Below, one piece after another: positions 1 through 64,000 of a DNA stretch of 64,000 bases. The stretch lies in sequence record NZ_CP013482.1; one strand, given 5' to 3'. Numbering within the stretch: position 1 is the stretch's first letter; each line of letters begins with the position of its first letter. The notes below the pieces were generated by a model, which saw only the letters and a list, made by a program, of their open reading frames with translations, was not told where the DNA came from and did not search any database. The position numbers were made by a program, and so were the translations under genes. This DNA comes from a plasmid.

Positions 1-1203
1 CAAGCAACCAAGCGTAAACCCGAACGCCAACGGCTACCTCAACGAGAGTGGTAGCGCATCTATCAAACACCGATTCGTGAACGTTGGGACGTGGGTGTCC
101 GCTACTTTCAATCCAACGGCTACAACAGCTACGACAATGCTTACGGCCAACCTACCGACTTGAACTACGGTATTAGCAAGGTGCAGCAGGCATCCGTTTT
201 CGCCAACGGAAACGTAACCGACTGGTGGAAAACGCACGTTACGATCGCAGCCGGCAACGACCGTAGTATCCAGAAAACGAACGGCCTCTATAACGGCCGG
301 TTTGACACGGACAATAGGCAATACACATGGCAGAATGATTTCGCCATCGCCAGCGGCCAGAAGATCCTCGCGGGCTATGAACACCTCGACCAGAGCTTTG
401 ATTCTAGTGCCTATGCCGCCCCCTCCCGTCGCGTCGACTCAGGCTTTATCGGCTACAACGGGCGCTTTGGTGCTCATCAGTTTCAAGCTAACCTGCGGCG
501 CGACCAGTACTCCGATTTCGGCGGTGCAAGCAGCTATTACCTCGGGTACGGCTACGACATAACTGATAGCTGGAAGGTTCTTGCGAGCTATTCGGACGCC
601 TTCCGCGCGCCGACCTTCAACGACCTGTACTACCCCTACGGCGGCAACACCAACATTCGCCCAGAGACAAGTCACTCCGTCGAAGCTGGAGTGCAGTACG
701 CCACCGACGCGCTTGGCGTGATGCGTTTGACAGTGTTCCAAACTCGCTACTCGAATCTCATTCAGTATGCGTCAGACCTTGCGGGCAACTACACGGCACA
801 GAATGTGGGCACGGCCAAGGTGCAGGGCCTGGAAGGCTCTTGGAGTGGGCAGGTTTACAAGACCGACGTGCGCGCTTCTTTCACTTTCCAAAATCCTGTG
901 AACGAGGACACGCATACCGATCTGAGCCGCCGCGCACGGCACTTCGCGTCGTTCGCTGTCAACCGGAACATTGAGAGTGTGCGCGTGGGCGCTGAATGGA
1001 TTCTGAGCGGTGCGCGGCTCGATGGCACCAAGCACCTCGGCGGATACGGCCTAGTGAACCTGTCGGCCCGCTACAACATCACAAAGGCGTGGTACGTCGC
1101 CCTGCAAGTGCAGAATCTGCTGAACAAGGATTACGAGCTTGCCTACTCGTATGAAACGCCCAAACGCAGCGCTTTCATCACTCTCGGCTGGCAGCAATTC
1201 TGA
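1..1203 (+). CDS. btuB: 3' portion of the BtuB-like TonB-dependent receptor gene (duplicate of 60496..62349; the upstream frame differs because of the 1-bp indel at the window edge)
   Basis: Protein identical to the C-terminal 370 aa of the 617-aa ORF; C-terminal Phe, beta-barrel signature. Confidence 0.7.
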
Positions 1204-1205
1204 CG

Positions 1206-1250
1206 TCCCGAGTGCATATCGCCAGCCCCAGCGGCTGGCGATCCTCCTGA
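1206..1250. terminator. Inverted repeat (atcgccagc..gctggcgat) between convergent btuB and the resolvase; likely bidirectional terminator
   Basis: Stem-loop seen in sequence between convergent stops. Confidence 0.4.
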
Positions 1251-1268
1251 CGTAAATCAACAACGACG

Positions 1269-1979
1269 TTACTTCCCATTTTCCGAAACGCCGAACTCAG
1301 CGGCTTCGCCATCTCGCGTGCAGGAAGCCCAAATTCGCTTAACCTGGCTGATACTGCATCCCGCCATACGCGCTGTTTCAGCGATGGTGTGTCCAGCTTT
1401 CCTAAACGCGATAACGCGCTCGTTCACGGCAGTATTGGGCTTGCGCCCACGATACTTTCCAGCAGCTCGGGCAAGAGTTATGCCCTGCGCCTGGCGCTGC
1501 CGCCGGGTCTCATACTCGTCACGGGCCATCTGCAAAGCGAGCCGCATGAGCATTTGCTGCACCGACTCAAGGACAACCCGAGCAACGCCCTCCGATTTCT
1601 CGGACAACTCCGACAAATCGATCACACCAGGCACGGCCAACGTCGCTCCTTTGTCGCGTATCGATCCAATCAGGCGCTCGGCGTCGGGCAATGGAAGGCG
1701 ACTAATGCGATCAATTTTTTCCGCGATGACCACATCCCCCGGTTGCAGGTCAGCAATCATTCGCAGTAGCTCTGGTCTATCCACGCGGGCACCGGACGCT
1801 TTCTCACGGTACACACCTGCTACGTAGTACCCTGCCCTCCTCGCCTCGTCTACAAGCCCCTCTTGCCTCTCTATGTCCTGTTGCGCAGTGCTTACGCGCA
1901 AATAGATTCGGGCGACCTTGATAGCCGCCCGATCACGCTTGCGAGAAGCGGCGGTTTTGCTCGTCTGACGCGCGACCAC
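1269..1979 (-). CDS. Serine recombinase of the resolvase/invertase family (likely multimer resolution, analogous to RK2 ParA)
   Basis: N-terminal catalytic motif IYLRVSTAQQ; C-terminal HTH; sits in the cargo block between Tra1 and Tra2, as par does in RK2. Confidence 0.85.
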   Translation of the reverse strand: MVARQTSKTAASRKRDRAAIKVARIYLRVSTAQQDIERQEGLVDEARRAGYYVAGVYREKASGARVDRPELLRMIADLQPGDVVIAEKIDRISRLPLPDAERLIGSIRDKGATLAVPGVIDLSELSEKSEGVARVVLESVQQMLMRLALQMARDEYETRRQRQAQGITLARAAGKYRGRKPNTAVNERVIAFRKAGHTIAETARMAGCSISQVKRIWASCTRDGEAAEFGVSENGK

Positions 1980-1985
1980 CTCGCT

Positions 1986-2309
1986 TTATCCTTCCGGGGA
2001 GATCAAAAAGCGATCCCGCTTTTTACCAACTATCCAAGCGGGCGCTCGCCCGCGACCACTCCATGTGGCACCCGAAGCAGGGTCCCGGTACTTAGCCGCA
2101 AGCGGGCCGCTGCGCTTGCGGCGCGCCCCAAATAGATCCCGCTCGGTCAATTGGTACTCAACGATAAGGCGTCGAACATCGGCCACAACACTGCCTTTTT
2201 CCGCCGCCAGTGCTTTAGCCGCCTCGGCTTCTAATGCCTCAACGCGCTTGAGGGTCTCTGCTTCAATTGCCTCGATCTGTGCGCGAATCTCTGCATATTT
2301 CTTCGTCAT
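1986..2309 (-). CDS. H-NS family nucleoid-associated protein (plasmid-borne)
   Basis: Coiled-coil N-terminus; C-terminal DNA-binding motif TWSGRGRAPAW typical of H-NS. Confidence 0.8.
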   Translation of the reverse strand: MTKKYAEIRAQIEAIEAETLKRVEALEAEAAKALAAEKGSVVADVRRLIVEYQLTERDLFGARRKRSGPLAAKYRDPASGATWSGRGRAPAWIVGKKRDRFLISPEG

Positions 2310-2399
2310 GTTATCTCTGTGTCAGCTTTGGTTATTTTTGATTCCGCTTGCCGGTTTATCTGCCTTGGTGGAAGCAATATCGCCGATGCGATTCCGGAA

Positions 2400-2584
2400 A
2401 GTCTCTCGGTCATTTTGGGTATACCTAATTTAACCATACGAATTTTAGTAGCCCAAATATACAAGAGGCAACTCAAAAAAGCCATCTATTTTTGGACCAC
2501 CTAAAAGAGCCTATTTTTCACTTGCGTCATTAGCTCAGGTTAGCTAATATGAGTCATCAAACCAAGGTTAGCTAAGGAGGTGCC
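2400..2584. promoter_or_regulatory. AT-rich divergent promoter region between the hns-resolvase operon and phd-vapC. Two TTAGCTAA palindromic cores (ggttagctaatat / ggttagctaagga) lie just upstream of phd
   Basis: AT-rich stretch; repeated 8-bp palindrome; SD aaggagg 7 nt before the phd ATG. Confidence 0.45.
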
Positions 2585-2821
2585 ATGCAAACCGTCAACA
2601 TCCACGACGCCAAATCGCAATTGTCGAAGCTCATCGAGCGCGCCAAGAGTGGCGAGGACGTTGTTATCGCCAAGGCGGGGGAGCCGGTCGCCCGTCTCGT
2701 CGCCTTCGTCCCGGCCAAGCCGGAACGCCGCTTCGGTGGCCTCAAGGGTAAGATCCGTATCGCTTCGGATTTCGACGACGCCTTGCCGGCCGATGTGCTT
2801 GCCGCGTTTGAGGGACAGTGA
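2585..2821 (+). CDS. phd: Type II antitoxin of the Phd/YefM family
   Basis: MQTVNIHDAKSQLSKLIERAKSGEDVVIAKAGEPVARLV, a classic Phd/YefM N-terminus; overlaps the downstream PIN gene by 4 bp. Confidence 0.8.
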   Translation: MQTVNIHDAKSQLSKLIERAKSGEDVVIAKAGEPVARLVAFVPAKPERRFGGLKGKIRIASDFDDALPADVLAAFEGQ

Positions 2822-3199
2822 TGCGCTTGCTTCTCGACACGCACGTTTTTCTGTGGGCTGTCACAGACGACCCGAAACTGAGCCTTGCTTCGCGTGAGGT
2901 TATTCAGTTGGCTGATGAGGTCTACGTAAGCGCCGCGAGCATTTGGGAGATTTCTATTAAGGCCGGTCTCGGCAAGATCGACGTCGATCCGACCGCCCTT
3001 ACGGCGGAGATACGCGCGGCTGGCTTTTTGGGAGTTGCCGATCACTACGGCGCATGCCGCCAAGGTATGCACACTGCCCGACATTCATCGTGACCCGTTC
3101 GACCGGCTGCTGGTCGCGCAAGCGATGTGTGAGCCGCTACAGCTATTCACAGCAGATGCCAATGTCTTGAAGTACACAGACTTGGCCTGGCGCGTGTAA
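2818..3199 (+). pseudogene. vapC: VapC (PIN-domain) toxin gene with a +1 frameshift in the GGG run at 3030-3032. Frame 1 ends at 3093; frame 2 continues ELPITTAHAAKVCTLPDIHRDPFDRLLVAQA to 3199
   Basis: N-terminal PIN motif LLLDTHVFLW; the locus length of 382 nt is not a multiple of 3; removing one G restores GFLELPIT..HRDPFDRLL. Confidence 0.6.
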
Positions 3200-3222
3200 T
3201 TCGATGAACATAGGAGCAACAA

Positions 3223-3468
3223 ATGGAATTTCTTGTGAATCCGCTCGTGTGGGGTATCTCAACAGTCGCAATGGCCGTCTCTGGTCTCACCATGTTTTAC
3301 GCCAGCATGGCGGGAATCCCGCTGAACCAACGGGTCTATTGGGTCGTGTTGTTGGCAAGCATGCTCGTTGCGGCCATCAACTCCGTGAGCAGCGTTTCAG
3401 GCATGGTGTGCAGCAGTTTCATACCTCCGTTCGGTTGCTCCGGCGGCGTCTTCTTTCCAAAATCCTAA
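3223..3468 (+). CDS. Small membrane protein (2 predicted TM), unknown function
   Basis: ORF with hydrophobic segments. Confidence 0.4.
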   Translation: MEFLVNPLVWGISTVAMAVSGLTMFYASMAGIPLNQRVYWVVLLASMLVAAINSVSSVSGMVCSSFIPPFGCSGGVFFPKS

Positions 3469-3480
3469 TCAGGGTCACTC

Positions 3481-3720
3481 ATGGCATTTCCGAAACGCAT
3501 CATCGCTCTGCTCGCCATCTCCGTGGTGTGCGTCATCGCTGTACTGATGGTAACGCGTCATGAGTCCAGCAGCGCTGTTGCAACGAGCGCTGCGAACATC
3601 GACGCTTGCGACAGGGACGCACAGCGCGCAGCGGGCTTGTCCGACGCCGCGCAACGCGAGCTGGCCGACAAGTGCTTCCGCTCAGGCTCTTTCACCAAGA
3701 GTGAGAAGCGAGAGTGGTAA
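3481..3720 (+). CDS. Small N-terminally anchored or secreted protein, unknown
   Basis: ORF, N-terminal hydrophobic helix. Confidence 0.4.
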   Translation: MAFPKRIIALLAISVVCVIAVLMVTRHESSSAVATSAANIDACDRDAQRAAGLSDAAQRELADKCFRSGSFTKSEKREW

Positions 3721-4046
3721 TGCCCATCATCACGAGCCGGCCACTCACGGCAAAGGAAGAGAAGACTCTTGCTGTACTCCAGGGCGCGCTTGTTGGATTT
3801 GTCGCGAACGGCTCGATTGCGCTGGTGTCGCCGGTTGACTTCGCTCAGATCATGCACAAACCGTCTGTGAACGAGATTCGGCAAGCCATCAATAGCCTGA
3901 TGAGCGTGACGTGGACGCCACACGACCGGCCCGGAAACCAGCGGCCGATAATCATGGCCTACGGTTCTCGAGACGGCGTGAATGCGTTCCTGGTGGAGTT
4001 CAACAGAGCCTACGTCGACGCCTTGAATAGCGAACCAATCCACTAG
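3714..4046 (+). CDS. Hypothetical protein (110 aa)
   Basis: ORF overlapping the upstream gene stop (translational coupling). Confidence 0.4.
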   Translation: MVMPIITSRPLTAKEEKTLAVLQGALVGFVANGSIALVSPVDFAQIMHKPSVNEIRQAINSLMSVTWTPHDRPGNQRPIIMAYGSRDGVNAFLVEFNRAYVDALNSEPIH

Positions 4047-4156
4047 CCGTACTAGCAAACTAGACGGGGCCGTAATGTACGTGACACCTCAGATTGTCAC
4101 CCTGAAAAACTGAATCTCCGCGCCGGCCGGCCGCCGACAACCAGCAATCACTAACT

Positions 4157-4789
4157 TTGAACCTTATGCCCGCGCAATTCCGTGTGATTCTCGACGCCTA
4201 TTCCCTTCAGAAATTTCACGTTGACCAAACCGAGTATCAAAAGCGGTTGGTTGCTGTTTTGCCGGACTTTGAGCTGTCGTTCAGCGTCGGAACAACAGGC
4301 GGCGACACGATCGCGATTCGTGATGGAATACAACTAGTCGAAGCGACAAACGCGGACAAGACTCAGCAGACCCAGTTTTTTCAAGCGGCCAAAAAGGTAT
4401 GGGCGGATCTCATGCGAGCGACGAAGACGTATCCGGTCAACGCCCGGGAACGCAACTTCCGCGTGACCGTCATTTCGACAATCAACGGGTACACCGCATC
4501 CGTTGTTGAGCGCATCGCTAGTCAGGAGCAGCCGGTTGCTCTCAACGTCCCGCTCCACGCGAGTATCAATCCGGGTTCGTTCTATCAGCACCGTCACTGG
4601 TTTCTGAAGATGCTCCTTGAGTTCGTAGATAGCGAGCTGATGGCGTGGGCTGTGACGAAATGCGACGGAGAAGCCGGCCCTGGCAAACATAACGCTCACA
4701 TTCTCGCAAATCTGCTCGGATGGCCTGAAGGGTATCCGGACGCCTGCGGTGACGATCTTTCGCGCCTTCAGGTGCCGCGATTGGACTGA
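4157..4789 (+). CDS. Hypothetical protein (210 aa)
   Basis: ORF only. Confidence 0.45.
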   Translation: MNLMPAQFRVILDAYSLQKFHVDQTEYQKRLVAVLPDFELSFSVGTTGGDTIAIRDGIQLVEATNADKTQQTQFFQAAKKVWADLMRATKTYPVNARERNFRVTVISTINGYTASVVERIASQEQPVALNVPLHASINPGSFYQHRHWFLKMLLEFVDSELMAWAVTKCDGEAGPGKHNAHILANLLGWPEGYPDACGDDLSRLQVPRLD

Positions 4790-5358
4790 AATACCTGATC
4801 GACTCGATTTTCGTCCGGCCGAGGTGTTTCGAGTGTGCTGGCAGTTGAGGCGAACAATCCCGATCGAGCGGCGTCGGGATTCGCAATGGTGCCGAAGGAT
4901 GCAGCCTTAACTGCGTTCTCGGCCAGCAGCAATACTTGCTCAACTGCGCCGATCAATTGAGCCGGGTTCGGCGTCACGAACCCATTTAGACCTTGCGGAT
5001 ACCGACCACGATACGGCCAGTCGTGGAGCGTATTCAGCAGCACACACCAATCCGGGGGCGACGTGGGAGCGACAAGCGCCAACTTGGCTGCTGCGCCCCA
5101 CAACGCACTGAGATCGTGCCCAAATGGCTTCTTGCTCAACTTCGAGGCAGGTATCTTCGCGGACCAGAGCAGCGCCTTCAACGCCCCCTCAAGTGCCTGG
5201 GCAGCGAGCAGCGCACCGGGTAGATGAGTTTCCACGGTGCTCGCCTCTAATGCCTTCGCCCCCTGCCAAAGCTGTTTGGCGGTCACCAAGAAACTCTCGC
5301 CGTCCGAGGGCCGCCGGAAGGCAACAGGCGGTGTGACCATCATTACGTGTCCATTCAT
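4768..5358 (-). CDS. Hypothetical protein, possibly a HEPN-like alpha-helical domain (KPFGHDLSALW)
   Basis: ORF; weak motif resemblance only. Confidence 0.4.
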   Translation of the reverse strand: MNGHVMMVTPPVAFRRPSDGESFLVTAKQLWQGAKALEASTVETHLPGALLAAQALEGALKALLWSAKIPASKLSKKPFGHDLSALWGAAAKLALVAPTSPPDWCVLLNTLHDWPYRGRYPQGLNGFVTPNPAQLIGAVEQVLLLAENAVKAASFGTIANPDAARSGLFASTASTLETPRPDENRVDQVFQSNRGT

Positions 5359-5382
5359 CTCGGGCAGCTCACTTTTTCCTTG

Positions 5383-5883
5383 TCACTTTACACAACGCAA
5401 CGCAGCAACCGGGGCAGGCGCGTCACCCGCTTTGTTGCGAAGATCCGGATAGCGCGCCTCAATCGTCGTTGCGTTTCCGGTTGGTGGGTTGTGTGCCGTT
5501 CCATTGATGCAAACTGCGGCACGACCGGTTTCATCGAAACCCATGTGGACCGCCGCGCTTTCGGGTACAGCGCCGATGCCGCTAACATAAACCGTCTGCT
5601 GTCCGGCGACCGTCTTCAATGTGGACCAAACTGTAGTTACCGTGTAGGCCACAGTCGATATTGCGAGCACCGCCGTCAACGCAATCATCACCGCTTGCTG
5701 ACGCCCTTGTGCCTTACCATCCTTCTCTGCTTGGCTAAGAATTTTGTCCAGGCGGTGTGAGAGTCCATTCATCGCCTCGTTCGTTCGATGCTGCATGATG
5801 CGCTGATACTTCTGCCCCTCCCCTGGCGCAACGAAATCAGCGTTCAGAATTGTGTCGAGATGAATGTCCTTCCAGTGGGTCAT
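5383..5883 (-). CDS. Membrane-anchored hypothetical protein (cytoplasmic N-terminus, one TM, Thr/Val-rich C-terminus)
   Basis: ORF and hydropathy. Confidence 0.45.
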   Translation of the reverse strand: MTHWKDIHLDTILNADFVAPGEGQKYQRIMQHRTNEAMNGLSHRLDKILSQAEKDGKAQGRQQAVMIALTAVLAISTVAYTVTTVWSTLKTVAGQQTVYVSGIGAVPESAAVHMGFDETGRAAVCINGTAHNPPTGNATTIEARYPDLRNKAGDAPAPVAALRCVK

Positions 5884-5898
5884 TATGTTTTCCAGTTG

Positions 5899-6231
5899 CT
5901 AAAGTGAACTGATGCGCGCCGGGTCTGTACCTACAGACCGGATGGCGAGCCATACTTGCAAGCGCTCTTCCGGTTCAGCCACTGGATGGGCGAGATCAAT
6001 CCCGAAGGGCTTCACAATAGCGAACACCCCGGGCGCAATGTTGTACAGTCGGTCGACTCGCCGCTCGGCTCCTATGACCTCGCGAATTCTCTGGAAAAGG
6101 CGCTGCCTCTCCCATCGGACTGGGGACCTAGCCCTAAACGGCAAACCCGATAGGTGCGCTAGGGCAGCGTCTATGTCTGATTCGGATACCACCATCGCCT
6201 GCGGTGATCTCCAGAGGGTTGCGAGACTCAT
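5899..6231 (-). CDS. Hypothetical protein (110 aa)
   Basis: ORF. Confidence 0.4.
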   Translation of the reverse strand: MSLATLWRSPQAMVVSESDIDAALAHLSGLPFRARSPVRWERQRLFQRIREVIGAERRVDRLYNIAPGVFAIVKPFGIDLAHPVAEPEERLQVWLAIRSVGTDPARISSL

Positions 6232-6252
6232 ATCGCCTTTTCCGCGGTTTTC

Positions 6253-6594
6253 CTAAAGCGCTGACGGTCGCAGATAGACCTTGTCACTGCTTCGATACTT
6301 CCGAAGGAATTCGGCCAAGAATGACCTCACCGCATCGTAGTCGTCGAGAAATGCCATGACCTCTGGATCGCTCTCATCGTCTTCAGGAAGGTCATGATTA
6401 ACGAAGTACTGCAAGGCCATCTGCCACTTGACGTCCTCCTCCTCCGTGATTTGGTAGTTCGCTTCCAACCACTTGTACTCGTCTGACGTGCCGTCTAATC
6501 CCGGTTCTCCCCAGACGCGCTCCATCTCGCCGATGACGGAATAGAACATCGAAGTTTCAATTCCGTCGTCGTCTTCATCTACGGGCGTGGTCAT
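6253..6594 (-). CDS. Highly acidic small protein (113 aa, D/E-rich)
   Basis: ORF; composition. Confidence 0.45.
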   Translation of the reverse strand: MTTPVDEDDDGIETSMFYSVIGEMERVWGEPGLDGTSDEYKWLEANYQITEEEDVKWQMALQYFVNHDLPEDDESDPEVMAFLDDYDAVRSFLAEFLRKYRSSDKVYLRPSAL

Positions 6595-6602
6595 GATTCT
6601 TC

Positions 6603-6878
6603 CTATTTGACGTCAGCTTTGCGATCGCGAAACTGCTTTGCGATTTCCCGCGCGCGCTCCGCGCCTTTCTTCGACGCCTCCGCGAGTTTCCCGTTTTCTG
6701 CCGACATGCGTCCTGCCGTCGCTCCGCCTCGCATTTTTGCTTCGAGGGGTTGTAGTGCCCCGATTTCGGCTGCTCCGCCGACAGTCATCCATGCCAACTG
6801 GTGCTCCTTATTGACGAAGACTCTCTGTCCCTTCACAGGCTCACCGCATCCACATTTGCAGTTCCGCATCACGGCCAC
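6603..6878 (-). CDS. Small protein with an N-terminal Cys cluster (CKCGCGEP) and a C-terminal KGG-type stress-protein-like repeat
   Basis: ORF; motifs. Confidence 0.45.
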   Translation of the reverse strand: MAVMRNCKCGCGEPVKGQRVFVNKEHQLAWMTVGGAAEIGALQPLEAKMRGGATAGRMSAENGKLAEASKKGAERAREIAKQFRDRKADVK

Positions 6879-6884
6879 TCCCGT

Positions 6885-7106
6885 CTAGTTGTTCGGATGT
6901 CCAACATAGCAACCAGCAAGCACGAACAGTGCCGTGAACTCATGCTGACAAGACTCGCACACGTACTCCTGGTGAACCGTCTTGGTGCCGATCGCGCAAG
7001 CACCCATCGTCACCTCTGTTGATTCGCAGGATGGGCACAGCGTCGTGCTGGACGCGATGACTCGGTCCTTCCATTCGTCAGTTCCAAGCATCCTGCTCTC
7101 CTGCAA
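6885..7106 (-). CDS. Four-Cys zinc-ribbon protein (CPSC..CESC), 73 aa
   Basis: ORF; CxxC..CxxC. Confidence 0.45.
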   Translation of the reverse strand: MQESRMLGTDEWKDRVIASSTTLCPSCESTEVTMGACAIGTKTVHQEYVCESCQHEFTALFVLAGCYVGHPNN

Positions 7107-7215
7107 ATTTCATGGCAATCTTTCCGTTGTCAGCGGAGCCAGCCCTAATGCCGCATGGCTTCCTCGGGATCTGGATGTCCTTGTAGGTCGCCATAGCGGG
7201 CTTGTGCTTTCTGGC

Positions 7216-7713
7216 CTAAGTCACGATGAACGTGGTAGCGTTGGCAACCCGGCTTCTGAGCATCTTGTTCCACAGCTCGCGCCGACGGTGCTCATGGATT
7301 TCGCCCCAAGGCACCAGCTCGATCCCGGCCATTTCGTAGTCCCCGCGAGCGCGCATCGCGGCGTAGTTCTCCGCGCTCGTAACGATGTGGACGGACTCGC
7401 ACTCAATCACAGTTCGCACGAACTCGTCAGGGTCCTGTCGCTGCTCCCGTCGATGTCGATCAACAAGCGCCGTGAGTGTCGTCTGAATTCTCTTGTGGTG
7501 CTCTAGTCGCAGGTCGCCGCTTTGACTCGCGATTGCCTCCATTGAAACTAGCCCAGAAAACTGCCTCACTCGACGTTTTACACTCTCGGCCATCACGTGC
7601 GTGTACCACGCTCTCGCTCGACTGGCCGTCACATTAGGGCGGCCTGACAGCCACATTACCTCTTCGTAAATCGAAGTGAGGGCGCGAAGATCGTCTAAGT
7701 GTCGGTCGTTCAT
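7216..7713 (-). CDS. Hypothetical protein (165 aa)
   Basis: ORF. Confidence 0.4.
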   Translation of the reverse strand: MNDRHLDDLRALTSIYEEVMWLSGRPNVTASRARAWYTHVMAESVKRRVRQFSGLVSMEAIASQSGDLRLEHHKRIQTTLTALVDRHRREQRQDPDEFVRTVIECESVHIVTSAENYAAMRARGDYEMAGIELVPWGEIHEHRRRELWNKMLRSRVANATTFIVT

Positions 7714-7722
7714 TTTCCGTGG

Positions 7723-8289
7723 TTATCGCCGCATGCGGTCGTTCGGATTGGGATACCGTTGCAACACCTCCAACCCCGTTAGCGCGCATGGGTCGATTGT
7801 GTACTCTTCCTCGCCAAGCCATCTACTGTGTTTCCCAGGGCCGGAAATAATTGCCATTGCGTCAACATTCGCACTGAGTAGAACGCCACCGCCGGAGTAG
7901 TAAGCGTTCAGACCACTTCCGAACATTTCTGCGGTACGACGCTGCGACGACCAACAGAGGCCAATCCTCCCGGCATTGAAGCGCTCGGTGCTCTCGCCAC
8001 GATACAGCGTCAACGACGGGCCTTCGTAGCGTGGTAACACGGCCAGCAGCAGCCGAACCAAGAGCTTGTCGTCGCCGATTTCTTCGCGAATGCGACCTCC
8101 GTACGTCACCCAACTGGTGAGGCAATTCTCGCGGTGCTGCCCGTTGGAGGAGCATTCGTCGGCGACTCGCTGAAGGGCGTCTACCCAGCTCAGGCCATTC
8201 GCCTTAGCCTCCTCTCGACTGGGCATATGGTGACCGCCAGAGAGAAACGATGACGTCAAAGAAGCAATGCACATTTGCGAGTAAACCAA
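7723..8289 (-). CDS. Hypothetical protein (188 aa); weak R-S-E ADP-ribosyltransferase-like pattern (LYRGES..LLSANV..GEEEYTIDP)
   Basis: ORF; motif resemblance only. Confidence 0.4.
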   Translation of the reverse strand: MVYSQMCIASLTSSFLSGGHHMPSREEAKANGLSWVDALQRVADECSSNGQHRENCLTSWVTYGGRIREEIGDDKLLVRLLLAVLPRYEGPSLTLYRGESTERFNAGRIGLCWSSQRRTAEMFGSGLNAYYSGGGVLLSANVDAMAIISGPGKHSRWLGEEEYTIDPCALTGLEVLQRYPNPNDRMRR

Positions 8290-8297
8290 CCTTTTTC

Positions 8298-8555
8298 CTA
8301 GTGGCTCACGGCCGGATAGACGAAATCTTCGTCGGGCGTAAATTCGTACCGGGCAGGATCGCTCTCGAACATCACGTAGCCCTCGACACCCTTCTCGCGG
8401 AGCACCTTCACTGCGCGTCGGGCGTTCGCGACCTCAAATTCGTGAAGCCTGCCCGTGTCGGCAGGGCGACCGCCGCTCGACGCTCCCTCGCCACTGATCA
8501 GGAGCGTCATTTCTGCGCCCGAACCGGCCTTGCGTCCAAAAATCTGGCTTTTCAT
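8298..8555 (-). CDS. Hypothetical small protein (85 aa)
   Basis: ORF. Confidence 0.35.
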   Translation of the reverse strand: MKSQIFGRKAGSGAEMTLLISGEGASSGGRPADTGRLHEFEVANARRAVKVLREKGVEGYVMFESDPARYEFTPDEDFVYPAVSH

Positions 8556-8673
8556 CGAGTTTTCCTACACGCCCAACGATCGGCAATCCGCGCACTGCTT
8601 TTGCAGATGCCAGCAGGCTCAAACGAACCTGGGTGGCGAGCCGGGAACAAACGCTCTCGGCCAAAAAGGTGTT

Positions 8674-8991
8674 TCAGATGTTGTTCTCGCAGAAGCCTGC
8701 GAGCGGCACGGGAGACGCGAGTGTTGAAATGATCGTGTACCCCGGATAAGTCTGCTTTGCGGTTCGTGAGAACGTCGCAACCGCTTCATCCTCGTCCGTG
8801 GCCGCGATAATCCCGTGAACAGGCTTAATTACGTCCGTCGAGCCGTCCTTGCGCATGACTGCGGAGACCATGAATCGAGTCGGTTGGTTGACATGCCAGC
8901 CTGCGCGGCCGCCCGGCGCTGCGGATGCATAGCCCTGCGACGAAAGGATGGCTGCGAGCAGGATGATCCTCAGCATGGCCGCCTGTCTCAC
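8674..8991 (-). CDS. Small secreted/periplasmic protein (Sec signal peptide)
   Basis: N-terminal signal-like MRQAAMLRIILLAAILSSQGYASAAP; overlaps the upstream gene by 4 bp. Confidence 0.45.
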   Translation of the reverse strand: MRQAAMLRIILLAAILSSQGYASAAPGGRAGWHVNQPTRFMVSAVMRKDGSTDVIKPVHGIIAATDEDEAVATFSRTAKQTYPGYTIISTLASPVPLAGFCENNI

Positions 8992-9284
8992 AGTTCCGGA
9001 TTGGCAAGGAATGCCGCCGTTTCGAGCGTGCTTGCGGCATGCTCCCGGCCCGAAAGTGCAACAGCCACGTGAAACAGGGCGACGGCACGGTTGTTGCTGT
9101 CGAGCATCCCCGATGCCGCCCGGATGAGTGCAATACCCTTCACCACCGCTTTCGCTTGCTCCGACGATCCGGAGCTACCGAGACGCTCCACCATCGATTC
9201 CATCGATTCGATTTCCGAGCCAAATTCCATATCACCCTCGCCGTAAGAGCGGCACATGAGCCGCGCAATGTTCAATGAATACAT
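8988..9284 (-). CDS. Hypothetical protein (98 aa)
   Basis: ORF. Confidence 0.4.
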   Translation of the reverse strand: MYSLNIARLMCRSYGEGDMEFGSEIESMESMVERLGSSGSSEQAKAVVKGIALIRAASGMLDSNNRAVALFHVAVALSGREHAASTLETAAFLANPEL

Positions 9285-9290
9285 TGTAGA

Positions 9291-9322
9291 TAATTATTGT
9301 GTTGCGCGCAACCCAATAATTA
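9291..9322. promoter_or_regulatory. 32-bp nested imperfect palindrome (taattattgtgttgcgcgcaacccaataatta) filling the gap between the acyltransferase stop and the next gene
   Basis: Seen in sequence; potential intra-operon hairpin. Confidence 0.35.
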
Positions 9323-11287
9323 AGGACGGCCGGTAATGATGGCCTCTAACTCCCCCGGTCGGCTCCGTCGGTACAGTTGATAGTAGTGGGCTCCGCCCTC
9401 AAGATTCAGGTGAGTGGTGTCGTTGCTTCTGTAAAGCGGGATGTTTCCGGCGGCCGTGGCACACATCCCATTACTACATGCGGCACCATACGTGTGCATC
9501 ACTTTCACCGCCGGCAGGCGGGCCGCCAAATTCCCTACAACCTCATGATTCGCCGCCTCAACGCCGGCCGCCGACTGGCGGCTGAATTCGCACGATCGAG
9601 CGAACGGTGACCACCTCAATCCGTTGTACAACGGACAGTTGATGAGCCCGTCAGGCATGGGGGGAACATCATCAAGGATGACGACTTGCTTGCCGGCGTC
9701 GAGCAGCGCCTTCGCCGTGCGGTAGAGATCCTCGTCAATCTGCTCTGGGCCAAACCCTCGCTCGTTACGCTTCACGTTTGACGGCGCTACGTACGCCCCC
9801 CATGTACCCGATAGGAAAACAACTTCAATGTCGCTGCTTTTCAGCAGATAGTTCATGACCAGTCGATCATGTTCGCGGCATGGTTCATCCATATTCGGCC
9901 GCGTGCCGATCGGAGGATCCGCGACCGGAGGGCAGAGCGGCCGCGCCATGTCGTGAACACTTAACCCGAACTCGTTGCCCAACTCCCGGAAGAAGTACAC
10001 GAAGTGATAGGCGTGAGAGTCGCCCCACAGGACGGCCTTTCTTCCGCCTGGCGCCCCGACAGAACATTTCGCTTCCGACGTAACCCCTACAGCCCCCCAG
10101 CACAGTGCCCCTCGTCCCTGCATCCAGTCACGGTCGGTCGACGCGGTATAGATTTCTCGAAATTGCTGGGGATACATGAACAGAAAGTTTGTGGACGTTC
10201 TTCCCACCGCCACAGTAGAAGCAGCAAGTGCGATCGGTGCCAGGATGTAACCGATCACGGCTCTCCTAAAGCTCACTCGCGCATAGCGCAACGGCTGCTC
10301 GACATACCGATGGGAAAGCGCAGCAACAACGAAACTCAACGCTACCGCGCAGACGATCGCGACGTCGCTCGTCAGCCCGAACCGCCGAAACGCAAAAAGT
10401 ATCGGCCAGTGCCAGAGATAGATGCCATACGACCGGAGGCCGATCCAGAGCGCAACGCGATTTCCAAGCACTGCACGGATCACTTTCGAGTCGTGTCCCG
10501 AAAGAATCAGCAGAGCAGCGGGCACCGTCGGGGCGAGCGCCCAAACTCCAGGGAACGGCTTTCCGCCAATAAAAGTGGCGCATGCCAGCACGCCAATAAG
10601 CGAGAGAACGGCTAAGAGTCCACGAGCGGTTCGCGCGCTATTCCACTGGCCTAGAAACGCAACTACAACGCCCAAGATGAACTCGAACGCACGATACTGG
10701 CTGAAGTAGTAAGCCCCTGGCGCTCCCGCGCGGACTGCCATCTCTGACCAAGCCAGAGACGCAAGCCCGAGTGCAATGAACGAAGCAATTTTGACGCGTG
10801 CTCGCGCATGACGAAGCCCAAACAACACCAGCGGAAACACCAGATAGAATTGCTCTTCGACCGAGAGAGACCATGTGTGAAGTAGCGGCTGTTGCTCCGC
10901 CGTCGGTGCGAAGTAGCCCGTCATCTTCGCCAGGTAGACATTCGATGCGAAGCCCGCGACGTAGGCCATGTTCTTGGCAACCTCCATCGCGTCGTCCGGG
11001 ATGAGAAACACCACGCTGAAAGCGAAGGTGACTGCCATCATCACGAACAATGCCGGAACTAACCGTTTCGCACGGCGCACGTAGAAGTCGCGGAAGCGGA
11101 AGTTCCCCGCCGCTTGAGCACTACAGATGCTCCGGGTGACGACGAATCCAGAGATTACGAAAAAGATATCGACCCCAACGAAGCCACCGGCGAGTTGGCT
11201 AACCCCAGCATGGCAGGCTACGACGAGAAGCACGGCGAGCGCGCGGAGGCCGTCCACGTCGGGACGATAGTTTTTATTGCTGGTCAT
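9320..11287 (-). CDS. Acyltransferase family 3 membrane protein with a C-terminal SGNH-like domain (OafA/YrhL-type O-acetyltransferase)
   Basis: N-terminal RPDVDGLRALAVLLVVACH motif; about 10 TM; 655 aa, the typical size. Confidence 0.8.
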   Translation of the reverse strand: MTSNKNYRPDVDGLRALAVLLVVACHAGVSQLAGGFVGVDIFFVISGFVVTRSICSAQAAGNFRFRDFYVRRAKRLVPALFVMMAVTFAFSVVFLIPDDAMEVAKNMAYVAGFASNVYLAKMTGYFAPTAEQQPLLHTWSLSVEEQFYLVFPLVLFGLRHARARVKIASFIALGLASLAWSEMAVRAGAPGAYYFSQYRAFEFILGVVVAFLGQWNSARTARGLLAVLSLIGVLACATFIGGKPFPGVWALAPTVPAALLILSGHDSKVIRAVLGNRVALWIGLRSYGIYLWHWPILFAFRRFGLTSDVAIVCAVALSFVVAALSHRYVEQPLRYARVSFRRAVIGYILAPIALAASTVAVGRTSTNFLFMYPQQFREIYTASTDRDWMQGRGALCWGAVGVTSEAKCSVGAPGGRKAVLWGDSHAYHFVYFFRELGNEFGLSVHDMARPLCPPVADPPIGTRPNMDEPCREHDRLVMNYLLKSSDIEVVFLSGTWGAYVAPSNVKRNERGFGPEQIDEDLYRTAKALLDAGKQVVILDDVPPMPDGLINCPLYNGLRWSPFARSCEFSRQSAAGVEAANHEVVGNLAARLPAVKVMHTYGAACSNGMCATAAGNIPLYRSNDTTHLNLEGGAHYYQLYRRSRPGELEAIITGRP

Positions 11288-11394
11288 TCACGTGCTTCGC
11301 TCACCGATGGAGAGCGACCCCGAAATATTTTTGAAGAAGTGCGGTTAGAGAAATGCGAGCGGGCGGCGGGCGTTTCTATCACCCTCACGGCGGG

Positions 11395-12102
11395 TCAGAT
11401 CCGCGTCGCAAGCCAAACCACAGGATCAGAACCGGAAATCAACAGAAACAGCCCCGCACCCGACAGAAACGGGCCAAAAGGCAACACGTCTTCCGCGCGA
11501 CTACCCCATCTAATCACCGCGAGGAATAAGCCCGTCGCGGCCGCAATCAGGAGCATTGACGGAACTGAGGCGACGCCCATCCACGCGCCTATACCGGCGG
11601 CCAGTTTAAAGTCGCCCTGCCCCATGCCGTCCTCGCCTTTGCGGATCCGCCGGAATGCATTTACCGCCCAGAGCGCAGCAAAAGCCGCTGTCGCGCCGGC
11701 GACCGACTCGGCTACAGACGTGCGCCACCCCATCCAATTCGCAAAAATTCCGACGCCAATCAACGGGAGGGTGATGACGTCGGGAAGCATGAGTGTTTGG
11801 TAGTCGACGAGGGCAAGCAGGGTCAGCAACCATGCCAGAGTTGCCCCCACGACGACGATGCCCGCACTCTGACTTCTAGCCGTCAGAGCCGCACATATCG
11901 CGGCAAACGCTAAGGTGACGGCCGCTTTTGTACTTGCTTGGTACGCAACCCCCTCATCGCACTCGTTCTCGCATGCGAGAACCATTGCCGCTCGCGACGC
12001 CGCAGGGAAAAGGAGCGCCCCTGCGCAAAGCCCCGCAGCGCCACTCAGCACCAGGCTCAACAGGTTCATGACTGCGCTGTCCTGCTCCGTCCGTGCCACC
12101 AC
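11395..12102 (-). CDS. A24-family prepilin peptidase-like membrane protein
   Basis: Motifs LVDYQTLMLPD and GQGDFKLAAGIGAWMG (the two catalytic Asp motifs of PilD/TadV-like peptidases). Confidence 0.6.
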   Translation of the reverse strand: MVARTEQDSAVMNLLSLVLSGAAGLCAGALLFPAASRAAMVLACENECDEGVAYQASTKAAVTLAFAAICAALTARSQSAGIVVVGATLAWLLTLLALVDYQTLMLPDVITLPLIGVGIFANWMGWRTSVAESVAGATAAFAALWAVNAFRRIRKGEDGMGQGDFKLAAGIGAWMGVASVPSMLLIAAATGLFLAVIRWGSRAEDVLPFGPFLSGAGLFLLISGSDPVVWLATRI

Positions 12103-12455
12103 TCAGCGGCGCCGAGAATCGCAACGTATCCAAGAACCGTTTGCGGGATGAGAATCCATGCGGCGGCGACTTGCCTGAGCAACATGTCCACGGCCCGGTT
12201 GTAAGGCAGCCCGAGGGTTCGATTGCCGAAAACGTAGGTGAAATAAATCAGAAACAATGCGGCCACGACGAAAAGCACGCCTTTAACCCGCAAACCGCGA
12301 TAGCCCAGGAATGCCCCAATAAAATAAATCGGTAGCGAGAGGCACCAGTCGGTCAACGAGGACGTGTAACCCATCACGACATAGGCGAGATGCCCAAAGG
12401 CCGCACCAAGGACCGTCAGGGCAAACGCCTGACGGGGCAAGCTTGAGGTGTTCAT
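12066..12455 (-). CDS. Integral membrane protein (4 TM), unknown
   Basis: ORF; hydropathy. Confidence 0.45.
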   Translation of the reverse strand: MNTSSLPRQAFALTVLGAAFGHLAYVVMGYTSSLTDWCLSLPIYFIGAFLGYRGLRVKGVLFVVAALFLIYFTYVFGNRTLGLPYNRAVDMLLRQVAAAWILIPQTVLGYVAILGAAEWWHGRSRTAQS

Positions 12456-12742
12456 CGTGACTTCTTCCGCCGGCGTTCCGCCTGGTCGATAAGAGCTTTC
12501 TCGATTGCCGCTCGCTCTGAGCGGTCATCTTCCGCCAGATAAATCAACGCTTGGTTGGCCTCCGCGCAGAGGCGTACTCGACTGAGTTCACGTCCGCCTT
12601 CGGCTTCGAGTTGCTCCTTTAGCCGACGCGTACGGACAGTGGAAATTTCCCGCGGTCGCGGGGTGTCCACTCTCGGCCGTCCGCGGCCTCGCGGCTTTTC
12701 CACGGCCTGCTGTGTTGAAGTTTCGGCTTTGCTCTTCATCAT
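12452..12742 (-). CDS. Small basic DNA-binding-like protein with an AT-hook (RGRGRPR)
   Basis: ORF; overlapping start and stop with neighbours. Confidence 0.45.
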   Translation of the reverse strand: MMKSKAETSTQQAVEKPRGRGRPRVDTPRPREISTVRTRRLKEQLEAEGGRELSRVRLCAEANQALIYLAEDDRSERAAIEKALIDQAERRRKKSR

Positions 12743-12957
12743 CGACCTTCAATTTCCTTGCGCTTCAACGCGCGAAACCGGATCCATACCACCGTCACGA
12801 ACAAGGCGATCGCAAGTGACGGCAATGCGGGGGGAAGAACCTCGTTCACGTCTGCGCCAGCCCAAACGCCGAAGCCAAGCAGAACAACCGGCATGCTCCA
12901 CGCAATGAATGTCCAGCGCCCCCAAAATCGGCCGAACCTCAGAATAACGCTATTCAT
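12739..12957 (-). CDS. Small membrane protein (72 aa)
   Basis: ORF; 2 TM. Confidence 0.4.
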   Translation of the reverse strand: MNSVILRFGRFWGRWTFIAWSMPVVLLGFGVWAGADVNEVLPPALPSLAIALFVTVVWIRFRALKRKEIEGR

Positions 12958-13352
12958 TTCCCCACCTTCTCCCTGCCGTTTTGCGGGCCATCGCTGCGTA
13001 GCTTGTCCGCCACCGCGTTACGCGCCGTCTCGTAGTCGAGATTCTCGTCAGGTGACTTCGTCACGTACGTCCCCCTGTCATCCATAATTGCCATGAAGAT
13101 GTTATGCGACGCACTCTGCCGGATCTTCCCGTCTGTCATGGCATCTGCGATGACCTGACGGGCGGCGCGGCTATCAGGCCAGTTGTTTGCGATGTTTGTG
13201 TACTGCCAGGCAGGGATTTCTTTCGCGGATTCCCACGCCCCAAGGGCACCGCCAGCCACTGCGCACAGGACCGGAACCACGATGTACGGTGCAATAAAAC
13301 GCGTCGTTTTTGATAGTTTCATCTCGATTTTTCTGTTGCATTGAGCGATCAC
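12954..13352 (-). CDS. Exported or lipoprotein-like protein (132 aa)
   Basis: ORF; N-terminal hydrophobic segment with a possible lipobox VLC. Confidence 0.45.
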   Translation of the reverse strand: MIAQCNRKIEMKLSKTTRFIAPYIVVPVLCAVAGGALGAWESAKEIPAWQYTNIANNWPDSRAARQVIADAMTDGKIRQSASHNIFMAIMDDRGTYVTKSPDENLDYETARNAVADKLRSDGPQNGREKVGK

Positions 13353-13448
13353 TTCACGGCAGGAGGGCTTTAACCGTCGTCCGTGATATTTCGTTACTTG
13401 CCTGGAGCCAACGGATCGTTATCAAAGACGAGCGTTTTTCCGAGTAGT

Positions 13449-13610
13449 TAGCGCCCACGGTTCGCCAGAACATCCAGCAAATGTTGCCCCATGATGTCCG
13501 TCATCCAGGGGGCGAATATTAAATAAACGAACGTGGCGAATCCGAGCACAAATACTGCCGCTGCGAATCGCTTCGCAACAAACCAACGTCTCGTCGTGAC
13601 TTGTTCCATG
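13449..13610 (-). CDS. 53-aa membrane peptide (below the ORF-track cutoff)
   Basis: Manual translation: MEQVTTRRWFVAKRFAAAVFVLGFATFVYLIFAPW.. Confidence 0.3.
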
Positions 13611-13624
13611 TGATATTTCCGTAG

Positions 13625-13953
13625 TTACGCCGACTTGTCGCAGGTGATGGTCTTGGCGAGCCAGCCATGTCGATTCGCGAGCGCACGCTTCACGAGTTCA
13701 ACCGTGCACGCTCCCCCGCTGAAAGTCGTCTTGACGTGAGCAACCTCGCCCACAACTTCCGGCTCCTCGTTCACATGAACCGGATCGATTTTGTACGCCT
13801 TCCCGACTGCCTCGGCGGCAGCAAATCGTGCTGCAAGCAACGATCCCGGTTGAGCGTGTTCGCCGCAAGCACTAAGCAGCGCAGAGGCGGCCAAGTAGAC
13901 GGTCCATTTCGTGACGGAGCCCATCCATTCGCGTCCGAGTTTTGGTGTGGTCA
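13625..13953 (-). CDS. Lipoprotein (internal start MTTPKLG.. of the 188-aa ORF; lipobox LSAC)
   Basis: Signal peptide with lipobox; the upstream part of the ORF overlaps the neighbouring gene. Confidence 0.4.
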
Positions 13954-13965
13954 TGTAATCTCCGA

Positions 13966-14154
13966 TTAGTGGTTGTTGCACGCCACACGCTTCTTCAGAA
14001 ACGCCCAGAGGCCCCCCGCAAAGAGAAGGCAAATCACACCCAAAACAGCGAACCACCAATTGCTCTCGCCTTCCATTGCGCTCGCTAGCCTGTCTCCCGC
14101 ACGAACGAGGGTTGAAACCCCTCCCAGCAACATTGCTACGGCGGAATATTTCAT
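13966..14154 (-). CDS. Small membrane protein (62 aa)
   Basis: ORF; 2 TM. Confidence 0.4.
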   Translation of the reverse strand: MKYSAVAMLLGGVSTLVRAGDRLASAMEGESNWWFAVLGVICLLFAGGLWAFLKKRVACNNH

Positions 14155-14424
14155 TTACTCGGCAAGGTCGTAGTCGGCACTGGTCGGCCAATTAACGCCA
14201 TCGAGGGCGCGAAGGGACTCTTGAATGCGGGCCTGCGCCTGGAGCAACTTGTCGCGCAACTCGTAAGGGTTGTGGTGAACTCCATAGCCGTTCTTTCTCA
14301 CCGAACCTGACAAGGCGTTGTACGCAGCTTGCCAAGCCTTCTCGGCGGCGTCACAACCCTTCTCAGCCGCATTCAGCTTTGCCTTCGCTTGTTGCTTCGT
14401 AGTCATGTTCTGTCCTTTCGTCAA
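14155..14424 (-). CDS. Hypothetical protein (89 aa)
   Basis: ORF abutting the downstream gene. Confidence 0.45.
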   Translation of the reverse strand: MTKGQNMTTKQQAKAKLNAAEKGCDAAEKAWQAAYNALSGSVRKNGYGVHHNPYELRDKLLQAQARIQESLRALDGVNWPTSADYDLAE

Positions 14425-14448
14425 TTCCGTCCGCGCCGACTTGGAAGG

Positions 14449-14931
14449 TCATTCATCGGCGGTCATCAGTGGAACCACCGCCGTGACGAACCCCATCATG
14501 CACGCGCCCAAGAGGCCAACAGGGAAAGTCACTGCGGTCATAGCCGCAAGCTTTGCCTGAATGTTGTCTCGACCGAGCGAATCCAGCATCGCCCATACCG
14601 CGCAATTCGCCGGCAACGCGACAACAAGAACAAGCAGCATGCACGAAATCGCGAAGCGAGATTGCCACACACCAGTCAGCTTTGTGGCGACACAACCACT
14701 CCACACAGCTCCGAGAGAGGATGCCCAAACCATGAGAATCGCTGGCCACGCCGTTGAGTAACCTCCGGTCAAAAGTTCGTGCCATCCGTACCACACCCAC
14801 CCGAATACACTCCCTCCCTTGAGGGCCAATGCAACCAACAGGATGGCACCCGCGACGCCCAATGCAATGCTACGTCCGCAATCGACCATCGCTGCCCGTA
14901 CAGTCTGAACATGGTTCACCATCTTCTGCAC
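14449..14931 (-). CDS. Integral membrane protein (about 4-5 TM)
   Basis: ORF; hydropathy. Confidence 0.45.
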   Translation of the reverse strand: MQKMVNHVQTVRAAMVDCGRSIALGVAGAILLVALALKGGSVFGWVWYGWHELLTGGYSTAWPAILMVWASSLGAVWSGCVATKLTGVWQSRFAISCMLLVLVVALPANCAVWAMLDSLGRDNIQAKLAAMTAVTFPVGLLGACMMGFVTAVVPLMTADE

Positions 14932-15175
14932 CTCTCACTCATCTCAAGCCCAGCTAACCGCCGTACTGACGAGCCCGATGGCAAACGCCACGAGCGCGAT
15001 GACAATGGCACCTAACGCAAAACCTCTCATGACTATTCTCTATTGGTGAAATGGGTTATTCGGCCGACAGGAGACCTAGCTTTATGAGGCGTGCTCGAAT
15101 TGCCCCTCTGGTTCGACCGAACTGACTTCCAAGGGCGGTCAACCGGCCATTGCTATACGGGAGCGCAGCATTTTC

Positions 15176-15589
15176 CTACCGATCGTACTTCGCGAGAAGA
15201 CGCTTAGCGTCCTCTTCGTCTCCGGGAATCGGCTGACCCGAGCCGAGCCGATCTTCAAGTGCGCGAGCGAGTGACCAGTCCGTTCCGCGATCGCCCTTGT
15301 CTTCCAGTTCGTGGTGCAGATACGCCAGTCGATTCGCAAGGCGAGTCGTACGGGCGAATTCAATTTCTTTCGCGAAATGCACACCGTCGGAGTGAGCAAT
15401 GGAACCGCCTTCGGTCAACGCTACGGTGTTCGCCTCAGCCCCTTCGCTCGAGTCCGATACGATCAGGGCCAGCGCGTCCCCCTGGGGGAGGCTACTCACA
15501 GAGATGTCCGTGTGCAGGCCAAGGGCTTTCAATTTCTGTGCTGCTTCACGGAGGATCCCCGTGGCGGCTTCGTTGTCGAAAATGCTCAT
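15176..15589 (-). CDS. Hypothetical protein (137 aa)
   Basis: ORF. Confidence 0.45.
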   Translation of the reverse strand: MSIFDNEAATGILREAAQKLKALGLHTDISVSSLPQGDALALIVSDSSEGAEANTVALTEGGSIAHSDGVHFAKEIEFARTTRLANRLAYLHHELEDKGDRGTDWSLARALEDRLGSGQPIPGDEEDAKRLLAKYDR

Positions 15590-15636
15590 GTTTTGTCTTA
15601 TCCTTTGTGCCGGTCAGTCCGGCGATTTTTTCCTGT

Positions 15637-16116
15637 TTAGCGTGCAGACGGATGCGCCGCGATGTCGGCAGACACTTCGGTCCACTCAACGACGTACCCT
15701 GGAATCTTCCCAGCTTCGTCTCGGCTCTCAGGCTTGTAGACGTGCGTACCGTCCCTCAGCCTCTCCGCGTACATGCAGGCAGCAGCTCGCGTGCGAAGAG
15801 ATCCGATCGACTGCCAATGCCCGCCCATCGCCAGTGGCCGGAACTCGTAGAATTGCGTCCTGCCTATCTCGCGCATCGGTACTTGGCAATGCCAAGCTCC
15901 GTCGAACCACTCCATTCTGACGATGTCGCTCTCCCACAGGCCGGGGACAGCTTTGCCGTCCGAGCCCTTAGAGCGCTTCAACGCGCGCATGGATTCTGGT
16001 TGGATACGCATGAATTCCCCGATTCGTTTAGCTGGCGAAAAAGAACTCGCGAGCGCAGAGAGTGTCCAGCGACTCATCGAGTACCGCACTTGCCGCTTCG
16101 TGCGAGTGTCGGCCAT
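15637..16116 (-). CDS. Hypothetical protein (159 aa or shorter internal start)
   Basis: ORF. Confidence 0.4.
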   Translation of the reverse strand: MADTRTKRQVRYSMSRWTLSALASSFSPAKRIGEFMRIQPESMRALKRSKGSDGKAVPGLWESDIVRMEWFDGAWHCQVPMREIGRTQFYEFRPLAMGGHWQSIGSLRTRAAACMYAERLRDGTHVYKPESRDEAGKIPGYVVEWTEVSADIAAHPSAR

Positions 16117-16258
16117 TGGGCCAAACGGTGTCAGGACCGGCGAGAATGCCCTTGGCCCATTCGGCTTGCACGATTGCGTTTTGCAGTGCTTCTTCGTCGG
16201 GATACCACTTGCCGTCGAAACCGAGTGCTTTCACTTCACCGAAGTATCGCGTTTGCAT
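16028..16258 (-). CDS. Hypothetical small protein (internal start MQTRY.. of the 128-aa ORF)
   Basis: ORF; the upstream part overlaps the HTH gene. Confidence 0.3.
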   Translation of the reverse strand: MQTRYFGEVKALGFDGKWYPDEEALQNAIVQAEWAKGILAGPDTVWPNGRHSHEAASAVLDESLDTLCAREFFFAS

Positions 16259-16315
16259 TGCCGCTCTCCTTCTCCGTTGAGACGACGCTGGGATTACTGC
16301 GCTATGTCGCTCATA

Positions 16316-16338
16316 ATATACCCCCATTGGGGGTATAT
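16316..16338. promoter_or_regulatory. Palindrome ATATACCCCC-att-GGGGGTATAT (10-bp arms) at the 3' end of the HTH gene
   Basis: Seen in sequence. Confidence 0.4.
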
Positions 16339-16565
16339 CAAGGTGTTTTTGTGCTCCAAAGCAAAATCTCTCGGATGTATGCCCAAACCACATCTGGCAT
16401 CGCCCGGAAGTCACTGGTATTGGCAGGGGCGAGCCACTTGTCGAGGGTCTTGTCAGGCACGCTGATGCGCTTCGCGAACGCGGCGCGCGTCATGCCGAGT
16501 TCGCTCATCGCTTCCCGCAGAAACTCTTGCTGAGCTTGTGTGGTGGCTTTTTTCACTCCCATCAA
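16338..16565 (-). CDS. Small HTH (XRE-like) transcriptional regulator
   Basis: ELGMTRAAFAKRISVPDKTLDKWL helix-turn-helix. Confidence 0.55.
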   Translation of the reverse strand: MMGVKKATTQAQQEFLREAMSELGMTRAAFAKRISVPDKTLDKWLAPANTSDFRAMPDVVWAYIREILLWSTKTP

Positions 16566-17233
16566 ATCACTCCACTTACGATCGAAGCCATACGCACAGG
16601 ATCGCTTTCGACCATTTTTTTAACGGCACTCAAACTCGAAACTCCAATCAGTTCCTGAATCAGCTTTAGGCTCCGCCCTTCCCTATGAAGGCGAACCGCA
16701 AAGGTGCGGCGCGCTGCGCTTGCGTTGCCATTAGCGATGCCCGCCTGGTGGTGCAAACGGCGGTAGATCTCAGTCAGCGACTCACACGAATAGCTGACCA
16801 CGCCATTTGGACTCACGCGCTTGGTGAAGGTAAAGGGCGCCCCGTCGCTGGCCAAAAAGAGTGGGCTCTGCGGATCGAGCCCACGATACGCTGCACGTAG
16901 AATCGTTACGCCTTGACGTGTCTCCTTTCGGTGAGCGAGATAGGCGTCAATGACCTCGCGGACTTTCGGACTGGAGAAGAACAGCGGCCTTGCTTTCCCA
17001 TTGAAAGCGATCTCAGCCCGAACGGTTGAATGCACCCTGACTTCACCATTCTCGAGAAGGTAGTCCTCTACGGTCAGCTTGGCTGTTTCGTTGGGTGCGA
17101 GCCCGGTCCCGTACGCGATGAGCAGCAACGCGACGTCGCGCTCCTTGGCATGGCCAGTGACAGCGGCGACCTTTCGCGCGTGCCGAATCTGATGTTCTTC
17201 AATAACGGCGGCTTTTGCCATCCTGTAATGCAC
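16562..17233 (-). CDS. Tyrosine-recombinase (phage integrase) catalytic-domain-like protein. Canonical R/H-x-x-R/Y residues appear substituted (TGLAPNE, AARRTFAV, IGVSS, no terminal Tyr), so it may be inactive
   Basis: Box-like motifs read by eye; alignment uncertain. Confidence 0.5.
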   Translation of the reverse strand: MHYRMAKAAVIEEHQIRHARKVAAVTGHAKERDVALLLIAYGTGLAPNETAKLTVEDYLLENGEVRVHSTVRAEIAFNGKARPLFFSSPKVREVIDAYLAHRKETRQGVTILRAAYRGLDPQSPLFLASDGAPFTFTKRVSPNGVVSYSCESLTEIYRRLHHQAGIANGNASAARRTFAVRLHREGRSLKLIQELIGVSSLSAVKKMVESDPVRMASIVSGVI

Positions 17234-17332
17234 TCCGGATGAGTTGTATTACGAGGAAGTATGTGAGGCGCGATCGTAAAACGCAAGCTGAGGACGCGCC
17301 ATTTCTACCGTCCTCGGAAAATCGCGCCGGCA

Positions 17333-17372
17333 CAAAAAAGGGGCCGAACGCTGTCGGCCCCTTGTTAATGCT
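17333..17372 (-). terminator. Rho-independent terminator after traC (GGGGCCGACAGCGTTCGGCCCC + TTTTTTGT on the minus strand)
   Basis: GC hairpin followed by a T-run. Confidence 0.6.
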
Positions 17373-17389
17373 GCGAGGTTGATCAGGCG

Positions 17390-20300
17390 TTACATCTTAA
17401 TCCCTCGTGCTTTCTTAACCCCCTGGTTGTTTTCTTGCTGACGCTCGGCAACCGCGCGCTCAATGACTGGTCGCAACTGACGTCGCACTCCATCGCGGCC
17501 TGCCTCGCTTCGCATAGCGAGATCGTTCCAATCGGTGAATTTCTTCATCCCGTCGATCGCACGCCGCTGCTCCGTCGAAAGATTGGTTTTAACGTCATCC
17601 AGCGTTTTTCCGCTCATAAGGACGTAACCGTCTTCCGCATCCAGCCGACGTTTGTGTTCACGCCATGACTCGGGTGTCACTGGCGGAATCCCTTCGGGGT
17701 ACTTCGCCTCTGCGTCAGGGAAGATCGGGAACAATACGGTCCCGCCTACTTCTTCGGCTGCGGCCAACGCCTTTTCTCTGCCAGGGTTCTTGCCGACTGT
17801 CATCGTCACGTGTCGATCGTCGTCGCCGGCGAATAAAATTGGCGTGTCGGGAAACTTGGCTTTCAGCGCCTTAGCGACGGGTGCGAGGTTGCCAGCGTCA
17901 AACGCTGAGATCGATTGAACACCCAGACCCGCAAGCTCCCTGTCTACGGTGTCCATCGTCGCGTAGCCCTCGCCTATCACGAACGCTTTCGCTTTCGCCA
18001 GGGATGCGTAACCGTTTAGCGCGTGAAAGCAGCCCTCCTTTCTCGAATCCGATACGAACAGCTTCTCGCCCTTCGGATTAATCGACTGCATCGTCCATAC
18101 CTTGCCATCTACGTCGTACGCGGGGACATAGGTTGTCCCGCTGGAGTCTTTCAAGACAAATTCACGCGCAAGCGCGCCTTTTGCTTCCAAGTACGGCGTG
18201 GCCGTCGTTATCGGTGTCAGCTTGCCAATTCGCTCTGAGACCTTCGACGCTGTCAGCTCGTAAGCCGCTTGGCGCTCGGCCTCAAATTCTTTTCGCCGTT
18301 GTTCGGCCTCTGCCAAGACCGCAGCCAACTCAGCGCCATCAAAGCTATAACCCTTCGCCTTCCATTTGGCCTGCGCTCCGGTACGATTGTTCATCGCGAA
18401 TCCTGCCGGCCGCGTTCCCTCAAGGTGGCCGACATAGAAAATCGAGCGGTCTGCGGATCCAGGCTTATCGTCCGTGGCACGCACCCTGTGCTTCTTCCCA
18501 TCCATCAAAGGGTGGAACCCCTTGATTTTCGGGTCGTACTCGGACAAATCGGCGTCCATGCTGCGGAGAAAGTCCGAAAACTCCTCCCGAGGATCCTTCG
18601 CCGGCCCCTGCTCAAGCGGCACATTTTCTGGCTTCCACCGCGCGAGCTTCGATACGTCAGCCCCAGAGCCGACGTACCAGGAACCGGCCCGCTTATCCCA
18701 CTTCGCGCCGGCCGCACGAGCCTCCTCGCGGTCGTCATACGGCACAGCCAGGTAGACGCGATGGTTTTGGTCTGGCGTGCGAGAAGGCTGTTGCGATGGT
18801 TGCTGCGCGGCACCTTCGGCTGCTCCTGCGGCTGGAATCCACTTGGAAAACGCATTAGCGTCAACGCCAGGGGGCACGTACCACGATGACGCGCCTCTGT
18901 CCCACTTGGCTCCCAGCGCCTTCGCTTCGTTCTTCTGTTTGTACGGTACGTCCAGGTACGTCAACCCTTCGCGTTGGGGAGTAGCGTCGGGCGTAGGTAC
19001 GTCGCCATCACTCAGGCTCGCTATGGCCTGTGCCTCCTGTGCTTCACGCACGAAACCCGGAATCTTGCCCACACGGTCGGCCAGCATCTGCGCTTCGTCC
19101 TGAGATGCCACATCCGCGATCCAGGTGTGCGTGCCGTCAGAGTCCTGGGCATAGACGCCCCAAAATTCCGGCGCGTCACCCTCGCCAGCCGCCCTTACGA
19201 AGCGCTCACCATCGTCTTCAACTTCGACGCAGCCTTGCACCTGCAATCGGCCGGTCCAACCCGCCGGCAACGCTACACCAATGCTGTCCTTGGAGACGGT
19301 CTCAAAATCGGCGTCTGCAAGCTGGCCGGCGTCGAACTGCTGATACGCTCCAGCAACTTTGCGCAGCGCATCCTCGCTGATGTTCACATCGCCATCAAAC
19401 GCCTTCACGATCTCCTCCTTGTCAGGGTCAATGCCCATCATCTGCACGCCTTGTTTCGGCGACACTTCTTCAACCGGCTCCTGCCCTGACGTCAAATCTT
19501 GAGCGATCTCTTGCTTCTGCTCCAACCCCAGGATGTATTCCTGGATTTTCTCGGCATCGGCTGCTGCGCGGAAAATCTCCATCGAATCGTCTCGCAAGAC
19601 CTTTATCCACGACTTCACATACGCGGCGTGCTGCCCCGGATCGTAGCCGATGCCCAACTCATCGCCCAGGATCATGCTCGCGATTTCGGCGCGCAACTCC
19701 TCTTTGGCGTATCCCTCGCTGCCGAACGGATGCGCGAGATCCCGGCCCAAGCGCGACTCATGCCCCGTCCAGTGCCCCAATTCATGCAATGCGGTCGCGT
19801 AATACCCGGCCGGTTCAGCAAACCGCGACTTATCTGGCATGTGAATGTCGTCACTGGACGGCCTGTAGAACGCGCCATTGCCTCCGTGATGAATCCGGGC
19901 GCCGGATGCTTTCAAGACCCGCTCGGCCCGCTGTAGGGCCGGAGAATCGCCCTCATGATCGCCCCCGAGGCTGGGCACCTTCGTCACGCGGTCCATCTCG
20001 GGCATTCCGTCGATCTGTTCCCCATTGAACACGACCGCTGTGAAAACGCGCGGCCGTTCAAGCTTCACCTGCACCTTGACTGGCTCGCCGGCTTGGTCGC
20101 GAACGATTTCGCCTTTTGCGTCACGTTTGACTTCTTCGTCCGAGAACTTCCAATACTGGATCGGCGTACCGCGCTCCCCGCGACGGACTTGCGCACCGAC
20201 CGACGTAGCCTGCTTGTACGTAAGCCATCGCGTATCGCTTCGCCCTTGAGCCATCAAGAACATCGCGTTGATACCTCGATAGCGCTTTCCGGTTGTTGGG

Positions 20301-20476
20301 TTGTGCGGAAGAAATGTCGACGGCTCGCCCGGCGACCAAGGGCGCTGCCAGGGGGCCACGCCGCGCTCAAGCTGGGCGATCAACGTTTCCGCGACCTGCT
20401 CGTGGAACGGACGTTTCTTCGGTTCAGTCATGGCGGCCCCCTTCGAGTTCGACGAAGCCCGCGCGGCCGGAATCAT
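17390..20476 (-). CDS. traC: TraC-like DNA primase fusing an ArdC-type ssDNA-binding/zincin domain (HELGHWTGH), two DUF5710-like repeats and a Toprim domain
   Basis: N-terminal ArdC-like APWQRPW..YRGINAMFL; HExxH; EGYATMD..FAGDDD Toprim; position next to traD/traE as in RP4. The real start may be MTEPKK (20431). Confidence 0.8.
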   Translation of the reverse strand: MIPAARASSNSKGAAMTEPKKRPFHEQVAETLIAQLERGVAPWQRPWSPGEPSTFLPHNPTTGKRYRGINAMFLMAQGRSDTRWLTYKQATSVGAQVRRGERGTPIQYWKFSDEEVKRDAKGEIVRDQAGEPVKVQVKLERPRVFTAVVFNGEQIDGMPEMDRVTKVPSLGGDHEGDSPALQRAERVLKASGARIHHGGNGAFYRPSSDDIHMPDKSRFAEPAGYYATALHELGHWTGHESRLGRDLAHPFGSEGYAKEELRAEIASMILGDELGIGYDPGQHAAYVKSWIKVLRDDSMEIFRAAADAEKIQEYILGLEQKQEIAQDLTSGQEPVEEVSPKQGVQMMGIDPDKEEIVKAFDGDVNISEDALRKVAGAYQQFDAGQLADADFETVSKDSIGVALPAGWTGRLQVQGCVEVEDDGERFVRAAGEGDAPEFWGVYAQDSDGTHTWIADVASQDEAQMLADRVGKIPGFVREAQEAQAIASLSDGDVPTPDATPQREGLTYLDVPYKQKNEAKALGAKWDRGASSWYVPPGVDANAFSKWIPAAGAAEGAAQQPSQQPSRTPDQNHRVYLAVPYDDREEARAAGAKWDKRAGSWYVGSGADVSKLARWKPENVPLEQGPAKDPREEFSDFLRSMDADLSEYDPKIKGFHPLMDGKKHRVRATDDKPGSADRSIFYVGHLEGTRPAGFAMNNRTGAQAKWKAKGYSFDGAELAAVLAEAEQRRKEFEAERQAAYELTASKVSERIGKLTPITTATPYLEAKGALAREFVLKDSSGTTYVPAYDVDGKVWTMQSINPKGEKLFVSDSRKEGCFHALNGYASLAKAKAFVIGEGYATMDTVDRELAGLGVQSISAFDAGNLAPVAKALKAKFPDTPILFAGDDDRHVTMTVGKNPGREKALAAAEEVGGTVLFPIFPDAEAKYPEGIPPVTPESWREHKRRLDAEDGYVLMSGKTLDDVKTNLSTEQRRAIDGMKKFTDWNDLAMRSEAGRDGVRRQLRPVIERAVAERQQENNQGVKKARGIKM

Positions 20477-20951
20477 AGGCGTCCTCGACCCAAGCGAAGT
20501 GGAATACCTTGGCGTTGGCTACGGTCAGCAGGCGGGCGCGCAATCCCGCGAACGACAACGGCAGCGTTCGGATAACTCCAGACAGGGAGATAGGCGTGAT
20601 CGAGCTGCCCACGGGTAGCTGCGTGGCCGCGTGGCTCAAAGCGATGGCGAACCACGGCACCAGGTCACTGTTCGGTCCAGCAATGCGACGTGCGACGGCA
20701 GCTTCGGTGAGGTGGTCGGGATCCGCCAGCAGCACAACCAGGTCGACGACCGTATCGAGCGCGTCGGAATCCGACAACGCGTCTTCGTGGAACGCCCCCG
20801 CATGCTCCGCTTCAATCGGGTCAAATTCCGCTTGCACGCCGGGTTGATAGGCGTCGGTCAGCTTGTCCGACACGGCGGACGATCTGACCCAGGGGCGAAC
20901 GCTGGCGCCCTCATCCAGAGACGCGAATTGGTCAATTGAGTGCATTGTCAC
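20424..20951 (-). CDS. Hypothetical protein at the traD position
   Basis: ORF between traE and traC, overlapping both. Confidence 0.4.
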   Translation of the reverse strand: MTMHSIDQFASLDEGASVRPWVRSSAVSDKLTDAYQPGVQAEFDPIEAEHAGAFHEDALSDSDALDTVVDLVVLLADPDHLTEAAVARRIAGPNSDLVPWFAIALSHAATQLPVGSSITPISLSGVIRTLPLSFAGLRARLLTVANAKVFHFAWVEDAYDSGRAGFVELEGGRHD

Positions 20952-22981
20952 TTCTCCTTACGCTGTGCCACGTTGTAGTTTGGTCGTCCCTTGACGTCTG
21001 GATATGTCTGGTTACAGGCGGGATAGCCGCTGCATGACCAGAAGAACTTACCGGGCTGTTTGCCAGCACGACGACTAAGCCCCTTCCCACAGACTCCGCA
21101 CTTAAAGGCTGACGACACGGCGGCTGCGGCTGGTGCTCCTGCCACTTTGATCGCCCCGGAATTGGCCGTGATGACGAGGCCGCGCACCAGGTCGGCTTGC
21201 TTGTTGACGAACTCGTCGACGGAGCTATTGCCGCCCTGAATCGACTTCAACATTCGTTCAAACAGGGCTGTCAGGACAGGGCTACGCACAATCTCAGGAA
21301 GGGCATCATGTACGCCGCGCCCCAACGGCGTGCTCACGATAGCCTTGCCCTTCACTTCCAGGTACTTGCGTTCCTTCAATTCGGTAATCGTCGACGCTTG
21401 CGTTGCCGCCGTTCCAATGCCCTCCCCATCGCGCAGTAATTTCTTCTGCTCGGGATCTGCAACGTATTTGTGGATGTTCTCCATCGCCTTACGCAACGTC
21501 CCCTCGTTGAACCGGGGCGGGGCCTTCGTCTTGGAGTCAATCCGCTTCGCGCCTGCGCATGCCACAGCATCACCCTTCTTCACTGCCGGCAGAATCTGTT
21601 CCGCGTCGTCGTCCACATCGCCATACACGACGTACCAACCCGGACGTGTAATTTCACGCCCCTGCGCGACAAATTTCTGCTCGGCCAACTCGACGGTGAT
21701 ATTGGTGGTCTTGTACTCGTGCCGGGGGTAGAACTGCGCAATGTAGGCACGCACGATTAGGTCGTAGATATTGCGCTGCATGTCGGTGAGTCCGGCCATG
21801 CTGCCCTTGTGCATCGTCGGGATGATGCCGTGGTGGACGGGTGCCTTCGCGGTATTCCACGTATCAGACCGAATCGACAAATCTGCGCCATCAATGAGGT
21901 CAGCCATTTCGGGATAAACCATACGAATCGCGGCCATTACCTCCGGGGCGTCTGCAAACTGCGTCTCGGGCAGGTAGCCGCTGTCCGTGCGAGGGTACGT
22001 TGTGAGCGAAAGCCCCGGATCATAAAGTTGCTGGCAGGTGTTCAGCACGTCATCGGCTGAATATCCCCACTTCCCTGCGGCAGCAAGGGTGATGTCCGAA
22101 AGCGAATACGTGAGCGGGTGATTTCGCTTGCCCGGTGTCTGACTGAACTCGGAAACCGTCGACGATTGGCCGGCGACGGCTTTCACCACGGCGTCGGCAA
22201 CGGACGCATCTACTAACCGGCCTTCGGTGTCGGTGCCGACCTGATCGTCGGCCATGATCCACTCTGCGACGAATGCTCCCGACTTGTGTGCGAACGCCGC
22301 TTCGACTTTGAAGTATGGAACGGGCTTAAACGCCTCAATCTCACGATCGCGAGTCACGACAAGCGACAGCGTTGGTGACTGTACGCGCCCCGCCGTCACC
22401 AATGCGCGCGAGCCGCCCCGTTGTGCCGCCAAAGTGTAGGCACGGCTGACGTTCATGCCGATCAACCAGTCGCCCCGCGCTCGCGCCGTCGCCGACTTTC
22501 CGTGCCCAGCGTATTCCGCGTTGTCCTTCAATGCGGCAAGCCCACGCTGAATGCTCACCGTGTCGGTGGCGTTCACCCAGTAGCGGATTACAGGCGCAGC
22601 GCAATCGAAATGCCGCAAGACGTTGTCGACCAGCGCCTGACCTTCGGCATCTGGATCACCTGCATGGACGATCACGTCCGCTTTTCGTACCAGTTGCCCG
22701 ATGGCGGCAAGCTGGTCGGCGTACTCGTCCTTCGGTTTCATCACCCATTGCTGCGGGATGATCGGCAGGTCCTCAACGCGCCAGATTTTCTTTCCAGATG
22801 CGTTACGCGGCGCATCAGCCGCTGTGTACTCGTCTGGCTCGACCAATTCGAGCATGTGGCCGATGCACCAAGTCACCATATCTGCACCGCACTCGATGTA
22901 GCCTCGGCCCTTTCCTGTAACTCCCAATTCGCCCGCGATTGCTTTGGCGACTGACGGCTTCTCAGCGATGAACAATCTCAA
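20948..22981 (-). CDS. traE: Type IA DNA topoisomerase III (TraE-like) with a C-terminal zinc-ribbon region
   Basis: MRLFIAEKPSVAKAIA Toprim start; topoisomerase IA core; C-terminal CxxC clusters. Confidence 0.9.
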   Translation of the reverse strand: MRLFIAEKPSVAKAIAGELGVTGKGRGYIECGADMVTWCIGHMLELVEPDEYTAADAPRNASGKKIWRVEDLPIIPQQWVMKPKDEYADQLAAIGQLVRKADVIVHAGDPDAEGQALVDNVLRHFDCAAPVIRYWVNATDTVSIQRGLAALKDNAEYAGHGKSATARARGDWLIGMNVSRAYTLAAQRGGSRALVTAGRVQSPTLSLVVTRDREIEAFKPVPYFKVEAAFAHKSGAFVAEWIMADDQVGTDTEGRLVDASVADAVVKAVAGQSSTVSEFSQTPGKRNHPLTYSLSDITLAAAGKWGYSADDVLNTCQQLYDPGLSLTTYPRTDSGYLPETQFADAPEVMAAIRMVYPEMADLIDGADLSIRSDTWNTAKAPVHHGIIPTMHKGSMAGLTDMQRNIYDLIVRAYIAQFYPRHEYKTTNITVELAEQKFVAQGREITRPGWYVVYGDVDDDAEQILPAVKKGDAVACAGAKRIDSKTKAPPRFNEGTLRKAMENIHKYVADPEQKKLLRDGEGIGTAATQASTITELKERKYLEVKGKAIVSTPLGRGVHDALPEIVRSPVLTALFERMLKSIQGGNSSVDEFVNKQADLVRGLVITANSGAIKVAGAPAAAAVSSAFKCGVCGKGLSRRAGKQPGKFFWSCSGYPACNQTYPDVKGRPNYNVAQRKEK

Positions 22982-23280
22982 TTCGATTCTCCTTCTCGTG
23001 CGTTTCGACGATGCCCCAGCGAGGGCATCGGTCGCGGAAAGCGATACATGGGACGGCTTTGCGTCGTCTCACCAACTGCTGCGTGGAGTTGCACCAGGAA
23101 CTCGTCCGTGGACCGAATCCAACCCTCGACCCACGGACACCGAACCATTAGATCCGGCGCGTAATCCAGCAGGAACTCCAACAGTTCTCTGTTCTCGTCG
23201 ATTCGTTTGTGGATTCCGCTTTGCTCGCGGTCGACGACGCCGCGAATGCGATGAAGTGTGCGGTTAGGAAACAGGTTCAT
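22978..23280 (-). CDS. Hypothetical protein (100 aa)
   Basis: ORF overlapping traE. Confidence 0.4.
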   Translation of the reverse strand: MNLFPNRTLHRIRGVVDREQSGIHKRIDENRELLEFLLDYAPDLMVRCPWVEGWIRSTDEFLVQLHAAVGETTQSRPMYRFPRPMPSLGHRRNAREGESN

Positions 23281-23289
23281 GTCGTTCGC

Positions 23290-23838
23290 TCACCAAGTTA
23301 GAACCGGCTTGATTACGGCTTCAATTTGGTCTGTCGACAAAGGGCCAAAATAGCGCCCGTCAAACGAAGCCGGGTTAATGTCGGTCATCAACAGAAAGTC
23401 CCGCGCGCCAAGGGTGTAATGCGCGCCGATGAGACTCGGCAGACGACGACCGTGTGCGTCGGCCCCGATGGGAGCGGAATGCGGTAGAAGCGTGCCGTTG
23501 ACGATCACGCCCTGCGGGGCGATTTCAACGGAATCACCTTTAGCGGCTAAAATCCGCTTCATCATCTGACCGAGGCCACCAGGGCAGAAACCGGCGTCGA
23601 TATAGCCCCGCTTGAGTGCAGCGAAAAACAGATCTCGTGCGGGAGGACAGAAGATGACGTAATCCCCTTTCACGGCGCTTTCCGTCGTAACTCGGTAGAC
23701 ACCGACACGGATGCTCTCGGAAGTGTTGACCCGGTATCCCGCCATGTACATGAGGGACACACCAACAAGTCCCAAAGTCGCGCCAATAATTGCCGCACGA
23801 CTCACGCGAGTCATGACACATCGATTAAACCGACTCAT
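23290..23838 (-). CDS. traF: TraF conjugative pilin maturation peptidase (S26 signal-peptidase-like)
   Basis: N-terminal TM; size about 180 aa; position between traG and traE as in RP4. Confidence 0.75.
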   Translation of the reverse strand: MSRFNRCVMTRVSRAAIIGATLGLVGVSLMYMAGYRVNTSESIRVGVYRVTTESAVKGDYVIFCPPARDLFFAALKRGYIDAGFCPGGLGQMMKRILAAKGDSVEIAPQGVIVNGTLLPHSAPIGADAHGRRLPSLIGAHYTLGARDFLLMTDINPASFDGRYFGPLSTDQIEAVIKPVLTW

Positions 23839-25766
23839 AGTCTGATCCCCTCGGCCTCAGCCAACTTTGCAGCGGGCCGGATGCGATCCGTGTCCTTCGG
23901 CTCGGGGATTGCTGCGCGCCTCGAAAAAATCGGGTCGTCGAAGAAGAGTCCTTGACGACCATAGAGCGCGGGGAAGCCGGCCACATAGATGACCATATCG
24001 CCCGCCTCCTCGATGCGACCATCCGGCGACTTCTTTGGGCCTGGCATACGCAAGCACTCATCTGGCGTGAGCAATGGTCGGGCGACCTCCTGGACGGTGC
24101 GCGAGACCTGGCCGTGCATGCTGCCGAAGCGCTTTCCGCTCGTTGTCACCTGCTCCTTAAGGACCGTCGTTGTGCCCGTCAGCTTCGACAAGTGTTCGGC
24201 TGTCTCGATGCGATTCGGGGGGTAGGCGTTCTGAATATGGCAGTTCGACGTGATGGTTTCGTCCGGACCATATCCTTCCTCTCTGCTCTTGAGCTGGTTA
24301 ATGTCCTGGCAGATGAGATAGAACTTGATGCCGTATCCAGCAAGGAAGGCTAGGGACTGCTGAATAATGTCCAGCTTACCCAGGCTCGGGAACTCGTCGA
24401 GCATGCCAAGGAGGCGATGCTTGTACTTCTTTTTGGCCTGTACATAGGTGGTCTCGGAGTCGCGCAGGCCGAGCTTTGCGAGGAACCGCGTCCACGGATC
24501 CATTTCCTTCTGCAAACGCTCAAACTCCATCTTGTCGGCCAGCACCCGGACGATCATGTTCAACAGGACGCGGACGAGTGGTCGCAGACGATCCTTGTCG
24601 GTGGGCTGCGTGACGATGTAGAGACTGACAGGAAACTCATGGCACATGAGATCCTTGATGCGGAAATCCGACCGGCTGACGTTGCGCTCCACCACCGGAT
24701 CCCGATACAACGAGAGATACGATTTCGCGGTCGAAAGGACCGATCCCCCTTCCTCCTCCGGTCGGTCAAGCATGTCCTGCGCGGCGGAACCGATGACTGG
24801 ATGGTTCTTACCGTTGACGTGCCCGTACTGAGTCATTTCCATCCACAACTCAGCCACGGGTCGATTCGGGTCGGCCAGCATCTTGTCACAGTAGGGCAGC
24901 GTCGCCGGCGTCCCCTCAATCTGCGCCTTGTACAACGCATGCAAGATCACCCCGACAAGCAGCGCTTGAGCCGTCTTTTGCCAGTGGGTGTTTAACCCTT
25001 TGCCGTCCGGATCCACAATCAGCGTCGCCAAGTTCTGCACGTCACCGACTTCGTATTCCGTCCCCATTCGGATTTCGTCCAGCGGGTTCCATGCGACGCT
25101 GCCGTACACCGCGGCCGGCTCGAATTTAAGGGTGATGTTCTTCGCGTACTCGCGCCGCCATCCGGCCGTCATGGCCCACAGCTCCCCTTTCAAGTCCGTC
25201 ACGACAGTGCTGTGCTTCCACGACAAGAGCGTGGGGACAACCAGGCCAACACCCTTGCCCGAACGGGTGGGTGCGTAACACAGGACATGCTCCGGGCCGT
25301 TGTGCCGAAGCCAATGCGTGTTACCCGCTTTGTCGATCCACTGACCGACGTATACGCCAGAGTCCCCCAACAACCCCATGCGCTTCACGTCTTTCTTGTT
25401 GGCCCAACGCGCCGATCCGTGCAAATACTCATTGGGGCGGCTGGAGTTAGCGATGGCATTCGCCGCCGCCGCCGTCACAAGCAAGCCGCCACCAGCCGCC
25501 AGAACGCCAACAGACCCGGCCGTGTGAAACTGCTCGGGGAACAGCTCTGCCCACTTCGAGTACCAACTTAGGATCGACCACGGGGCATACATATGTCCGT
25601 AGTTCACGCCAAGCGTGGGGTGATACTCGAAGCCGTGCGCGAAATATTGGGTTGCGGCTTGCATGCCAGCGGCGAAAGACGTCAGCGCCATTACCGGCAC
25701 TGCCTTTCCCTTACGCCGCTTTTGCCGCACTTGAGGGCCAACGGGGTTATTGAGGGTCTGTCTCAC
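23835..25766 (-). CDS. traG: Type IV coupling protein TraG/VirD4
   Basis: N-terminal TM; Walker A APTRSGKGVG; 643 aa. Confidence 0.9.
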   Translation of the reverse strand: MRQTLNNPVGPQVRQKRRKGKAVPVMALTSFAAGMQAATQYFAHGFEYHPTLGVNYGHMYAPWSILSWYSKWAELFPEQFHTAGSVGVLAAGGGLLVTAAAANAIANSSRPNEYLHGSARWANKKDVKRMGLLGDSGVYVGQWIDKAGNTHWLRHNGPEHVLCYAPTRSGKGVGLVVPTLLSWKHSTVVTDLKGELWAMTAGWRREYAKNITLKFEPAAVYGSVAWNPLDEIRMGTEYEVGDVQNLATLIVDPDGKGLNTHWQKTAQALLVGVILHALYKAQIEGTPATLPYCDKMLADPNRPVAELWMEMTQYGHVNGKNHPVIGSAAQDMLDRPEEEGGSVLSTAKSYLSLYRDPVVERNVSRSDFRIKDLMCHEFPVSLYIVTQPTDKDRLRPLVRVLLNMIVRVLADKMEFERLQKEMDPWTRFLAKLGLRDSETTYVQAKKKYKHRLLGMLDEFPSLGKLDIIQQSLAFLAGYGIKFYLICQDINQLKSREEGYGPDETITSNCHIQNAYPPNRIETAEHLSKLTGTTTVLKEQVTTSGKRFGSMHGQVSRTVQEVARPLLTPDECLRMPGPKKSPDGRIEEAGDMVIYVAGFPALYGRQGLFFDDPIFSRRAAIPEPKDTDRIRPAAKLAEAEGIRL

Positions 25767-25788
25767 ACAAGCCCCCGCATCGTGTCAC

Positions 25789-28473
25789 TCATAAGGATCT
25801 TCCTCGTGTTCGGATCTTGCCGCCGACTTCCGTCGAGATCGCGGCACCAATCGCAAGACGCCGCAACCGGTTCGCTGTAGCTGCGTCGACGGGCAACACC
25901 AGCACCGTGTCGTCATGCCTCAAAAGGGCTAACTGGTGCCCGTCAACCGTGCGAAGGCCGGTGAAATTCAATACGCCTGCGTGACGATCATTATATCGCT
26001 CATGTTTCTGTATATCGAAACTATTGGCACGTTTCCCTTCGCGTTCTTGGACGTACTTATCCGCTGCGGACCACGCCGAAGTACTCAGTCGGTCAGCAGG
26101 TGCGGCCCGTCGCACGCCAGAACCTCGGTCGGCTTGTTTGTCGTCCAGACTTCCGCGTACATCACGCGGCACCAGCAGGCCAGGCGATCCGGCGTGTGGT
26201 TCCATATAGAGTGTGGGCAGGTTTCGCATGCGGTACGCTTGAGGGGGCGGTGCTTTTCGTCCAACTGCGCCAACGTTGGGCTTAGGGGCAAATGGGCTGC
26301 TGCGCCCCCTGACGAATCGGTCAGATCCTCGGCCTCCCCCTCGCTTGATCGACTCGGCATATTGCCCACGCCCAACATCGCCACCGCTGCGTCCAGATCC
26401 GCGTCGCTCATGGTGTCGCTGTTCGTTGAACCCGGCACTTCGCTGAGCACCGTCTGGTCGATTCCGTTGTGTTCGCTCATCAAAACTCTCCTGTTGATGC
26501 TTCTGCTTAAGTGCCTCGACACGCCGACTCTCTAGGTTCGGGTCGACGAACGAGACACGGATTCGCGCGCTCGCCGCCAAATCGGCCACGCGCTGTTGAA
26601 ACTCTGTGCTTCCTGTCAGGGAAACCTTCCCGCCATGCCGGTCGGCCGCGAGTTGCAGCGCTGTCGCAAGCACCTCGTCAGGCGCGTTCCGGGTAACGCT
26701 GAGTCGACGACCGTCATCGCGAATGGCGGCATTCGCCACTCGGTAGATGACCGTTCCAGCCTTGGTAATGGAGTCAATCGCCCTCGGCCTCAGTGCTTCC
26801 GAGTCGGAGGAGCGTTCGACGGCCCGTGCCTGTGCCCGGGCGTCCCAACTCGCTTGGTATCGCAAAACGGCGAGGGCGCTTTGGTCGCCCTCCTCAGCTC
26901 GATCTCTAAGCCAGTCCGCCCACGCTAGGGCCTTATGCGCCTTGCTCGCCTTCGGGGGGCGTTGCGAATTGAAATTTGCGTGCGCCTTGGAAATAGCGCC
27001 GTGCAGACGCTTACTCACGATGCCGTATAGGAATCGCTTGTTGTAACCGCTCCCCTTGAGCAACTTGATAAGCGCGCGCAGGCGGGCCGCAGATCGCTTC
27101 GCATCTTCGATCGTCTGAATCCGCGCCTGCCGCGCGGCGCCCATATGAAGCTGTTTCGAGCGTTGAACGTCAGCCTTCTCTTCGCGGTAACGCCGATACA
27201 AGGCATCGGCCTCTGCGGACGGATACACCGGTCGCTTCGCATACCACTCTTGCCGCTGCTGCGTGGGTGAAGTGCCGTGTTTGCCTTGCCGCCAAGAAGC
27301 CGGCGCAGGGGAACCGATAGACGTCTCTGCGCCTTGCGCCGGAAGATCCCGATTTCCTATGGACGGCCTTACTCGGTGACGGTACGGTGCCGGCGGTGGT
27401 CGCGTCCCAACCGCCTCTACGGTTCGACGCCCCCGCCGCCAGGATGAAATCAAGTCCGGATCCGGGGCTTGTCGCGGTATGTGCGCATGCAAATCACGTC
27501 TTCCGGGCAGGCCACCTGACCGGATTGCTCGCGGGCTTTCGGGCCTCGTCGTGGCCGAACGCACGGGTGGCGCTCTGCGCCGCCAAGAGGCCACAGCGCT
27601 CGTGCTCGGCACTGCGATGGTGACTCTATCAACACCCCGTCGCCCAACCTGCCCCCTACGTCCAGCGGCGTCCGGCACATCGTCGCCGGCCAGCCGTTTG
27701 GCCCCGCGAGGTGGTTCGTAGTCGCCCCACTGTTTTAATAACCGGGATCTGGATAGAGACCTATCAACTGAACTGGCTTTTACCTTGATGCCGTCCCTGC
27801 TTTCAAATACGAGTCCGTTGCCCTGCTCCCGAACTGCCAATCCTCGCGCACGAGCTATGTCATGCAATTCCTGCCAGTTGTTGGCCTCTCGCAACTCCGA
27901 AACGCACTCTCTCTTGATCCAACCAAGGAGACTTTCAACGCCCGAATGGCGCTCCATGTCGTCGGCTCGATTTTCAGAGCGCGACTTTCGCGCGGTGTGG
28001 TTGTCGCGCTCCAGGTCAAAGCGCTGCTCCAGCTCGTCGCACTTCCGCGCCAACGTTTTGTAATCCCGGTAAGGCGTGTGCATCGTTAGATGCTCCGGGT
28101 GGATCTTGTTAATCGCGACGTGAATATGCAGGTTGTCTGTGTCGTGGTGAACCGCGCTGATTCGCTGGTGCTCACCATATCCTAGCGCTTCGCACAACTC
28201 GGCTTCCACGACGGAAAGCACATCGCTGGAGGGATGTTCGCCAGGCGGAAATGAGATCAGCAGGTGATAGGTTTTGTCTCCCTCAGCGCGGAGATTCATC
28301 CCCTGCACCGCCTGAACTTCGTAAATCGCGTCAAGCGCTTCGCGCTGCTCGCAGTTGGTGACAGTCACCGCCCCGACCCGCTCCTGCTTTGTCTGAGGGT
28401 CACATAGATACTTCACCAGTCTTCCGTAACTGCTTTTCTTGACCGATTGCATCGGCAAATTACGGGCGATCAT
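25789..28473 (-). CDS. traI: MOBP-family relaxase TraI
   Basis: Motif HHDTDNLHIHVAINKIHP; N-terminal catalytic region; a long Pro/Arg-rich C-terminal domain. Confidence 0.9.
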   Translation of the reverse strand: MIARNLPMQSVKKSSYGRLVKYLCDPQTKQERVGAVTVTNCEQREALDAIYEVQAVQGMNLRAEGDKTYHLLISFPPGEHPSSDVLSVVEAELCEALGYGEHQRISAVHHDTDNLHIHVAINKIHPEHLTMHTPYRDYKTLARKCDELEQRFDLERDNHTARKSRSENRADDMERHSGVESLLGWIKRECVSELREANNWQELHDIARARGLAVREQGNGLVFESRDGIKVKASSVDRSLSRSRLLKQWGDYEPPRGAKRLAGDDVPDAAGRRGQVGRRGVDRVTIAVPSTSAVASWRRRAPPVRSATTRPESPRAIRSGGLPGRRDLHAHIPRQAPDPDLISSWRRGRRTVEAVGTRPPPAPYRHRVRPSIGNRDLPAQGAETSIGSPAPASWRQGKHGTSPTQQRQEWYAKRPVYPSAEADALYRRYREEKADVQRSKQLHMGAARQARIQTIEDAKRSAARLRALIKLLKGSGYNKRFLYGIVSKRLHGAISKAHANFNSQRPPKASKAHKALAWADWLRDRAEEGDQSALAVLRYQASWDARAQARAVERSSDSEALRPRAIDSITKAGTVIYRVANAAIRDDGRRLSVTRNAPDEVLATALQLAADRHGGKVSLTGSTEFQQRVADLAASARIRVSFVDPNLESRRVEALKQKHQQESFDERTQRNRPDGAQRSAGFNEQRHHERRGSGRSGGDVGRGQYAESIKRGGGRGSDRFVRGRSSPFAPKPNVGAVGRKAPPPQAYRMRNLPTLYMEPHAGSPGLLVPRDVRGSLDDKQADRGSGVRRAAPADRLSTSAWSAADKYVQEREGKRANSFDIQKHERYNDRHAGVLNFTGLRTVDGHQLALLRHDDTVLVLPVDAATANRLRRLAIGAAISTEVGGKIRTRGRSL

Positions 28474-28489
28474 CGCAACCCCGAAAAAC

Positions 28490-28502
28490 TTTAGCGGCTA
28501 AA
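28490..28502. promoter_or_regulatory. KorB operator (OB) TTTAGCGGCTAAA between traJ and traI
   Basis: Exact 13-bp palindrome. Confidence 0.7.
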
Positions 28503-28506
28503 GTGC

Positions 28507-28884
28507 TCATCCCTTGAGCACATGTCGCATGACCTCGCGAAGCTGTTCCTGTGTCTCACCCAACTTCCCGAGCAACGCATTGATTGACCCAACGCCGAAG
28601 CCGGCGACTCTCTCGTCGTTGGTAAGCCATAGCTTTAGCAAGCCCCCAAGACGCCCTTGATCTGCGTTGATCTTGGCGAGCTGCTTGATGTGCTTGAGAT
28701 CCGCCACACCGCGCACGTCATAACCAAGACCAACGTTGCGAAGATAGGTCGCGACGGGCAACCCGGCCTTCCCAGCGCTCGCCTCAATACGCGCATCCTC
28801 GTCCGGAAAAACAGGCACTCGAAGGTGCTTCTTCCGTCGCGAACCACGAACACGCTTCCTGTCTGGCGTCAATTCAACATTCAT
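28507..28884 (-). CDS. traJ: Relaxosome accessory protein TraJ/MobC-like (ORF extends to a GTG at 28908; ATG 28884 with AGGAG is preferred)
   Basis: Position adjacent to oriT; size about 125 aa; motif LRNVGL..LAKINADQGRLGGLLKLW. Confidence 0.6.
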   Translation of the reverse strand: MNVELTPDRKRVRGSRRKKHLRVPVFPDEDARIEASAGKAGLPVATYLRNVGLGYDVRGVADLKHIKQLAKINADQGRLGGLLKLWLTNDERVAGFGVGSINALLGKLGETQEQLREVMRHVLKG

Positions 28885-28924
28885 CACTTCTCCTATTTCC
28901 ACAGGCACGTATCGCGGCGGTAGC

Positions 28925-29040
28925 CGCTGCCTCGCAGAGCAGGATCCCCGTTGAGCACTCCGTGCGAATAAGGGATGTGAAAGTAGCTAACCGGCCTGCC
29001 GGTTAGCTACTTTCACCTATCCTGCCCGGTCTTCGACCGC
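28925..29040 (+). other. oriT: oriT: 19-bp inverted repeat (gtgaaagtagctaaccgg/ccggttagctactttcac) followed by the nic region CACCTATCCTG|CCCGG; predicted nick between 29028 and 29029 on the + strand
   Basis: Near identity to the RP4 oriT nic region remembered from the literature; located between traJ and traK. Confidence 0.8.
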
Positions 29041-29301
29041 GATTACTCCGGGATCAGCATGCCATGTAATTTCGATTTATCCGCAATTTTGCAACAAATA
29101 TTTGTTGCCATGACAACTGATATAACGAAAATTGAGATTTTGGCGGTAGAATCGTCCCTGCCGCAAAAGCATCGGATTTGAGACGGCGAAAAATAGGGAA
29201 TGAATCGGACTGTGTAGCCGCACAGCGACGTAACCATCCGCACGCGGGCGACGGCATATCACCCACGGTGCGCGAAGATCGAAGGAGGCCGCAGGGACGA
29301 C

Positions 29302-29667
29302 ATGACGGGCAAAACACTCACGGAGCGAATTGCTGATCGAGCCAAAACCGTGCCGAGCAGCAGGGGGAAAAACCGGGCTTCGTTCCTGGCCGTGAGGGAC
29401 GAGGTGGCTGACGCATTGAAAGACTGGCCGGTTAAGGCAATTTGGGAAACGCTCAGCGCCGAAGGAAAAATTGAGTTCGGCTATGACGCGTTCATTTCAT
29501 ACGTCAACCGACACATTCGTAACAGACCACAGCACGCCCCCCTCACCCATACGGTGAAGTCGGCGGATCATCCCCCCACTGCCGAACGAGAGCCGGCGCG
29601 CTCATCAGCAACAACGCCCGGATTTTCTTACAACGCAACCCCTGACACAAAATCTCTGGTGGGCTAA
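29302..29667 (+). CDS. traK: TraK-like oriT-binding protein (leader operon)
   Basis: Position and size (121 aa); strong SD GAAGGAGG. Confidence 0.6.
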   Translation: MTGKTLTERIADRAKTVPSSRGKNRASFLAVRDEVADALKDWPVKAIWETLSAEGKIEFGYDAFISYVNRHIRNRPQHAPLTHTVKSADHPPTAEREPARSSATTPGFSYNATPDTKSLVG

Positions 29668-30395
29668 TGGCAAAAATTCATGCGGTACTAAACGGTAAGG
29701 GCGGCGTCGGCAAAACGTTTGTAGCGACGCACATTGCCCAGGCTATCCAATCAATTAAGGGAAAGGTCCGCGCGATCGATACGGATCCCGTCAATGCGAC
29801 GTTATTCCGATTCAAGGCGCTAGACGTCCAACGAATCGAAATCATGAAAGACGACGAGATCGACACCCGCTTATTCGACAAGCTCGTGGAATTTTGTGTG
29901 AGCGACGATACCGACGTCGTAATAGACAACGGGGCAAGCTCGTTCGTCCCGCTATCGCATTACGTGATTTCCAACCGGGTTCCGGCGCTACTTCGAGAGT
30001 TGGGGCACGAGCTAATCTTGCACGTCGTCATTGCCGGGGGGGACATGTGCCTGGATACGATCAACGGCTTTGACCAGCTCGCCAGCCAGTTCTCCACAGA
30101 CGTTCAATTTGTGGTGTGGCTGAACCCGTTTGTTGGGGATGTTGTTGTGAACGGGAAGACGTTTGAGCAAATGAACGTCTACCGCACACATAAGGACCGG
30201 ATCAGCGCCATCGTCGAGTTGCCGAAGGTGAAAGCCGAGACCTATGGCAAGGATCTGTCTGAAATGATGGGCGATCGACTGACTTACGACGAAGCGGTGG
30301 AAGACAGCAAACGCCATATCATGGTTCGACACCGACTCCGCTCGATGCGAGATCAAATCATGAGACAGCTCAAAGCCCTTCCGGTACTCCAATGA
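29667..30395 (+). CDS. traL: TraL, ParA/MinD-like P-loop ATPase
   Basis: KGGVGKT Walker A; 242 aa; overlaps the traK stop. Confidence 0.8.
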   Translation: MAKIHAVLNGKGGVGKTFVATHIAQAIQSIKGKVRAIDTDPVNATLFRFKALDVQRIEIMKDDEIDTRLFDKLVEFCVSDDTDVVIDNGASSFVPLSHYVISNRVPALLRELGHELILHVVIAGGDMCLDTINGFDQLASQFSTDVQFVVWLNPFVGDVVVNGKTFEQMNVYRTHKDRISAIVELPKVKAETYGKDLSEMMGDRLTYDEAVEDSKRHIMVRHRLRSMRDQIMRQLKALPVLQ

Positions 30396-30844
30396 CCGAA
30401 ACCTACGTCGACGAACTCATCAAAGACATTGCCGTTCGGCACGGAGTCGCGCTCTCCCCGGACGATCCCATCTTGATCGTGTCTACTCTCAACCGGAAGT
30501 TGATCGCTGATGGCGCGGAAGCCCAAGAGGCAATACTGCAAACATTTAAGGAGGAACTGGAAGGGATCACAGGGCGATGGAACGCCGAGTCAAAAGAGCG
30601 GGCAGAGCGCATCTTGAATGCCGCTCTCACAGCCAGCAAAGAGGCTATGACACGCACCATGAGTGAGGCCAGCACAAACATCGTCAATCGGATCCAGGCG
30701 GAAGCCGCCGTTTATTTGCGGAGCGCCAGAGAGGAAGCAAAGGCTATCCGCACAAGCAGTATGCTCATTCTGGCTGCTAGTGGCGTTTCGTTTCTTGCCT
30801 CCGCAGGTGCCCTTCTGGCTTGGGTGGCCAACTTTAGCCGCTAA
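30392..30844 (+). CDS. traM: TraM-like protein
   Basis: Position and size (150 aa); C-terminal TM. Confidence 0.55.
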   Translation: MTETYVDELIKDIAVRHGVALSPDDPILIVSTLNRKLIADGAEAQEAILQTFKEELEGITGRWNAESKERAERILNAALTASKEAMTRTMSEASTNIVNRIQAEAAVYLRSAREEAKAIRTSSMLILAASGVSFLASAGALLAWVANFSR

Positions 30845-30845
30845 A
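30833..30845. promoter_or_regulatory. KorB operator TTTAGCCGCTAAA overlapping the traM stop codon
   Basis: Exact 13-bp palindrome. Confidence 0.7.
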
Positions 30846-30900
30846 AATCGGTGGCTGACGCGCCACGCGCCGAGCGTCGCCGACCACCAACCCCCCATCG

Positions 30901-30927
30901 CCCCGCCATCGAGCGGGGCTTTTTTTG
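30901..30927 (+). terminator. Rho-independent terminator after traM (CCCCGCCATCGAGCGGGG + TTTTTTT)
   Basis: Hairpin plus T-run. Confidence 0.65.
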
Positions 30928-30934
30928 CCCGTGT

Positions 30935-30947
30935 TTTAGCCGCTAAA
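30935..30947. promoter_or_regulatory. KorB operator TTTAGCCGCTAAA
   Basis: Exact palindrome. Confidence 0.7.
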
Positions 30948-30964
30948 AAGTCAACCTAAACCTC

Positions 30965-31210
30965 TTGCTCAGTTTTATAGGTGCAGGCCAAGGCCGAGGC
31001 GGCCGAGCAGACTCACCAGGAGCAGCGCAAGACGATGGCGGCCGAGGCGCACCGCCAGGCCGAGCGGCTGACCGCCGCCTAGGGCGAGCGCGACCAGGCG
31101 AAGCGCGATGCCGCGCAGGCAAGGGAGGAAGCAGCCGGGCTGCGCGGCCGGCTGGAAGCTCTGAAAGCCGTCATGGCCCAAGGCCGGCCGACTGATCTCA
31201 GCGGCGGACG
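30965..31210 (+). pseudogene. GC-rich (about 75%) coiled-coil-like gene remnant (..QAKAEAAEQTHQEQRKTMAAEAHRQAERLTAA*..) with an in-frame stop; possible relic of a KfrA-like gene
   Basis: Compositional island; Ala/Glu/Arg-rich reading frame interrupted by TAG at 31079. Confidence 0.3.
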
Positions 31211-31380
31211 CAAAAAGACCTGATAAACCGGTTGATTTTCCTTAAAAGCGCAAAGGGAAGCGCGATGCTGCAAAAGAGCGTGAGTTTTTCACTCGCGACG
31301 ACTGACGATCAAGGCGGATTAGCGCACACCGACAAAAAACAAAAGGGGCACTTCCGTGCCCCTTTTTTGCGCCAGATGAG

Positions 31381-31974
31381 TCAAACATCCCTTCGCAACG
31401 ACAACCCTCTGCCGTGCGACACGGATTTTCCTTCTGTCTGCTGCTTGCGCTTTAACTTGGCATGCGTCTCGTGCGCGCGGCGGGCGCTTTCTAGTTCGTC
31501 CCAATGCTCGGCCAATTGTGGATGATCACGGCGAAATTTCGCAGCGGCCAACTGCTCCAGCTTCCCGCCCCACACGTCGTGCCCTTCGGCGATTACACGA
31601 ACTGAGTCAAGGCGACTCGAGATCCGCTGGATCGTGGTACGCTGCCGTGCCATTTCTCGCTCCCATGTGGCTCGGCGTGTACGCGGCGTGAGTATGCCGG
31701 GGCGCTTCGACTGCATGCCAGCGACTCGTCCTTGCTGCTCACGTAACAGAGCCTCAAGTCGCTCCTCTATACGCACCACCTGAGCGTGCTTCGCGCCGAT
31801 GTATGACTCCAGCCCGGCAACATATTCATTGGCGACGTCTGGAATGGGTTCGTGTTGAACGTCCGCGACCGCCTCGGCCGCTTCGCCCGAAAGCGCGTCC
31901 GCTTTCGCCTCGACTTCTGATCTGCGGTCAGCAGACACGGCCAGCCTTTGCATATCCCGTTTCGTGAGCATCAT
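31381..31974 (-). CDS. Hypothetical coiled-coil protein (197 aa)
   Basis: ORF downstream of fic in the same operon. Confidence 0.45.
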   Translation of the reverse strand: MMLTKRDMQRLAVSADRRSEVEAKADALSGEAAEAVADVQHEPIPDVANEYVAGLESYIGAKHAQVVRIEERLEALLREQQGRVAGMQSKRPGILTPRTRRATWEREMARQRTTIQRISSRLDSVRVIAEGHDVWGGKLEQLAAAKFRRDHPQLAEHWDELESARRAHETHAKLKRKQQTEGKSVSHGRGLSLRRDV

Positions 31975-31989
31975 CAGTCCCTCAATCAG

Positions 31990-32949
31990 TTAGCGGGACA
32001 ATCCTCGGCCTTGATGCTGACCGACCGCCGCAACAACGGCACGCCCCGTGGTCTGATTGTAAGAGATAGATTTGCTGCTGCCAATTTCAGGGGATTTATC
32101 GAAATTAGACCGTTCATGAACGACAAACTGCTTCCCGACCTGCTGGAAAACACTAACCTTGTCGACGTGGACTATCGCACCTTCGGTTGTTGCCTTTCTG
32201 TCTGCTGGCACGGCCAGGGAAATGTTATAGATGCCTGGTTTAAGACCGTTCGCCTTATCCACCCGATCATTGCGCCAGGTTGGCTGCCCCGACGCATCGC
32301 TGGGTGGTTGCTCGCTTTGAACGATTCGTTGACCATTCATGACGAGTACACGGTGCTTCATGAATCCGCTCCTCGGTTCGTGGTACCGCCCTTGAATTGG
32401 AGCGATCACCGGTTCAATGATGGCGGCGAGCGCCTTCGAGTCCGCATTTACTACCGCCAAATCGCGCGCGAAGTAAAGTCGCGCTCTCGCCTCCCTGTCC
32501 ACAGGAAGCCGTGACCAGCCCAACTCAAATCCGGCCTGCATGGCCAGGTCTGATGTGAACTGTCGTAGCGTCCTGCTATTCCCCTCGCGAAACGGATGAA
32601 CTGCGTCCAGCTCACCGTACAAATGCGCTACCTTCGTTGCGAAGGCTCTCTGATCTAGTTGTTTTAAGTAGCCGTCTGCCGACAGGCTATCGAAGATTTT
32701 CGCCAGCTCAGGCACGACAGCGCGCAGGTCTCCGGCCCAGTCATACACCCCCTCAAAAATACGGCGGTGCGTCTCTCTCAGTCGGCCAGGGCCGAACGGC
32801 AATGTGATGGGGGAGGTTGCTATCGCGACAAGATTGAAAGCGACCATTTGCCCCTCAAAGGCATCTAGGTCGTGCTGCGTCCGACAGTCAGCCAGGTTTC
32901 TCAGGACTGTCGAACCGTCGTAGCAGTAAGGATCTCTGCGCGCCGTCAT
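31990..32949 (-). CDS. Fic-domain protein (putative AMP-transferase toxin) with a ~120-aa C-terminal extension
   Basis: Fic motif HPFREGNSRTLRQF (HxFx[DE]GN[GS]RxxR); overlaps the upstream antitoxin gene by 4 bp. Confidence 0.85.
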   Translation of the reverse strand: MTARRDPYCYDGSTVLRNLADCRTQHDLDAFEGQMVAFNLVAIATSPITLPFGPGRLRETHRRIFEGVYDWAGDLRAVVPELAKIFDSLSADGYLKQLDQRAFATKVAHLYGELDAVHPFREGNSRTLRQFTSDLAMQAGFELGWSRLPVDREARARLYFARDLAVVNADSKALAAIIEPVIAPIQGRYHEPRSGFMKHRVLVMNGQRIVQSEQPPSDASGQPTWRNDRVDKANGLKPGIYNISLAVPADRKATTEGAIVHVDKVSVFQQVGKQFVVHERSNFDKSPEIGSSKSISYNQTTGRAVVAAVGQHQGRGLSR

Positions 32950-33140
32950 GCCAACGCGTGAGCGCGGGCATGCTGAGCGTGATATGCGCGAATCTTCTCG
33001 CGACCGTCTTCTAAACTGTTCTCACCGGCGATCACTTGTGCTTTGACTGCCTCATAACGAGCGTCCTCCGATGGAGTCAGCCCTTCGAGACTAAGGCTGG
33101 CCTCGGCCTTCCGAAAGGCTTCCGCGTAGTTTTTGTTCAT
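32946..33140 (-). CDS. VbhA-like Fic antitoxin (inhibitory helix motif SLSLEG)
   Basis: 64 aa; [ST]xxxE[GN] motif; directly upstream of and coupled to fic. Confidence 0.7.
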   Translation of the reverse strand: MNKNYAEAFRKAEASLSLEGLTPSEDARYEAVKAQVIAGENSLEDGREKIRAYHAQHARAHALA

Positions 33141-33256
33141 GATGGCGAAGTCCTAAACGTGGCACGGAAACAACAATAGTTTAGCGCATTACACCTAAAT
33201 TCACATTCCCAATTTGCTGTCAACTGAAAATTACGGCTAACCGAAAATCCGATTTT

Positions 33257-33269
33257 TTTAGCGGCTAAA
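33257..33269. promoter_or_regulatory. KorB operator TTTAGCGGCTAAA in the promoter region of the VbhA-Fic operon
   Basis: Exact palindrome 117 bp upstream of the antitoxin start. Confidence 0.7.
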
Positions 33270-33280
33270 ATTCTCACCCC

Positions 33281-33310
33281 GTAAAAAAATCCCGCCGTAG
33301 CGGGATCTTG
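33281..33310 (-). terminator. Terminator after korB (CCCGCTACGGCGGG + TTTTTTTAC on the minus strand)
   Basis: Hairpin plus T-run. Confidence 0.55.
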
Positions 33311-33323
33311 TGAGAAGAGTGTG

Positions 33324-34352
33324 TCAGCCTTCTACCAATGCCACCAATTGAACGTCACTCAAACTTGCTTCCACCTCCTGGCCGTCATCGTCGTATTTGA
33401 GCCACGCGAACCCTTCGGCTGGAGGACGCTTATTCAACATCAGACGTGCGGGACGATCACTGTAGCGCACCTGCACGATTGCTTTTTTCAGCTTGTCCGG
33501 ATCGGGTTCCCGAATTCCCTTCCCGCCGTCTGCTTTGCCTTCACCTTTGTTCTGTTGACGACCCGCCTCCGCGTCTGTTTGCCCGGTAAGTCCGTCGACC
33601 GTGTTGGGGTCACGATCCGCCGATTGACTATCGATGAATTCGCGGAGCAACTTGATCGAGCCACGCGTAATTTCCTGATCCGGGTCATCCAGCCAGTCTT
33701 CAACTTCCTTCGGATTCGCTTTGTGCGCCTTGACCAACTCGTTGACGACAGTCACATCCCGAACACGGTCATTGTAGAAAGCCTCCGCAATGGGTTCCGG
33801 GAGATCGAGAAGGGCAACGTGCTGGGAAATGAAGGCTGCGGATTTACCTAATGCCTCTGCGATTTCCCCTTTCTTGAATCCTTGAGACAAGCGCTTTCCG
33901 ATGTGGTCAGCAATTTCACGCGCGGTCAATCCATCGCGCTGAATATTTTCGATGACTTGATCGTCTCGATCGTAGTCGTTATCCAGAAAGCCAGGGATCT
34001 GCGAAAATCCGGCCCACTTCGTGCCGCGATAGCGGCGTGCACCGTGATTAATCAAAAAGCGTCCTGGGGCATCCGGGTTGTCACGAAGAGAAATGGGCGT
34101 CTTGATGCGGCCACGCCGCTTGATCGTAGCGCCCAACTCCGCGATGCTCTCGGGGGAGAAACCAGGGTTTTCGGGGCCCCGCGGCTGCGCAGGATCCTCG
34201 TCGATCAAGCTCATGTCGAACATGCGCGGGCCGCCATCATTAGCCGTCGGCGTGGGCTTCTTCAACAACGATGCGAGATCCCCGACTTTCTCGAGACCAA
34301 GGCCGCCGCGCTTCTGCTGTTGGTTTTGACCTGCCTTTGCCGTAGCACCCAT
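33324..34352 (-). CDS. korB: KorB, ParB-family partition protein and global repressor
   Basis: ParB-like motifs; position after incC; size 342 aa. Confidence 0.85.
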   Translation of the reverse strand: MGATAKAGQNQQQKRGGLGLEKVGDLASLLKKPTPTANDGGPRMFDMSLIDEDPAQPRGPENPGFSPESIAELGATIKRRGRIKTPISLRDNPDAPGRFLINHGARRYRGTKWAGFSQIPGFLDNDYDRDDQVIENIQRDGLTAREIADHIGKRLSQGFKKGEIAEALGKSAAFISQHVALLDLPEPIAEAFYNDRVRDVTVVNELVKAHKANPKEVEDWLDDPDQEITRGSIKLLREFIDSQSADRDPNTVDGLTGQTDAEAGRQQNKGEGKADGGKGIREPDPDKLKKAIVQVRYSDRPARLMLNKRPPAEGFAWLKYDDDGQEVEASLSDVQLVALVEG

Positions 34353-35476
34353 TACACAAGCTCCATTTTCTTAAACACATAATCAATCATCGCGCGCATT
34401 TCCCTGGTTGCCACCCGCGCTGCGGTCTTCTTCACATGCCAGACTGGCATTTGATCACCCACGGCTTCCGCGATGCTGTCGCGCAGACCGATCGCAACAG
34501 GGGCCACAAGGTCAGGATAGGCATTCTTTACTTGGGCCAAGTTATCCAGGTGGCGTGGCTTCCGGCTATCGATCTTGTTCGGGATCATCCCGATGAATTC
34601 AAGCCCAGGGTTGTAGTCCATAAGGTTGTGGATGACCGTCAGCAACTTTGCGATGCCCTGCAAGCTGTAGGCTTCCATTTCCAGGGGGCAAAACACATAA
34701 TCACTCGATACAAGCACCGCACTCAGAATGACGCCAAGAGAGGGCGGGGTGTCGATCACCGCAACGTCGACATAATCGCCCAGCGCCTCCATATTCGCCC
34801 GGAAATTCCCCATTGCCTCCGCCTGATCCATCTTCTCTACGTCGGCCAACGCGTCGTCAGCAGCGATCAGTGACAGACCAGTGTTATCCCGCTCGTCAAA
34901 ATAGGAGCGCAAGTCTTCAGGAGTTCCAGTGAATAGGGCACTGGCCGGATAGCCACTGTCGCGACTGGAGAGTGTCCAGCTCGCGCTACCTTGGGTATCG
35001 CAGTCGATTACGGCCGCACGCACGCCCATCTCTTCCAGAGCGAACGCAATATGAACTGTCTGCGATGTCTTTCCCTGCCCCCCCTTCTGGATTGCGCCAG
35101 CAATAGCCTTCAGCCGCGTGTTTCCGATTTTTTTTCCGCGTCGCGCGCCCACTTCTTCACGATGAACGCTTGCCGTACCGGCAAGATTGCCGTTACTCGC
35201 TCGAACCCTTGAGGCAGATCGACCTTTTTGTGCGCTTCCCACACCCGATTTACCGCCTGCGACACGGCTCCGCGAGTGAGGTTTAGCTCCTTCACGAACG
35301 TCGCTTGCTGCTGTCCGTTCACCAGCACTGCCCGAGCTATGTCGAGCGTTTGCTGTCCCACGTCCAGCCCGCGAGTTGCCTTCACGAACTGCGCTTCCGT
35401 CAATGCCTTCTTCATGATTTCCACCCATAAAACACTCTCTCCGCGTCAAGGGTTCAACAAGCGGTGTCAGCCGCAA
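34352..35476 (-). CDS. incC: IncC, ParA-family partition ATPase (long form with N-terminal extension)
   Basis: Walker A KGGQGKT; korA embedded in another frame as in IncP-1. Confidence 0.85.
   Translation of the reverse strand: MRLTPLVEPLTRRECFMGGNHEEGIDGSAVREGNSRAGRGTANARHSSGSAGERTAASDVREGAKPHSRSRVAGGKSGVGSAQKGRSASRVRASNGNLAGTASVHREEVGARRGKKIGNTRLKAIAGAIQKGGQGKTSQTVHIAFALEEMGVRAAVIDCDTQGSASWTLSSRDSGYPASALFTGTPEDLRSYFDERDNTGLSLIAADDALADVEKMDQAEAMGNFRANMEALGDYVDVAVIDTPPSLGVILSAVLVSSDYVFCPLEMEAYSLQGIAKLLTVIHNLMDYNPGLEFIGMIPNKIDSRKPRHLDNLAQVKNAYPDLVAPVAIGLRDSIAEAVGDQMPVWHVKKTAARVATREMRAMIDYVFKKMELV
35110..35424 (-). CDS. korA: KorA global repressor (embedded in incC)
   Basis: HTH; C-terminal AILPVRQAFIVKKW shared with TrbA and KlcB. 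Confidence 0.85.
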   Translation of the reverse strand: MEIMKKALTEAQFVKATRGLDVGQQTLDIARAVLVNGQQQATFVKELNLTRGAVSQAVNRVWEAHKKVDLPQGFERVTAILPVRQAFIVKKWARDAEKKSETRG

Positions 35477-35488
35477 CCATGAAACATA

Positions 35489-35500
35489 GTTTAGCTAAAC
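35489..35500. promoter_or_regulatory. KorA operator (OA) GTTTAGCTAAAC at the korA promoter
   Basis: Exact 12-bp palindrome. Confidence 0.75.
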
Positions 35501-35519
35501 TTCGATATGCCGTCAACAC

Positions 35520-35532
35520 TTTAGCCGCTAAA
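35520..35532. promoter_or_regulatory. KorB operator TTTAGCCGCTAAA at the korA promoter
   Basis: Exact palindrome. Confidence 0.75.
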
Positions 35533-35611
35533 ATTCTTATGCTGGCAAAAAAAACCCGGCAAGGCCGGGTCTATCATACGCCAGTGATTGACGCATATTG
35601 AGGCGCTTCAT

Positions 35612-35971
35612 CTAAACGCCCTTTGGTCTAAAACAGGTAACGAAGTAGGTCAACGCAGCGAGTACAGCGAAGTGCAGCAGGAACGTGAGGCCCGCGTGAA
35701 CGCCTGGCGTTTCCCAATGCCAGAGCATCCTAAAAAACTGAAATGCAACATCGAGAGACAGAAGCCATTTAACCGGTCTCCAAAACAGTGCGAGCGTTAC
35801 CCATAGCGCCTTGACTATCGCCAACAACACGGGAGTCAGGCCGACGCGGGTCGTCTTCGCACCCTTTCCTGGCGTAAAGACAGCCGAGGGCGGGGGCAAC
35901 TCAACAGTCTTCCCCTCGGAACGCTCAACGGTCGGGGGGGTGCCCCCCGGAAACTTGATGACATTCGACAT
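35612..35971 (-). CDS. KleE-like small membrane protein (internal ATG with GAGGG SD; the longer ORF to 36115 is unlikely)
   Basis: MSNVIKFP.. start; 2-3 TM; position in the kle region. Confidence 0.45.
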   Translation of the reverse strand: MSNVIKFPGGTPPTVERSEGKTVELPPPSAVFTPGKGAKTTRVGLTPVLLAIVKALWVTLALFWRPVKWLLSLDVAFQFFRMLWHWETPGVHAGLTFLLHFAVLAALTYFVTCFRPKGV

Positions 35972-36086
35972 GACTTGACCCTCTACACAATTGCAGGTTG
36001 AATAGTACCCGCAAGCAATCTCCGCGTAGCTTGTGGTTCGATGTGTCAGCGTCGGCCGGACGCCCTGGCTATCCGGGGCGTCATCT

Positions 36087-36284
36087 CTACTTCTTCGGAC
36101 GCACGTCCCCCGCACTCAACATCGCTGCCACAAGGCGCATTTCTTCTGGCGGCGTCATGCATCTTGCACACACGTCGGCCAGCTCCTTTGCATCCGCTCG
36201 AAACACCGCAGACGCACTATACAGCGTGGGATAACTCATCCCACAGCGACGGCAGACAGTTGCCGTCACAGAAAACATTTTCAT
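36087..36284 (-). CDS. Small zinc-ribbon protein (CRRC..CARC), first gene of the kle-like operon
   Basis: ORF with a GGGAAAG SD directly downstream of the operator module. Confidence 0.45.
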   Translation of the reverse strand: MKMFSVTATVCRRCGMSYPTLYSASAVFRADAKELADVCARCMTPPEEMRLVAAMLSAGDVRPKK

Positions 36285-36337
36285 CGGACTTTCCCGGTCG
36301 TTGACCTGAGCGACTAGCTCGGCCTTACGCTTACAGC

Positions 36338-36356
36338 ATAGGTCTTAAAGACCTAT
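36338..36356. promoter_or_regulatory. 19-bp perfect palindrome ATAGGTCTTAAAGACCTAT (KorC-type operator candidate) in the kle-like promoter
   Basis: Seen in sequence; second copy at 37902..37920. Confidence 0.55.
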
Positions 36357-36368
36357 TTTGCAAGCGAA

Positions 36369-36380
36369 ATTTAGCTAAAC
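36369..36380. promoter_or_regulatory. KorA operator-like ATTTAGCTAAAC
   Basis: 11/12 match to the OA consensus. Confidence 0.6.
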
Positions 36381-36644
36381 ATCGTTTGCCGTCATGCCTT
36401 TCTGCCAGATTCTGGCGATACCCGCAAAGTCACAGAAGATCGCCCAAGCGGCATACGGGATCGGTGCGTCCTCACCAATCCAGCGTCTCACCTGGCGCCC
36501 ATCCGCAATACCAACGAGTTTCGCTGCCTGTGCGCCGCTCAACCCGGTTCTTCTCAGGATCTCGCGTACCTCCTCACCATTTGGCCGCAACCATTCGTCG
36601 GAAAACGGGGTGAGGCAACCTTCTCGGATTTTGCTTTGCTCCAT
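36375..36644 (-). CDS. Small HTH repressor at the KorC position (last gene of the klcB operon)
   Basis: HTH LSGAQAAKLVGIADGRQVRRW; synteny klcB-x-korC. Confidence 0.5.
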   Translation of the reverse strand: MEQSKIREGCLTPFSDEWLRPNGEEVREILRRTGLSGAQAAKLVGIADGRQVRRWIGEDAPIPYAAWAIFCDFAGIARIWQKGMTANDV

Positions 36645-36698
36645 TGCGTCCCTTGCAAGTTATCTCGATGGCAAGATTTTACCCGCCCCGATCAACGG

Positions 36699-36908
36699 TT
36701 ACGCCGGTTCCAGCTCGTCAAAGCCGTACAACGTTTGAATGCACTTGGGATCTGAGTAAACGACGCAACGACCCAGGCGGCTTGTGTGGTAAGTCGCAGG
36801 CTTGTCATCGTAGGCCCACACTGAGTGATCGTTGACTTTAGCGACCACTACAACCCTTCCGGTCCTTGTGCCAAGGCGTGAGCTGACGACCTTGCAACGC
36901 TGGTGCAC
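36699..36908 (-). CDS. Hypothetical small protein (69 aa)
   Basis: ORF. Confidence 0.3.
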   Translation of the reverse strand: MHQRCKVVSSRLGTRTGRVVVVAKVNDHSVWAYDDKPATYHTSRLGRCVVYSDPKCIQTLYGFDELEPA

Positions 36909-36953
36909 AAATAGGGGAGGTGTGTCATGCCCTGCCCGGACGATCTCCGGTGA

Positions 36954-37721
36954 TTACCGATTGACCGGTGCTGCTACTGCCTCTCCCGAGCCGTCTTCCT
37001 CCACCAGCTTCGCAAGAGTCTCATAGGACCATTTCTTGACTTGCCACGCCTTGTGCGCCGGCAAGATCACGTCGACGATTTCGTACCCGTCTGGTGCGGT
37101 TTCCGGGATACGCCGCGCCGGCGGACGCAATCCCTTTAGCCAGTCGGGGAGTGCTTGGCGAGCCAAGCGATCCCGGTATTCCACCGCGATTAATAACGCC
37201 CCCCGCTTTTCGGCCCGGATGGTGCGAATAGCCGATCGAGCAGCCTCGTCAACAGTCATGCCATAGTGGCAATTGAGAAAATGCGACCTATACCCAGTTT
37301 CTGAAATGAACTCAGCGTCGAGGTCAACCGCCAGGAACTCAAAGTGCATGGAGGTCCGAAACTTATGTGCGCAGTACTGCACGATGACTCTCATACCGTC
37401 GACCTGAATCAAGAAAGCCCCACGCTGCCCCCAGTGAGGAATAGCCCCCGGTGCTGCTGCACAGTGTGCGACCATCAGGTTTCCAGGTGACGACGCGTTA
37501 GCGTAGCTTCCAAAATTCGTGCCGCCGTTCAGCTTCCACACGCACGCGTCATATCTACGTCCGGCGAGCGCCGCGCCGTCCTGATCGGCTCGCATGATGG
37601 CGTCATCAAACGCTTGAGAGAATTCTTTCCCTGCCTCAAACAGCGATGCCGTGTCAGTAGGCAACTGCTCCGAGAGCGATTGCAGCTCAACTGACTCGTT
37701 GTCGGTAACGCGCTTTGCCAT
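36954..37721 (-). CDS. klcB: KlcB-like protein carrying the KorA/TrbA-type C-terminal domain (AHKAWQVKKWSYE)
   Basis: C-terminal motif shared with KorA (35110..35424) and TrbA (40334..40699); position next to oriV. Confidence 0.55.
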   Translation of the reverse strand: MAKRVTDNESVELQSLSEQLPTDTASLFEAGKEFSQAFDDAIMRADQDGAALAGRRYDACVWKLNGGTNFGSYANASSPGNLMVAHCAAAPGAIPHWGQRGAFLIQVDGMRVIVQYCAHKFRTSMHFEFLAVDLDAEFISETGYRSHFLNCHYGMTVDEAARSAIRTIRAEKRGALLIAVEYRDRLARQALPDWLKGLRPPARRIPETAPDGYEIVDVILPAHKAWQVKKWSYETLAKLVEEDGSGEAVAAPVNR

Positions 37722-37742
37722 AGTCTTCTCCTCGCCCAGGTC

Positions 37743-37850
37743 TTATGCGTCCTGCAAGGTGCGATAACCCGAGTGGCCCAGGTGCTCTGCAAGGCAGGCC
37801 ATATGTTCGGTGTGAGGCACGACGTGCGCGAGGATTACGGTATTGCTCAT
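37743..37850 (-). CDS. 35-aa His-rich micro-protein (MSNTVILAHVVPHTEHMACLAEHLGHSGYRTLQDA) with a GGAG SD, at the position where klcA would be
   Basis: Manual translation; strong RBS; directly downstream of the operator module. Confidence 0.3.
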   Translation of the reverse strand: MSNTVILAHVVPHTEHMACLAEHLGHSGYRTLQDA

Positions 37851-37901
37851 CAGATTTCTCCGGTGGTCGACCTGAGCGAAAAGCCCGGCCATGTATAGAG
37901 C

Positions 37902-37920
37902 ATAGGTCTTAAAGACCTAT
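37902..37920. promoter_or_regulatory. Second copy of the 19-bp palindrome ATAGGTCTTAAAGACCTAT (klcB operon promoter)
   Basis: Exact repeat of 36338..36356, within a duplicated ~60-bp promoter module. Confidence 0.55.
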
Positions 37921-38315
37921 GCTGTCAAACGCTGTTTACAGCCATTTTGGCGGCTTGGTTCCGAAGTGTGAGGGGGTGGCACCCCCTCTTTGGAGTAAAA
38001 CCAGCCCTGGGCTTTCTGTGGTGTGTGAAGGCTACGAACTTGCCGATAGCAATTACTTTTGGGGAGGCCAACGGCTTGCCGTTGGCATAGCGAAGCGGTC
38101 GAAGCCCGTAGGGCGCTGTGTCATTGGGTGAGGCCGAAGGCCGAGGGCGAAGCCCTAGCGGGGATGGGAGAGCCGCTTGCGGCTCGGGTGGGTTCGAGAA
38201 GGGGCGCAGCGCCCTTCGGCGCGTTAAAGAATATAAAGGTTATTAACCGCGCGCGCGTTACGGCTGTGGAAACCGCTTATAACCCAATGATTGTGCGCAA
38301 GGTTTTTCCTGCGCT

Positions 38316-38645
38316 TGTGGGGAATATGCCGTGACTTCGTGGGGTGATATGCCGTGGCTATCCACAGGAAGACGTGGCTGATATGCCGGGACTGTCCACA
38401 GCGTGGCTGATATGCCGACAGAACCAAGGCTGCCCTGGGGGCGTGGGCAATATGCCGTGTCACTGATTCATCGAAAATAGACGGCCTGGTCGGCCGAAAT
38501 TCACGCCTCTTTGGAATGCGAGGAGGCTGAGATCGATTATTGAGGGGGTGGGTGTGGGTGATATGCCGTCACGAGCGTTGGGGGCGGTGACTCCCTTTCG
38601 CGTTGCCGACTTCGCGCGTGGGTAATATGCCGCGACAGAATGAAA
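38316..38645. repeat. oriV: oriV iteron array: 7 direct repeats of about 17 bp (consensus CGTGGSTRATATGCCG), with DnaA-box-like CTATCCACA (38355) and CTGTCCACA (38391)
   Basis: Repeats counted by eye at 38317, 38338, 38375, 38403, 38443, 38553, 38625; adjacent to the trfA 3' end. Confidence 0.75.
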
Positions 38646-38687
38646 AACGCCCCGTTTTGCGGGGCGTTTGCGGGAGCGGGTAGAGGC

Positions 38688-39812
38688 TCAGGTGAACGAC
38701 GCTATTTTTTTGAGCTTTCGAGTGTCGCGGCCACTGCGCGGAGCCGGTTTCACGCCCTCGGTCACAAGCTTCCGGACGCTCTTACGGAAGAACCGAACTT
38801 CGTCCAGTGGAGTCAACACAAACGTGTAATCCGGGAGAATGCTGTCAGAGTGAATGTCTTTGAGCATGCGACGAAACTCCCGCATCGACGCTCGGCTGCC
38901 GGTCTTCTCGTATAACAGCGGCAGGTTGATCATCCAAGTCGATTGATGCCCGCAATGCTTCCTGGCCAACTCGTACAAGCGACGTTCCAACGGCTTGCGC
39001 AATCGAAAATAGTCGCGATGGATGGTCAATACCTCATGATTCTGAATGGCCTCAAAGTACCAGTCAGACAGAGTAACCTCAATTGCCACGTTCCGGTCGT
39101 CGTTGGGAGCCTTTTCGACACCTTCCCAGGATTCTATTAGGCCGAACGTCTTTTTCTGACGTTTGCCCCCGGTCTTAATGTCGGTCTTGATCATCGTACC
39201 TTTCAGCCGATCCAAGGCGCTTTCGAGCTGGCTGTACTGACTCCCTCCGGTTTCGCGGTTCGTGGCGACAAGGTATTCATAGACGATGAATCGCACCCGT
39301 CTGTTCTTGGCATCCGGCCGCTTCGTGTTCAGCGCCTCTGTCATCTGTGACGCCAGGAAAATGAGCACGTCCTTATCGAAAACGGTCGCACGACCTTTAA
39401 CGCTCGGAATAACCTCAATGTTTCGGGAGTTATCTTTGCTGCTCCAGCGCCATGTACTGAGATCCGGCCGCGTGGACAGCGAGAAGATCGGCGCTTCCAT
39501 GCTCGGCGCGTCGTCCTTCATCGCGTAATCCAGCATGTCGCAAAGGAAAAAATCGCGCTCTACGTTGCGGATAGGCAGCAACTTTGAACGACGGCGGTAC
39601 GTTGCTATTTCAATCTTGCCGTCTTCGGGGGAGGCGGGCGAGGGCGACTCAACAGTGACCAGTTCGCGCTCTGCCTCGGAGAAAAGGGCCAAATCGCCTT
39701 GGCGCTGCCGTGCTTCCTCGGCGCGCTGTTCCATAAGGCGTGAAACTCGCGAATAGTCTGCGCTGCTTTTCGTCGTGTCAGACATGCTTACACTCCACAA
39801 AGTACGGTGCAT
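38688..39812 (-). CDS. trfA: TrfA-like replication initiator
   Basis: Position in the ssb-trfA operon, divergent from trbA; iterons adjacent; 374 aa. Confidence 0.7.
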   Translation of the reverse strand: MHRTLWSVSMSDTTKSSADYSRVSRLMEQRAEEARQRQGDLALFSEAERELVTVESPSPASPEDGKIEIATYRRRSKLLPIRNVERDFFLCDMLDYAMKDDAPSMEAPIFSLSTRPDLSTWRWSSKDNSRNIEVIPSVKGRATVFDKDVLIFLASQMTEALNTKRPDAKNRRVRFIVYEYLVATNRETGGSQYSQLESALDRLKGTMIKTDIKTGGKRQKKTFGLIESWEGVEKAPNDDRNVAIEVTLSDWYFEAIQNHEVLTIHRDYFRLRKPLERRLYELARKHCGHQSTWMINLPLLYEKTGSRASMREFRRMLKDIHSDSILPDYTFVLTPLDEVRFFRKSVRKLVTEGVKPAPRSGRDTRKLKKIASFT

Positions 39813-39866
39813 CTAACGGGGGCGAAGTGAGATCATCCCGCCTCGCCCACACATAACAGGATCGAA

Positions 39867-40244
39867 TCAATCCGAAGTTTGCTGTCCCGAAGGGGGCTTC
39901 GTATCCAAGTAATCGATCATTCCTGCGATGAAGTCCATCCCGTAGATCGTTTCACCGTCGCGGTCGTACTGCGTGGGTTCGACTCGGCCTTCAACAAATA
40001 CTTTGGATCCCTTACCAAGATATTTGCCTGCCGACTCCGCAATTACGCCGAACACTTTAATCCGGAAAAAATCAGTCTTTTCCTGCAAATTCTCGCTACT
40101 ATCCCGCCATTTTCTGTCTACTGCAAGGGTGAGAGTAGCGATAGTGGTACTGCGCCCGGATTCTCGTACCTCAGCATCGCGAGTAAGATTGCCGCTGAAT
40201 TGAAATCTGTTCACGCTCATGTGTACTACTCCTTGAGTTCGCAC
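39867..40244 (-). CDS. ssb: Single-stranded DNA-binding protein
   Basis: OB-fold sequence; first gene of the trfA operon as in IncP-1. Confidence 0.85.
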   Translation of the reverse strand: MRTQGVVHMSVNRFQFSGNLTRDAEVRESGRSTTIATLTLAVDRKWRDSSENLQEKTDFFRIKVFGVIAESAGKYLGKGSKVFVEGRVEPTQYDRDGETIYGMDFIAGMIDYLDTKPPSGQQTSD

Positions 40245-40250
40245 CTCAAA

Positions 40251-40262
40251 GTTTAGCTATAC
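40251..40262. promoter_or_regulatory. Degenerate KorA operator GTTTAGCTATAC in the divergent trfA/trbA promoter region
   Basis: 10/12 match. Confidence 0.5.
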
Positions 40263-40283
40263 ATTGGCAAGGAGTCAAGGAAT

Positions 40284-40296
40284 TTTAGCCGCTAAA
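40284..40296. promoter_or_regulatory. KorB operator TTTAGCCGCTAAA in the trfA/trbA promoter region
   Basis: Exact palindrome. Confidence 0.75.
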
Positions 40297-40333
40297 GTTT
40301 TCCAGACCACATACCCCGGAAGAGACCACAACT

Positions 40334-40699
40334 GTGTATAACGTGATCTTCTTTACCAACGTCCTTCGACTGATTGACGAGCTTGGTCTAACCAAGCAAG
40401 GACTCTCCGAAAAATCGGGGGTGTCCATGTCATTTCTATCTGATCTGACGAACGGTAAAGCTAACCCCTCCTTAGAAGTGATGGCTAAGATTGCCGCCGC
40501 GTTAGACACGCCATTGCCGATGCTTCTGGAGTCAACGGATCTCGACACCGCGACTCTTGAAATCATTGCTAACGGCAAGGCACCGAAAAGTGTTCCCGAT
40601 GGCTACGAACGCGTATGTGCCGTTCTTCCAGAGCGCCAGGCTTTCATAGTTAAAAAGTGGGGCGAAGCAACGCGAAAGAAGCTACGCACTGACGCGTAG
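40334..40699 (+). CDS. trbA: TrbA repressor (HTH plus the KorA-like C-terminal domain)
   Basis: XRE HTH; C-terminal AVLPERQAFIVKKWGE. Confidence 0.8.
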   Translation: MYNVIFFTNVLRLIDELGLTKQGLSEKSGVSMSFLSDLTNGKANPSLEVMAKIAAALDTPLPMLLESTDLDTATLEIIANGKAPKSVPDGYERVCAVLPERQAFIVKKWGEATRKKLRTDA

Positions 40700-40721
40700 T
40701 CCTAAAGATCCCCGCCGGCTT

Positions 40722-40734
40722 TTTAGCCGCTAAA
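40722..40734. promoter_or_regulatory. KorB operator TTTAGCCGCTAAA at the trbB promoter
   Basis: Exact palindrome. Confidence 0.75.
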
Positions 40735-40915
40735 GTGCCCTCTATATGGGGGCACTTTTTTTGCCTGCCGTTTTGATCGGCACTGCCATCTTATTTTTCC
40801 CACGCGATTCTACCGGTAAATCGGAATTTGTGTAGCCAATTTTCGATATTGCGTAAATCTCATGTTTCGTTATATCGTTCGCACGGTGTAACGATTTGAA
40901 ACATGACGGGACAAA

Positions 40916-41911
40916 ATGGGAATCAGGGAAACCGATTTACCGAATCCGGGGCAGGGGAGTGCCCCCCCCGATTCATCCGCGAAGCGAACAATCGAGCGCC
41001 TGGCGATGGAAATGGGCGATGTCGCTTTGCACGCGTTCAACGACCCCCAGACCATCGAATTGATGCTCAACCCGGACGGCAGCCTGTGGGTTGAGCGGCT
41101 TGGTGAACCTCTGAAACACATCGGCCATATGCAGGAGTCTGTCGCTCAGACCATTCTCCGCACGATTGCCGGATTTCACGGCGAAATCATTACCGAGTCA
41201 TCGCCACGCCTGGAATGCAATTTCCCCATCGATGGATCCCGCTTCGCGGGCCAGATTCCGCCCGTTGTCCGCGCCCCTTCGTTTGCTATTCGCAAACGCG
41301 CGTCGTCGGTGTTCACGATCGATGAGTACGTAGAAAAGAAAATCATGACTCGCGAGCAAGCTGCGCTCATCAAAGGGCTGATCGCTGATCGTCGAAACAT
41401 CCTGATCGCAGGGGGCACAAGTAGCGGAAAAACAACGCTACTCAACGCCGTGGCGGCGGAACAAGTTCACGTCAGCCCAGATGATCGGTTTTTGATTGTT
41501 GAGGACACACAAGAGCTGCAAGTCAGCGCGAAAAACAAAGTCGAGTTCAAGACCACAAAAACAGTCGACTCCGGCGAGCTGCTACGCACCTCGCTTCGGA
41601 TGCGCCCCGACCGAATCCTGTTCGGTGAGGTTCGCGGCAAAGAAGCGCTGGACATGCTGATGGCGTGGAACACCGGTCACGAAGGTGGGGCCGCGACGAT
41701 CCACGCCAACACCCCCGAATCCACGCTTTCTCGCCTCTACATGGCGGTGTCGATGCACAGCAACGCGCCGCGAGAGATCGAGCCGCTGATTGGCGAAGCG
41801 GTTCATGCAGTAGTCCACATCGCCAAAACCAAGGAACACGGCCGCCGCATCACCGGAATCATGGAATTGAATGGATTCCAGGACGGCCGCTACCTGTTAC
41901 GCAACGTCTAA
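40916..41911 (+). CDS. trbB: TrbB (VirB11-family ATPase)
   Basis: Walker A GGTSSGKTT; 331 aa. Confidence 0.9.
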   Translation: MGIRETDLPNPGQGSAPPDSSAKRTIERLAMEMGDVALHAFNDPQTIELMLNPDGSLWVERLGEPLKHIGHMQESVAQTILRTIAGFHGEIITESSPRLECNFPIDGSRFAGQIPPVVRAPSFAIRKRASSVFTIDEYVEKKIMTREQAALIKGLIADRRNILIAGGTSSGKTTLLNAVAAEQVHVSPDDRFLIVEDTQELQVSAKNKVEFKTTKTVDSGELLRTSLRMRPDRILFGEVRGKEALDMLMAWNTGHEGGAATIHANTPESTLSRLYMAVSMHSNAPREIEPLIGEAVHAVVHIAKTKEHGRRITGIMELNGFQDGRYLLRNV

Positions 41912-41926
41912 AAGGAAATTCCACCG

Positions 41927-42346
41927 ATGGCACTCGCTTTCACTTCCCTTCCTTGCGGCCTGAAAACCGCGCTGTCTCACATTCGTCAGGAGCCGGCCAA
42001 AGCGGTCCTCCTGCTGGTTCTTCTCGCTCTCACTGTGGCGTCGATGCATCCCGCCTTCGCCAGTTCATCCAGCGGGGGCGGTTTGCCGTACGAAGACTGG
42101 ATCAACAACGTCCGCGCGTCCTTTACCGGACCCTGGGCATACGGCATCGCCGTAATCGCATTCGTTGCGGCCGGGTCGGGCTTGATCTTTGGCGGGGCCG
42201 ATATGAGCGGCGCAATGCGCACGCTTGTGTGGATCGTCCTGGTGCTGTCGTTCATCGTTGCGGCCCAAAACACACTCGCAGCCATCACCGGCAAGGGTGC
42301 GTTGATCGACGTCGCGGCTGATCAGCTTCGCTCCCTGGGTCGGTAA
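41927..42346 (+). CDS. trbC: TrbC pilin precursor
   Basis: 139 aa with a signal peptide and two hydrophobic segments. Confidence 0.8.
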   Translation: MALAFTSLPCGLKTALSHIRQEPAKAVLLLVLLALTVASMHPAFASSSSGGGLPYEDWINNVRASFTGPWAYGIAVIAFVAAGSGLIFGGADMSGAMRTLVWIVLVLSFIVAAQNTLAAITGKGALIDVAADQLRSLGR

Positions 42347-42348
42347 CT

Positions 42349-42660
42349 ATGGCTCTGCGAAAGATTCCGCTTCGGCGGGCAGGTAATCGTGTCATCGAGT
42401 TCCTGGGCGGTGATCGCGAATTGGTAATGGTCTCGGGCCTGATGGCTGCGACGCTCGTATTCGTTGCAATGAGCGTCATCGCTGCCGTGTTCGGCGTGGT
42501 TCTGTGGATCTTCGCTCTCTGGGCGTTGCGCAAGATGGCGAAGGCCGACCCGCAGATGCGCAAGGTTTACCAGCGTAGTCTCCGCTACGCGAACTACTAC
42601 CCGCCGCGCGCCACGCCTTTTCGCCTGAATACACCAGCACAAGGGAGGCAATACAAGTGA
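42349..42660 (+). CDS. trbD: TrbD (VirB3-like)
   Basis: 103 aa membrane protein; synteny. Confidence 0.8.
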   Translation: MALRKIPLRRAGNRVIEFLGGDRELVMVSGLMAATLVFVAMSVIAAVFGVVLWIFALWALRKMAKADPQMRKVYQRSLRYANYYPPRATPFRLNTPAQGRQYK

Positions 42661-45236
42661 ACGCGACCGCATTCACCTCACTGTTCGCTTTGATCGCAGG
42701 CGGCGTGCTGATCGCGCTGTTCATGCGACTTCGCGCCGTTGGGGAGTCCCACAAGCTCAAGCTGCACCGCTCCAAGCAGGCCGGTCTTGCAGACCTCTTG
42801 AAGCACGCCAGCATCGTCGACGACGGCGTGATCCTGGGAAAAGACGGCTCCCTCATGGCTGCGTGGTTCTATCGGGGAAATGACAACGCGAGCGCGACAG
42901 AGCGCGAACGTGAATATAACTCCGCGCAGATCAATAAGGCCATCATCCGGTTGGGAAACGGATGGGCTTGCCACGTCGACGCCGTCAGAGTCAAAGCCCC
43001 GCAGTACAGCCACCCGAACGACTCGCACTTTCCGGATCCGGTGTCTGCGGCGATTGACGAGGAGCGGCGACGCTTCTTTGAGACCAACGGCAAAGTGTTT
43101 GAAGGTGCGTTCGTGGCGACCGTAACGTGGTTTCCGCCCGTACTGGCCGAACGAAAGCTGGTCGAACTGATGTACAGCGATGAAGCCGAAAAGCCAGACG
43201 CGCAGGGTGTGGCGGACGAGCTGCTGGCCGAGTTCAAGCAAGCCGTCGCCGGCATCGAGTCGCGCCTTTCCAGCGCTCTGAAGCTGGAACGCCTCGGCGC
43301 ACAGAAAGTGCTGAACGAGGATGGAACAACGACCGTTTTCGACCAGTTCCTGCAATGGATTCACTTCTGCGTCACTGGCGTTAACCATCCGATCGCGCTG
43401 CCGGCAAACCCGATGTACATCGATAGCCTCATCGGGGGCAAGGAGCTGTATACGGGCGTCATTCCGAAGATCGGTCGGAATTTTGTTCAAGTCGTTTCCA
43501 TCGACGGATTCCCCAGCGCTTCGCACCCCGGAATCCTGACCGCCCTCGGGGAGATTCCGGCGCAATACCGCTGGTCGTCGCGATTCATCTTTCTGGATCA
43601 GCACGTTGCGAACAGCCACCTGGAGAAGTTCAAGAAGCGCTGGCGGCAAAGGGTTCGTGGCTTTGTAACGGCACTCGTCAACCCGAACAGCCCGGACGTC
43701 GATGAGGACGCCGTCAACATGGTGGCGGATGCAGCAGCGGCCATTGCGGAGACCAACAGCAAGATGGTCGCGCAGGGTTATTACACGAGCGTCGTCGTCA
43801 TCATGGATGAGAACCGTGATGTGGTCGAAGCCGCGGCCCTGCTGGTTGAGCGCTCGATAAACGAACTGGGCTTCACGGCTCGCATCGAGACCGTGAATGC
43901 GATGGATGCCTTTATCGGCTCCGTTCCCGGTCACGTCGTCGAAAACGTTCGCCGTCCAATCATCAACACGATGAACCTGGCAGACATGCTGCCAACGAGT
44001 TCCATTTGGACAGGTGACGAGCGCGCACCGTGCCCGCTGTTCCCCCCCAACGCGCCGGCACTGATGCACGCACTCACAGCGGGTAACGCACCTTTCCGGG
44101 TGAACATGCACGTTGGCGACTTGGGACACGCTGCAATGTTCGGGCCTACCCGTGCCGGCAAATCGACGCACGTCGGCATGCTTGCCTTGCAATACCTTCG
44201 ATACGAAGGCGCACGGGTTTACGTCTTTGAAAAGGGCATGTCGTTTTACATCGCCTGCAAAGCGGTCGGGGGCGTGCATTACAACATCGGTGACGAAAAG
44301 CAGAGGACCGCCTATGCGCCGCTGAAGGACCTACGTTCGCGCTCGCGCCGTGCCTGGGCGATGCAATGGATGGCGACCATCATGGAACTGAACAACGTTC
44401 AGATGACGCCAGAACTGAGCAACGAGATCGCCACGGCGGTAATGACGATGGCTCGCAGTGCATCAGGCGGCGGCTCGCTCACGACTTTCAGAACGCTGGT
44501 GCAAAGCGCAGAGGTCCGCGCAGTCCTCCAGCAGTACACGGTCGACGGTGTGATGGGCCACCTGCTCGATGGTCAGGAAGACGGATTCTCCATCGACGAA
44601 GTAAGCACTATGTGCTTCGAGTTGGAACAGCTCATGCACATGGGCGACAAGTACGCACTCCCCGTGCTGCTGTACATGTTCCGCCGGATTGAAGAATCGT
44701 TGGACGGACGTCCGACTTTCATCATTCTCGACGAGGCATGGCTGATGCTTGGAAACCCGGCCTTCCGCGCGAAGTTGCGTGAATGGTTGAAGGCATTTGC
44801 CAAGAAAAATTGCCACATCCTTCTTGCTACGCAAAGCCTGAGTGACGCGAAGGAATCCGGGATCCTTGACGTCATTGTGGAATCTACCGCAACGAAAATT
44901 TTCCTCGCGAATCCGGCCGCAAACGACGAGGAATTCAGCGCGACCTACACCCAAATGGGCCTCAATCGCCGCCAAATCGAGATCATCCAGGCTGCGACGA
45001 AGAAGAAAGACTACTACCTCACTTCCGAAAAAGGCCGACGCCTCTATCAGCTTGCGCTTGGGCCGCTCGCCTTAGCGTTTGTCGGCGCGACCGACCCGGA
45101 GTCCATCGCGGAAGTGCAACGCCTCGAAGAAAAGCACGGCGGCCGACGCTTCGCTAGTGACCTTAGCGAAGGGTGGGTCAATGAATGGCTCGCCGGCCGC
45201 AACATCAATCTCAACGACTACGGAGTAGCAGCGTGA
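42657..45236 (+). CDS. trbE: TrbE (VirB4 ATPase), GTG start
   Basis: 859 aa; Walker A GPTRAGKST; AGGGAGG SD. Confidence 0.9.
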   Translation: MNATAFTSLFALIAGGVLIALFMRLRAVGESHKLKLHRSKQAGLADLLKHASIVDDGVILGKDGSLMAAWFYRGNDNASATEREREYNSAQINKAIIRLGNGWACHVDAVRVKAPQYSHPNDSHFPDPVSAAIDEERRRFFETNGKVFEGAFVATVTWFPPVLAERKLVELMYSDEAEKPDAQGVADELLAEFKQAVAGIESRLSSALKLERLGAQKVLNEDGTTTVFDQFLQWIHFCVTGVNHPIALPANPMYIDSLIGGKELYTGVIPKIGRNFVQVVSIDGFPSASHPGILTALGEIPAQYRWSSRFIFLDQHVANSHLEKFKKRWRQRVRGFVTALVNPNSPDVDEDAVNMVADAAAAIAETNSKMVAQGYYTSVVVIMDENRDVVEAAALLVERSINELGFTARIETVNAMDAFIGSVPGHVVENVRRPIINTMNLADMLPTSSIWTGDERAPCPLFPPNAPALMHALTAGNAPFRVNMHVGDLGHAAMFGPTRAGKSTHVGMLALQYLRYEGARVYVFEKGMSFYIACKAVGGVHYNIGDEKQRTAYAPLKDLRSRSRRAWAMQWMATIMELNNVQMTPELSNEIATAVMTMARSASGGGSLTTFRTLVQSAEVRAVLQQYTVDGVMGHLLDGQEDGFSIDEVSTMCFELEQLMHMGDKYALPVLLYMFRRIEESLDGRPTFIILDEAWLMLGNPAFRAKLREWLKAFAKKNCHILLATQSLSDAKESGILDVIVESTATKIFLANPAANDEEFSATYTQMGLNRRQIEIIQAATKKKDYYLTSEKGRRLYQLALGPLALAFVGATDPESIAEVQRLEEKHGGRRFASDLSEGWVNEWLAGRNINLNDYGVAA

Positions 45237-45247
45237 AGAAGCTCCTC

Positions 45248-45988
45248 ATGAAATTGCGCGGCAAAGGTCCACGCCCCGAACCTACTACAGACGACCCGTA
45301 TTTCAACGCCCGACTCAGTTGGAATCTGTACGTCGCGCCCATCGTTGAAGGACGCCGATTCAAGGATTTGTTGTGCGCTTTTTCGATGCTGATCGCACTG
45401 GTAGCAGTCGCGGAAAACGGCCGAATTGGTGCCATGTCGAAGTTCATTCCCGTCTTCCTTGAGCGGGGCGACAACGGCGAGGTCCACGCAACGCGTGGCG
45501 ATAAGGTCGAAGACGCCTTGCTGGCCGACTACCGCACTGCGGTGAACGATTTCATCATCAGCCAGCGCACGGTTACGGCCGACGCCGACTTGCAGCGAAA
45601 GATGATCTTTAAGGTGTATTCGATGCTCGCGCCCAACGATCCGGCCACGGCTCAAGTCACTCAGTTCTACAGCGGTGGCAACAAGTCGAACGGCAAGCCG
45701 ACCTTCGAGTTTTACACGGGGGGCAAGGACTCCAGCCCATTCGCTCGCGCCGCCGACGAGACAGTCACGCCGTCTCTAAACGCGTTGCTGCGCGTCACCG
45801 ATCAAACCTGGCAGGTCGACTGGACCGAAACGATTCGTTCCCGCGAAGGCGAGGTTAAGGACGTCATCAAACTACGCGCCCTTGTCACCGTGTACCAGAA
45901 CAAGGACGCAAAGATGGACGACAGCCAGCTCATCAACAACGGTCACAAGATCTTCGTGAAAGACCAGAGCCTTTCAAAACAGCTCTAA
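45248..45988 (+). CDS. trbF: TrbF (VirB8-like); the ORF extends upstream to 45185, overlapping trbE
   Basis: Synteny; N-terminal TM. Confidence 0.75.
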   Translation: MKLRGKGPRPEPTTDDPYFNARLSWNLYVAPIVEGRRFKDLLCAFSMLIALVAVAENGRIGAMSKFIPVFLERGDNGEVHATRGDKVEDALLADYRTAVNDFIISQRTVTADADLQRKMIFKVYSMLAPNDPATAQVTQFYSGGNKSNGKPTFEFYTGGKDSSPFARAADETVTPSLNALLRVTDQTWQVDWTETIRSREGEVKDVIKLRALVTVYQNKDAKMDDSQLINNGHKIFVKDQSLSKQL

Positions 45989-46006
45989 GCCTGGAGTAAA
46001 TCAAAC

Positions 46007-46921
46007 ATGAACAAGATTCACTGCATTGCACTTATCGCTGGCATGATTCCGGCGCTCACTTTCGCCGCCCCCGCACCGAAGACGGCTGGCGGCGAGGGCA
46101 CGGATCCGGTCGCAGACGCATATTTCTCGAAGAACGCGCCGGCGCTGACTGAGGACGAGAAAGCGGCCATCAAGATCGGTAAGGAATGGGCATCGAGCAA
46201 GACGATTACCCCCACGCGGGGACCGGACGGGTCGATCAACTATCCGTACCTTCCCGGCAAGCAATATCCGGTTGTGTGCGCCGTTCTACAGGTCTGCGAC
46301 ATCGCTTTGCAACCTGGGGAGTCGGTCACGGGATTGAACGCCGGGGATCCTCGTTATCAAGTGGAGCCGTCGATTTCTGGCTCCGGTGATACGGAACGCC
46401 TCCATCTGATTCTCAAGCCGCTTGACACCAATCTCAGCACAACGATGGTAGTCGCAACCAACCGGCGCGTGTACCACTTCCGTCTTAAGGCGTCGCGAGA
46501 AGACTCGATGCCGCTCGTGTCGTTCACCTATCCCGAGGTGGCGATGGCGAAATGGGACGCGATTCGTGCGAAGGAAGTCAAAGCGCGCAACGAAGCAACC
46601 ATCAAGGATACGGGGGAATACCTGGGCGACCTGAATTTCAACTATCAGGTCGACGGGGCCGCCTCATGGAAGCCGGTTCGGGTCTACAACGACGGGCGTA
46701 AGACGATCATCGAAATGCCCTCGACGATCGACCAAGGGGATGCGCCGGCTCTCCTCGTCGTAAGTAAGGATGGCGGCGTGTTCAGCGATGAGCAAACACG
46801 TCTTGTGAACTACCGCCTGCAAGGGAAGCGCTACATCGTCGACACCATTTTTGAGAAAGCCGTGCTTCTCGCTGGCGTCGGTTCGGAGCAAGAGCGCGTG
46901 ACGATCACGAAGGGGAAGTGA
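46007..46921 (+). CDS. trbG: TrbG (VirB9-like)
   Basis: Signal peptide; synteny. Confidence 0.85.
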   Translation: MNKIHCIALIAGMIPALTFAAPAPKTAGGEGTDPVADAYFSKNAPALTEDEKAAIKIGKEWASSKTITPTRGPDGSINYPYLPGKQYPVVCAVLQVCDIALQPGESVTGLNAGDPRYQVEPSISGSGDTERLHLILKPLDTNLSTTMVVATNRRVYHFRLKASREDSMPLVSFTYPEVAMAKWDAIRAKEVKARNEATIKDTGEYLGDLNFNYQVDGAASWKPVRVYNDGRKTIIEMPSTIDQGDAPALLVVSKDGGVFSDEQTRLVNYRLQGKRYIVDTIFEKAVLLAGVGSEQERVTITKGK

Positions 46922-46922
46922 C

Positions 46923-47366
46923 ATGCGAAAGCTCATCCCGCTCGTGTCATTCATCGTCAGCGGCATCCTGCTCGCTGGATGCACTACGCCCCAGCCCTAC
47001 GGCGATTTTTCTGCGGCTCAACCGGAAGTCGCACACCGTCTGGCCGACGCGGCCGTCGACCAGCTCTCGCTCCGCATGCCGCCCGCCAACACGCGGTTAT
47101 CACTCCAGCAACCGGCGACCGACGCGTTTGGTCAAGCGCTGCTGGTCTCGCTGCGTACGCGTGGCTACGCGGTCCGTGAGTTCAATCCGGACGCATTGAC
47201 GCCCTCGGCCGAAGCTGGCGTCCCGCTGCGCTACGTTGTCGATCACGGCGCTCGCATCACTGCGTATCGAGTCAGCTTGATCGTTGCCGGGAAAGCGATG
47301 AGCCGCGCATTCTCGACGGCCAACGGTGCCCCGGCCCCGGACGGTGCTTGGACGGTGGAGGAATAA
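46923..47366 (+). CDS. trbH: TrbH lipoprotein (VirB7-like)
   Basis: Lipobox LLAGC; synteny. Confidence 0.75.
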   Translation: MRKLIPLVSFIVSGILLAGCTTPQPYGDFSAAQPEVAHRLADAAVDQLSLRMPPANTRLSLQQPATDAFGQALLVSLRTRGYAVREFNPDALTPSAEAGVPLRYVVDHGARITAYRVSLIVAGKAMSRAFSTANGAPAPDGAWTVEE

Positions 47367-47369
47367 AGC

Positions 47370-48824
47370 ATGGCAAAAGAATTTGACCCGTTGTCGCCCG
47401 AGGCATCGCCGGGTGAAGTCGTAACTGGCGTGCGTCGGCTCAATCGCCTTCCGATCCTTATCATTGCAGGTATCGTCGTCGCTTTTGCAGGCACGCTGTT
47501 CGTCCTCACGTTCCAGAAGGGGCAAGAGCAACACCAGGTGAAAGTGGGGAGTAACGACGATTCCAACGGGGTGAAGAAGCCAACGGATTCGTCCAAGGTC
47601 GCGGCAGCCATTGTCGCCGGCCAGCCAAGCGGAGTTATTCGCTCATCCAAACCCAGCACGCCAGCATTGCCTTTGACAGCGTCGGGGGTTCAGGCCGCAC
47701 CTGCGACGGCCAGTGCGGTCGGCGTTCCTATCGCTCCGGTTGCGAACCGAGACGCACCGCCGCCGCCGCCGCGTGGAAACGCCGCTGGTGCGGGGACGGA
47801 ATCCGACGCACGTCTCATCGCTCAGATCGAAGAAAATCGGTTCCGCTCTCTCGAGACTGCCAATCGGGCGAAGTCGAAGGTAGCTGTAGACGGCCCTGCG
47901 ATCGGCGCTTCGGGCGGTCAGACCGTGACACCTGGCGGTCCCACTTCGCGAGACGACATGCTCGCGAGAATCGCTGACGCTCGTCAAAAGGCGATGCAAG
48001 CCGGGGGGCAAACTACCTCGGTACAAACCATGTACCAAGACCAACTGGCGCGCGTGAAGGCGGGCGTGGGCAGTGCGCCGAGTCTTATCGGCAGCGGTGG
48101 GTCGGGTTCGCCGTCTCTACTCTCCAGCAGCGGCGCGAGCGACAATCGTAACGGCTATTCGCAGTTCTCTGCCTCGGGGCAAGGTGATCGCTGGAAACTC
48201 GATTCGGACGTGCAAGCACCACGCTCGCGATTCGAGATCCGCACCGGGGACGTTATCCCTGGCGTGATGATCAGCGGCATTAATTCCGATTTACCGGGCC
48301 AGATCATGGGCCAGGTGTCGCAGAACGTTTATGACACCGCGACCGGAAAGCACCTTTTGATCCCTCAAGGAACACGACTGGTAGGCACGTACAACAACAA
48401 CGTCGTGTTCGGTCAATCCGCTGTTCTGATCGCCTGGCAACGCCTCGTGTTTCCGGACGGTAAAGCTCTCGATATTGGCTCAATGCCTGGCGCCGATGGA
48501 GCGGGCTATTCCGGCTTCCGAGATCAAGTCAATAACCACTATTTGCGCATCTACAGCTCCGCGTTGCTGATGTCGGCAATTACGGCCGGCGTTGCTTACA
48601 GCCAGGACCGCAATAGCACAAACGGCACGGGCTATCAGCAACCGACCGCCAGCAGCGAACTTAGTCAGGCACTCGGCCAGCAGCTCGGCCAAGTATCCGG
48701 ACAACTGATCTCGAAGAACCTGAACATCGCGCCGACGCTGGAAATTCGCCCTGGCTATCGATTCAACATCGTGGTGGTCAAGGATCTCGATTTCAGCAAA
48801 GCCTACCAATCGTTTGACTACTGA
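47370..48824 (+). CDS. trbI: TrbI (VirB10-like)
   Basis: N-terminal TM; Pro-rich linker; conserved C-terminal domain. Confidence 0.85.
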   Translation: MAKEFDPLSPEASPGEVVTGVRRLNRLPILIIAGIVVAFAGTLFVLTFQKGQEQHQVKVGSNDDSNGVKKPTDSSKVAAAIVAGQPSGVIRSSKPSTPALPLTASGVQAAPATASAVGVPIAPVANRDAPPPPPRGNAAGAGTESDARLIAQIEENRFRSLETANRAKSKVAVDGPAIGASGGQTVTPGGPTSRDDMLARIADARQKAMQAGGQTTSVQTMYQDQLARVKAGVGSAPSLIGSGGSGSPSLLSSSGASDNRNGYSQFSASGQGDRWKLDSDVQAPRSRFEIRTGDVIPGVMISGINSDLPGQIMGQVSQNVYDTATGKHLLIPQGTRLVGTYNNNVVFGQSAVLIAWQRLVFPDGKALDIGSMPGADGAGYSGFRDQVNNHYLRIYSSALLMSAITAGVAYSQDRNSTNGTGYQQPTASSELSQALGQQLGQVSGQLISKNLNIAPTLEIRPGYRFNIVVVKDLDFSKAYQSFDY

Positions 48825-48840
48825 TCGGGAGAGTTCAGCC

Positions 48841-49617
48841 ATGAATCTGAGAAATCTCATTTCGCATTTAGCGGCTAAAGTCGGATGCGCTACCGCCATC
48901 GCCCTCAGCGTGCTGGCCGCGCCGGCACACGCCGGTATCCCCGTGATCGACGGGACGAACGTGGTTCAAACGACGGTCTCGGCGTTGAACTCGGTCGCCT
49001 CCGTTGCGAAGCAGATCGAGCAATACCAAACGCAGTTGCAGCAGTACGAAAACATGCTGCGCAACTCGCTCGCGCCTGCTGCGTATATCTGGGACCAGGT
49101 CAACTCGACGATCAACAAGATGCTGAACCTGCAAGACACCCTTTCGGGTTTGAAAGGGCAATACGGGAGCATCGATGCGTACTTGAACCGGTTCCAGAAC
49201 GTCGGGTACTACCGCCAATCGCCCTGTTTCACCAACACGGGATGCTCCGCGTCCGAAATGGAAGCTATCCAGCAAGGACGGACTGCTTGGTCGGATAGCC
49301 AGAAGAAGGCAAACGACGCGGCGATCAAGCAACTGGATCAGCAGCAATCGGCCCTTTCCAAAGACGCCGATACGGTCGCTCGGTTGCAATCGCAGGCATC
49401 CGGTGCCGGCGGTCAAATGGAAGCGTTGCAGGCCGCAAATCAGCTTGCCAGCACCCAGGCGAACTCACTTCTGAACATCCGAAGCCTTTTGCTCGCGCAG
49501 CAAAACATTCTCGTGACCCGCTCTCAAATTGAGGCCGATCGCGAGGCCCAGTTGCAGGCCGGTGACGAGCAATTTCGTCGCGGAGCCTTCACGAAAAGCC
49601 CCGCCGTTAGCTGGTGA
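48841..49617 (+). CDS. trbJ: TrbJ (VirB5-like); the ORF extends to 48814
   Basis: Signal peptide; coiled coil; synteny. Confidence 0.75.
   Translation: MNLRNLISHLAAKVGCATAIALSVLAAPAHAGIPVIDGTNVVQTTVSALNSVASVAKQIEQYQTQLQQYENMLRNSLAPAAYIWDQVNSTINKMLNLQDTLSGLKGQYGSIDAYLNRFQNVGYYRQSPCFTNTGCSASEMEAIQQGRTAWSDSQKKANDAAIKQLDQQQSALSKDADTVARLQSQASGAGGQMEALQAANQLASTQANSLLNIRSLLLAQQNILVTRSQIEADREAQLQAGDEQFRRGAFTKSPAVSW
48867..48879. promoter_or_regulatory. KorB operator TTTAGCGGCTAAA located inside the trbJ coding sequence (encodes HLAAK)
   Basis: Exact palindrome. Confidence 0.6.
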
Positions 49618-49658
49618 AAGGAGAGGGCAATGACATTCAAAGCGGGAGTGATTACGCC

Positions 49659-51398
49659 ATGAATCGAAAGGTTGTATTGGCCCTAGCGGGGACTGCTGCG
49701 CTGCTCATGGCGACGTCCGCATTCGCCGCCGACAGTAGCGGGATGCTTGACCAGATTTTGGGCAAGTACAAGTCTGCCGCGTCCAACTGGTCCGGTGCCA
49801 TTTCTACAGCGGCCACGTTCATTTTTTGGTCGATTGCGTTGATGAGCATGATCTGGACTTTTGGCATCCACGCACTGCGCAGGGCAGACTTCGGAGATAC
49901 GTTCGTCGAACTAATTCGATTCATCACGCCACTCGGATTCTTCTGGTGGTTGGTCTTGAATGGCCCCGCCATTTCAACGGCGATCTTAGACGGCATGCGC
50001 CAATTGGCGTCCCAGGCTGGGGGTTACTCCACGGCCATGACTCCGTCCGGGATCGTTGACATTGGCTTCGACATTCTCGGAAAGGTAATCGACAACTCCT
50101 CGGTGTGGTCGCCGGTAAATAGCCTCGTCGGGCTACTTATCGCCGTGGCGATTTTGATCTGCCTGCTTCTTGTTGGCGTGAACATGCTCCTTGTGCTGGT
50201 TTCGGGCTGGGTGCTCATTTATGCCGGGCAATTCTTCCTTGGGTTCGGTGGTGCGGGCTGGACCAGGGACACCGCCGTCAACTACATGAAGACGGTTGTG
50301 AACATCGCTATTCAGGCATTCACGATGGTGCTGCTCGTCGGCATCGGAAAGTCTTTCGTCGACGTTTTTTATAGCGACATGGCCGGCGGCATTACTTTCC
50401 GTGATCTCGTGATCATGCTCAGTGTTGCGGTCGTCTTGCTTGCCCTGATTAACAAGCTCCCTCCCATGATGGGCGGCATATTTGGTGGAGCCTCGACCGG
50501 CGGCATTGGTACTGCGGGAGCCGGCGCAGCAATGGCGACTATGGCAGCAGGCATCGGTGCGTTGGCTGCAACGGCTGCGGTAGCCCAAGCCGCTGCCTCC
50601 AGCGTGGGCGGTGGTATGAGTGCACTGAAGGCCGCCTATGACGCAGCGAAGGAGGAAATGGGCGGTTCCGCCGGGGGCGGTGGCAGCGGTGGCGAAAGCT
50701 CCGGGGATGCGAGCGTTGGGGGCGGGTCTCATGGCAGCAGTGGCAGTGCTGGCGGCGGTTCCGGTGAGGCTGGAGGCGGACAGGCGAGCGGAAAGAGCCA
50801 AGGCGGCAGCGGTGGGTTCTCTGCCGCGATGGGTCGCATGGGCCAGCTCGCGGCAGGTACGGCAGCTCACCTTGCGAAAGGCAGCGCCGCTGTAGCCAAG
50901 GACCGCATGGAAGCGATGATGGACTCCGCAAAGGAGCGAATCGCCGGAACGACTGGCGGCCAGATTGCGCAAGAAATTAGGTCGCCTGGTAGCGCCTCGC
51001 AAGCTCGTCAAGATGCGCGCGACATGGCTAAAGCGAACGAACTCTACGGTGCCGCAGTCGCTGCCGAAGCTCGTGACTTCATCGCCGGCCACGGTGCATC
51101 TCAATCGGGTACAGCCTCAGAACCGGACTTCTCCGGCGACTCCATGGGCGGTGCCGAATCGGCCAACCCATCAAGTACCGGAGACGCTTCGGCCGGTTCT
51201 GCCGCCGACAGCAGCGCAGCGTCCAGCTCGGCAAACAGTGAAGGGCAAGCCAGCGCGGCTCAAGGCACGGGCGACGGCAGTACAGGTGACGCCCCGTCCT
51301 CTCAGGCAGCCCAACCCGGCGCACAGCAATTCACTCCGAGTGCCGCTGAAAAGGCAGAAATCGACGAATTCGTCAACAACCAACAGAAGTCCGCTTAA
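49659..51398 (+). CDS. trbL: TrbL (VirB6-like) with a long Gly/Ser/Ala-rich low-complexity C-terminal tail; follows trbJ directly with no trbK
   Basis: Signal peptide; multi-TM core; synteny. Confidence 0.8.
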   Translation: MNRKVVLALAGTAALLMATSAFAADSSGMLDQILGKYKSAASNWSGAISTAATFIFWSIALMSMIWTFGIHALRRADFGDTFVELIRFITPLGFFWWLVLNGPAISTAILDGMRQLASQAGGYSTAMTPSGIVDIGFDILGKVIDNSSVWSPVNSLVGLLIAVAILICLLLVGVNMLLVLVSGWVLIYAGQFFLGFGGAGWTRDTAVNYMKTVVNIAIQAFTMVLLVGIGKSFVDVFYSDMAGGITFRDLVIMLSVAVVLLALINKLPPMMGGIFGGASTGGIGTAGAGAAMATMAAGIGALAATAAVAQAAASSVGGGMSALKAAYDAAKEEMGGSAGGGGSGGESSGDASVGGGSHGSSGSAGGGSGEAGGGQASGKSQGGSGGFSAAMGRMGQLAAGTAAHLAKGSAAVAKDRMEAMMDSAKERIAGTTGGQIAQEIRSPGSASQARQDARDMAKANELYGAAVAAEARDFIAGHGASQSGTASEPDFSGDSMGGAESANPSSTGDASAGSAADSSAASSSANSEGQASAAQGTGDGSTGDAPSSQAAQPGAQQFTPSAAEKAEIDEFVNNQQKSA

Positions 51399-51411
51399 CC
51401 ACGAGATCACA

Positions 51412-51990
51412 ATGATTAAGGCTATAAAACGAATCCTGGTCACTCTCGCGTGTGCTTTCGCCATCGGACAGTCGCCGCAAGCGTCGGCCCAAGTTTTGAC
51501 GGGCGACGTCGGGCTGGCCTGCGAAGCAATTCTCTGCCTTTCGTCCGGGTTCCGGCCCGGTGAATGCGCGCCGTCACTGGCCCGCTACTTCGGGATTAGC
51601 TTCAAATTCTGGACCGATACGCTGCGCGGTCGAATCAATTTTCTGAATCTTTGCCCTGCGGGTAACGTCCCCGGTGGGGCCGACATGCCGTCCCTCATCA
51701 ACACGATCGCGAACGGTGCTGGGCGCTGCGATGCCGACTATCTCAACATGAACAACATCGTCGAGGTAGAGGTGCGCGAGTGCGACGGTTATGGCGGGGG
51801 TGACACCGGGCCGTCCTGCTACACATACACGAAGCGGGTCATCAGCAACGTGCTGCCCACATACTGCGTCGCATACACGCAGAGCCAGTATCAGTACCTT
51901 CTTGGCGTCAAATACGTTGGGGAACCGCTCAAGGACGGTCATTGGATCTCCGATGCGAGCGGCGCACTCGTTAACGGGGCGAGCAAGTAA
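51412..51990 (+). CDS. trbM: TrbM-like secreted Cys-rich protein
   Basis: Signal peptide; about 190 aa; synteny. Confidence 0.6.
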   Translation: MIKAIKRILVTLACAFAIGQSPQASAQVLTGDVGLACEAILCLSSGFRPGECAPSLARYFGISFKFWTDTLRGRINFLNLCPAGNVPGGADMPSLINTIANGAGRCDADYLNMNNIVEVEVRECDGYGGGDTGPSCYTYTKRVISNVLPTYCVAYTQSQYQYLLGVKYVGEPLKDGHWISDASGALVNGASK

Positions 51991-51992
51991 CC

Positions 51993-52652
51993 ATGCCCGT
52001 CATCGAGATCCCCCAGCACCTGCCAGAGCGCGTCGCTTGCTCGATTGCCGCAGCGGTCAAATATGAGATCCCGGCAAATCTCATGCTCGCCGTTGCCGAA
52101 CAAGAGGGTGGCTCGCCTGGACTTGTGAAGCGCAACGGCGATGGCACTGTCGACGTCGGGTCAATGCAGTTCAACACCAAGTACCTCGCCGACTTGCGTC
52201 GTTACGGCATTTCGGCTGAGGACGTGTCCCAAGCCGGCTGCTATCCGTTCGACCTTGCCGCCTGGCGATTGCGTGGGCACATCCTGCGCGATGCGGGGGA
52301 TCTCTGGACGCGTGCGGCTAACTACCACTCGCGCACCCCTTCAAAAAACGCCACCTATCGCGCTTACATCCTGCCGCGTGCTGCGCGCTGGCAGAAGTGG
52401 CTCGAAGCGCGCTTCGTAACCTATGACTCCACCGCTGGCGTTGTCGAAATGCGTGTGCCAACGCAGGGTAGGGCAGAGCATGCCGGCACAAGTGAGTCCC
52501 CTGCCCTGCCCTCCACTGTTCCCCTCGGGGTGACGTCGAACGCCTTTCGGGTCGACCCCGCGAACACTCCAGCAGCCAAGGCACTCGCCACTGTCTACGG
52601 CCGCAATCTGAATGCGCCGTCAGATTCTCCCGGCACGGATTTTAGCCGCTAA
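51993..52652 (+). CDS. trbN: TrbN lytic transglycosylase (VirB1-like)
   Basis: SLT-like region GSMQFN; synteny. Confidence 0.75.
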   Translation: MPVIEIPQHLPERVACSIAAAVKYEIPANLMLAVAEQEGGSPGLVKRNGDGTVDVGSMQFNTKYLADLRRYGISAEDVSQAGCYPFDLAAWRLRGHILRDAGDLWTRAANYHSRTPSKNATYRAYILPRAARWQKWLEARFVTYDSTAGVVEMRVPTQGRAEHAGTSESPALPSTVPLGVTSNAFRVDPANTPAAKALATVYGRNLNAPSDSPGTDFSR

Positions 52653-52653
52653 A
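52641..52653. promoter_or_regulatory. KorB operator TTTAGCCGCTAAA overlapping the trbN stop codon
   Basis: Exact palindrome. Confidence 0.7.
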
Positions 52654-52656
52654 GCG

Positions 52657-53391
52657 ATGAAGAACTTGACCCAACTCACCGAGCTTCAACCTGCCAAAGT
52701 CGGCACCACACTGCCCCGTCTTCACCTCAATGACGGCGTGTTGGAATGCTGTAAGTGGTTGGCCCTGCTTTTGATGACCGGGGACCACATCAACAAGTAT
52801 TTGATGGGCGACTCCTCTCCGGTCCTATTCAACGCCGGCCGAGCGGCAATGCCGATATTCGTTTTTGTATTGGCATACAACTTGGCACGCCCCGGCGCAT
52901 TCGAGCACGGGACGTATCACCGAGCTATTCAGCGACTGGTGATTTCGGGTCTCGTTGCCACACCGGCTTTCATGGCGTTGGGTGGACTGCTGTCTGGGTG
53001 GTGGCCGCTGAACATCATGTTCACGTTGCTCACACTGACGTGCGTTCTGTATCTGTATGAGTCCGGCGGATCCGTCAACAAATTTACCGCAGCGGCCATC
53101 TTTCTCGCTGCCGGTTCGTGCGTTGAATTCTGGTGGCCGGCAATATCTCTCGGCGCTTCTGTTTGGTTTTACTCCAGGCGACCGAGTGTCGCCGCATTGG
53201 CAGTCGGCACCATCTCCTGCGCAGCGCTCTACTTCGTCAACTCCAACTTCTGGGCGTTCGCGGCTTTCCCGCTGGTCGCCTGCGTGGCGCGTCTGAATTT
53301 TCGCGTCCCACGAACTCGCTGGATCTTCTACACGTACTACCCCGCGCATCTGATCTTGCTCCTGCTGGCCCAGCAGACGCTTTCCCGATAA
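52657..53391 (+). CDS. trbP: TrbP (TraX-family membrane protein); the ORF extends to 52612
   Basis: Multi-TM protein; synteny at the end of the Tra2 operon. Confidence 0.65.
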   Translation: MKNLTQLTELQPAKVGTTLPRLHLNDGVLECCKWLALLLMTGDHINKYLMGDSSPVLFNAGRAAMPIFVFVLAYNLARPGAFEHGTYHRAIQRLVISGLVATPAFMALGGLLSGWWPLNIMFTLLTLTCVLYLYESGGSVNKFTAAAIFLAAGSCVEFWWPAISLGASVWFYSRRPSVAALAVGTISCAALYFVNSNFWAFAAFPLVACVARLNFRVPRTRWIFYTYYPAHLILLLLAQQTLSR

Positions 53392-53496
53392 GACCGCCCA
53401 AAGAATAACCACCACTCAACACGAGTGTCGCGGGTGATAAAGCGCATTTGTTTAGTTGTACTAATTACCTTCGGCATATATTACGAGGACGTTGAC

Positions 53497-56400
53497 ATGA
53501 AAATTCGCATTTCTCGCGATCTTTCAAGGAGAATCCGGGCCGGCTTCTGCGCCGGGTTGGTTCTCCTCTCCTCGCTGCAACCGTGCTTTGCTGCCGCCAA
53601 TTTGGACGACGTGGTCAAGGCAAATGCCGCGTGGGTTCCGAAAGATCACATCAATCAGGCTGAGCTACAGGACAAAGAAAAGGACGCTGCCGACAAGGAG
53701 CGTATCCAGGGCGAATGGAGTGCGCTGGACGTTTCTCTCGCCCGCGACCCGCTCGGCGCAGCAAAGCAACGAGCTACCGGCGCGGCGACCGAAGCCGCAC
53801 AGCGGATGTTGAATCAATTCGGCTCTGCCAAGCTGTCCTTGGGTGCCGGAGACGGCTTTAAGAACGGCAGTCTGGATGTGCTGCTTCCGCTTCGAGACAC
53901 CGACAGCAATCTCACCTTCACGCAGCTCGGCTTCCGCCGATCGAATGCGTTGTCCGACAGCTACCGTTCGACGTTGAACATCGGTGTTGGACATCGACAC
54001 TTCTTCAACGGTGGCAAATGGATGATCGGGGGGAATGCCTTCTTTGATCATGACATTTCCCGAGACCATCTTCGCGGTGGTCTCGGCCTTGAGGCATGGA
54101 CTGATTACCTGCGTCTGTCCGCCAATGCCTACCTGCGCATGAGCGGGTGGCAAGACTCTCCGGATATTCGCGGCTATATGGAGCGTCCTGCGAACGGCTG
54201 GGACGTTCGCGCCGAAGGATATTTGCCTGCATTCCCTCACCTTGGCGCACGCCTCTACTACGAACAGTATTACGGCCAGAAGGTCGGGCTGTTCGGTACT
54301 GGAAGTTTGCAGCGCAACCCCCATGCAATTACTGTCGGCCTCACTTATCAGCCAATCCCGCTGTTTTCATTGGATCTCGACTATCGCGCCGGCCAGGGTG
54401 GCGTGTCACAGACGACGGTTCGTGCGAACCTGACTTACAAAATTGGCGTTCCTCTCGATAAGCAATTGCGAGCCTCATCGGTTCGCGATTCAAAGCTCTT
54501 GAAAGGCAGTCGTTACGAGCTGGTCAACCGGAATAACGAGATCGTTCTGGAGTACCAAAAGAAGGAAGCTCGCCTGACAATCCCGACTCAAATTAGCGGG
54601 TATCCGGGCACAAGCACGACGTTCGCGGTCAACTCGTACACAGCCCTTGGGTTCTCATCTTTTGCCTGGACTGGTACTGCTGCGTCGTTTGTTCAATCAT
54701 ATTCCGGCGGAACCGCTACGCTCGCGCTTCCTTCCTACAACCAGAGTGGAACCAATACGTACACTCTCCAAGCGGTTGCCACTGAGACGGATGGCGCTGT
54801 CGCACGATCCAACGTCATGACGGTGACTGTAAATCCGCTGTCGGTAAGTCTCGATCGGAGCAAACCTACCGCCTCCGCTGATGGGCGCGACTCTGTGACG
54901 TTTACCGCCACTGTGATCGGGACCAACTCTGAACCTCTTGCCGACCAGGCAGTTGATTGGAAAATTCCGGCCAGCGCTACCGTTGTTTCCTTAATGGCGC
55001 GCACAAACAAGGCCGGGAAGGCTGACGCGATTGTCACGGCGAAGTCTGCCGCCGTGATTCACGTCACTGCGACCTCAACGTTGTCCGGCGAGACGGCATC
55101 CAATTCCGCAGCGTTCATAGGCGATCCTACGACGGCTGGCGTTGCTACGCTTGTGGCTCAACCTACCGCGATCGCCGCTAACGGCACGAGCAAATCGATA
55201 TTGACGGCGACATTGAAGGACGCCAAGGGCATCACGCTTGGATATGGCGTTCCGGTCAAGTGGGCGACGACCCTTGGCACATTGTCCGCCGACACGAGTG
55301 TCACCGATTCCAACGGCCAGGCCGTCGTTACACTGACCTCGGCTACGACGGCGGGCACGGCCACGGTGACGGCTTCCGCTATCGCTGGCAATAAAACGGC
55401 TGACGTTGCATTTACGCCGGATGTGGCAACAGCAAATGTTGCCTCGCTCACGGCTGCGCCGGCAGCGATCCCCGCCAATGGCGCCAGTAAATCGACGCTG
55501 ACGGCGACTATCAAGGACGCGAACGGAAACACGGTGGGCGCCGGTATTCCTGTCAAGTGGCAAACAACCGCCGGCACGCTTTCGGCTGCGAACTCGCAGA
55601 CCGATACGTCAGGCGTTGCAATCGTAACGCTTACCTCCGCGACCGCCGCAGGGATTGCGAACGTGACCGCCACGACCACGGCGGGCAACAAGACCGCACC
55701 TGTTGCGTTTGTGCCGGACACTGCCACGGCTGGCGTGGTGTCGCTCGTGGCGAATCCGACCAGCATTGCGGCCAACGGCAGCAGCACGTCCGCACTGACG
55801 GCCACGGTCAAAGACGCGAGCGGCAACACCGTAGGTGCTGGGGTCACGGTGAACTGGTCGACCTCGGCCGGTAGCCTGACGGGCACGTCGAGCGTGACCG
55901 ACGCCAGCGGCATCGCCACGATGACCCTTAAGTCAGCAACGACGGTCGGCGTCGCTACGGTATCGGCAACGGCCGTCGCAGGCAGCAAGACGGCCAACGT
56001 GACCTTTGTGCCGGACACGGCTACGGCTGGTGTGGTGTCGCTCGTGGCGAATCCGACTAGCATCGCAGCCAACGGCAGCAGCACATCCACGCTGACGGCC
56101 ACCGTCAAGGATGCTTACGGCAATGCGGTGGGTGCTGGCGTCACCGTGAACTGGTCGACCTCGGCCGGTAGCCTGACGGGCACATCGAGCGTGACCGACG
56201 CCAGCGGTATCGCCATGATGACGCTCAAGTCGGCAACGACGGCGGGCACAGCCACGGTAACGGCAGCGGCAGTCGCCGGCAGCAAGACGGCCAACGTGAC
56301 CTTTGTGCCGGACATGACTACTGCGGCCGTGGTGTCGCTCGCGGCGAATCCGACCAGTATTGCGGCCAACGGCAGCAGCACTTCCGCTCTGACGGCCACG

Positions 56401-58158
56401 GTCAAGGATGGCAACGGTAACGCAATGGGTGCCGGCGTCACCGTGAATTGGACGACCACGGCGGGTAGCCTGGCGGGCACGTCGAGCGTGACCGACGCCA
56501 GCGGCATCGCCACGATGACGCTCAAGTCGGCAACGACGGTCGGCGTCGCCACGGTAACAGCAGCGGCCGTCGCCGGCAGCAAGACGGCCAACGTGACCTT
56601 TGTGCCGGACACAGCCACGGCGGGCGTCGTTTCGCTCATGGCGAATCCGATCAGCATCACGGCCAACGGCAGCAGCACGTCCGCACTGACGGCTTCGGTG
56701 AAGGATGCGAGCGGCAACACCGTGGGTGCTGGTGTCACCGTGAACTGGTCGACCACGGCCGGTAGCCTGACAGGTACGTCGAGCGTGACCGACGCCAGCG
56801 GCATTGCCACGATGACGCTCAAGTCGGCTACGACGGCGGGCACGGCCACGGTAACGGCTGCGGCCGTCGCCGGTAGCAAGACGGCCAGCGTGGCGTTTGT
56901 GCCGGATACGGCCACGGCGGGCGTGGTGTCGCTGGTGGCGAATCCGACGAGCATTGCGGCCAACGGCAGCAGCACGTCGACGCTGACCGCCACTGTCAAG
57001 GACGCCAACGGTAACGCCTTGGGGGCCGGTATCGCTGTGAACTGGTCGACCACGGCGGGGAGCCTGACGGGAACGTCGAGCGTGACGAACGCTAGCGGCG
57101 TTGCGACGATGACGCTCACATCGCCCACGACGGTCGGTGTCGCCACGGTAACGGCTGCGGCGGTCGCCGGTAGCAAGACGGCCAGCGTGACGTTTGTTGG
57201 CGATCCGGCAACGGCCCGCGTGGTCAGCCTGACGCCGCCGACTGCCACTGCATATGTTGGCGGGATTGCGACCACGTACACGGCCACGGTGAAGGACGCC
57301 AACGGCTTCACGGTTGGGGCCGGTGTCTCGGTCACATGGTCTGTGAGTGCCGGAACGCCGAGCGCCACCAGCACCGTGACTAATTCATCCGGTCAGGCGT
57401 CGATCAACGTTGTATCACCGAACGTGGTCGGTAGCGGGACGATCACGGCCAGTGCCGTCGCTGGTTCAGCGAATGCGACGATCAACTACGTTGCCAACAT
57501 GAACACCCTGCGCGTTGTTTCTTTGTCGCCCAACATGAACAATGTCCCGGCAAATGGAAGCTCAACGGTGATGTTGCTTTCGTCTGTGCGCGACGCATGG
57601 GGCAACAATCCGGGCGCGGGAGTCACGGTCAACTGGTCGGACTCGTTGGGGCGCTTGTCGGCGGGAGCTACGGCCACTGACGGGAACGGAACGGCGGTGA
57701 ACTACCTGACGGCCCCCGGAGCGGCGGGCACCTCGTCCGTGAACGCGAGGATCGCGGCTACTGGTGACGGCGGTGTAGGCACAGCCGTTACGTGGGTGAG
57801 TACCTTTAGCGCTGCGAACGTCAGTGTGTCAACGTCGCCGGATATGCAGCCGAACGCGAACGGCATCCTGTACGTGAGCGGCTTCATCACTACGGCAACG
57901 CAGTCCTCTAGCGGGACGGTGTACATCACCGGCATCACCTACAACAACAGCTATGGCTCACAAAGTGCGTACATGGAAATCAACGGCGGCACCTATTGGG
58001 CCAACGCATCCGGCCTCTCGATTCCTTGGGGGTCGGGTGGGTCACTGGTGATACAACAGCACGAGGGCACGGGCATGGTTCCGGCCGTCTTCCAGTCGGT
58101 CACGTTGTCGCTTAGCACGGGACAAACGGTCACGCTTAATAGCGGGTCGGCACAGTGA
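53497..58158 (+). CDS. Giant inverse-autotransporter (intimin/invasin-family) adhesin: signal peptide, N-terminal beta-barrel, about 11 bacterial Ig-like (Big_1) repeats, unique C-terminal domain. The ORF extends to 53425
   Basis: Beta-barrel region ending ..LTYQPIPLFSLDLDYRAG..; tandem 99-aa repeats (VSLVANPTSIAANGSSTS..TLTATVKDA.GN..GAGV.VNWSTTAGSL). Confidence 0.8.
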   Translation: MKIRISRDLSRRIRAGFCAGLVLLSSLQPCFAAANLDDVVKANAAWVPKDHINQAELQDKEKDAADKERIQGEWSALDVSLARDPLGAAKQRATGAATEAAQRMLNQFGSAKLSLGAGDGFKNGSLDVLLPLRDTDSNLTFTQLGFRRSNALSDSYRSTLNIGVGHRHFFNGGKWMIGGNAFFDHDISRDHLRGGLGLEAWTDYLRLSANAYLRMSGWQDSPDIRGYMERPANGWDVRAEGYLPAFPHLGARLYYEQYYGQKVGLFGTGSLQRNPHAITVGLTYQPIPLFSLDLDYRAGQGGVSQTTVRANLTYKIGVPLDKQLRASSVRDSKLLKGSRYELVNRNNEIVLEYQKKEARLTIPTQISGYPGTSTTFAVNSYTALGFSSFAWTGTAASFVQSYSGGTATLALPSYNQSGTNTYTLQAVATETDGAVARSNVMTVTVNPLSVSLDRSKPTASADGRDSVTFTATVIGTNSEPLADQAVDWKIPASATVVSLMARTNKAGKADAIVTAKSAAVIHVTATSTLSGETASNSAAFIGDPTTAGVATLVAQPTAIAANGTSKSILTATLKDAKGITLGYGVPVKWATTLGTLSADTSVTDSNGQAVVTLTSATTAGTATVTASAIAGNKTADVAFTPDVATANVASLTAAPAAIPANGASKSTLTATIKDANGNTVGAGIPVKWQTTAGTLSAANSQTDTSGVAIVTLTSATAAGIANVTATTTAGNKTAPVAFVPDTATAGVVSLVANPTSIAANGSSTSALTATVKDASGNTVGAGVTVNWSTSAGSLTGTSSVTDASGIATMTLKSATTVGVATVSATAVAGSKTANVTFVPDTATAGVVSLVANPTSIAANGSSTSTLTATVKDAYGNAVGAGVTVNWSTSAGSLTGTSSVTDASGIAMMTLKSATTAGTATVTAAAVAGSKTANVTFVPDMTTAAVVSLAANPTSIAANGSSTSALTATVKDGNGNAMGAGVTVNWTTTAGSLAGTSSVTDASGIATMTLKSATTVGVATVTAAAVAGSKTANVTFVPDTATAGVVSLMANPISITANGSSTSALTASVKDASGNTVGAGVTVNWSTTAGSLTGTSSVTDASGIATMTLKSATTAGTATVTAAAVAGSKTASVAFVPDTATAGVVSLVANPTSIAANGSSTSTLTATVKDANGNALGAGIAVNWSTTAGSLTGTSSVTNASGVATMTLTSPTTVGVATVTAAAVAGSKTASVTFVGDPATARVVSLTPPTATAYVGGIATTYTATVKDANGFTVGAGVSVTWSVSAGTPSATSTVTNSSGQASINVVSPNVVGSGTITASAVAGSANATINYVANMNTLRVVSLSPNMNNVPANGSSTVMLLSSVRDAWGNNPGAGVTVNWSDSLGRLSAGATATDGNGTAVNYLTAPGAAGTSSVNARIAATGDGGVGTAVTWVSTFSAANVSVSTSPDMQPNANGILYVSGFITTATQSSSGTVYITGITYNNSYGSQSAYMEINGGTYWANASGLSIPWGSGGSLVIQQHEGTGMVPAVFQSVTLSLSTGQTVTLNSGSAQ
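55100..57230. repeat. About seven tandem 297-bp in-frame repeats within the adhesin gene; the last five (55711..57196) are nearly identical at the nucleotide level
   Basis: Period of 297 bp measured between recurring tttgtgccggaca.. landmarks (55711, 56008, 56305, 56602, 56899). Confidence 0.85.
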
Positions 58159-58175
58159 TCTAGGCCCAGCAGATT

Positions 58176-58215
58176 CCCCTTTGAGGCGGGTGGAGAAATC
58201 CACTCGCTTTTTTTT
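58176..58215 (+). terminator. Rho-independent terminator after the adhesin gene (GCGGGTGGAGAAATCCACTCGC + T9)
   Basis: Hairpin plus T-run. Confidence 0.65.
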
Positions 58216-58321
58216 ATTTATTTGTTGTATTCAACAGATAAATAAAATACACTTGATTCCAAGGTCGCGAACAGAGGTCGTGACGACAATCGAAGTCAAA
58301 TTTACCGAGAGGAACAACACC

Positions 58322-59083
58322 ATGATTTTCCCTGTTATCGTTTTGGCACTTGGCTTGAACGGCGTCGTCCAAGGCAACATCAACGACCACGGGACGCACG
58401 AGAAAGAAATTGAGGCCACTCAGATCCGCGAGCTTCGCGACGCTCGCGCTGCGAATCAGTGGTGCCGTGACAATGACCGCAGCCGCCAGAGTAACGGCAA
58501 CTACATCAATTGCGAGCCTTACGAGGAACTTTACCTGACGCGTTTGAATGATCGTCGCGAAACGTTGATCGCCCAAATCGCGGAAAAGCGGGGTGCGGCT
58601 GTGGCATTGAAGGCTGCGACGCCGAGTGCCGACGAGGCGGCGGTGGCCGATATCGGTTTCTTCGGAAAATTGGGCAACTATATGGGTACACCGGTGACTA
58701 CCGCGATGGTTGCATACCAAAATCAGAACGAGTGCCTAGAAGATGTGCGCGATGGTGACGGCGACGATTGCTCGGTTCTTGCGGCACGGCTAAAAGTCGC
58801 GGTGCGGGGGGCTCAGGAATATCGCGAAAAGCTGATTGCGGAAGGCCCGGGCTTCCTGCGTGACCCAAGCCACCGACTCATCATCACAATGGAAAGTGAT
58901 GAACTAAAAGCCGCCGCTGCGGCGATCACGGCGAAGGTGAACGCCGAGCAGTCGTTGGCCGATTGCGGGGCCGGGCTGGCGATCGGCCGTCGCTCGGACT
59001 GCACCACGCAAAGCGTCATCTATCACTCGGCAGTCGATAGCCTCGACCGTGCGTCAACGGCAAAGCCGGCCACCTCGGAATGA
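58322..59083 (+). CDS. Secreted Cys-containing hypothetical protein (254 aa) with its own AT-rich promoter region
   Basis: Signal peptide MIFPVIVLALGLNGVVQG; ORF. Confidence 0.45.
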   Translation: MIFPVIVLALGLNGVVQGNINDHGTHEKEIEATQIRELRDARAANQWCRDNDRSRQSNGNYINCEPYEELYLTRLNDRRETLIAQIAEKRGAAVALKAATPSADEAAVADIGFFGKLGNYMGTPVTTAMVAYQNQNECLEDVRDGDGDDCSVLAARLKVAVRGAQEYREKLIAEGPGFLRDPSHRLIITMESDELKAAAAAITAKVNAEQSLADCGAGLAIGRRSDCTTQSVIYHSAVDSLDRASTAKPATSE

Positions 59084-59135
59084 TGGGTCGGAAAGACGGG
59101 GAGCAATCCCCGTCTCTTCCTCTTCGAGCCTTACA

Positions 59136-59414
59136 ATGGCGTCATTTAGACGCGAGGGCTTTTCCAGCATGACTGAACCAAAGCGAGGGCGTGGGCGACC
59201 GATTGGAACGACGAAACCGGATGCGAAGTCATCCAGCGAGCGTGTAAAGGAATGGGAAAAAAACTTGGTCGACTCGGGCGGGAGAATCATTCGCCAGATT
59301 CGGCTCACGCCAGAGGCAAACGCCGCTCTAAAGACGTTTGAGGACGAGTACAAAACGCCGCAAGAGGCAATCTATGCCGCTATCCTCGAAAAGGGTCAGC
59401 GGCACCGCCGATAG
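59136..59414 (+). CDS. Small basic protein with AT-hook-like RGRGRPIG
   Basis: ORF (internal ATG of the track ORF 59049..59414). Confidence 0.35.
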   Translation: MASFRREGFSSMTEPKRGRGRPIGTTKPDAKSSSERVKEWEKNLVDSGGRIIRQIRLTPEANAALKTFEDEYKTPQEAIYAAILEKGQRHRR

Positions 59415-59436
59415 GCATTTACGTCGACGTTGCACA

Positions 59437-60093
59437 CTACTGATCGTCACCCGCGCGCCTCCAACTCGTGCCGTCGATCCACCAGCCGCGCACCTCAAGC
59501 GCGGCAACAAACTCCCCGCGAAGTCCGACAAGCCTGCTCGAGTCGACCGCTTTCCATCCATATGCTCGCGCTTGTTCCACTCCAATAAGCTCGCATACGG
59601 CCCTCTTGGCCAACTCCCGCGCAACCTGCTTTGACTGCCCAATACGTTCTGCCGTATCTGTCAGGCTTGTGCCGTGCAGCAGCGAAAGGAACACTGGGAT
59701 CGCACATCGAGCATGGACCACTTCAACATCGAGCGTGCCAATTTCGGCGGCTGCAAGTTGACGCGCCACGTCGTCCAGTACCGGGGCCGGCACGGCCAAA
59801 GCAGGTTTTATCTGACGGCGCTGGCCTGCACGCAACATGGTGATTGCTGGCGCAAGTATGCCAGCGTGCGCGCGTATGACAGGGGCTGTAGGAAGGCCCG
59901 TGTATGGCTTGAGCGCAGCGGGCCGCTCATGGGGCTCTATACGCGCCCAGACCGCGCGTAACACCTCCCATGTCACCTGACGAACCTTTCCAACTGGAAC
60001 GCCAAGCCGACTTGCGGCTGCGGTGTAGTCCTCGCCGGAAAGGATCGACTCAAACAGGTCAATTTCCCTCTGGTGGCGTGAATTCGATTTCAT
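59437..60093 (-). CDS. Hypothetical protein, possibly a regulator (218 aa)
   Basis: ORF. Confidence 0.4.
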   Translation of the reverse strand: MKSNSRHQREIDLFESILSGEDYTAAASRLGVPVGKVRQVTWEVLRAVWARIEPHERPAALKPYTGLPTAPVIRAHAGILAPAITMLRAGQRRQIKPALAVPAPVLDDVARQLAAAEIGTLDVEVVHARCAIPVFLSLLHGTSLTDTAERIGQSKQVARELAKRAVCELIGVEQARAYGWKAVDSSRLVGLRGEFVAALEVRGWWIDGTSWRRAGDDQ

Positions 60094-60184
60094 TCGGGGT
60101 TGGTCGACAAGTGAATTGCGGCGTCAGTCTACGCGATTTCTGACCGCAAACGGCGTCCTTGACGCTTGCCACAGGCGCCCATAC

Positions 60185-60395
60185 ACTGCCGCCACTTTGG
60201 TGCCCGCTGCCGCCCCTGTGCCGGCAGTAGTTAAACGGGAATCAGGCGGCTCCCCCTCTCCGGGCGGTGGCTAACCTGAGCTGCCCCCGCAACGGTAAGC
60301 GTCTACTCGATACGTTGCCCCTCACACCACTGCGCGCAAGCGTGGGAAGGTGGGGCCGCGTGAGCGCCAGCCCGGATACCGGCCAGAGAGGGGAG
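60185..60395 (+). ncRNA. Cobalamin (adenosylcobalamin) riboswitch upstream of btuB
   Basis: Conserved elements read in sequence: GGTGCC, AAACGGGAA, GCTGCCCCCGCAACGGTAAGCG, B12 box CCACTG..GGGAAGG, AGCCCGGATACCGGCC. Confidence 0.75.
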
Positions 60396-60495
60396 TTGCG
60401 CCGAATTTTTCGCCAAAGACGAGTTTGACGCGCACTCGCATAGCGCCACGGCCTGCGGGGAGCGGGCCGGGTGAAATCGCACCGGAACTCTAACA

Positions 60496-62349
60496 ATGCA
60501 AACGAAACTCGCGGCCGGCGCTGCCGCGCTCGCGCTCATTTCCTCGCCGCACGTTGCAACAGCCCAAACCGCCGACGACACAGGCAGCGCGGTACTGCCC
60601 AAAACCGTTGTCACCGCCGACAGGGCACCCCAACGCCTTCAGGACGCTATCCCACAGACCACGCTTATCGACAGCCAGGCGATCACGGATTCCGCCGCCA
60701 ACGACCTGCCCGGCCTGCTGCGCTTGGCACCGGGCGCTCAGGTCGTCAGCAACGGTGGGCCGGGGTCTACTTCAAGCCTATTCCTTCGCGGCTCGCAAGC
60801 CAGCCAGTCGCTCGTCCTTATTGACGGCGTGCGAGTCGATTCGGTAAGCGCCGGCTCAGCGCAGATTTCGCAAATCCCACTCGATCAAATCGATCATATC
60901 GAAATCGTGAACGGCAACGTGTCTGCGCTGTACGGGTCAGGGGCGATTGGGGGCGTCGTTCAAATATTCACGAAGGACGGCGGCAATCATCCGCCTAAAT
61001 TCTTCGCCTCGGCAGGGTACGGCAGCTATCACACACAGACGCAGAATGCCGGCGTAAGTGGTGCGCTCGATGCCGACGGTCGGACGACTTTTAGCGCGTC
61101 CCTGGCGCGGTACAAGACCGATGGTTTTTCATCCATCGACCCGGCCAAGCAACCAAGCGTAAACCCGAACGCCAACGGCTACCTCAACGAGAGTGGTAGC
61201 GCATCTATCAAACACCGATTCGTGAACGGTTGGGACGTGGGTGTCCGCTACTTTCAATCCAACGGCTACAACAGCTACGACAATGCTTACGGCCAACCTA
61301 CCGACTTGAACTACGGTATTAGCAAGGTGCAGCAGGCATCCGTTTTCGCCAACGGAAACGTAACCGACTGGTGGAAAACGCACGTTACGATCGCAGCCGG
61401 CAACGACCGTAGTATCCAGAAAACGAACGGCCTCTATAACGGCCGGTTTGACACGGACAATAGGCAATACACATGGCAGAATGATTTCGCCATCGCCAGC
61501 GGCCAGAAGATCCTCGCGGGCTATGAACACCTCGACCAGAGCTTTGATTCTAGTGCCTATGCCGCCCCCTCCCGTCGCGTCGACTCAGGCTTTATCGGCT
61601 ACAACGGGCGCTTTGGTGCTCATCAGTTTCAAGCTAACCTGCGGCGCGACCAGTACTCCGATTTCGGCGGTGCAAGCAGCTATTACCTCGGGTACGGCTA
61701 CGACATAACTGATAGCTGGAAGGTTCTTGCGAGCTATTCGGACGCCTTCCGCGCGCCGACCTTCAACGACCTGTACTACCCCTACGGCGGCAACACCAAC
61801 ATTCGCCCAGAGACAAGTCACTCCGTCGAAGCTGGAGTGCAGTACGCCACCGACGCGCTTGGCGTGATGCGTTTGACAGTGTTCCAAACTCGCTACTCGA
61901 ATCTCATTCAGTATGCGTCAGACCTTGCGGGCAACTACACGGCACAGAATGTGGGCACGGCCAAGGTGCAGGGCCTGGAAGGCTCTTGGAGTGGGCAGGT
62001 TTACAAGACCGACGTGCGCGCTTCTTTCACTTTCCAAAATCCTGTGAACGAGGACACGCATACCGATCTGAGCCGCCGCGCACGGCACTTCGCGTCGTTC
62101 GCTGTCAACCGGAACATTGAGAGTGTGCGCGTGGGCGCTGAATGGATTCTGAGCGGTGCGCGGCTCGATGGCACCAAGCACCTCGGCGGATACGGCCTAG
62201 TGAACCTGTCGGCCCGCTACAACATCACAAAGGCGTGGTACGTCGCCCTGCAAGTGCAGAATCTGCTGAACAAGGATTACGAGCTTGCCTACTCGTATGA
62301 AACGCCCAAACGCAGCGCTTTCATCACTCTCGGCTGGCAGCAATTCTGA
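60496..62349 (+). CDS. btuB: TonB-dependent outer-membrane receptor, BtuB-like (617 aa)
   Basis: Signal peptide; TonB box KTVVTADR; plug motif GGPGSTSSLFLRGSQASQSLVLIDGVRV closely matching BtuB; C-terminal aromatic; riboswitch upstream. Confidence 0.8.
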   Translation: MQTKLAAGAAALALISSPHVATAQTADDTGSAVLPKTVVTADRAPQRLQDAIPQTTLIDSQAITDSAANDLPGLLRLAPGAQVVSNGGPGSTSSLFLRGSQASQSLVLIDGVRVDSVSAGSAQISQIPLDQIDHIEIVNGNVSALYGSGAIGGVVQIFTKDGGNHPPKFFASAGYGSYHTQTQNAGVSGALDADGRTTFSASLARYKTDGFSSIDPAKQPSVNPNANGYLNESGSASIKHRFVNGWDVGVRYFQSNGYNSYDNAYGQPTDLNYGISKVQQASVFANGNVTDWWKTHVTIAAGNDRSIQKTNGLYNGRFDTDNRQYTWQNDFAIASGQKILAGYEHLDQSFDSSAYAAPSRRVDSGFIGYNGRFGAHQFQANLRRDQYSDFGGASSYYLGYGYDITDSWKVLASYSDAFRAPTFNDLYYPYGGNTNIRPETSHSVEAGVQYATDALGVMRLTVFQTRYSNLIQYASDLAGNYTAQNVGTAKVQGLEGSWSGQVYKTDVRASFTFQNPVNEDTHTDLSRRARHFASFAVNRNIESVRVGAEWILSGARLDGTKHLGGYGLVNLSARYNITKAWYVALQVQNLLNKDYELAYSYETPKRSAFITLGWQQF

Positions 62350-62351
62350 CG

Positions 62352-62396
62352 TCCCGAGTGCATATCGCCAGCCCCAGCGGCTGGCGATCCTCCTGA
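62352..62396. terminator. Bidirectional terminator-like inverted repeat between btuB and the resolvase (copy of 1206..1250)
   Basis: Inverted repeat. Confidence 0.4.
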
Positions 62397-62414
62397 CGTA
62401 AATCAACAACGACG

Positions 62415-63125
62415 TTACTTCCCATTTTCCGAAACGCCGAACTCAGCGGCTTCGCCATCTCGCGTGCAGGAAGCCCAAATTCGCTTAACCTGGCTGATAC
62501 TGCATCCCGCCATACGCGCTGTTTCAGCGATGGTGTGTCCAGCTTTCCTAAACGCGATAACGCGCTCGTTCACGGCAGTATTGGGCTTGCGCCCACGATA
62601 CTTTCCAGCAGCTCGGGCAAGAGTTATGCCCTGCGCCTGGCGCTGCCGCCGGGTCTCATACTCGTCACGGGCCATCTGCAAAGCGAGCCGCATGAGCATT
62701 TGCTGCACCGACTCAAGGACAACCCGAGCAACGCCCTCCGATTTCTCGGACAACTCCGACAAATCGATCACACCAGGCACGGCCAACGTCGCTCCTTTGT
62801 CGCGTATCGATCCAATCAGGCGCTCGGCGTCGGGCAATGGAAGGCGACTAATGCGATCAATTTTTTCCGCGATGACCACATCCCCCGGTTGCAGGTCAGC
62901 AATCATTCGCAGTAGCTCTGGTCTATCCACGCGGGCACCGGACGCTTTCTCACGGTACACACCTGCTACGTAGTACCCTGCCCTCCTCGCCTCGTCTACA
63001 AGCCCCTCTTGCCTCTCTATGTCCTGTTGCGCAGTGCTTACGCGCAAATAGATTCGGGCGACCTTGATAGCCGCCCGATCACGCTTGCGAGAAGCGGCGG
63101 TTTTGCTCGTCTGACGCGCGACCAC
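62415..63125 (-). CDS. Serine recombinase/resolvase (same gene as 1269..1979 through the wrap)
   Basis: Identical protein. Confidence 0.85.
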   Translation of the reverse strand: MVARQTSKTAASRKRDRAAIKVARIYLRVSTAQQDIERQEGLVDEARRAGYYVAGVYREKASGARVDRPELLRMIADLQPGDVVIAEKIDRISRLPLPDAERLIGSIRDKGATLAVPGVIDLSELSEKSEGVARVVLESVQQMLMRLALQMARDEYETRRQRQAQGITLARAAGKYRGRKPNTAVNERVIAFRKAGHTIAETARMAGCSISQVKRIWASCTRDGEAAEFGVSENGK

Positions 63126-63131
63126 CTCGCT

Positions 63132-63455
63132 TTATCCTTCCGGGGAGATCAAAAAGCGATCCCGCTTTTTACCAACTATCCAAGCGGGCGCTCGCCCGCG
63201 ACCACTCCATGTGGCACCCGAAGCAGGGTCCCGGTACTTAGCCGCAAGCGGGCCGCTGCGCTTGCGGCGCGCCCCAAATAGATCCCGCTCGGTCAATTGG
63301 TACTCAACGATAAGGCGTCGAACATCGGCCACAACACTGCCTTTTTCCGCCGCCAGTGCTTTAGCCGCCTCGGCTTCTAATGCCTCAACGCGCTTGAGGG
63401 TCTCTGCTTCAATTGCCTCGATCTGTGCGCGAATCTCTGCATATTTCTTCGTCAT
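63132..63455 (-). CDS. H-NS family protein (same gene as 1986..2309)
   Basis: Identical protein. Confidence 0.8.
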   Translation of the reverse strand: MTKKYAEIRAQIEAIEAETLKRVEALEAEAAKALAAEKGSVVADVRRLIVEYQLTERDLFGARRKRSGPLAAKYRDPASGATWSGRGRAPAWIVGKKRDRFLISPEG

Positions 63456-63730
63456 GTTATCTCTGTGTCAGCTTTGGTTATTTTTGATTCCGCTTGCCGG
63501 TTTATCTGCCTTGGTGGAAGCAATATCGCCGATGCGATTCCGGAAAGTCTCTCGGTCATTTTGGGTATACCTAATTTAACCATACGAATTTTAGTAGCCC
63601 AAATATACAAGAGGCAACTCAAAAAAGCCATCTATTTTTGGACCACCTAAAAGAGCCTATTTTTCACTTGCGTCATTAGCTCAGGTTAGCTAATATGAGT
63701 CATCAAACCAAGGTTAGCTAAGGAGGTGCC

Positions 63731-63967
63731 ATGCAAACCGTCAACATCCACGACGCCAAATCGCAATTGTCGAAGCTCATCGAGCGCGCCAAGAGTGGCG
63801 AGGACGTTGTTATCGCCAAGGCGGGGGAGCCGGTCGCCCGTCTCGTCGCCTTCGTCCCGGCCAAGCCGGAACGCCGCTTCGGTGGCCTCAAGGGTAAGAT
63901 CCGTATCGCTTCGGATTTCGACGACGCCTTGCCGGCCGATGTGCTTGCCGCGTTTGAGGGACAGTGA
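63731..63967 (+). CDS. phd: Phd/YefM antitoxin (same gene as 2585..2821)
   Basis: Identical protein. Confidence 0.8.
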   Translation: MQTVNIHDAKSQLSKLIERAKSGEDVVIAKAGEPVARLVAFVPAKPERRFGGLKGKIRIASDFDDALPADVLAAFEGQ

Positions 63968-64000
63968 TGCGCTTGCTTCTCGACACGCACGTTTTTCTGT
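63964..64000 (+). CDS. vapC: 5' end of vapC (truncated by the window end)
   Basis: Identical to 2818..2854. Confidence 0.5.
   Translation, partial: MMRLLLDTHVFL

Follow-up and report, generated by a model that had tools for sequence, protein, structure and literature searches.

The run of 27 small genes on the minus strand between positions 4768 and 17221 is probably mosaic cargo, a set of independently inherited modules. On this reading, it represents the half nearest to traC of the accessory genes of a conjugative plasmid whose backbone is of a divergent IncP-1 type. The modules number at least five or six (g01-g02, g03-g11, g12-g16, g17-g18, g19-g25 and g26-g27; Table 1), and they differ in their relatives, in their divergence levels and in their neighbours elsewhere. 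We propose that the modules would derive from a pool of small genes circulating on Burkholderiales plasmids in long same-strand arrays. Against this mosaic reading, tight spacing, a single orientation and the lack of strong internal terminators, none of which was detected within the block, are also expected of one operon. Overall, a block of this kind is unremarkable, apart from a few small proteins that lack an explanation.

The window, that is the whole stretch of 64,000 nucleotides that was analysed, is a wrapped circular plasmid of ~61.1 kb whose host is Pandoraea apista. The backbone keeps the IncP-1 gene order (trfA, ssb, trbA-P, korA/incC/korB, kleE, klcB, traM-L-K, traJ-I-G-F-E-D-C), with traG ~75% identical at the nucleotide level to known IncP-1 plasmids, and its oriT shows the Rfam traJ-II motif and an IncP-type inverted repeat followed by ATCCTG|C. 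Cargo hot spots of IncP-1 plasmids have been described (PMC4914505), and the block, with traC on one side and the resolvase/trbP side on the other, sits at the usual location of the family, the slot between the tra and trb operons. However, while typical IncP-1 cargo consists of transposon-borne resistance or catabolic genes, here the slot holds small uncharacterised genes arrayed on one strand, and neither a transposase nor inverted repeats marking the arrival of the cargo were seen. Further along the plasmid, other cargo comprises an adhesin, a TonB receptor controlled by a B12 riboswitch, H-NS and a PhD/PIN pair.

Gene calls on an identical public contig, taken together with the list of open reading frames, confirmed the one-strand run of about 27 small genes reported in the initial annotation. 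The traC terminator preceding it is also present, and it is a strong one. Since all homologues of g01 begin with MAK, its start was moved from 17233 to the ATG at 17221. The reported 4-bp overlaps hold for the run that opens with g11, where ATGA overlaps join g11/g12/g13/g14/g15 (12954-12957, 12739-12742, 12452-12455 and 12066-12069), but not everywhere: the overlap of g01 with g02 is 1 nt if the ATG start is taken and 4 nt only with the TTG start used earlier, and the start of g18 is more likely at 8976 than at 8991. At its other end the block finishes with g27, which converges on a plus-strand gene (4166-4789). As for the content, Pfam and hydropathy bore out the earlier description, with several transmembrane (TM) proteins, one lipobox, one signal peptide, zinc ribbons, the basic GRGRPR protein, an acidic protein (pI 4.1), the O-acetyltransferase and the A24 peptidase. 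It is also correct that the genes are operon-like, that standard libraries give them no assignment and that the block has no ATPase, helicase or nuclease domain in the Pfam scan; the Pfam thresholds are passed only by Phage_integrase, Peptidase_A24 and Acyl_transf_3 plus SGNH.

Table 1. Genes and other features of the block, in order of transcription
Feature	Position	Strand	Description	Basis or relatives
Terminator	17338..17363	-	Intrinsic terminator after traC, upstream block boundary	10-bp stem, 7 GC pairs, T tail
g01	16562..17221	-	219 aa, tyrosine-recombinase catalytic-domain fold	Pfam Phage_integrase 3.4e-12
g02	16338..16562	-	74 aa, HTH-type transcriptional regulator	N-terminal 60 aa of NCBIfam PRK11891, 6e-15
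g03	16028..16258	-	76 aa, acidic	Paraburkholderia plasmid homologues 89-93% identical, other contexts
g04	15637..16011	-	124 aa (alternative start: 146 aa)	Gene calls; no match in Pfam, NCBIfam or PDB
g05	15176..15589	-	137 aa, acidic	Same-length homologue, 62% identical, Pandoraea commovens plasmid
Gene relic	15062..15175	-	38 codons, g05-g06 gap	61% identical to C-terminus of intact 117-aa gene
g06	14449..14922	-	157 aa, 4 predicted TM segments	Hydropathy; no PLSDB match
g07	14155..14406	-	83 aa	Isolated homologues, Vogesella and Agrobacterium plasmids
g08	13966..14154	-	62 aa, one TM segment	Gene call; hydropathy
g09	13625..13954	-	109 aa, predicted lipoprotein	Lipobox LSAC, residues 27-30; homologues 58-60% identical, Burkholderia and Caballeronia plasmids
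g10	13448..13609	-	53 aa, one TM segment	Gene call; hydropathy
g11	12954..13322	-	122 aa, N-terminal signal-anchor	4-bp overlap with g12; no PLSDB homologue
g12	12739..12957	-	72 aa, 2-TM protein, opens conserved module g12-g16	
g13	12452..12742	-	96 aa, basic, GRGRPR AT-hook-like motif	L012/L013 homologues 75-77% identical
g14	12066..12455	-	129 aa, 3-TM protein	
g15	11395..12069	-	224 aa, A24 aspartic prepilin peptidase	Pfam Peptidase_A24 3.8e-19
g16	9320..11287	-	655 aa, AT3-SGNH (OafA/OafB-type) carbohydrate O-acetyltransferase	Pfam Acyl_transf_3 1e-34, SGNH 1e-32
Palindrome	9291..9322		AT-rich, between g16 and g17	16+16 nt, arms 94% complementary, spacer 0
g17	8988..9284	-	98 aa (or 80 aa), acidic	Gene calls; one weak homologue, Undibacterium plasmid
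g18	8674..8976	-	100 aa, exported, signal peptide	N-terminus MLRIILLAAILSSQGYASA; homologues 46-67% identical, scattered on Paraburkholderia, Ralstonia and Cupriavidus plasmids
g19	8298-8555	-		Part of exchanged segment
g20	7723..8274	-	183 aa, helical N-terminal domain and C-terminal ADP-ribosyltransferase-like fold	Part of exchanged segment
g21	7216-7713	-		Part of exchanged segment
g22	6885-7091	-		Part of exchanged segment
g23	6603-6869	-		Part of exchanged segment
g24	6253-6594	-	Acidic	Part of exchanged segment
g25	5899-6231	-		Part of exchanged segment
g26	5383..5883	-	166 aa, one TM segment	54% homologue, B. vietnamiensis G4 pBVIE03
g27	4768..5358	-	196 aa, last gene, weak HEPN-like similarity	Pfam HEPN E=0.0048, under gathering cut-off; single-sequence AF2 model too poor for use, pLDDT 41

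The mosaic structure emerges from a search of PLSDB (72,556 plasmids) by polyprotein tblastn with 25 of the block genes. A single record contains 4 of these at most, the other hits being scattered single genes, and the block has no megablast-level match to any PLSDB plasmid; the same gene order, which the initial annotation had suggested looking for on other plasmids, was not found in this collection. Seven genes (g06, g08, g10, g11, g12, g14 and g27) have no PLSDB homologue. For g06, g08, g10, g11 and g27, a history separate from that of the adjacent genes is presumed.

One segment, carrying g19-g25, was mapped to the base. It spans 5886..8565 (minus strand) and aligns over 2,680 bp, at 99.1% identity, with Pandoraea soli L009 9725-12404, where the flanks are unrelated to those found here, and base-level mapping places the breakpoints in the spacers immediately 5' of the g19 and g26 start codons; judged from this alignment, the segment is a recent exchange or import. 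Its g25 part is 99.7% identical to P. oxalativorans pPO70-2, in which it is split by IS256. The closest relative of g01-g02, with 85% identity, is in Pandoraea sp. NPDC087047 and is followed there by unrelated genes. Gene loss has also left traces: the 253 nt that separate g05 from g06 include a gene relic without a start codon, whose intact counterpart lies at P. cepalis L013 6043-6396 and which, to go by this comparison, is a deletion scar. A match to a known prophage or ICE fragment, an outcome raised in the initial annotation, was obtained only loosely, with separate pieces of the block matching other Pandoraea or related contigs or plasmids and no named prophage or ICE.

Similar arrays are present on other Burkholderiales plasmids (B. 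vietnamiensis pMSMB608 and pBVIE03, P. sprentiae pl3WSM5005, an unnamed R. solanacearum plasmid and P. oxalativorans pPO70-2). Like the block, they have a g02 and/or g01 homologue at the head and one-strand runs of hypothetical proteins of 60-200 aa, and the genes found in common are g02, g03, g05, g15, g19, g20, g25 and g26; however, content varies from array to array and at most four genes are in common with the block. Our searches found no described function for these arrays. Concerning the head itself, both an HTH and a recombinase-like gene are indeed there, but in the opposite order to that first given, the recombinase-like gene preceding the HTH gene. The sequence of g01 fits the catalytic-domain fold of XerC/XerD but lacks their N-terminal core-binding domain, and in the alignment with XerD and XerC-like structures all four active-site residues are replaced (Arg-I by Ala, His-II by a gap, His-III by Val and Tyr by Met). 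These losses recur in most of the aligned ~220-aa family. g01 is probably a DNA-binding protein and not a recombinase. Homologues of g02, annotated as 'transcriptional regulator', head small-gene arrays on Burkholderia, Pandoraea and Pseudomonas plasmids, and g01 and g02 may act as DNA-binding regulators heading the array.

The g12-g16 genes would form an envelope module, and it is to this part of the block, not to the rest, that the surface-remodelling idea of the initial annotation applies. In P. cepalis (L013) the five genes are syntenic, with protein identities of 59-83%, and a second contig (L012) has g13-g15-g16 in synteny; since g14 is reduced to a C-terminal remnant in the former and absent in the latter, it is dispensable to the module. 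The P. cepalis homologue of g12 (59-63% identical) lies immediately 5' of that of g13, and in both contigs the g13 homologue is 5' of the A24 peptidase gene. By sequence, g15 and g16 are intact enzymes. g15 has in common with PilD/PilU-type A24 peptidases the Peptidase_A24 domain and both catalytic Asp motifs (LVD89 and GQGD153FK), but not the N-terminal DiS-P-DiS/methyltransferase domain found in most relatives, and it shows no specific closeness to R64 PilU. Its closest relatives are 57-59% identical, and the 59% one, in P. cepalis, lies ~4-10 kb from a cluster for an R64-type thin pilus, a type IVb pilus. As noted initially for the prepilin substrate, no pilin is encoded in the window, nor a secretin or pilus ATPase, and g15 may be a prepilin peptidase inherited from R64-type thin-pilus plasmids whose cognate pilin is absent here. 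The link between g15 and the thin pilus is a single genomic context; another contig (L014) has a pilus cluster and the acyltransferase and no A24 gene.

g16 has the AT3-SGNH two-domain architecture of Salmonella OafA/OafB and of phage O-antigen acetylases; its identity to the latter is 27-38% and, unlike theirs, its gene resides on a plasmid and has an A24 peptidase gene linked to it. All the residues essential in OafA (PMC7448272) are kept: R-X10-H, GG-F-xGV-D, RXXR and the GDS...DxxH triad. In a scan of 31 proteins from the block, one, presumably g16, matches the PHROG O-antigen acetylase at 1.6e-139, and a protein 100% identical to g16 is annotated in Pandoraea apista. We hypothesize that the substrate O-acetylated by g16 is a sugar of the cell surface, most likely the LPS O-antigen, and that this modification would change phage or pilus receptors. 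g20 would be an ADP-ribosyltransferase-like protein, although its sequence matched none of the ART families. We compared it with Tpt1/KptA and with R-S-E-type mono-ADP-ribosyltransferases. The usual motif is [Q/E]-x-E; in g20 it is reversed, E-x-[E/Q], and its first Glu is invariant. No consistently adjacent partner immunity gene accompanies it. The remaining genes would be small proteins, individually selected or decaying.

We also evaluated whether the block could be explained otherwise. The reading that GC-rich DNA has produced most of these small ORFs by chance is hardly credible: significant profile matches are missing for 19 of the 27, and seven lack a PLSDB homologue as said, but all 27 show the GC1>GC2<GC3 codon-position pattern of the backbone genes, which is missing from the long plus-strand ORFs within the block (R/L/S/P-rich antisense artefacts). 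Moreover, most have protein-level homologues in other genera (40-93% identity), they are tightly packed and SD-like motifs precede many of their starts. The genes are therefore real, as initially proposed, but the idea of a single new system, with all of them acting jointly in envelope remodelling, exclusion or receptor masking, is very unlikely, because the 27 genes do not travel together. Co-directional packing with 4-bp overlaps, ~9 TM, exported or lipid-anchored proteins, the intact A24 peptidase and OafA-type enzyme and the occurrence of g12-g16 in two other replicons would agree with a single system; however, co-occurrence is limited to g12-g16, even there with a dispensable g14, while g06, g08-g11, g18 and g26 are absent from relatives or found singly on other plasmids, g19-g25 is a recent import with a different context in P. 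soli, and the peptidase is without its pilus partners.

It is likewise extremely improbable that the block is a cassette array like that of an integron, with g01 as the recombinase that inserts and shuffles promoterless cassettes. Such an array would account for a recombinase-family gene heading arrays of replicon-specific content and for breakpoints in spacers 5' of start codons, with the heptamer GGAAAAC at both ends of g19-g25, but this heptamer resembles a Shine-Dalgarno sequence and occurs at chance level in the window, no attC-like or other interspersed repeats were found between block genes, g01 and the array share direction, and the Tyr nucleophile and Arg-I are lost in g01 and in all but one of 16 aligned stand-alone ~220-aa homologues. 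The alternative offered initially was a set of anti-defence or establishment genes. An island of this type, as in plasmid leading regions, would encode many small proteins, produced soon after transfer, that individually inhibit the defences of the recipient; we consider this unlikely. Arrays with a g02-/g01-like head adjoin genes that are hallmarks of leading regions, namely DUF932, an orphan C5 methyltransferase, LPD29 and DUF3560 in B. ubonensis pMSMB2035 and a giant helicase, PLD and DUF1173 in P. sprentiae pl3, and in L014 an Antirestrict-family gene lies ~7.5 kb from the g16 homologue, across oriT. The block itself encodes the acidic small proteins g03, g05, g17 and g24 and the ART-like protein, adjoins the TraC primase with its ArdC domain and is templated by the transferred plus strand. 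This explanation is weakened, however, because the orientation from inverted repeat to nic at oriT, by which traK-L-M is transferred first, makes the block enter late, ~37-49 kb into the 61-kb transfer, on the relaxase (lagging) side (PMC11541004). Furthermore, the block has no ssb, psiB, ardA, klcA or methyltransferase, no significant Pfam match to anti-restriction families, no unusually long hairpins detected and zero PADLOC matches, a known defence system thus being absent.

Returning to the mosaic reading, several promoters, located in the wider intergenic gaps, would probably drive transcription, and the genes g11-g15 would be translationally coupled. The palindrome between g16 and g17 is a possible operator or transcript end.

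Because the first part of the window recurs at its end, the window represents a circular replicon in wrapped form, with a length of about 61.1 kb (~61,146 bp); the one-base indel by which the two copies differ is a single extra G, probably an assembly or overlap artefact. Several sequencing runs contain an identical sequence, as does the 61,272-bp NCBI contig CEWL01000006.1 (GCA_001049515.1), and the acyltransferase that the replicon encodes is annotated in Pandoraea apista. Pfam families assigned to the called genes of the whole replicon revealed a complete IncP-1-type backbone, with the IncP-1 gene set in the IncP-1 order (see table). Compared with known IncP-1 plasmids this backbone has only ~75% nucleotide identity, even in traG, and therefore its clade is absent from PLSDB, the collection of 72,556 plasmid records in which no close relative of the backbone was found. 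It apparently belongs to a clade of IncP-1-like plasmids, here from Pandoraea apista, that has so far gone unsampled.

The block of minus-strand small genes, numbered from g01 next to traC to g27, begins 168 nt past traC and extends toward the resolvase, H-NS and trbP side. It fills the space from traC to the resolvase, H-NS, toxin-antitoxin, TonB-dependent receptor and adhesin genes, which lead on to trbP, and is located between traC and the trb operon/par region, as an IncP-1 accessory region would be. The cargo of IncP-1 plasmids usually sits in a recombinational hot spot between tra and trb (PMC4914505).

Coordinates of the features discussed, with the backbone gene set (Pfam on called genes)
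Feature	Window position	Strand	Details
Terminal repeat	1-2854		repeat of 61146-64000
One-base indel in the repeat	near 83-88		
Serine resolvase gene	1270-1980		just past the block
H-NS-family protein gene	1987-2310		just past the block
PhD/PIN toxin-antitoxin pair	2586-3199		just past the block
Four small genes	3223-4789	+	convergent with g27
Block, g01 to g27	17221 down to 4768	-	27 genes (gene calls and ORF list)
Segment shared with P. soli, g19-g25	5886-8565		
Heptamer GGAAAAC, two copies	5887-5893 and 8559-8565	-	
AT-rich palindrome	9291-9322		32 nt, near-perfect; TAATTATTGTGTTGCG/CGCAACCCAATAATTA
Gene relic after g05	15062-15175	-	38 codons
Terminator 3' of traC	17363-17338		strong
Backbone, extent	17390-53391		
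Backbone genes			trfA, ssb, trbA-trbP
Backbone genes			klcB, kleE, korA, incC, korB, kfrB
Backbone genes			traM-traL-traK, oriT, traJ-traI-traG-traF-traE-traD-traC, in this order
traJ-II motif (Rfam)	28928-29027		overlaps the oriT inverted repeat and nick region
oriT inverted repeat	28980-29013	+	perfect, 15 nt; 28980-29025 with the nick region
Fic + KfrB domain protein gene	31990-32949		319 aa; central control region
Intimin/invasin-like adhesin gene	53425-58158		directly after trbP
Cobalamin riboswitch	60181-60401		Rfam, 84 bits
TonB-dependent receptor gene	60496-62349		617 aa

That the block is a real run of 27 genes on one strand, as the initial annotation had proposed, was confirmed by the gene calls, the ORF list, codon-position GC and gene overlaps, with a slight correction of two start codons; the membrane proteins, lipoprotein, zinc-ribbon, basic and acidic proteins listed there are also present. 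All 27 genes display the GC1>GC2<GC3 pattern of the backbone, a pattern not seen in the long plus-strand ORFs within the block, and g11 through g15 are joined by ATGA overlaps. Chance ORFs are excluded by this composition and by the existence of protein-level homologues. A strong terminator lies 3' of traC, the promoter and terminator scans inside the block remained at or below chance level, and Rfam and tRNA scans found nothing within it. A near-perfect AT-rich palindrome occupies the interval from g16 to g17.

Only three block proteins pass Pfam thresholds (Phage_integrase, Peptidase_A24 and Acyl_transf_3+SGNH), and the PHROGs matches are limited to an acetylase, an integrase and a weak regulator. 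None of 31 proteins matched a PADLOC-DB defence-system profile (E<=0.01), and a phmmer search of PDB sequences with 25 concatenated block proteins gave nothing credible. For g27 there is a weak HEPN hint (E=0.0048), which its single-sequence AF2 model (pLDDT 41) does not confirm.

The block had also been read as one novel multi-gene system, and this reading is not supported. With the 25 joined proteins, tblastn found at most 4 of 25 in any PLSDB plasmid; the 14 least-matched proteins gave single scattered matches only, and megablast of the block against the same collection returned just one match, 359 bp long, to g25, and no related plasmid. Conserved order of the component genes in independent replicons was found for g01-g02, g12-g16 and g19-g25 only, which are all that the three best relatives, respectively, have in common with the block. 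The nearest relative of g01-g02, in Pandoraea sp. NPDC087047 (85% identity), is followed by unrelated same-strand genes. The g19-g25 segment is 99.1% identical to a contig of Pandoraea soli with unrelated flanks, the identity ending in the spacers just 5' of the g19 and g26 start codons, and its g25 part recurs at 99.7% identity in P. oxalativorans pPO70-2, where it is split by IS256. A P. cepalis contig carries g12, g13, a g14 remnant, g15 and g16 in synteny (59-83% protein identity, 50% for the g14 remnant), and a short contig from another sample carries g13-g15-g16, also syntenic. Moreover, the 253-nt gap between g05 and g06 holds a gene relic, in frame and directly past the g05 stop codon, whose intact counterpart lies at 6043-6396 of the P. 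cepalis contig. A premature stop in g05 was considered and rejected: its homologue in P. commovens is equally long, the conserved downstream segment being the relic of another gene, and g05 is full length.

Since the parts have separate relatives and one gene survives as a relic, the parts differ in history and some of the DNA is decaying. The block behaves like accreted cargo, not like a co-adapted system. Though real, the feature is an ordinary one, a mosaic of cargo genes at the site where cargo is expected, on an IncP-1-like plasmid that is itself new. It is ordinary as a whole because cargo is normal at this site of IncP-1 plasmids and because Burkholderiales plasmids commonly carry arrays of small hypothetical genes. 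Its contents include one credible enzyme of surface modification, a prepilin peptidase for which the window has no pilin gene, a recombinase-like regulator candidate predicted to be catalytically dead, a candidate ADP-ribosyltransferase (ART)-like protein and many unassigned proteins. The value of the block is mainly corrective: genes packed tightly on one strand do not by that alone form a system.

The most serious rival to mosaic cargo is a leading-region anti-defence island, and similar arrays elsewhere do adjoin DUF932, orphan methyltransferase, giant helicase and anti-restriction genes. However, the predicted polarity of transfer argues against it. The plus-strand oriT repeat is followed by CACCTATCCTG and CCC, which closely resembles the RP4 nick region (ACCTATCCTG and CCC), and from this likeness we take the predicted nic to lie between CACCTATCCTG and the following C. 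On the transferred strand the repeat is, as a general rule, located 5' of nic; since it precedes nic on the plus strand, transfer would lead into traK-L-M. This suggests that traK-L-M form the leading side and that the block, downstream of the relaxase operon, would enter ~37-49 kb into the 61-kb transfer, on the relaxase side. Such a position corresponds to the lagging region as described by Samuel et al. (PMC11541004). With nic so placed, the block would be late-entering, and not the first-transferred DNA opposite the relaxase. In addition, no significant Pfam or NCBIfam match to anti-restriction, anti-SOS or ssb genes was found inside the block, and the ArdC domain of the plasmid is located in traC, outside it. 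The anti-defence or establishment role that the initial annotation had offered as an alternative is thus disfavoured, both by the late entry and by the lack of a recognisable anti-defence gene within the block.

An integron-like cassette array could be suggested by an oddity of the exchanged g19-g25 segment, which is flanked on both sides by the Shine-Dalgarno-like heptamer GGAAAAC. This explanation fails because the recombinase-like g01 is predicted to be dead, lacking Arg-I, His-II, His-III and Tyr of the RHRH + Y set of an active tyrosine recombinase, and because neither an attC-like nor any other interspersed repeat family is present in 4500-17500. The heptamer itself, which stands at both ends of the 2.68-kb segment shared with P. 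soli and has only four minus-strand copies in the 64 kb, could be microhomology used in the exchange, or just the g19 and g26 ribosome-binding sites.

Within the mosaic cargo, g01 carries the PF00589 catalytic-domain signature (46.9 bits, cut-off 27.1), with Arg-II as the sole active-site residue kept. The same losses occur in most aligned members of its ~220-aa family, the tyrosine loss having been checked in the 19 members aligned, and one divergent member retains all the residues. Judging from these residues, g01 most likely binds DNA without acting as an enzyme, and is a regulator candidate with a recombinase-like fold, predicted to be catalytically dead. Searching with g01 gave 622 cluster representatives at E<=0.001, a set that probably also holds ordinary active recombinases. 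In the genome-contig search the same query led to just one locus, since a query with one protein extends no further than close relatives; a literature search for plasmid-borne tyrosine recombinases that are inactive yielded no relevant work. The following gene, g02, encodes an HTH protein; on plasmids of Burkholderia, Pandoraea, Ralstonia and Pseudomonas, similar same-strand arrays are headed by g02 homologues, whether or not g01 accompanies them. It is conceivable, although we consider it improbable, that g01/g02 define an undescribed class of plasmid locus, in which a conserved tyrosine-less recombinase-derived protein and a small HTH regulator head hypervariable same-strand small-gene arrays (in Burkholderiales and some Pseudomonas) and serve as the dedicated switch of a common, quickly reshuffled set of effectors for host interaction or anti-defence, including the ART-like g20 and the g12-g16 envelope module. 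This widespread family of tyrosine-less recombinase-fold proteins heading variable arrays could repay work.

Concerning the envelope module, g15 has a Peptidase_A24 domain (69.5 bits) with both catalytic Asp motifs kept (D89 and GQGD153FK), and is without the N-terminal domain that most of its relatives have. A cognate prepilin or pseudopilin with assembly machinery was not found nearby: by Pfam, the replicon has no PilS, Flp, T2SSE/F or secretin families besides the P-type trb genes. We rejected g12 as a cryptic prepilin, its N-terminus being not prepilin-like, its +5 residue not Glu and its candidate Gly13 not conserved. A specific likeness of g15 to R64 PilU was also rejected, the plasmid matches being generic A24 peptidases of pO157 and Pseudomonas megaplasmids. 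In P. cepalis, an R64-type thin-pilus cluster (PilS, PilV/shufflon, PilM, TcpQ, ATPases) is located at a distance of ~4-10 kb from the g15 relative (59% identical), and no other A24 gene was found in that 22-kb locus. From this one context we infer that g15 may have come from a thin-pilus-type plasmid, and would be without its cognate pilin on the present one. R64-like type IVb clusters (PilS, shufflon-type PilV, PilM, TcpQ) occupy 12922-21968 of the P. cepalis contig and 1-6305 of a second Pandoraea-type plasmid contig, in both cases near OafA-type acetyltransferase genes; in the second contig the cluster adjoins a NikA/NikB-like relaxase and an anti-restriction gene.

The fused AT3-SGNH architecture of Salmonella OafA is shared by g16 (PF01757 at residues 10-324, PF19040 at residues 406-634). 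The residues essential in OafA are R14/H25, G34/F35/D39, R69/R72 and S412/D587/H590 (PMC7448272), and all have equivalents in g16 (R15, H26, G34-G35-F36, D40, R72, R75, S424, D623 and H626). One block protein, by inference g16, matches the PHROG O-antigen acetylase family at 1.6e-139; the phage relatives of g16 are 27-38% identical. On the basis of sequence, g16 is therefore a credible OafA/OafB-type AT3-SGNH O-acetyltransferase, predicted to be surface-modifying. A plasmid-borne enzyme of this type in the cystic-fibrosis pathogen Pandoraea apista could alter LPS serotype, phage sensitivity or pilus-receptor recognition, and is likewise worth further work.

In g20, R92 and E155 are invariant and W108-[S/T] is present. 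Its motif order is E-x-[E/Q], while the catalytic motif of the ADP-ribosyltransferase superfamily is R / S-x-S / [QE]-x-E, and we consider g20 a candidate ART-like protein. Its small family of putative ART-fold proteins, confined to Pandoraea, Paraburkholderia, Robbsia and Pseudomonas, could also repay work.

Outside the block, a protein combining Fic and KfrB domains is encoded in the control region of the backbone. The cobalamin riboswitch lies directly 5' of the TonB-dependent receptor gene, which is part of the plasmid's cargo and is a BtuB-like gene for B12 uptake. The adhesin (1,553-1,577 aa) has IAT_beta, Big_1 and Invasin_D3 domains, and its gene contains about eight tandem 297-nt repeats.

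What the first reader, a model, noticed from the sequence alone, without database searches (positions are those of the whole stretch)
9320..12102. Orphan prepilin peptidase next to an OafA-family acyltransferase on an IncP-type plasmid
The TrbC pilin of IncP-type plasmids is matured by TraF and does not use an A24 peptidase. The protein here carries both Asp motifs of the family (..LPD.., GQGDFKL). No ORF in the window shows a class III signal (G|FTLIE). The enzyme may therefore act on a host pilin or pseudopilin, or on a non-canonical substrate among the small membrane proteins. The adjacent 655-aa acyltransferase (AT3 plus an SGNH domain) is the type that O-acetylates LPS O-antigen or peptidoglycan. 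A 32-bp nested palindrome (9291..9322) separates it from the next gene. Together these could alter cell-surface receptors used by phages or competing conjugative systems.
Basis: partly seen in the sequence, partly recalled or inferred. Interest (0 to 1): 0.55.

Follow-up and report, generated by a model that had tools for sequence, protein, structure and literature searches.

The report
Orphaned thin-pilus peptidase plus surface acyltransferase
A Pandoraea apista conjugative plasmid carries an intact pilin-trimming enzyme whose matching pilus is encoded only on sister elements, next to a sugar-acylating enzyme of a type that repeatedly sits beside such pilus genes; the genes are of known kinds and only that recurring neighbourhood seems new.

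Summary
On the minus strand, 11395-12069 (or 12102) encodes a Peptidase_A24 protein and 9320-11287 an AT3+SGNH acyltransferase. The replicon is a ~61-kb IncP-like (Trb/Tra, KorB/IncC) Pandoraea apista plasmid with its own TraF and TrbC. A scan validated on real pilins finds no class III signal, and no pil gene is present. The 32-bp palindrome is real and unique in the window.

The pair is not a new system. ORF-B, ORF-C, peptidase and AT3 form a conserved module found in two other sources: a P. cepalis plasmid and metagenome SRR31637312. Both of those also encode an R64-type conjugative thin pilus whose PilS and PilV carry a rare QGG|WGT(I/L)D signal. The two clades co-occurred wherever they were found. 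The window enzyme is therefore best read as the dedicated PilU-analogue peptidase of that pilus, orphaned here. It has a PilD-like core, no methyltransferase domain, all invariant residues, ω about 0.2 and a FlaK-like model.

Four divergent AT3-SGNH lineages lie beside pilV or thin-pilus loci in Burkholderia, Paraburkholderia, Erwinia and this clade. Because thin pili bind LPS, this suggests a receptor-modifying role, which is untested. Interest is modest.

The parts
11395..12069 (-). Type IV prepilin peptidase, A24 domain only. 224 aa from ATG 12069; an alternative GTG start at 12102 gives 235 aa. The predicted catalytic pair is D89/D153.
   Evidence: PF01478 E=3.8e-19, no PF06750. All 13 columns invariant in 35 A24 proteins are present. 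AF2 model pLDDT 92.1, with FlaK 3S0X the only meaningful PDB match (prob 0.96). 40% identity to a PilD-type core, 27% to a true PilU. ω about 0.2.
9320..11287 (-). AT3-SGNH membrane O-acyltransferase (655 aa), OafA/OatA architecture.
   Evidence: PF01757 and PF19040. Motifs R15-x10-H26, GGFVGVD34, FFVISG42, RAKR72, GDS422 and DTTH623 are all present. 100% identical to a P. apista protein, P0121. ω about 0.05-0.09.
12066..12455 (-). ORF-D, a 129-aa polytopic membrane protein, ATGA-coupled to ORF-C upstream and to the peptidase downstream. Not a conserved part of the module.
   Evidence: Sequence overlaps read directly. Three hydrophobic segments. Reduced to 48 codons in P. cepalis and absent in L001. 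No Pfam, NCBIfam or PADLOC hit.
12452..12742 (-). ORF-C, a 96-aa basic protein (GRGRPR motif). Conserved module member, possibly DNA-binding.
   Evidence: 77% identical in P. cepalis and 75% in L001. Homologues head strings of small genes in Burkholderia plasmids. ω 0.09.
12739..12957 (-). ORF-B, a 72-aa two-TM hairpin protein. Conserved module member. Contains the only class-III-like motif in the window (WAG|ADVNE), but in the predicted periplasmic turn.
   Evidence: 59% identical in P. cepalis with the block WAGA.V.EVL conserved. TM prediction. Picked up only by the unvalidated first scan.
12954..13322 (-). ORF-A, a 122-aa N-terminally anchored protein. First gene of the ATGA-coupled run; not conserved in P. 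cepalis.
9291..9322 (.). 32-bp near-perfect palindrome overlapping the acyltransferase stop codon. It lies where homology to the P. cepalis module ends.
   Evidence: 16+16 nt arms, 94% complementary. Unique in the window. RNA hairpin -19.9 kcal/mol, z=-2.55, no U-tract. Absent at the orthologous P. cepalis site. The tblastn alignment ends at 9326.
23290..23838 (-). TraF, the plasmid's own pilin-maturation peptidase (context: shows TrbC does not need the A24 enzyme).
   Evidence: NF010459 E=5e-66, TIGR02771 E=1e-51.
41927..42346 (+). TrbC/VirB2 conjugative pilin with a Sec-type leader, not a class III leader (context).
   Evidence: PF04956 E=2.8e-18. Sequence.

Best explanation
The 224-aa protein is a catalytically intact type IV prepilin peptidase. 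It has a PilD-like aspartyl-protease core and lacks the N-terminal zinc-finger/methyltransferase domain, which gives it the same architecture as plasmid PilU enzymes.

It belongs to a very small clade whose other known members sit on elements that also encode an R64-type conjugative thin (type IVb) pilus. There it most likely removes the leader from PilS and PilV at the unusual site QGG|WGT(I/L)D.

On this IncP-like Pandoraea apista plasmid, the peptidase has been retained without any pilus gene, as part of a four-gene module: ORF-B, ORF-C, peptidase and AT3-SGNH acyltransferase. It is therefore a true orphan. It is probably co-transcribed with its neighbours and carried along with the more strongly conserved acyltransferase. 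It could act only in trans, on host or co-resident prepilins, where it would be redundant with the host PilD.

The acyltransferase works independently of the peptidase. By analogy with OafA, its AT3 domain would pass an acyl group across the inner membrane and its periplasmic SGNH domain would transfer it to a surface glycan, most likely LPS.

Shown: family memberships, the orphan state, the conserved module, co-occurrence with the rare pilins, and purifying selection. Inferred: the cleavage specificity, the hitch-hiking, and the acceptor of the acyltransferase.
For: Identity of the two enzymes:
- Pfam hits, conserved catalytic residues and a confident FlaK-like model for the peptidase.
- All OafA functional motifs in the acyltransferase (PMC7448272).

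Conserved module:
- ORF-B 57-63%, ORF-C 77%, peptidase 54-59% and AT3 83% identical in P. cepalis contig QAIC01000024.1.
- The order ORF-C, peptidase, AT3 is kept in L001.

Link to the thin pilus:
- The P. cepalis contig carries PilQ, PilR, PilS (PF08805), a second ATPase, PilV (Shufflon_N), PilL/TcpQ, PilM and SLT 3-10 kb (at least) from the pair. No other A24 gene is seen in the 22 kb inspected.
- Its PilS and PilV carry RRQGG|WGTID.
- The only other PilS of this type found among 5.8 billion proteins (82% identity) comes from SRR31637312, the same sample as L001. That contig shows PilR-PilS-ATPase-PilV with QGG|WGT(I/L)D.

Orphan state in the window:
- No class III signal with a scan that recovers both controls.
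- No pil homologue at E<=1e-5, and no remnant at E<=1.
- All larger ORFs mapped to IncP backbone or other functions.

Still constrained:
- Peptidase ω about 0.2 overall and 0.14-0.17 in the core. A three-point estimate values gives about 0.24 for the window branch and about 0.15 for the P. cepalis branch.

A dedicated peptidase is an optional part of R64-type loci:
- R64 has pilU, whereas PAPI-1 and B. pseudomallei Tfp7 use a host PilD (PMC3984277).
- Four Burkholderiaceae thin-pilus plasmids lack an A24 gene in the cluster.
Against: - No experiment links this enzyme to PilS or PilV. In P. cepalis the gene lies outside the pil operon, and only 22 kb of the 67.7-kb contig was seen, so another peptidase could exist there.
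- For SRR31637312, co-occurrence is at the level of the sample, not a single contig.
- The enzyme is closer in sequence to chromosomal PilD/GspO cores (40%) than to a true PilU (27%).
- Purifying selection was estimated from saturated dS (1.5-2.0) and cannot show that the window copy is still under selection since the pilus was lost. It also cannot show that a pilus was ever present on this backbone.
- P. apista chromosomes and the 16 kb extra in pPA35 could not be inspected, so trans or cis substrates there are not excluded.
- The word-indexed protein search is not exhaustive. It failed to return the window's own protein.
Confidence: 0.6

Rival explanations
1. The peptidase is functionally important here. 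It processes host Pandoraea type IV pilins or T2SS pseudopilins, or the pilins of a co-resident thin-pilus element lacking pilU, and changes a host phenotype such as twitching, secretion, adhesion or helper-dependent transfer.
For: The ORF is intact with all invariant residues, is translationally coupled in an operon, and has ω well below 1. It is identical on at least 10 P. apista contigs. Many Burkholderiaceae thin-pilus loci lack their own peptidase and depend on one supplied in trans (PMC3984277). pPA35's 'pilD' was listed as a virulence-database hit (PMC5064223).
Against: Hosts with type IV pili or T2SS already encode PilD/GspO (general knowledge), so the function would be redundant. No pilin of the QGG|WGTID type was found for P. 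apista or in Burkholderiales representative genomes. The enzyme evolves 3-4 times faster at non-synonymous sites than the adjacent acyltransferase.
Confidence: 0.25
2. Peptidase and acyltransferase (with ORF-B and ORF-C) form one functional unit independent of pili. For example, the peptidase matures a membrane component needed for surface acylation, or ORF-B is a non-canonical substrate.
For: Gene order is conserved across three diverged copies and two different plasmid backbones. L090 has a second, unrelated A24 gene (29-32% identity) about 2 kb upstream of a 65%-identical acyltransferase. ORF-B keeps the block WAG-A-x-V-x-E.
Against: The same acyltransferase clade occurs without any nearby A24 gene in L088, L092, L093, L091 and L094. 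AT3-SGNH enzymes such as OafA act without a protease (PMC7448272). The ORF-B motif lies in a predicted periplasmic turn behind a hydrophobic leader rather than a basic one. The acyltransferase N-terminus has no class III signal. There is no match to any known defence system.
Confidence: 0.08
3. The peptidase gene is a decaying relic with no remaining activity or selection on this plasmid.
For: No substrate in cis. The N-terminal third is poorly conserved (41-46% identity, ω 0.24-0.44). The window branch shows the highest dN of the three copies, by three-point arithmetic.
Against: No frameshift or stop codon. All family-invariant residues are retained. The fold prediction is very confident. Start/stop coupling is preserved.
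Confidence: 0.07

Closest known systems
PilU of IncI plasmids (R64 thin-pilus prepilin peptidase). Examples inspected here: Yersinia massiliensis and Erwinia amylovora MPF_I plasmids.
   Same: Plasmid-borne, about 220 aa, Peptidase_A24 domain only at residues ~75-185, no PF06750 domain. Associated, in sister elements, with an R64-type thin pilus (PilS PF08805, PilV Shufflon_N). The G|W cleavage context resembles what I recall for R64 PilS; that is memory, not a test done here.
   Different: Only 27% identity over 95 residues (E=3e-5) to a genuine PilU. Not located between pilT and pilV but next to an acyltransferase, several kb from the pil genes. In the window there is no pilus at all.
PilD/XcpA/GspO bifunctional prepilin peptidase-N-methyltransferases
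   Same: Closest sequence relatives: 40% identity, E=4e-34 over the protease core. All invariant residues shared, including D89, D153 in GxGD, K155 and PFGP.
   Different: Lacks the N-terminal A24_N_bact domain (PF06750) with its Cys motifs, so N-methylation of the new N-terminus is not expected. Plasmid-borne, in an operon of small ORFs.
FlaK (PDB 3S0X), a GxGD membrane aspartyl protease
   Same: The only meaningful structural match to the AF2 model: Foldseek probability 0.96, TM 0.45 (query-normalised) and 0.52 (target-normalised) over 196 columns.
   Different: 14% sequence identity. FlaK is an archaeal preflagellin peptidase, and there is no sequence-level PDB hit.
OafA/OafB (Salmonella O-antigen O-acetyltransferases) and OatA (peptidoglycan O-acetyltransferase)
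   Same: Fused AT3-SGNH architecture. Shares R/K-x10-H, GG-F/Y-xGV-D, FFxISG, RxxR, GDS and DxxH. Like OafA/OafB, it has no GxND block (PMC7448272).
   Different: No sequence-level match to any solved chain. The acceptor is unknown. It is plasmid-borne, and its clade and three other lineages sit beside conjugative thin-pilus genes.
PAPI-1 type IVb conjugative pilus of Pseudomonas aeruginosa
   Same: An R64-type thin pilus in which the peptidase is separable from the pilus genes (PMC3984277). PilV2 binds recipient LPS, and element-carrying cells show altered LPS and exclusion (PMC5297154). This is a precedent for an LPS-modifying gene linked to such pili.
   Different: PAPI-1 has the pilus but no peptidase, whereas this plasmid has the peptidase but no pilus. 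No acyltransferase has been implicated in PAPI-1 exclusion.

Membership tests
Peptidase family A24 (type IV prepilin peptidases) | Match to the family profile above the curated threshold | tested here: met
   PF01478 E=3.8e-19, 69.5 bits against a cut-off of 26.5
Peptidase family A24 (type IV prepilin peptidases) | Two conserved Asp residues, the second in a GxGD motif | tested here: met
   D89 and D153 (GQGDFK) fall in columns invariant across 35 diverse members. D97, K155 and PFGP197-200 are also invariant.
Peptidase family A24 (type IV prepilin peptidases) | Polytopic GxGD-protease membrane fold | tested here: met
   AF2 pLDDT 92.1, pTM 0.88, nine helices. FlaK 3S0X probability 0.96, TM 0.52 (target-normalised).
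Peptidase family A24 (type IV prepilin peptidases) | Cleavage of a class III signal peptide after Gly-1 | not testable with these tools
   Requires a biochemical assay
Bifunctional PilD/GspO subfamily | N-terminal A24_N_bact domain (PF06750) carrying the Cys motifs linked to N-methyltransferase activity | tested here: not met
   No PF06750 hit, whereas the PilD-like relative P0003 has it at E=4.9e-34
Dedicated thin-pilus peptidase (PilU-like role) | Cognate R64-type pilins (PilS, PilV) encoded on the same element | tested here: not met
   Window: no class III signal and no pil homologue or remnant. Met in the two sister sources.
Dedicated thin-pilus peptidase (PilU-like role) | Sequence orthology to IncI PilU | tested here: not met
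   27% identity, E=3e-5 to Yersinia PilU, against 40% and E=4e-34 to a PilD-type core. IncI plasmids were absent from the tblastn hits.
AT3-SGNH carbohydrate O-acyltransferases (OafA/OatA type) | Fused Acyl_transf_3 and SGNH domains | tested here: met
   PF01757 E=1.3e-34 and PF19040 E=1.4e-32
AT3-SGNH carbohydrate O-acyltransferases (OafA/OatA type) | Residues shown to be essential in OafA: R/K-x10-H in TMH1, RxxR, GG-F/Y-xGV-D, and the SGNH Ser/Asp/His triad | tested here: met
   R15...H26, RAKR72-75, GGFVGVD34-40, GDS422-424, DTTH623-626. Definitions from PMC7448272.
AT3-SGNH carbohydrate O-acyltransferases (OafA/OatA type) | Identified acceptor glycan (O-antigen, peptidoglycan or other) | not testable with these tools
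   Context only. Relatives at ~50% identity (49.5-51%, L091/L094) sit with Wzy_C and a methyltransferase; others sit next to pilV or SLT.
IncP-type conjugative plasmid | Trb mating-pair and Tra DNA-processing genes, including TraF and TrbC, plus the KorB/IncC central control | tested here: met
IncP-type conjugative plasmid | TrfA-type replication initiator | tested here: not met
   Rep at 38688-39812 is RPA family PF10134 (E=1.5e-83). The backbone is only ~74-78% identical over short traG stretches to known IncP-1-like plasmids.

The most novel reading that the evidence does not exclude
AT3-SGNH acyltransferases are an unrecognised accessory component of conjugative thin-pilus (type IVb, PilV-adhesin) systems. 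Four unrelated lineages have been recruited next to pilV because they acylate the carrier cell's LPS, which is the PilV receptor. That would prevent donor-donor attachment and exclude incoming thin-pilus elements or LPS-binding phages. On this pilus-less plasmid the acyltransferase would persist as a stand-alone receptor mask, with the specialised G|W-site peptidase kept to serve thin-pilus elements arriving in the same host.
Probability: 0.2. Interest if true: 0.6.

Novelty: new member of a known kind. Interest (0 to 1): 0.35.

Why it matters
For the window itself the result is mainly clarifying. An apparent puzzle, a prepilin peptidase on a plasmid whose pilin does not need one, is explained as a leftover of a thin-pilus accessory module. 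The 'pilD virulence gene' reported for P. apista plasmid pPA35 should not be read as evidence of a plasmid-encoded pilus or secretion system.

Two by-products may be useful.

First, a very small peptidase clade and a very small pilin clade with the signal QGG|WGT(I/L)D co-occur wherever they were found. This is a clean enzyme-substrate pair for testing what determines prepilin peptidase specificity. It also bears on why some thin-pilus loci carry their own peptidase and others borrow the host's.

Second, AT3-SGNH genes repeatedly sit beside pilV in Beta- and Gammaproteobacteria. This gives a concrete candidate for how thin-pilus donors modify LPS, the known PilV receptor, and so a testable route to surface exclusion in these systems.

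Tried and rejected
1. First class III scan (G-x4-E only). It failed the positive control because P. cepalis PilS and PilV have Asp at +5 and a 37-residue leader. I replaced it with a validated six-frame scan.

2. ORF-B as a substrate. Rejected on predicted topology and its hydrophobic leader.

3. Near-identical DNA in PLSDB: none for the module. The backbone is only distantly related to IncP-1-like plasmids. R64 (AP005147) and pPA35 (CP013482) are not in the collections.

4. Genome-representative scan for peptidase relatives: none. The JGI metagenome scan gave only generic PilD at 42% identity or less.

5. The exact QGGWGTID DNA motif in genome representatives gave 14 hits, none from Burkholderiales, so it is uninformative for host substrates.

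6. Sequence search of the PDB with either protein: no hits.

7. PADLOC defence models: no hits for any module protein.

8. Sigma-70 promoter scan of 8500-14500: no sites, so the operon promoter was not located. The terminator-like sites were not above the shuffle expectation, and none lies at the palindrome.

9. The palindrome as a repeated operator: rejected, since there is a single copy and it is not conserved in P. cepalis.

10. A Caballeronia megaplasmid homologue of the acyltransferase (43% identity) has neither a peptidase nor pil genes nearby.

11. Literature searches for a described link between thin pili and acyltransferases, or for analysis of the Pandoraea plasmid peptidase, found nothing beyond a virulence-database listing.
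Full report
**1. What is there**

The minus strand between 13322 and 9320 carries six consecutive genes:
- ORF-A (122 aa)
- ORF-B (72 aa)
- ORF-C (96 aa)
- ORF-D (129 aa)
- the A24 peptidase
- the 655-aa acyltransferase

The first five are joined by ATGA start/stop overlaps at 12957, 12742, 12455 and 12069, read directly. Independent gene calls on other contigs choose the same start, and the overlap is conserved in the P. cepalis orthologue.

Pfam assigns the peptidase to Peptidase_A24 (E=3.8e-19). It assigns the large protein to Acyl_transf_3 plus the AT3-fused SGNH domain (E=1.3e-34 and 1.4e-32).

The 32-bp palindrome at 9291-9322 is real. It has 16-nt arms, one mismatch and no spacer, and it overlaps the TAA stop of the acyltransferase. 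It is unique in the window. It folds as an RNA hairpin without a U-tract.

**2. The replicon**

Positions 1-2854 repeat 61146-64000, so the window is a circular element of about 61.1 kb read past its end.

The acyltransferase is 100% identical to a Pandoraea apista protein. That protein is found on at least 10 contigs, including a 61,272-bp contig and a 77,293-bp one. The 77,293-bp length matches plasmid pPA35 of P. apista DSM 16535T. For pPA35, a published survey lists 'pilD' only as a virulence-database hit (PMC5064223).

The backbone is IncP-like:
- TrbB, TrbC, TrbD, TrbE, TrbF, TrbG, TrbI, TrbL, TrbM, TrbN and TrbP
- TraF, TraG, TraI and TraM
- KorB, IncC and KleE

The replication initiator belongs to the RPA family rather than TrfA. 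DNA similarity to known IncP-1-like plasmids is confined to short stretches at about 75%.

**3. Is the peptidase an orphan?**

My first motif scan was inadequate. It missed the real pilins of a related plasmid. After I widened it to allow Asp or Glu at +5 and any leader length, with no start codon required, it recovered both control pilins. It returned nothing in the window.

All ORFs from four related loci were then compared with the window by tblastn. Only ORF-B, ORF-C, the peptidase and the acyltransferase matched. Twenty-seven Pil proteins (plus SLT/PilT transglycosylases) from five plasmids gave no hit even at E<=1, apart from PilU touching the peptidase itself. Pfam mapping of the remaining larger ORFs found no pilus or type II secretion component. 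The orphan status within this replicon is therefore well supported.

**4. Where the gene comes from**

Among 5.8 billion clustered proteins, only two close relatives of the peptidase were returned:
- P0001, 57% identity, from Logan sample SRR31637312
- P0002, 67% identity, from Pandoraea cepalis

Everything else is a PilD-type enzyme at about 40% identity over the core only.

The SRR31637312 contig keeps the order ORF-C, peptidase, acyltransferase.

The P. cepalis contig keeps ORF-B, ORF-C, a 48-codon stump of ORF-D, the peptidase and the acyltransferase. Between 3 and at least 10 kb away (the last pil gene, PilQ, runs off the inspected locus) it encodes a full R64-type thin-pilus set:
- a PilQ-like ATPase
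- PilR
- a PilS pilin (PF08805)
- a second ATPase
- a PilV adhesin (Shufflon_N)
- PilL/TcpQ, PilM and a lytic transglycosylase

Its PilS and PilV share the unusual leader junction RRQGG|WGTID. A search with that PilS returned only itself and one 82%-identical protein. That protein lies on a contig from SRR31637312, arranged PilR-PilS-ATPase-PilV, with junctions RQGG|WGTID and RQGG|WGTLD.

So the peptidase clade and this rare pilin clade were found in exactly the same two sources. I take this as the strongest available evidence that the clade is the dedicated peptidase of that pilus, and that the P. apista copy has been separated from it.

The search tool is not exhaustive: it did not return the window's own protein. 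'Only two' therefore means only two found.

**5. What kind of A24 enzyme it is**

Its architecture is that of plasmid PilU enzymes: about 220 aa, an A24 domain only, and no PF06750 N-terminal domain. Its sequence, however, is much nearer to PilD/GspO cores (40% identity, E=4e-34) than to a genuine PilU (27%, E=3e-5). Plasmid tblastn hits are GspO/PilD-like genes of pO157 and of Pseudomonas megaplasmids, not IncI plasmids.

All 13 columns that are invariant across 35 diverse A24 proteins are conserved. AlphaFold gives a confident nine-helix model (pLDDT 92.1, pTM 0.88). Its only meaningful PDB neighbour is the GxGD protease FlaK.

By homology the catalytic pair is D89/D153. That last point rests on my knowledge of FlaK, TcpJ and PilD mutagenesis and was not tested here.

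Pairwise dN/dS values:

| Gene or region | ω |
|---|---|
| Peptidase, whole | about 0.2 |
| Peptidase core | 0.14-0.17 |
| Peptidase N-terminal third | 0.24-0.44 |
| Acyltransferase | 0.05-0.09 |

dS is near saturation, so these values are approximate. Three-point arithmetic on the values puts the window branch at about 0.24 and the P. cepalis branch at about 0.15. This is compatible with mild relaxation, not with pseudogenisation.

**6. A dedicated peptidase is an optional module of such pili**

The literature states that R64 uses PilU, whereas PAPI-1 and B. pseudomallei Tfp7 lack it and rely on a host PilD (PMC3984277).

Loci inspected here:

| Plasmids | A24 gene in the pil cluster | Pilin leader junctions |
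|---|---|---|
| Four Burkholderiaceae thin-pilus plasmids | No | Canonical: G|IISIE, G|VLSIE, G|IGALE, G|FGALE |
| P. cepalis, Yersinia, Erwinia | Yes, own A24 gene | Non-canonical: G|WGTID; G|AITLFE and G|FSFLQ; G|ALNLQE and G|NMLLQF |

This is four loci against three, so it is a lead rather than a result. It does suggest why some elements carry their own enzyme.

**7. The acyltransferase**

Every motif shown by mutagenesis to matter in Salmonella OafA is present (PMC7448272):
- R15-x10-H26
- GGFVGVD
- FFVISG
- RAKR
- GDS422
- DTTH623

As in OafA and OafB, there is no GxND block.

Contexts of its relatives:

| Locus | Identity to window AT3 | Context |
|---|---|---|
| L088 | 67% | PilM-PilV-SLT ... 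AT3 ... NikB-NikA |
| L093 | 63% | SLT-AT3 |
| L092 | 67% | NikAB |
| L090 | 65% | A divergent A24 gene about 2 kb upstream |
| L091, L094 | 50-51% | Wzy_C, methyltransferase, H-NS, AT3, integrase |

Unexpectedly, annotated plasmids of Burkholderia multivorans, B. vietnamiensis, Paraburkholderia sprentiae and Erwinia amylovora each have an AT3-SGNH gene immediately after pilV. These proteins and the window clade are only 27-37% identical to one another. Different lineages of the family have therefore ended up at the same place.

Two further thin-pilus plasmids showed no acyltransferase directly after pilV: B. pseudomallei p1 and a Yersinia plasmid. pBVIE03 has one about 10 kb away.

Thin-pilus PilV adhesins bind recipient LPS, and PAPI-1 carriers show altered LPS and exclusion (PMC5297154). 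I therefore consider LPS acylation that masks the PilV receptor the most attractive role. This is inference. Other possibilities are acylation of peptidoglycan, relevant to the adjacent lytic transglycosylases, or acylation of a pilin-linked glycan. I found no paper describing the association.

**8. Do the two genes work together?**

The evidence is against an obligatory partnership. The acyltransferase clade often occurs without a nearby A24 gene. Characterised AT3-SGNH enzymes need no protease. The acyltransferase has no class III leader. The ORF-B motif is on the wrong side of the membrane. No module protein matches a known defence system.

Two observations remain in favour of a link. The module is conserved across two different backbones. 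And L090 shows a second, unrelated A24 gene near the acyltransferase. I keep the joint-function reading as a low-probability rival.

**9. The palindrome**

Homology with the P. cepalis module ends at the acyltransferase stop codon, which is exactly where the palindrome lies. It could be a recombination junction, a protein-binding site or a transcript-stabilising hairpin. I could not discriminate between these.

**10. Verdict**

The peptidase is a real, intact prepilin peptidase that is orphaned on this plasmid. Its likely natural substrates are PilS and PilV with QGG|WGT(I/L)D leaders, and they exist only on sister elements. The acyltransferase is an ordinary member of the OafA/OatA kind.

Both genes are new members of known kinds, and pPA35's 'pilD' had already been listed in print. 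The recurrent linkage of AT3-SGNH genes to thin-pilus loci is the only aspect that may be new, and it lies largely outside the window. Interest: 0.35.

Noticed in passing
window 53425-58158 (tandem 297-bp repeats 55193-57341): A 1577-aa inverse autotransporter (intimin/invasin type: IAT_beta barrel, ten Big_1 repeats and Invasin_D3) lies immediately downstream of trbP/traX, at the end of the Trb transfer operon. It may act as a mating or host-cell adhesin.
   Followed up: no
L096 15341-17242; L097 11082-13025; L116 3498-5519; L088, L093, L089: Four mutually divergent AT3-SGNH acyltransferase lineages (27-37% identity) sit directly after pilV or within thin-pilus loci. The plasmids are from Burkholderia, Paraburkholderia, Erwinia and Pandoraea-related sources. 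I found no description of this in the searched literature.
   Followed up: partly
L089 ~20040 and ~18486 (minus strand); L117 443-1048 and 2033-2188; L096-L100, L116: Thin-pilus plasmids without their own A24 peptidase have pilins with canonical G|xxxxE leaders. Those with their own peptidase have non-canonical junctions: G|WGTID, G|FSFLQ, G|AITLFE, G|ALNLQE and G|NMLLQF. The sample is small, four loci against three.
   Followed up: partly
window 1-2854 versus 61146-64000, indel near 84-88: The window wraps around a ~61,146-bp circle, but the two copies differ by a 1-nt indel (GAACGTTGGG against GAACGGTTGG) inside the TonB-dependent receptor gene (60496-62349). This is probably an assembly-end error.
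   Followed up: no
window 38688-39812: The replication initiator is RPA family (PF10134), not TrfA, on an otherwise IncP-1-like backbone (KorB, IncC, KleE, TraM, Trb/Tra). The plasmid is a hybrid or distant relative of IncP-1.
   Followed up: no
window 17390-20476 and 31990-32949: There is a 1028-aa polyvalent protein (ArdC-N, zincin MPTase-PolyVal, two DUF5710 domains) and a Fic/DOC protein fused to a KfrB domain. Both are candidate establishment or anti-defence functions.
   Followed up: no
window 12452-12742; L083 5998-6252: ORF-C, a 96-aa basic protein with a GRGRPR motif, has homologues at 42-46% identity. They sit at the head of long strings of small hypothetical genes beside an H-NS gene in Burkholderia, Cupriavidus and Paraburkholderia plasmids. 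It may be a regulator of such accessory regions.
   Followed up: partly
window ~2000-17200, minus strand: About 35 small same-strand ORFs, mostly without any family assignment and many with overlapping stop/start codons, fill the region between the resolvase (1269-1979) and a 223-aa integrase-family gene (16562-17233). No sigma-70-like promoter was detected in 8500-14500.
   Followed up: no
L090 2044-2781: A divergent A24 peptidase (245 aa, 29-32% identical to the window's) overlaps the 3' end of a T4SS coupling-protein gene. It lies about 2 kb upstream of a 65%-identical acyltransferase. This is a second, independent juxtaposition of an A24 gene with an AT3 gene.
   Followed up: partly
The large protein search did not return the window's own peptidase, although the identical gene is on record on at least 10 P. 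apista contigs. Negative results from that search are therefore not exhaustive.
   Followed up: no

Follow-up and report, generated by a model that had tools for sequence, protein, structure and literature searches.

An inverse-autotransporter adhesin predicted behind the conjugation operon of the Pandoraea apista plasmid pPA35

The IncP-1-like replicon pPA35 of Pandoraea apista encodes, directly behind the last gene of its Tra2 region, a protein that is very likely an inverse-autotransporter (IAT, type Ve) adhesin with a predicted location at the cell surface. Our overall explanation, to which we give about an even chance, is an intact type Ve adhesin of stable length that most likely attaches donor cells to other cells or to surfaces, while a specific link between this adhesin and conjugation is a more tentative proposal. 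All coordinates given here refer to the window, the stretch of 64,000 nucleotides of the plasmid record NZ_CP013482.1 that was analysed.

The open reading frame spans positions 53425–58158 of the + strand, and the ATG at 53497 is likely to be the true start, giving a gene (53497–58158, +) for 1553 amino acids plus stop that was identified by its reading frame and by Pfam and NCBIfam matches. A Shine-Dalgarno sequence (GAGGA) sits 7 nt before this ATG, and the identical 1553-aa product is annotated in an independent assembly (GCA_001049515.1); the GenBank start (1533 aa) would cut off the n-region of the signal peptide. The predicted Sec signal peptide, MKIRISRDLSRRIRAGFCAGLVLLSSLQPCFA/AAN with cleavage before AAN (53497–53598, +), was judged by eye from the translation and has a basic n-region, a hydrophobic core and a small-residue c-region. 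The GC3 of the gene (0.72) is similar to that of the backbone genes. In the databases it is labelled ‘hypothetical’ in GenBank (AT395_25065) and ‘Ig-like / invasin domain 3-containing protein’ in RefSeq. The antisense ORFs across the repeats, which had been set aside as artefacts, all lie wholly within a gene that Pfam supports at E 1e-128 and are best read in that way on the Pfam evidence alone; codon-position GC does not discriminate them from the real adhesin gene.

The beta-barrel translocator domain (53752–54537, +) was identified at residues 110–371 by the Pfam family IAT_beta (PF11924; E 3.6e-88; 296.2 bits against a curated cut-off of 22.3), covering model positions 23–279 of 279, and it matches the solved barrels of invasin (4E1T, E 1.2e-66) and intimin (4E1S, E 1.2e-61). 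The barrel peptide quoted in the sequence-only reading is present in the translation. The barrel is N-terminal to the passenger, and Pfam marks 10 Big_1 and 9 Invasin_D3 stretches in the protein. A repeat-unit profile (self-profile HMM) resolves nine tandem units of 98–99 aa and two weaker Ig-like domains upstream of them, making 11. The two membrane-proximal domains (54580–55113, +) were assigned as D00/D0-like from the intimin D00–D0 structures 6TQD and 6TPL and from weak self-profile matches at aa 392–432 and 455–534. With a Sec signal recognised by eye alone, an above-threshold N-terminal barrel and a C-terminal Big_1/Invasin_D3 passenger, the protein has the make-up of an inverse autotransporter. 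The architecture first read from the letters, a protein of about 1550 aa with a signal peptide, an intimin/invasin-type barrel and about 11 Ig-like domains, is therefore borne out by Pfam, by sequence matches to PDB entries and by the self-profile, with both the barrel and the Big-domain assignments holding in the HMM searches.

At the C-terminus, an orphan tip of about 122 aa (57790–58155, +) matched no Pfam family above threshold (the best being DUF4859, E 0.018), had no match by sequence in the PDB and was not present in any of the 120 best homologues. Among 1.84 billion representative proteins it had just two matches, one an 89%-identical fragment of an orthologue and the other at E 5e-4; dN/dS against the orthologue is 0.13, pointing to purifying selection. 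Structure prediction, put forward earlier as a way to recognise a binding module in the unique C-terminal domain, gave no confident fold. AlphaFold2 reached a pLDDT of 34 from the single sequence (tip plus preceding Big unit) and of 49 from a two-sequence alignment of the tip, the latter an all-beta model with nine strands for which Foldseek returned nothing from the PDB at E ≤ 1e-3. Generic beta-sandwiches (TM 0.3–0.45) were rejected as fold relatives because they are uninformative. According to this model the tip is probably all-beta; it is presumed to be the ligand-binding module, and its orphan status together with the purifying selection on it makes it a candidate for a new binding fold.

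The IncP-1-like backbone of pPA35 comprises genes for a TrfA-type RPA, KorB, ParA/IncC, KleE, TraG, TraI, TraF and TrbB–P (Tra1 and Tra2), and 10 perfect KorB operators (TTTAGCSGCTAAA) were found versus about 0.8 expected. TrbE is just 59–63% identical to that of any plasmid in PLSDB, which makes pPA35 a divergent IncP-1-like lineage. Megablast of the adhesin gene against PLSDB, from which pPA35 is absent, gave no match, and megablast of the Tra2 region gave only short matches at 70–83% identity.

The adhesin gene begins 105 nt behind trbP (52612–53391, +; TraX family, Pfam TraX, E 1.7e-45), the last Tra2/Mpf gene, which lies on the same strand and contains a perfect KorB operator at 52641–52653. 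In the spacer between them (53392–53496, +), which was read directly and scanned for promoters and terminators, no + strand terminator-like site and no sigma-70 consensus were detected, and the scan sites touching it were two weak - strand hairpins at its edges only (53427–53413 and 53519–53505). An intrinsic terminator, a 12-pair stem followed by a T-run (58183–58220, +), lies 25 nt past the adhesin stop codon, in agreement with the earlier placing of the adhesin gene immediately behind the final gene of Tra2, with a terminator of its own. Because the spacer has no detected terminator or consensus promoter and a strong terminator follows the adhesin, expression of the gene is probably shared, at least in part, with the trb operon under KorB control. 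Co-transcription of this kind is not general, since a terminator-like hairpin stands ahead of the IAT gene in homologue L004. The spacer also holds a 5-3-5 inverted repeat, TTAGTTGTACTAA (53452–53464), which is unique in the window; it was rejected as a plasmid-wide operator, as among the compared loci it occurs only in the other assembly of the same plasmid and in one unrelated locus. Downstream, a gene at 58322–59083 (+) encodes a small protein with Cys residues, whose N-terminus resembles a signal sequence (MIFPVIVLALGLNGVVQG) and which has no Pfam match. A diverged relative keeps the synteny of this gene with the adhesin, and in contig L089 the region past the adhesin stop codon is 73% identical at the nucleotide level.

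Conjugation genes adjoin six of the nine best full-length homologues and represent P-type, VirB/TrbM-type and I-type systems, with several of the T4SS-adjacent homologues lying on the same strand, 61–400 nt downstream of a transfer gene. The same trbF..trbN-then-IAT order is found in a Halopseudomonas contig, and in the plasmid relative with the Trb-then-IAT order the Trb proteins are only ~50% identical, which suggests a long association of Trb and IAT genes rather than a recent pick-up of cargo. In E. coli, IATs also stand beside conjugation genes on IncI2 and IncIγ/K plasmids. In a tree of barrel sequences, all T4SS-adjacent IATs of beta-proteobacteria and pseudomonads fall within one clade (85% bootstrap) and those of the E. 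coli IncI2 and IncIγ/K plasmids form a separate clade (100% bootstrap), indicating independent recruitment to transfer regions; the subclade holding the window’s gene is weakly supported (43–66%). Relatives lacking an adjacent T4SS include chromosomal Achromobacter genes, P0008 and P0010, as well as IATs of an Achromobacter plasmid, an IncY phage-plasmid, aerobactin-linked Salmonella plasmids and a ZirU-type locus. The tips differ among homologues, so that no receptor is common to them. The recurrence of homologues beside conjugation genes makes a role in mating aggregates or biofilm plausible on comparative grounds. More doubtful, though possible, is the wider proposal that IATs are a recurrent accessory module of conjugative transfer regions, where, encoded by the donor, they would act as adhesins in mating or aggregation after at least two independent recruitments; these recruitments may correspond to the clade of beta-proteobacteria and pseudomonads (IncP-1-like, VirB/TrbM-type and I-type) and to that of E. 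coli IncI2 and IncIγ/K. In the searchable literature, no report tying inverse autotransporters to conjugation or to IncP/IncI plasmids was found.

The adhesin may instead be host-benefit cargo that shares the IncP-1 accessory slot with further niche genes and serves colonisation of host tissue, mucus or abiotic surfaces, with no particular role in conjugation, an explanation that we regard as credible but somewhat short of an even chance. IncP-1 plasmids classically carry their cargo between Tra2 and Tra1, and the cargo neighbours of the adhesin include a TonB-dependent receptor, an AT3-SGNH acyltransferase and a prepilin peptidase. IAT barrels occur on 606 PLSDB plasmids, many in virulence contexts (for example, beside aerobactin genes), and close chromosomal relatives have no T4SS nearby. 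Chance alone is likely to put any gene of a 50–60 kb plasmid near a transfer gene, which counts against a transfer-linked role. The P. apista strain was isolated from cystic-fibrosis sputum, and no resistance genes were predicted on the plasmid, in keeping with the initial description of a plasmid without selectable resistance (PMC5064223). In addition, the characterised IATs are host or biofilm adhesins (PMC6714894). However, IATs recur on the same strand behind or inside the transfer operons of at least four T4SS lineages and in two separate IAT clades, and the Trb-then-IAT order has been kept in a plasmid relative despite the divergence of its Trb proteins. An adhesin carried as host cargo and an adhesin for mating are not mutually exclusive.

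Big_1 units R1 and R2 (297 bp each; 55114–55707, +) are followed by the five 297-bp units R3–R7 (55708–57192, +) and by the diverged R8 (294 bp) and R9 (57193–57759, +), which were recognised by a 294-bp spacing in repeat family D2 and by self-profile E-values of 2.7e-24 and 2.4e-20. The earlier count of seven 297-bp repeats depends on the threshold: the tandem array stands, with nine units in register, but R1 and R2 are only ~60% identical to R3–R7. The last five had also been described as nearly identical at the DNA level and hence recently expanded, neither of which was sustained. Units R3–R7, which were compared by TRF, pairwise identity, Nei–Gojobori estimates and the self-profile HMM, are 82–88% identical in DNA and 83–92% in protein (TRF: 55708–57197, period 297, 5.0 copies, 85% matches), share no in-register identical run longer than 46 bp, and differ mainly by synonymous third-position changes. 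Their dS of 0.35–0.73 and dN/dS of 0.09–0.22 indicate old duplications kept by purifying selection rather than a slippage-prone switch.

A length-variable contingency locus, in which near-identical 297-bp repeats recombine or slip often enough to mix adhesin lengths within a population, is accordingly very improbable. The unit is in frame (297 bp = 99 codons), five similar units are adjacent and related proteins differ by whole Big units, but the long identical tracts that slippage would use are absent and the dS values imply long divergence of the copies without homogenisation. The same gene (4662/4662 nt identical) is present in a PacBio and in an Illumina+MinION hybrid assembly of the type strain, each from its own culture-collection stock, and no length variant was found in a collection of 15 billion proteins, in which one strain is represented and the 90% cluster consists of three alternative gene calls of one sequence. 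E. coli IatC and IatD showed no variation in repeat number (PMC6714894), which was counted against the contingency reading. As the repeats are old and conserved, the basis for a phase-variable or contingency label falls away, and the gene most probably has no contingency behaviour; more distant homologues do differ by whole Big units, and domain number varies between related proteins only over evolutionary time.

That the repeats are mis-assembled or the ORF a decaying pseudogene is barely credible: the deposited record has an assembly problem elsewhere (a duplicated end) and a related metagenomic contig breaks at the repeats, but the independent hybrid assembly carries the identical gene with no collapse of the array, so that the repeats are not an assembly artefact, the 4.66-kb frame is unbroken with full-length Pfam domain matches, and repeats and tip are both under purifying selection. 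The duplicated end places an exact copy of 61229–64000 at window positions 83–2854; a simple wrap-around of the circle was refined as its description, since positions 1–82 carry two small indels.

For the intact adhesin, a course of action can be proposed from what is known of the family. The N-terminal signal peptide would send the protein through Sec, the IAT barrel would insert into the outer membrane and the C-terminal passenger would be threaded outward through the barrel. The 11 Ig-like domains of the passenger would form a rod, for which comparison with invasin suggests a length of ~40 nm, with the old, individually conserved repeat domains setting the length of the stalk. This rod would hold the 122-residue, putatively all-beta tip beyond the LPS layer, where it would bind its presumed ligand. 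Donor cells could then attach to other cells or surfaces, as aggregates or biofilm, with more contact, transfer and persistence of a rigid-pilus plasmid as the possible outcome.

Taken alone, the adhesin adds just another unnamed protein to the intimin/invasin family, already auto-labelled as Ig-like / invasin domain 3-containing. Its wider value lies in its context, as plasmids of several unrelated types carry related adhesins next to their conjugation genes. Mating in liquid is inefficient for rigid-pilus plasmids such as IncP, and if the transfer-linked role is true, IAT adhesins at the ends of transfer operons would be a simple, testable plasmid answer to this contact problem. Exchangeable or variable tips could then tune recipient range and surface specificity, and IATs would be nature's equivalent of the synthetic adhesins that have been engineered and, with type Ve export, analogues of the RSP Big proteins.

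Invasin (Yersinia InvA) and intimin (Eae) have the same signal peptide, N-terminal IAT barrel, Big_1/Invasin_D3 rod and terminal tip as the pPA35 adhesin. However, the adhesin scores 402.8 bits against the NCBIfam intimin_all cut-off of 1400 and is also below the NCBIfam cut-offs for SinH, Ilp, YrIlm, IatC, Inv and YchO/YchP. It has 11 Ig-like domains where intimin and invasin have four or five, and Pfam found in it neither the periplasmic LysM domain of intimin nor a C-type-lectin-like tip, its own tip being an orphan. The context differs as well, being T3SS/Tir or chromosomal for intimin and invasin, whereas the adhesin gene lies on a plasmid of a betaproteobacterium and follows a conjugation operon. 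The long IATs of E. coli and Salmonella (YeeJ, FdeC, SinH, IatB/C/D) share the many-Big_1 architecture, with barrels 41–51% identical, but the adhesin is under every named NCBIfam cut-off, in another barrel clade (85% bootstrap) and with another tip. Among these, E. coli IatB, IatC and IatD drive biofilm formation, and the E. coli IATs tested gave biofilm but no autoaggregation (PMC6714894).

The closest relatives, at 45–55% identity, are plasmid IATs from Pseudomonas viciae/chlororaphis, Pseudomonas sp. BRG-100, Paraburkholderia tropica, Bordetella flabilis and a Halopseudomonas MAG. These adjoin Trb, VirB or Dot/Tra genes, in most cases closing the transfer cluster on its own strand, but differ from the adhesin in their numbers of Big units and in their C-terminal tips.

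Large Big-domain proteins are likewise found in or near the transfer regions of other plasmids, as with RSP/RSP2 and ALG87338 (IncHI1 R27, IncA/C), a setting shared by the adhesin at its 105-nt distance downstream of trbP. RSP and RSP2 promote IncHI and IncA/C conjugation (PMC8730810), and binding of RSP-type proteins to pili and flagella has been reported, as has a need for them in efficient conjugation at 25 °C (PMC8730810, PMC6764697). RSP-type proteins reportedly exit via the plasmid T4SS, with no IAT barrel described, whereas the adhesin has a Sec signal and its own type Ve barrel, which argues for an export route other than that of the RSP type. Synthetic adhesins (‘mating assemblers’) offer a further comparison, and these are said to be displayed on an intimin scaffold. 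A synthetic adhesin in the donor outer membrane raises liquid mating of the rigid-pilus plasmids IncP, IncN and IncW by 1–3 logs (PMC9825185). The mechanism is the same as that proposed for the pPA35 adhesin; synthetic adhesins are engineered and paired with a cognate antigen on recipients, whereas the pPA35 adhesin is natural.

The open reading frame directly behind trbP (53425..58158, +), in whose translation the barrel peptide quoted by the sequence-only reading is present, encodes a predicted inverse autotransporter (IAT, type Ve) adhesin of complete architecture. The Pfam IAT_beta model was covered almost fully (E 3.6e-88; 296 bits against a cut-off of 22.3), the solved barrels of invasin (4E1T, E 1.2e-66) and intimin (4E1S, E 1.2e-61) were both matched, and the proximal passenger matched the intimin D00/D0 structures. 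Beyond the barrel, Big_1 was found in ten stretches (E 3e-128) and Invasin_D3 in nine, and a repeat-unit profile placed nine tandem units of 98-99 residues (R1-R9) at aa 540-1421, with two weaker Ig-like domains upstream bringing the total to eleven. The gene ends 25 nt before a terminator hairpin at 58183-58210 (a 12-pair stem, then a T-run), and its GC3 of 0.72 is similar to that of the backbone genes. The ORF, Pfam, repeat-unit profile and hairpin searches thus bear out the gene, family, domain count, position and terminator of the earlier reading.

Public gene calls for the adhesin conflict at the N-terminus (window 53425-53557). Translation probably begins not at the GTG at 53425 but at the ATG at 53497, which has a GAGGA 7 nt upstream and yields a product beginning with a predicted classical signal peptide, MKIRISRDLSRRIRAGFCAGLVLLSSLQPCFA, followed by AAN; at 1553 aa, this product exactly matches the gene called in an independent assembly as well as one RefSeq call. 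The GenBank call (1533 aa, 'hypothetical') removes the basic n-region of the signal peptide, and a second RefSeq call (1001 aa) begins inside unit R1.

The stalk units had been described as near-identical and recently expanded, and neither description holds. Tandem Repeats Finder (TRF) reported 5.0 copies of period 297 at 55708-57197 with 85% matches and no indels, and in register the five units concerned (R3-R7) share only 82-88% of their DNA and 83-92% of their protein sequence, the longest identical run common to them being 46 bp. Most differences fall at third codon positions (6, 4 and 27 at positions 1, 2 and 3 between R3 and R4). Nei-Gojobori estimates among R3-R7 (dS 0.35-0.73, dN 0.05-0.10, dN/dS 0.09-0.22), together with saturated synonymous sites between R1 or R2 and the other units, argue for old duplications, each held by purifying selection, rather than recent expansion, and such repeats would lend themselves poorly to slippage or to efficient homologous recombination. 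Assembly artefact is dismissed by GCA_001049515.1 (built from Illumina and MinION reads of the type strain's LMG stock; PMC4972773), in which the repeats have not collapsed: the gene is identical at 4662/4662 nt and window 43497-64000 at 100%, so the repeats have also stayed the same in both culture-collection lineages. Nor did length variants occur in the 90%-identity protein cluster, which contained only three alternative gene calls of this one sequence. Among related proteins, length does vary by whole Big units (homologues P0009 versus P0018, by about 108 aa; P0002 versus P0006; P0021 versus P0092), so domain number evolves, but on a phylogenetic timescale. Similarly, Goh et al. observed no repeat-number variation in E. 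coli IatC or IatD (PMC6714894).

The presumed ligand-binding tip, comprising the last ~122 residues, matched no Pfam family above threshold and no PDB sequence, and was absent from all 120 of the best homologues. Homologues finish with further Big domains or with unrelated small tips. When 1.84 billion representative proteins were scanned exhaustively with HMMER, just two matches emerged: a marginal one (E 5e-4) and an 89%-identical fragment, encoded on a 2.2-kb contig (L089) of a different sample. Comparison with this orthologue gave dS 0.48, dN 0.064 and dN/dS 0.13, which argues that the tip is a conserved, functional domain. AlphaFold2 modelled it with low confidence (pLDDT 34, then 49, all-beta), and Foldseek found nothing significant with the model. 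Past the adhesin stop codon the orthologue contig is still 73% nt-identical to the window. The first gene beyond the terminator (58322-59083, +), whose ~250-aa product has a signal-like N-terminus, several cysteines and no Pfam family match, lies in this conserved region and may encode a functional partner of the adhesin.

The plasmid is pPA35 of Pandoraea apista DSM 16535T (accession CP013482), whose published description leaves the adhesin gene unmentioned and predicts no resistance genes (PMC5064223), in agreement with the earlier reading. Its predicted backbone is IncP-1-like, with a TrfA-type initiator, KorB, IncC/ParA and KleE, a Tra1 block (ArdC-type TraC-like protein, topoisomerase, TraF, TraG and TraI) and a Tra2 block running from trbB through trbP. 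Ten perfect copies of the KorB operator TTTAGCSGCTAAA were found (23539, 28490, 30833, 30935, 33257, 35520, 40284, 40722, 48867 and 52641, the last at the trbN/trbP junction), where ~0.8 would be expected even with two mismatches allowed. On sequence grounds these operators place pPA35 among the IncP-1-like plasmids, as a divergent member with a KorB regulon, which is not how the published description classes it; TrbE, sharing just 59-63% identity with its PLSDB counterparts, likewise indicates a divergent lineage. The central control region also contains an unusual ORF joining a Fic/DOC domain to a KfrB domain (31990-32949, -).

The adhesin occupies an operon-like position, starting 105 nt beyond the end of trbP (TraX family; 53391) on the same strand and followed by its dedicated predicted terminator. 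In the spacer between them the scan detected neither a terminator-like site on the + strand nor a sigma-70 consensus, making read-through from the trb operon plausible. A 10-mer, TTTAGTTGTA, at 53450-53459 recurs in an I-type metagenomic locus (L004), ~47 nt before the ATG in both, a recurrence that may be due to chance or to conservation of a promoter or 5'-UTR element. Downstream, the small secreted-looking protein is followed by a TonB-dependent receptor (60496-62349, +), a resolvase, an H-NS-like gene (63132-63455, -) that could be relevant to adhesin regulation, and a PhdYeFM/PIN toxin-antitoxin pair; the accessory genes between Tra2 and Tra1 also include an AT3-SGNH acyltransferase (9320-11287, -) and an A24 prepilin peptidase (11395-12102, -).

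The window ends, 1-2854 and 61147-64000, are the same sequence (83-2854 equals 61229-64000 exactly; 1-82 differs by two small indels), and in the independent assembly the replicon is a 61,272-bp contig reading from window 64000 straight into ~2855. It is therefore probable that ~16.1 kb of terminal overlap, 2.85 kb of it inside the window, was left untrimmed in the deposited 77,293-bp pPA35 record and that the real plasmid measures ~61.15 kb.

Location beside transfer genes recurs among relatives. Conjugation genes adjoin the IAT in six of the nine best full-length matches from a 5.8-billion-protein collection (41-55% identical to the adhesin): it lies between trbM and trfB on an IncP-like plasmid of P. 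viciae, abuts Tra1 in P. chlororaphis, follows VirB6-11, T4CP and TrbM after 129 nt in Pseudomonas sp. BRG-100, follows VirB8-11, T4CP and further genes after 83 nt in Paraburkholderia tropica, sits 400 nt past VirB11 and TrbM and before KorA, OprD, TrwC and T4CP on a metagenomic contig, and falls between an exclusion gene and a DotM-like gene in a metagenomic I-type cluster. Of the remaining three, two are chromosomal and one lies on a contig of unknown type. On a Bordetella flabilis plasmid the order is DotA/TraY, an EAL-domain gene, IAT. T4SS genes adjoined the IAT at only three of 80 loci taken from species-representative genomes, none of these three in enterobacterial-type clades; one, a Halopseudomonas contig (trbF through trbN, 98 nt, IAT), repeats the pPA35 order despite Trb proteins only 34-68% identical. 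When the barrel core was used for an NJ tree with bootstrapping, all T4SS-adjacent beta-proteobacterial and pseudomonad IATs grouped with chromosomal Achromobacter genes (85% support), internal support being weak (43-66% around the pPA35 adhesin). Two E. coli plasmids, IncI2 (L095, CP101950.1) and IncIγ/K1 (L096, CP057903.1), carry 1074-aa IATs on the same strand 61 nt past the T4CP gene and 108 nt past TrbC and a PLD gene, respectively; their barrels branch together within the enterobacterial group with 100% support, apart from the clade above, which points to independent recruitment behind transfer genes. IATs are common on plasmids: 606 PLSDB records have a barrel relative, and 383 of these are predicted conjugative. 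Other plasmid IATs lie in virulence or phage-plasmid contexts, so the association is recurrent but not universal. Some of the adjacency may be due to chance, since much of a small plasmid is given over to transfer genes and the stretch just past Tra2 is an established site for cargo.

Purifying selection acts on both stalk and tip. As in other members of the family, the adhesin would be exported by Sec, its barrel inserted into the outer membrane, and its passenger secreted as a hairpin to form a ~40-nm rod presenting the tip, with adhesion as the likely function. The main rival reading, plain host- or niche-colonisation cargo, is nearly as likely as, and compatible with, a role that serves the plasmid. 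The plasmid-serving role, in which cell-cell or surface attachment would raise donor-recipient contact, is favoured because of the comparative pattern and its precedents: RSP and RSP2 Big proteins are required for IncHI and IncA/C conjugation (PMC8730810), and E. coli IATs drive biofilm formation (PMC6714894).

IATs were not described as a transfer-region module anywhere in the literature searched, and the class-level proposal that they form a recurrent one is tentative and rather doubtful. The adhesin, already labelled an Ig-like/invasin-domain protein in RefSeq, shows the features that define inverse autotransporters as a family. It differs from intimin and invasin in the strict sense by having neither LysM nor a lectin tip, and it falls outside all of the IAT families named in NCBIfam. 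In location it is comparable to the RSP-type plasmid Big proteins, from which it differs in bearing its own barrel.
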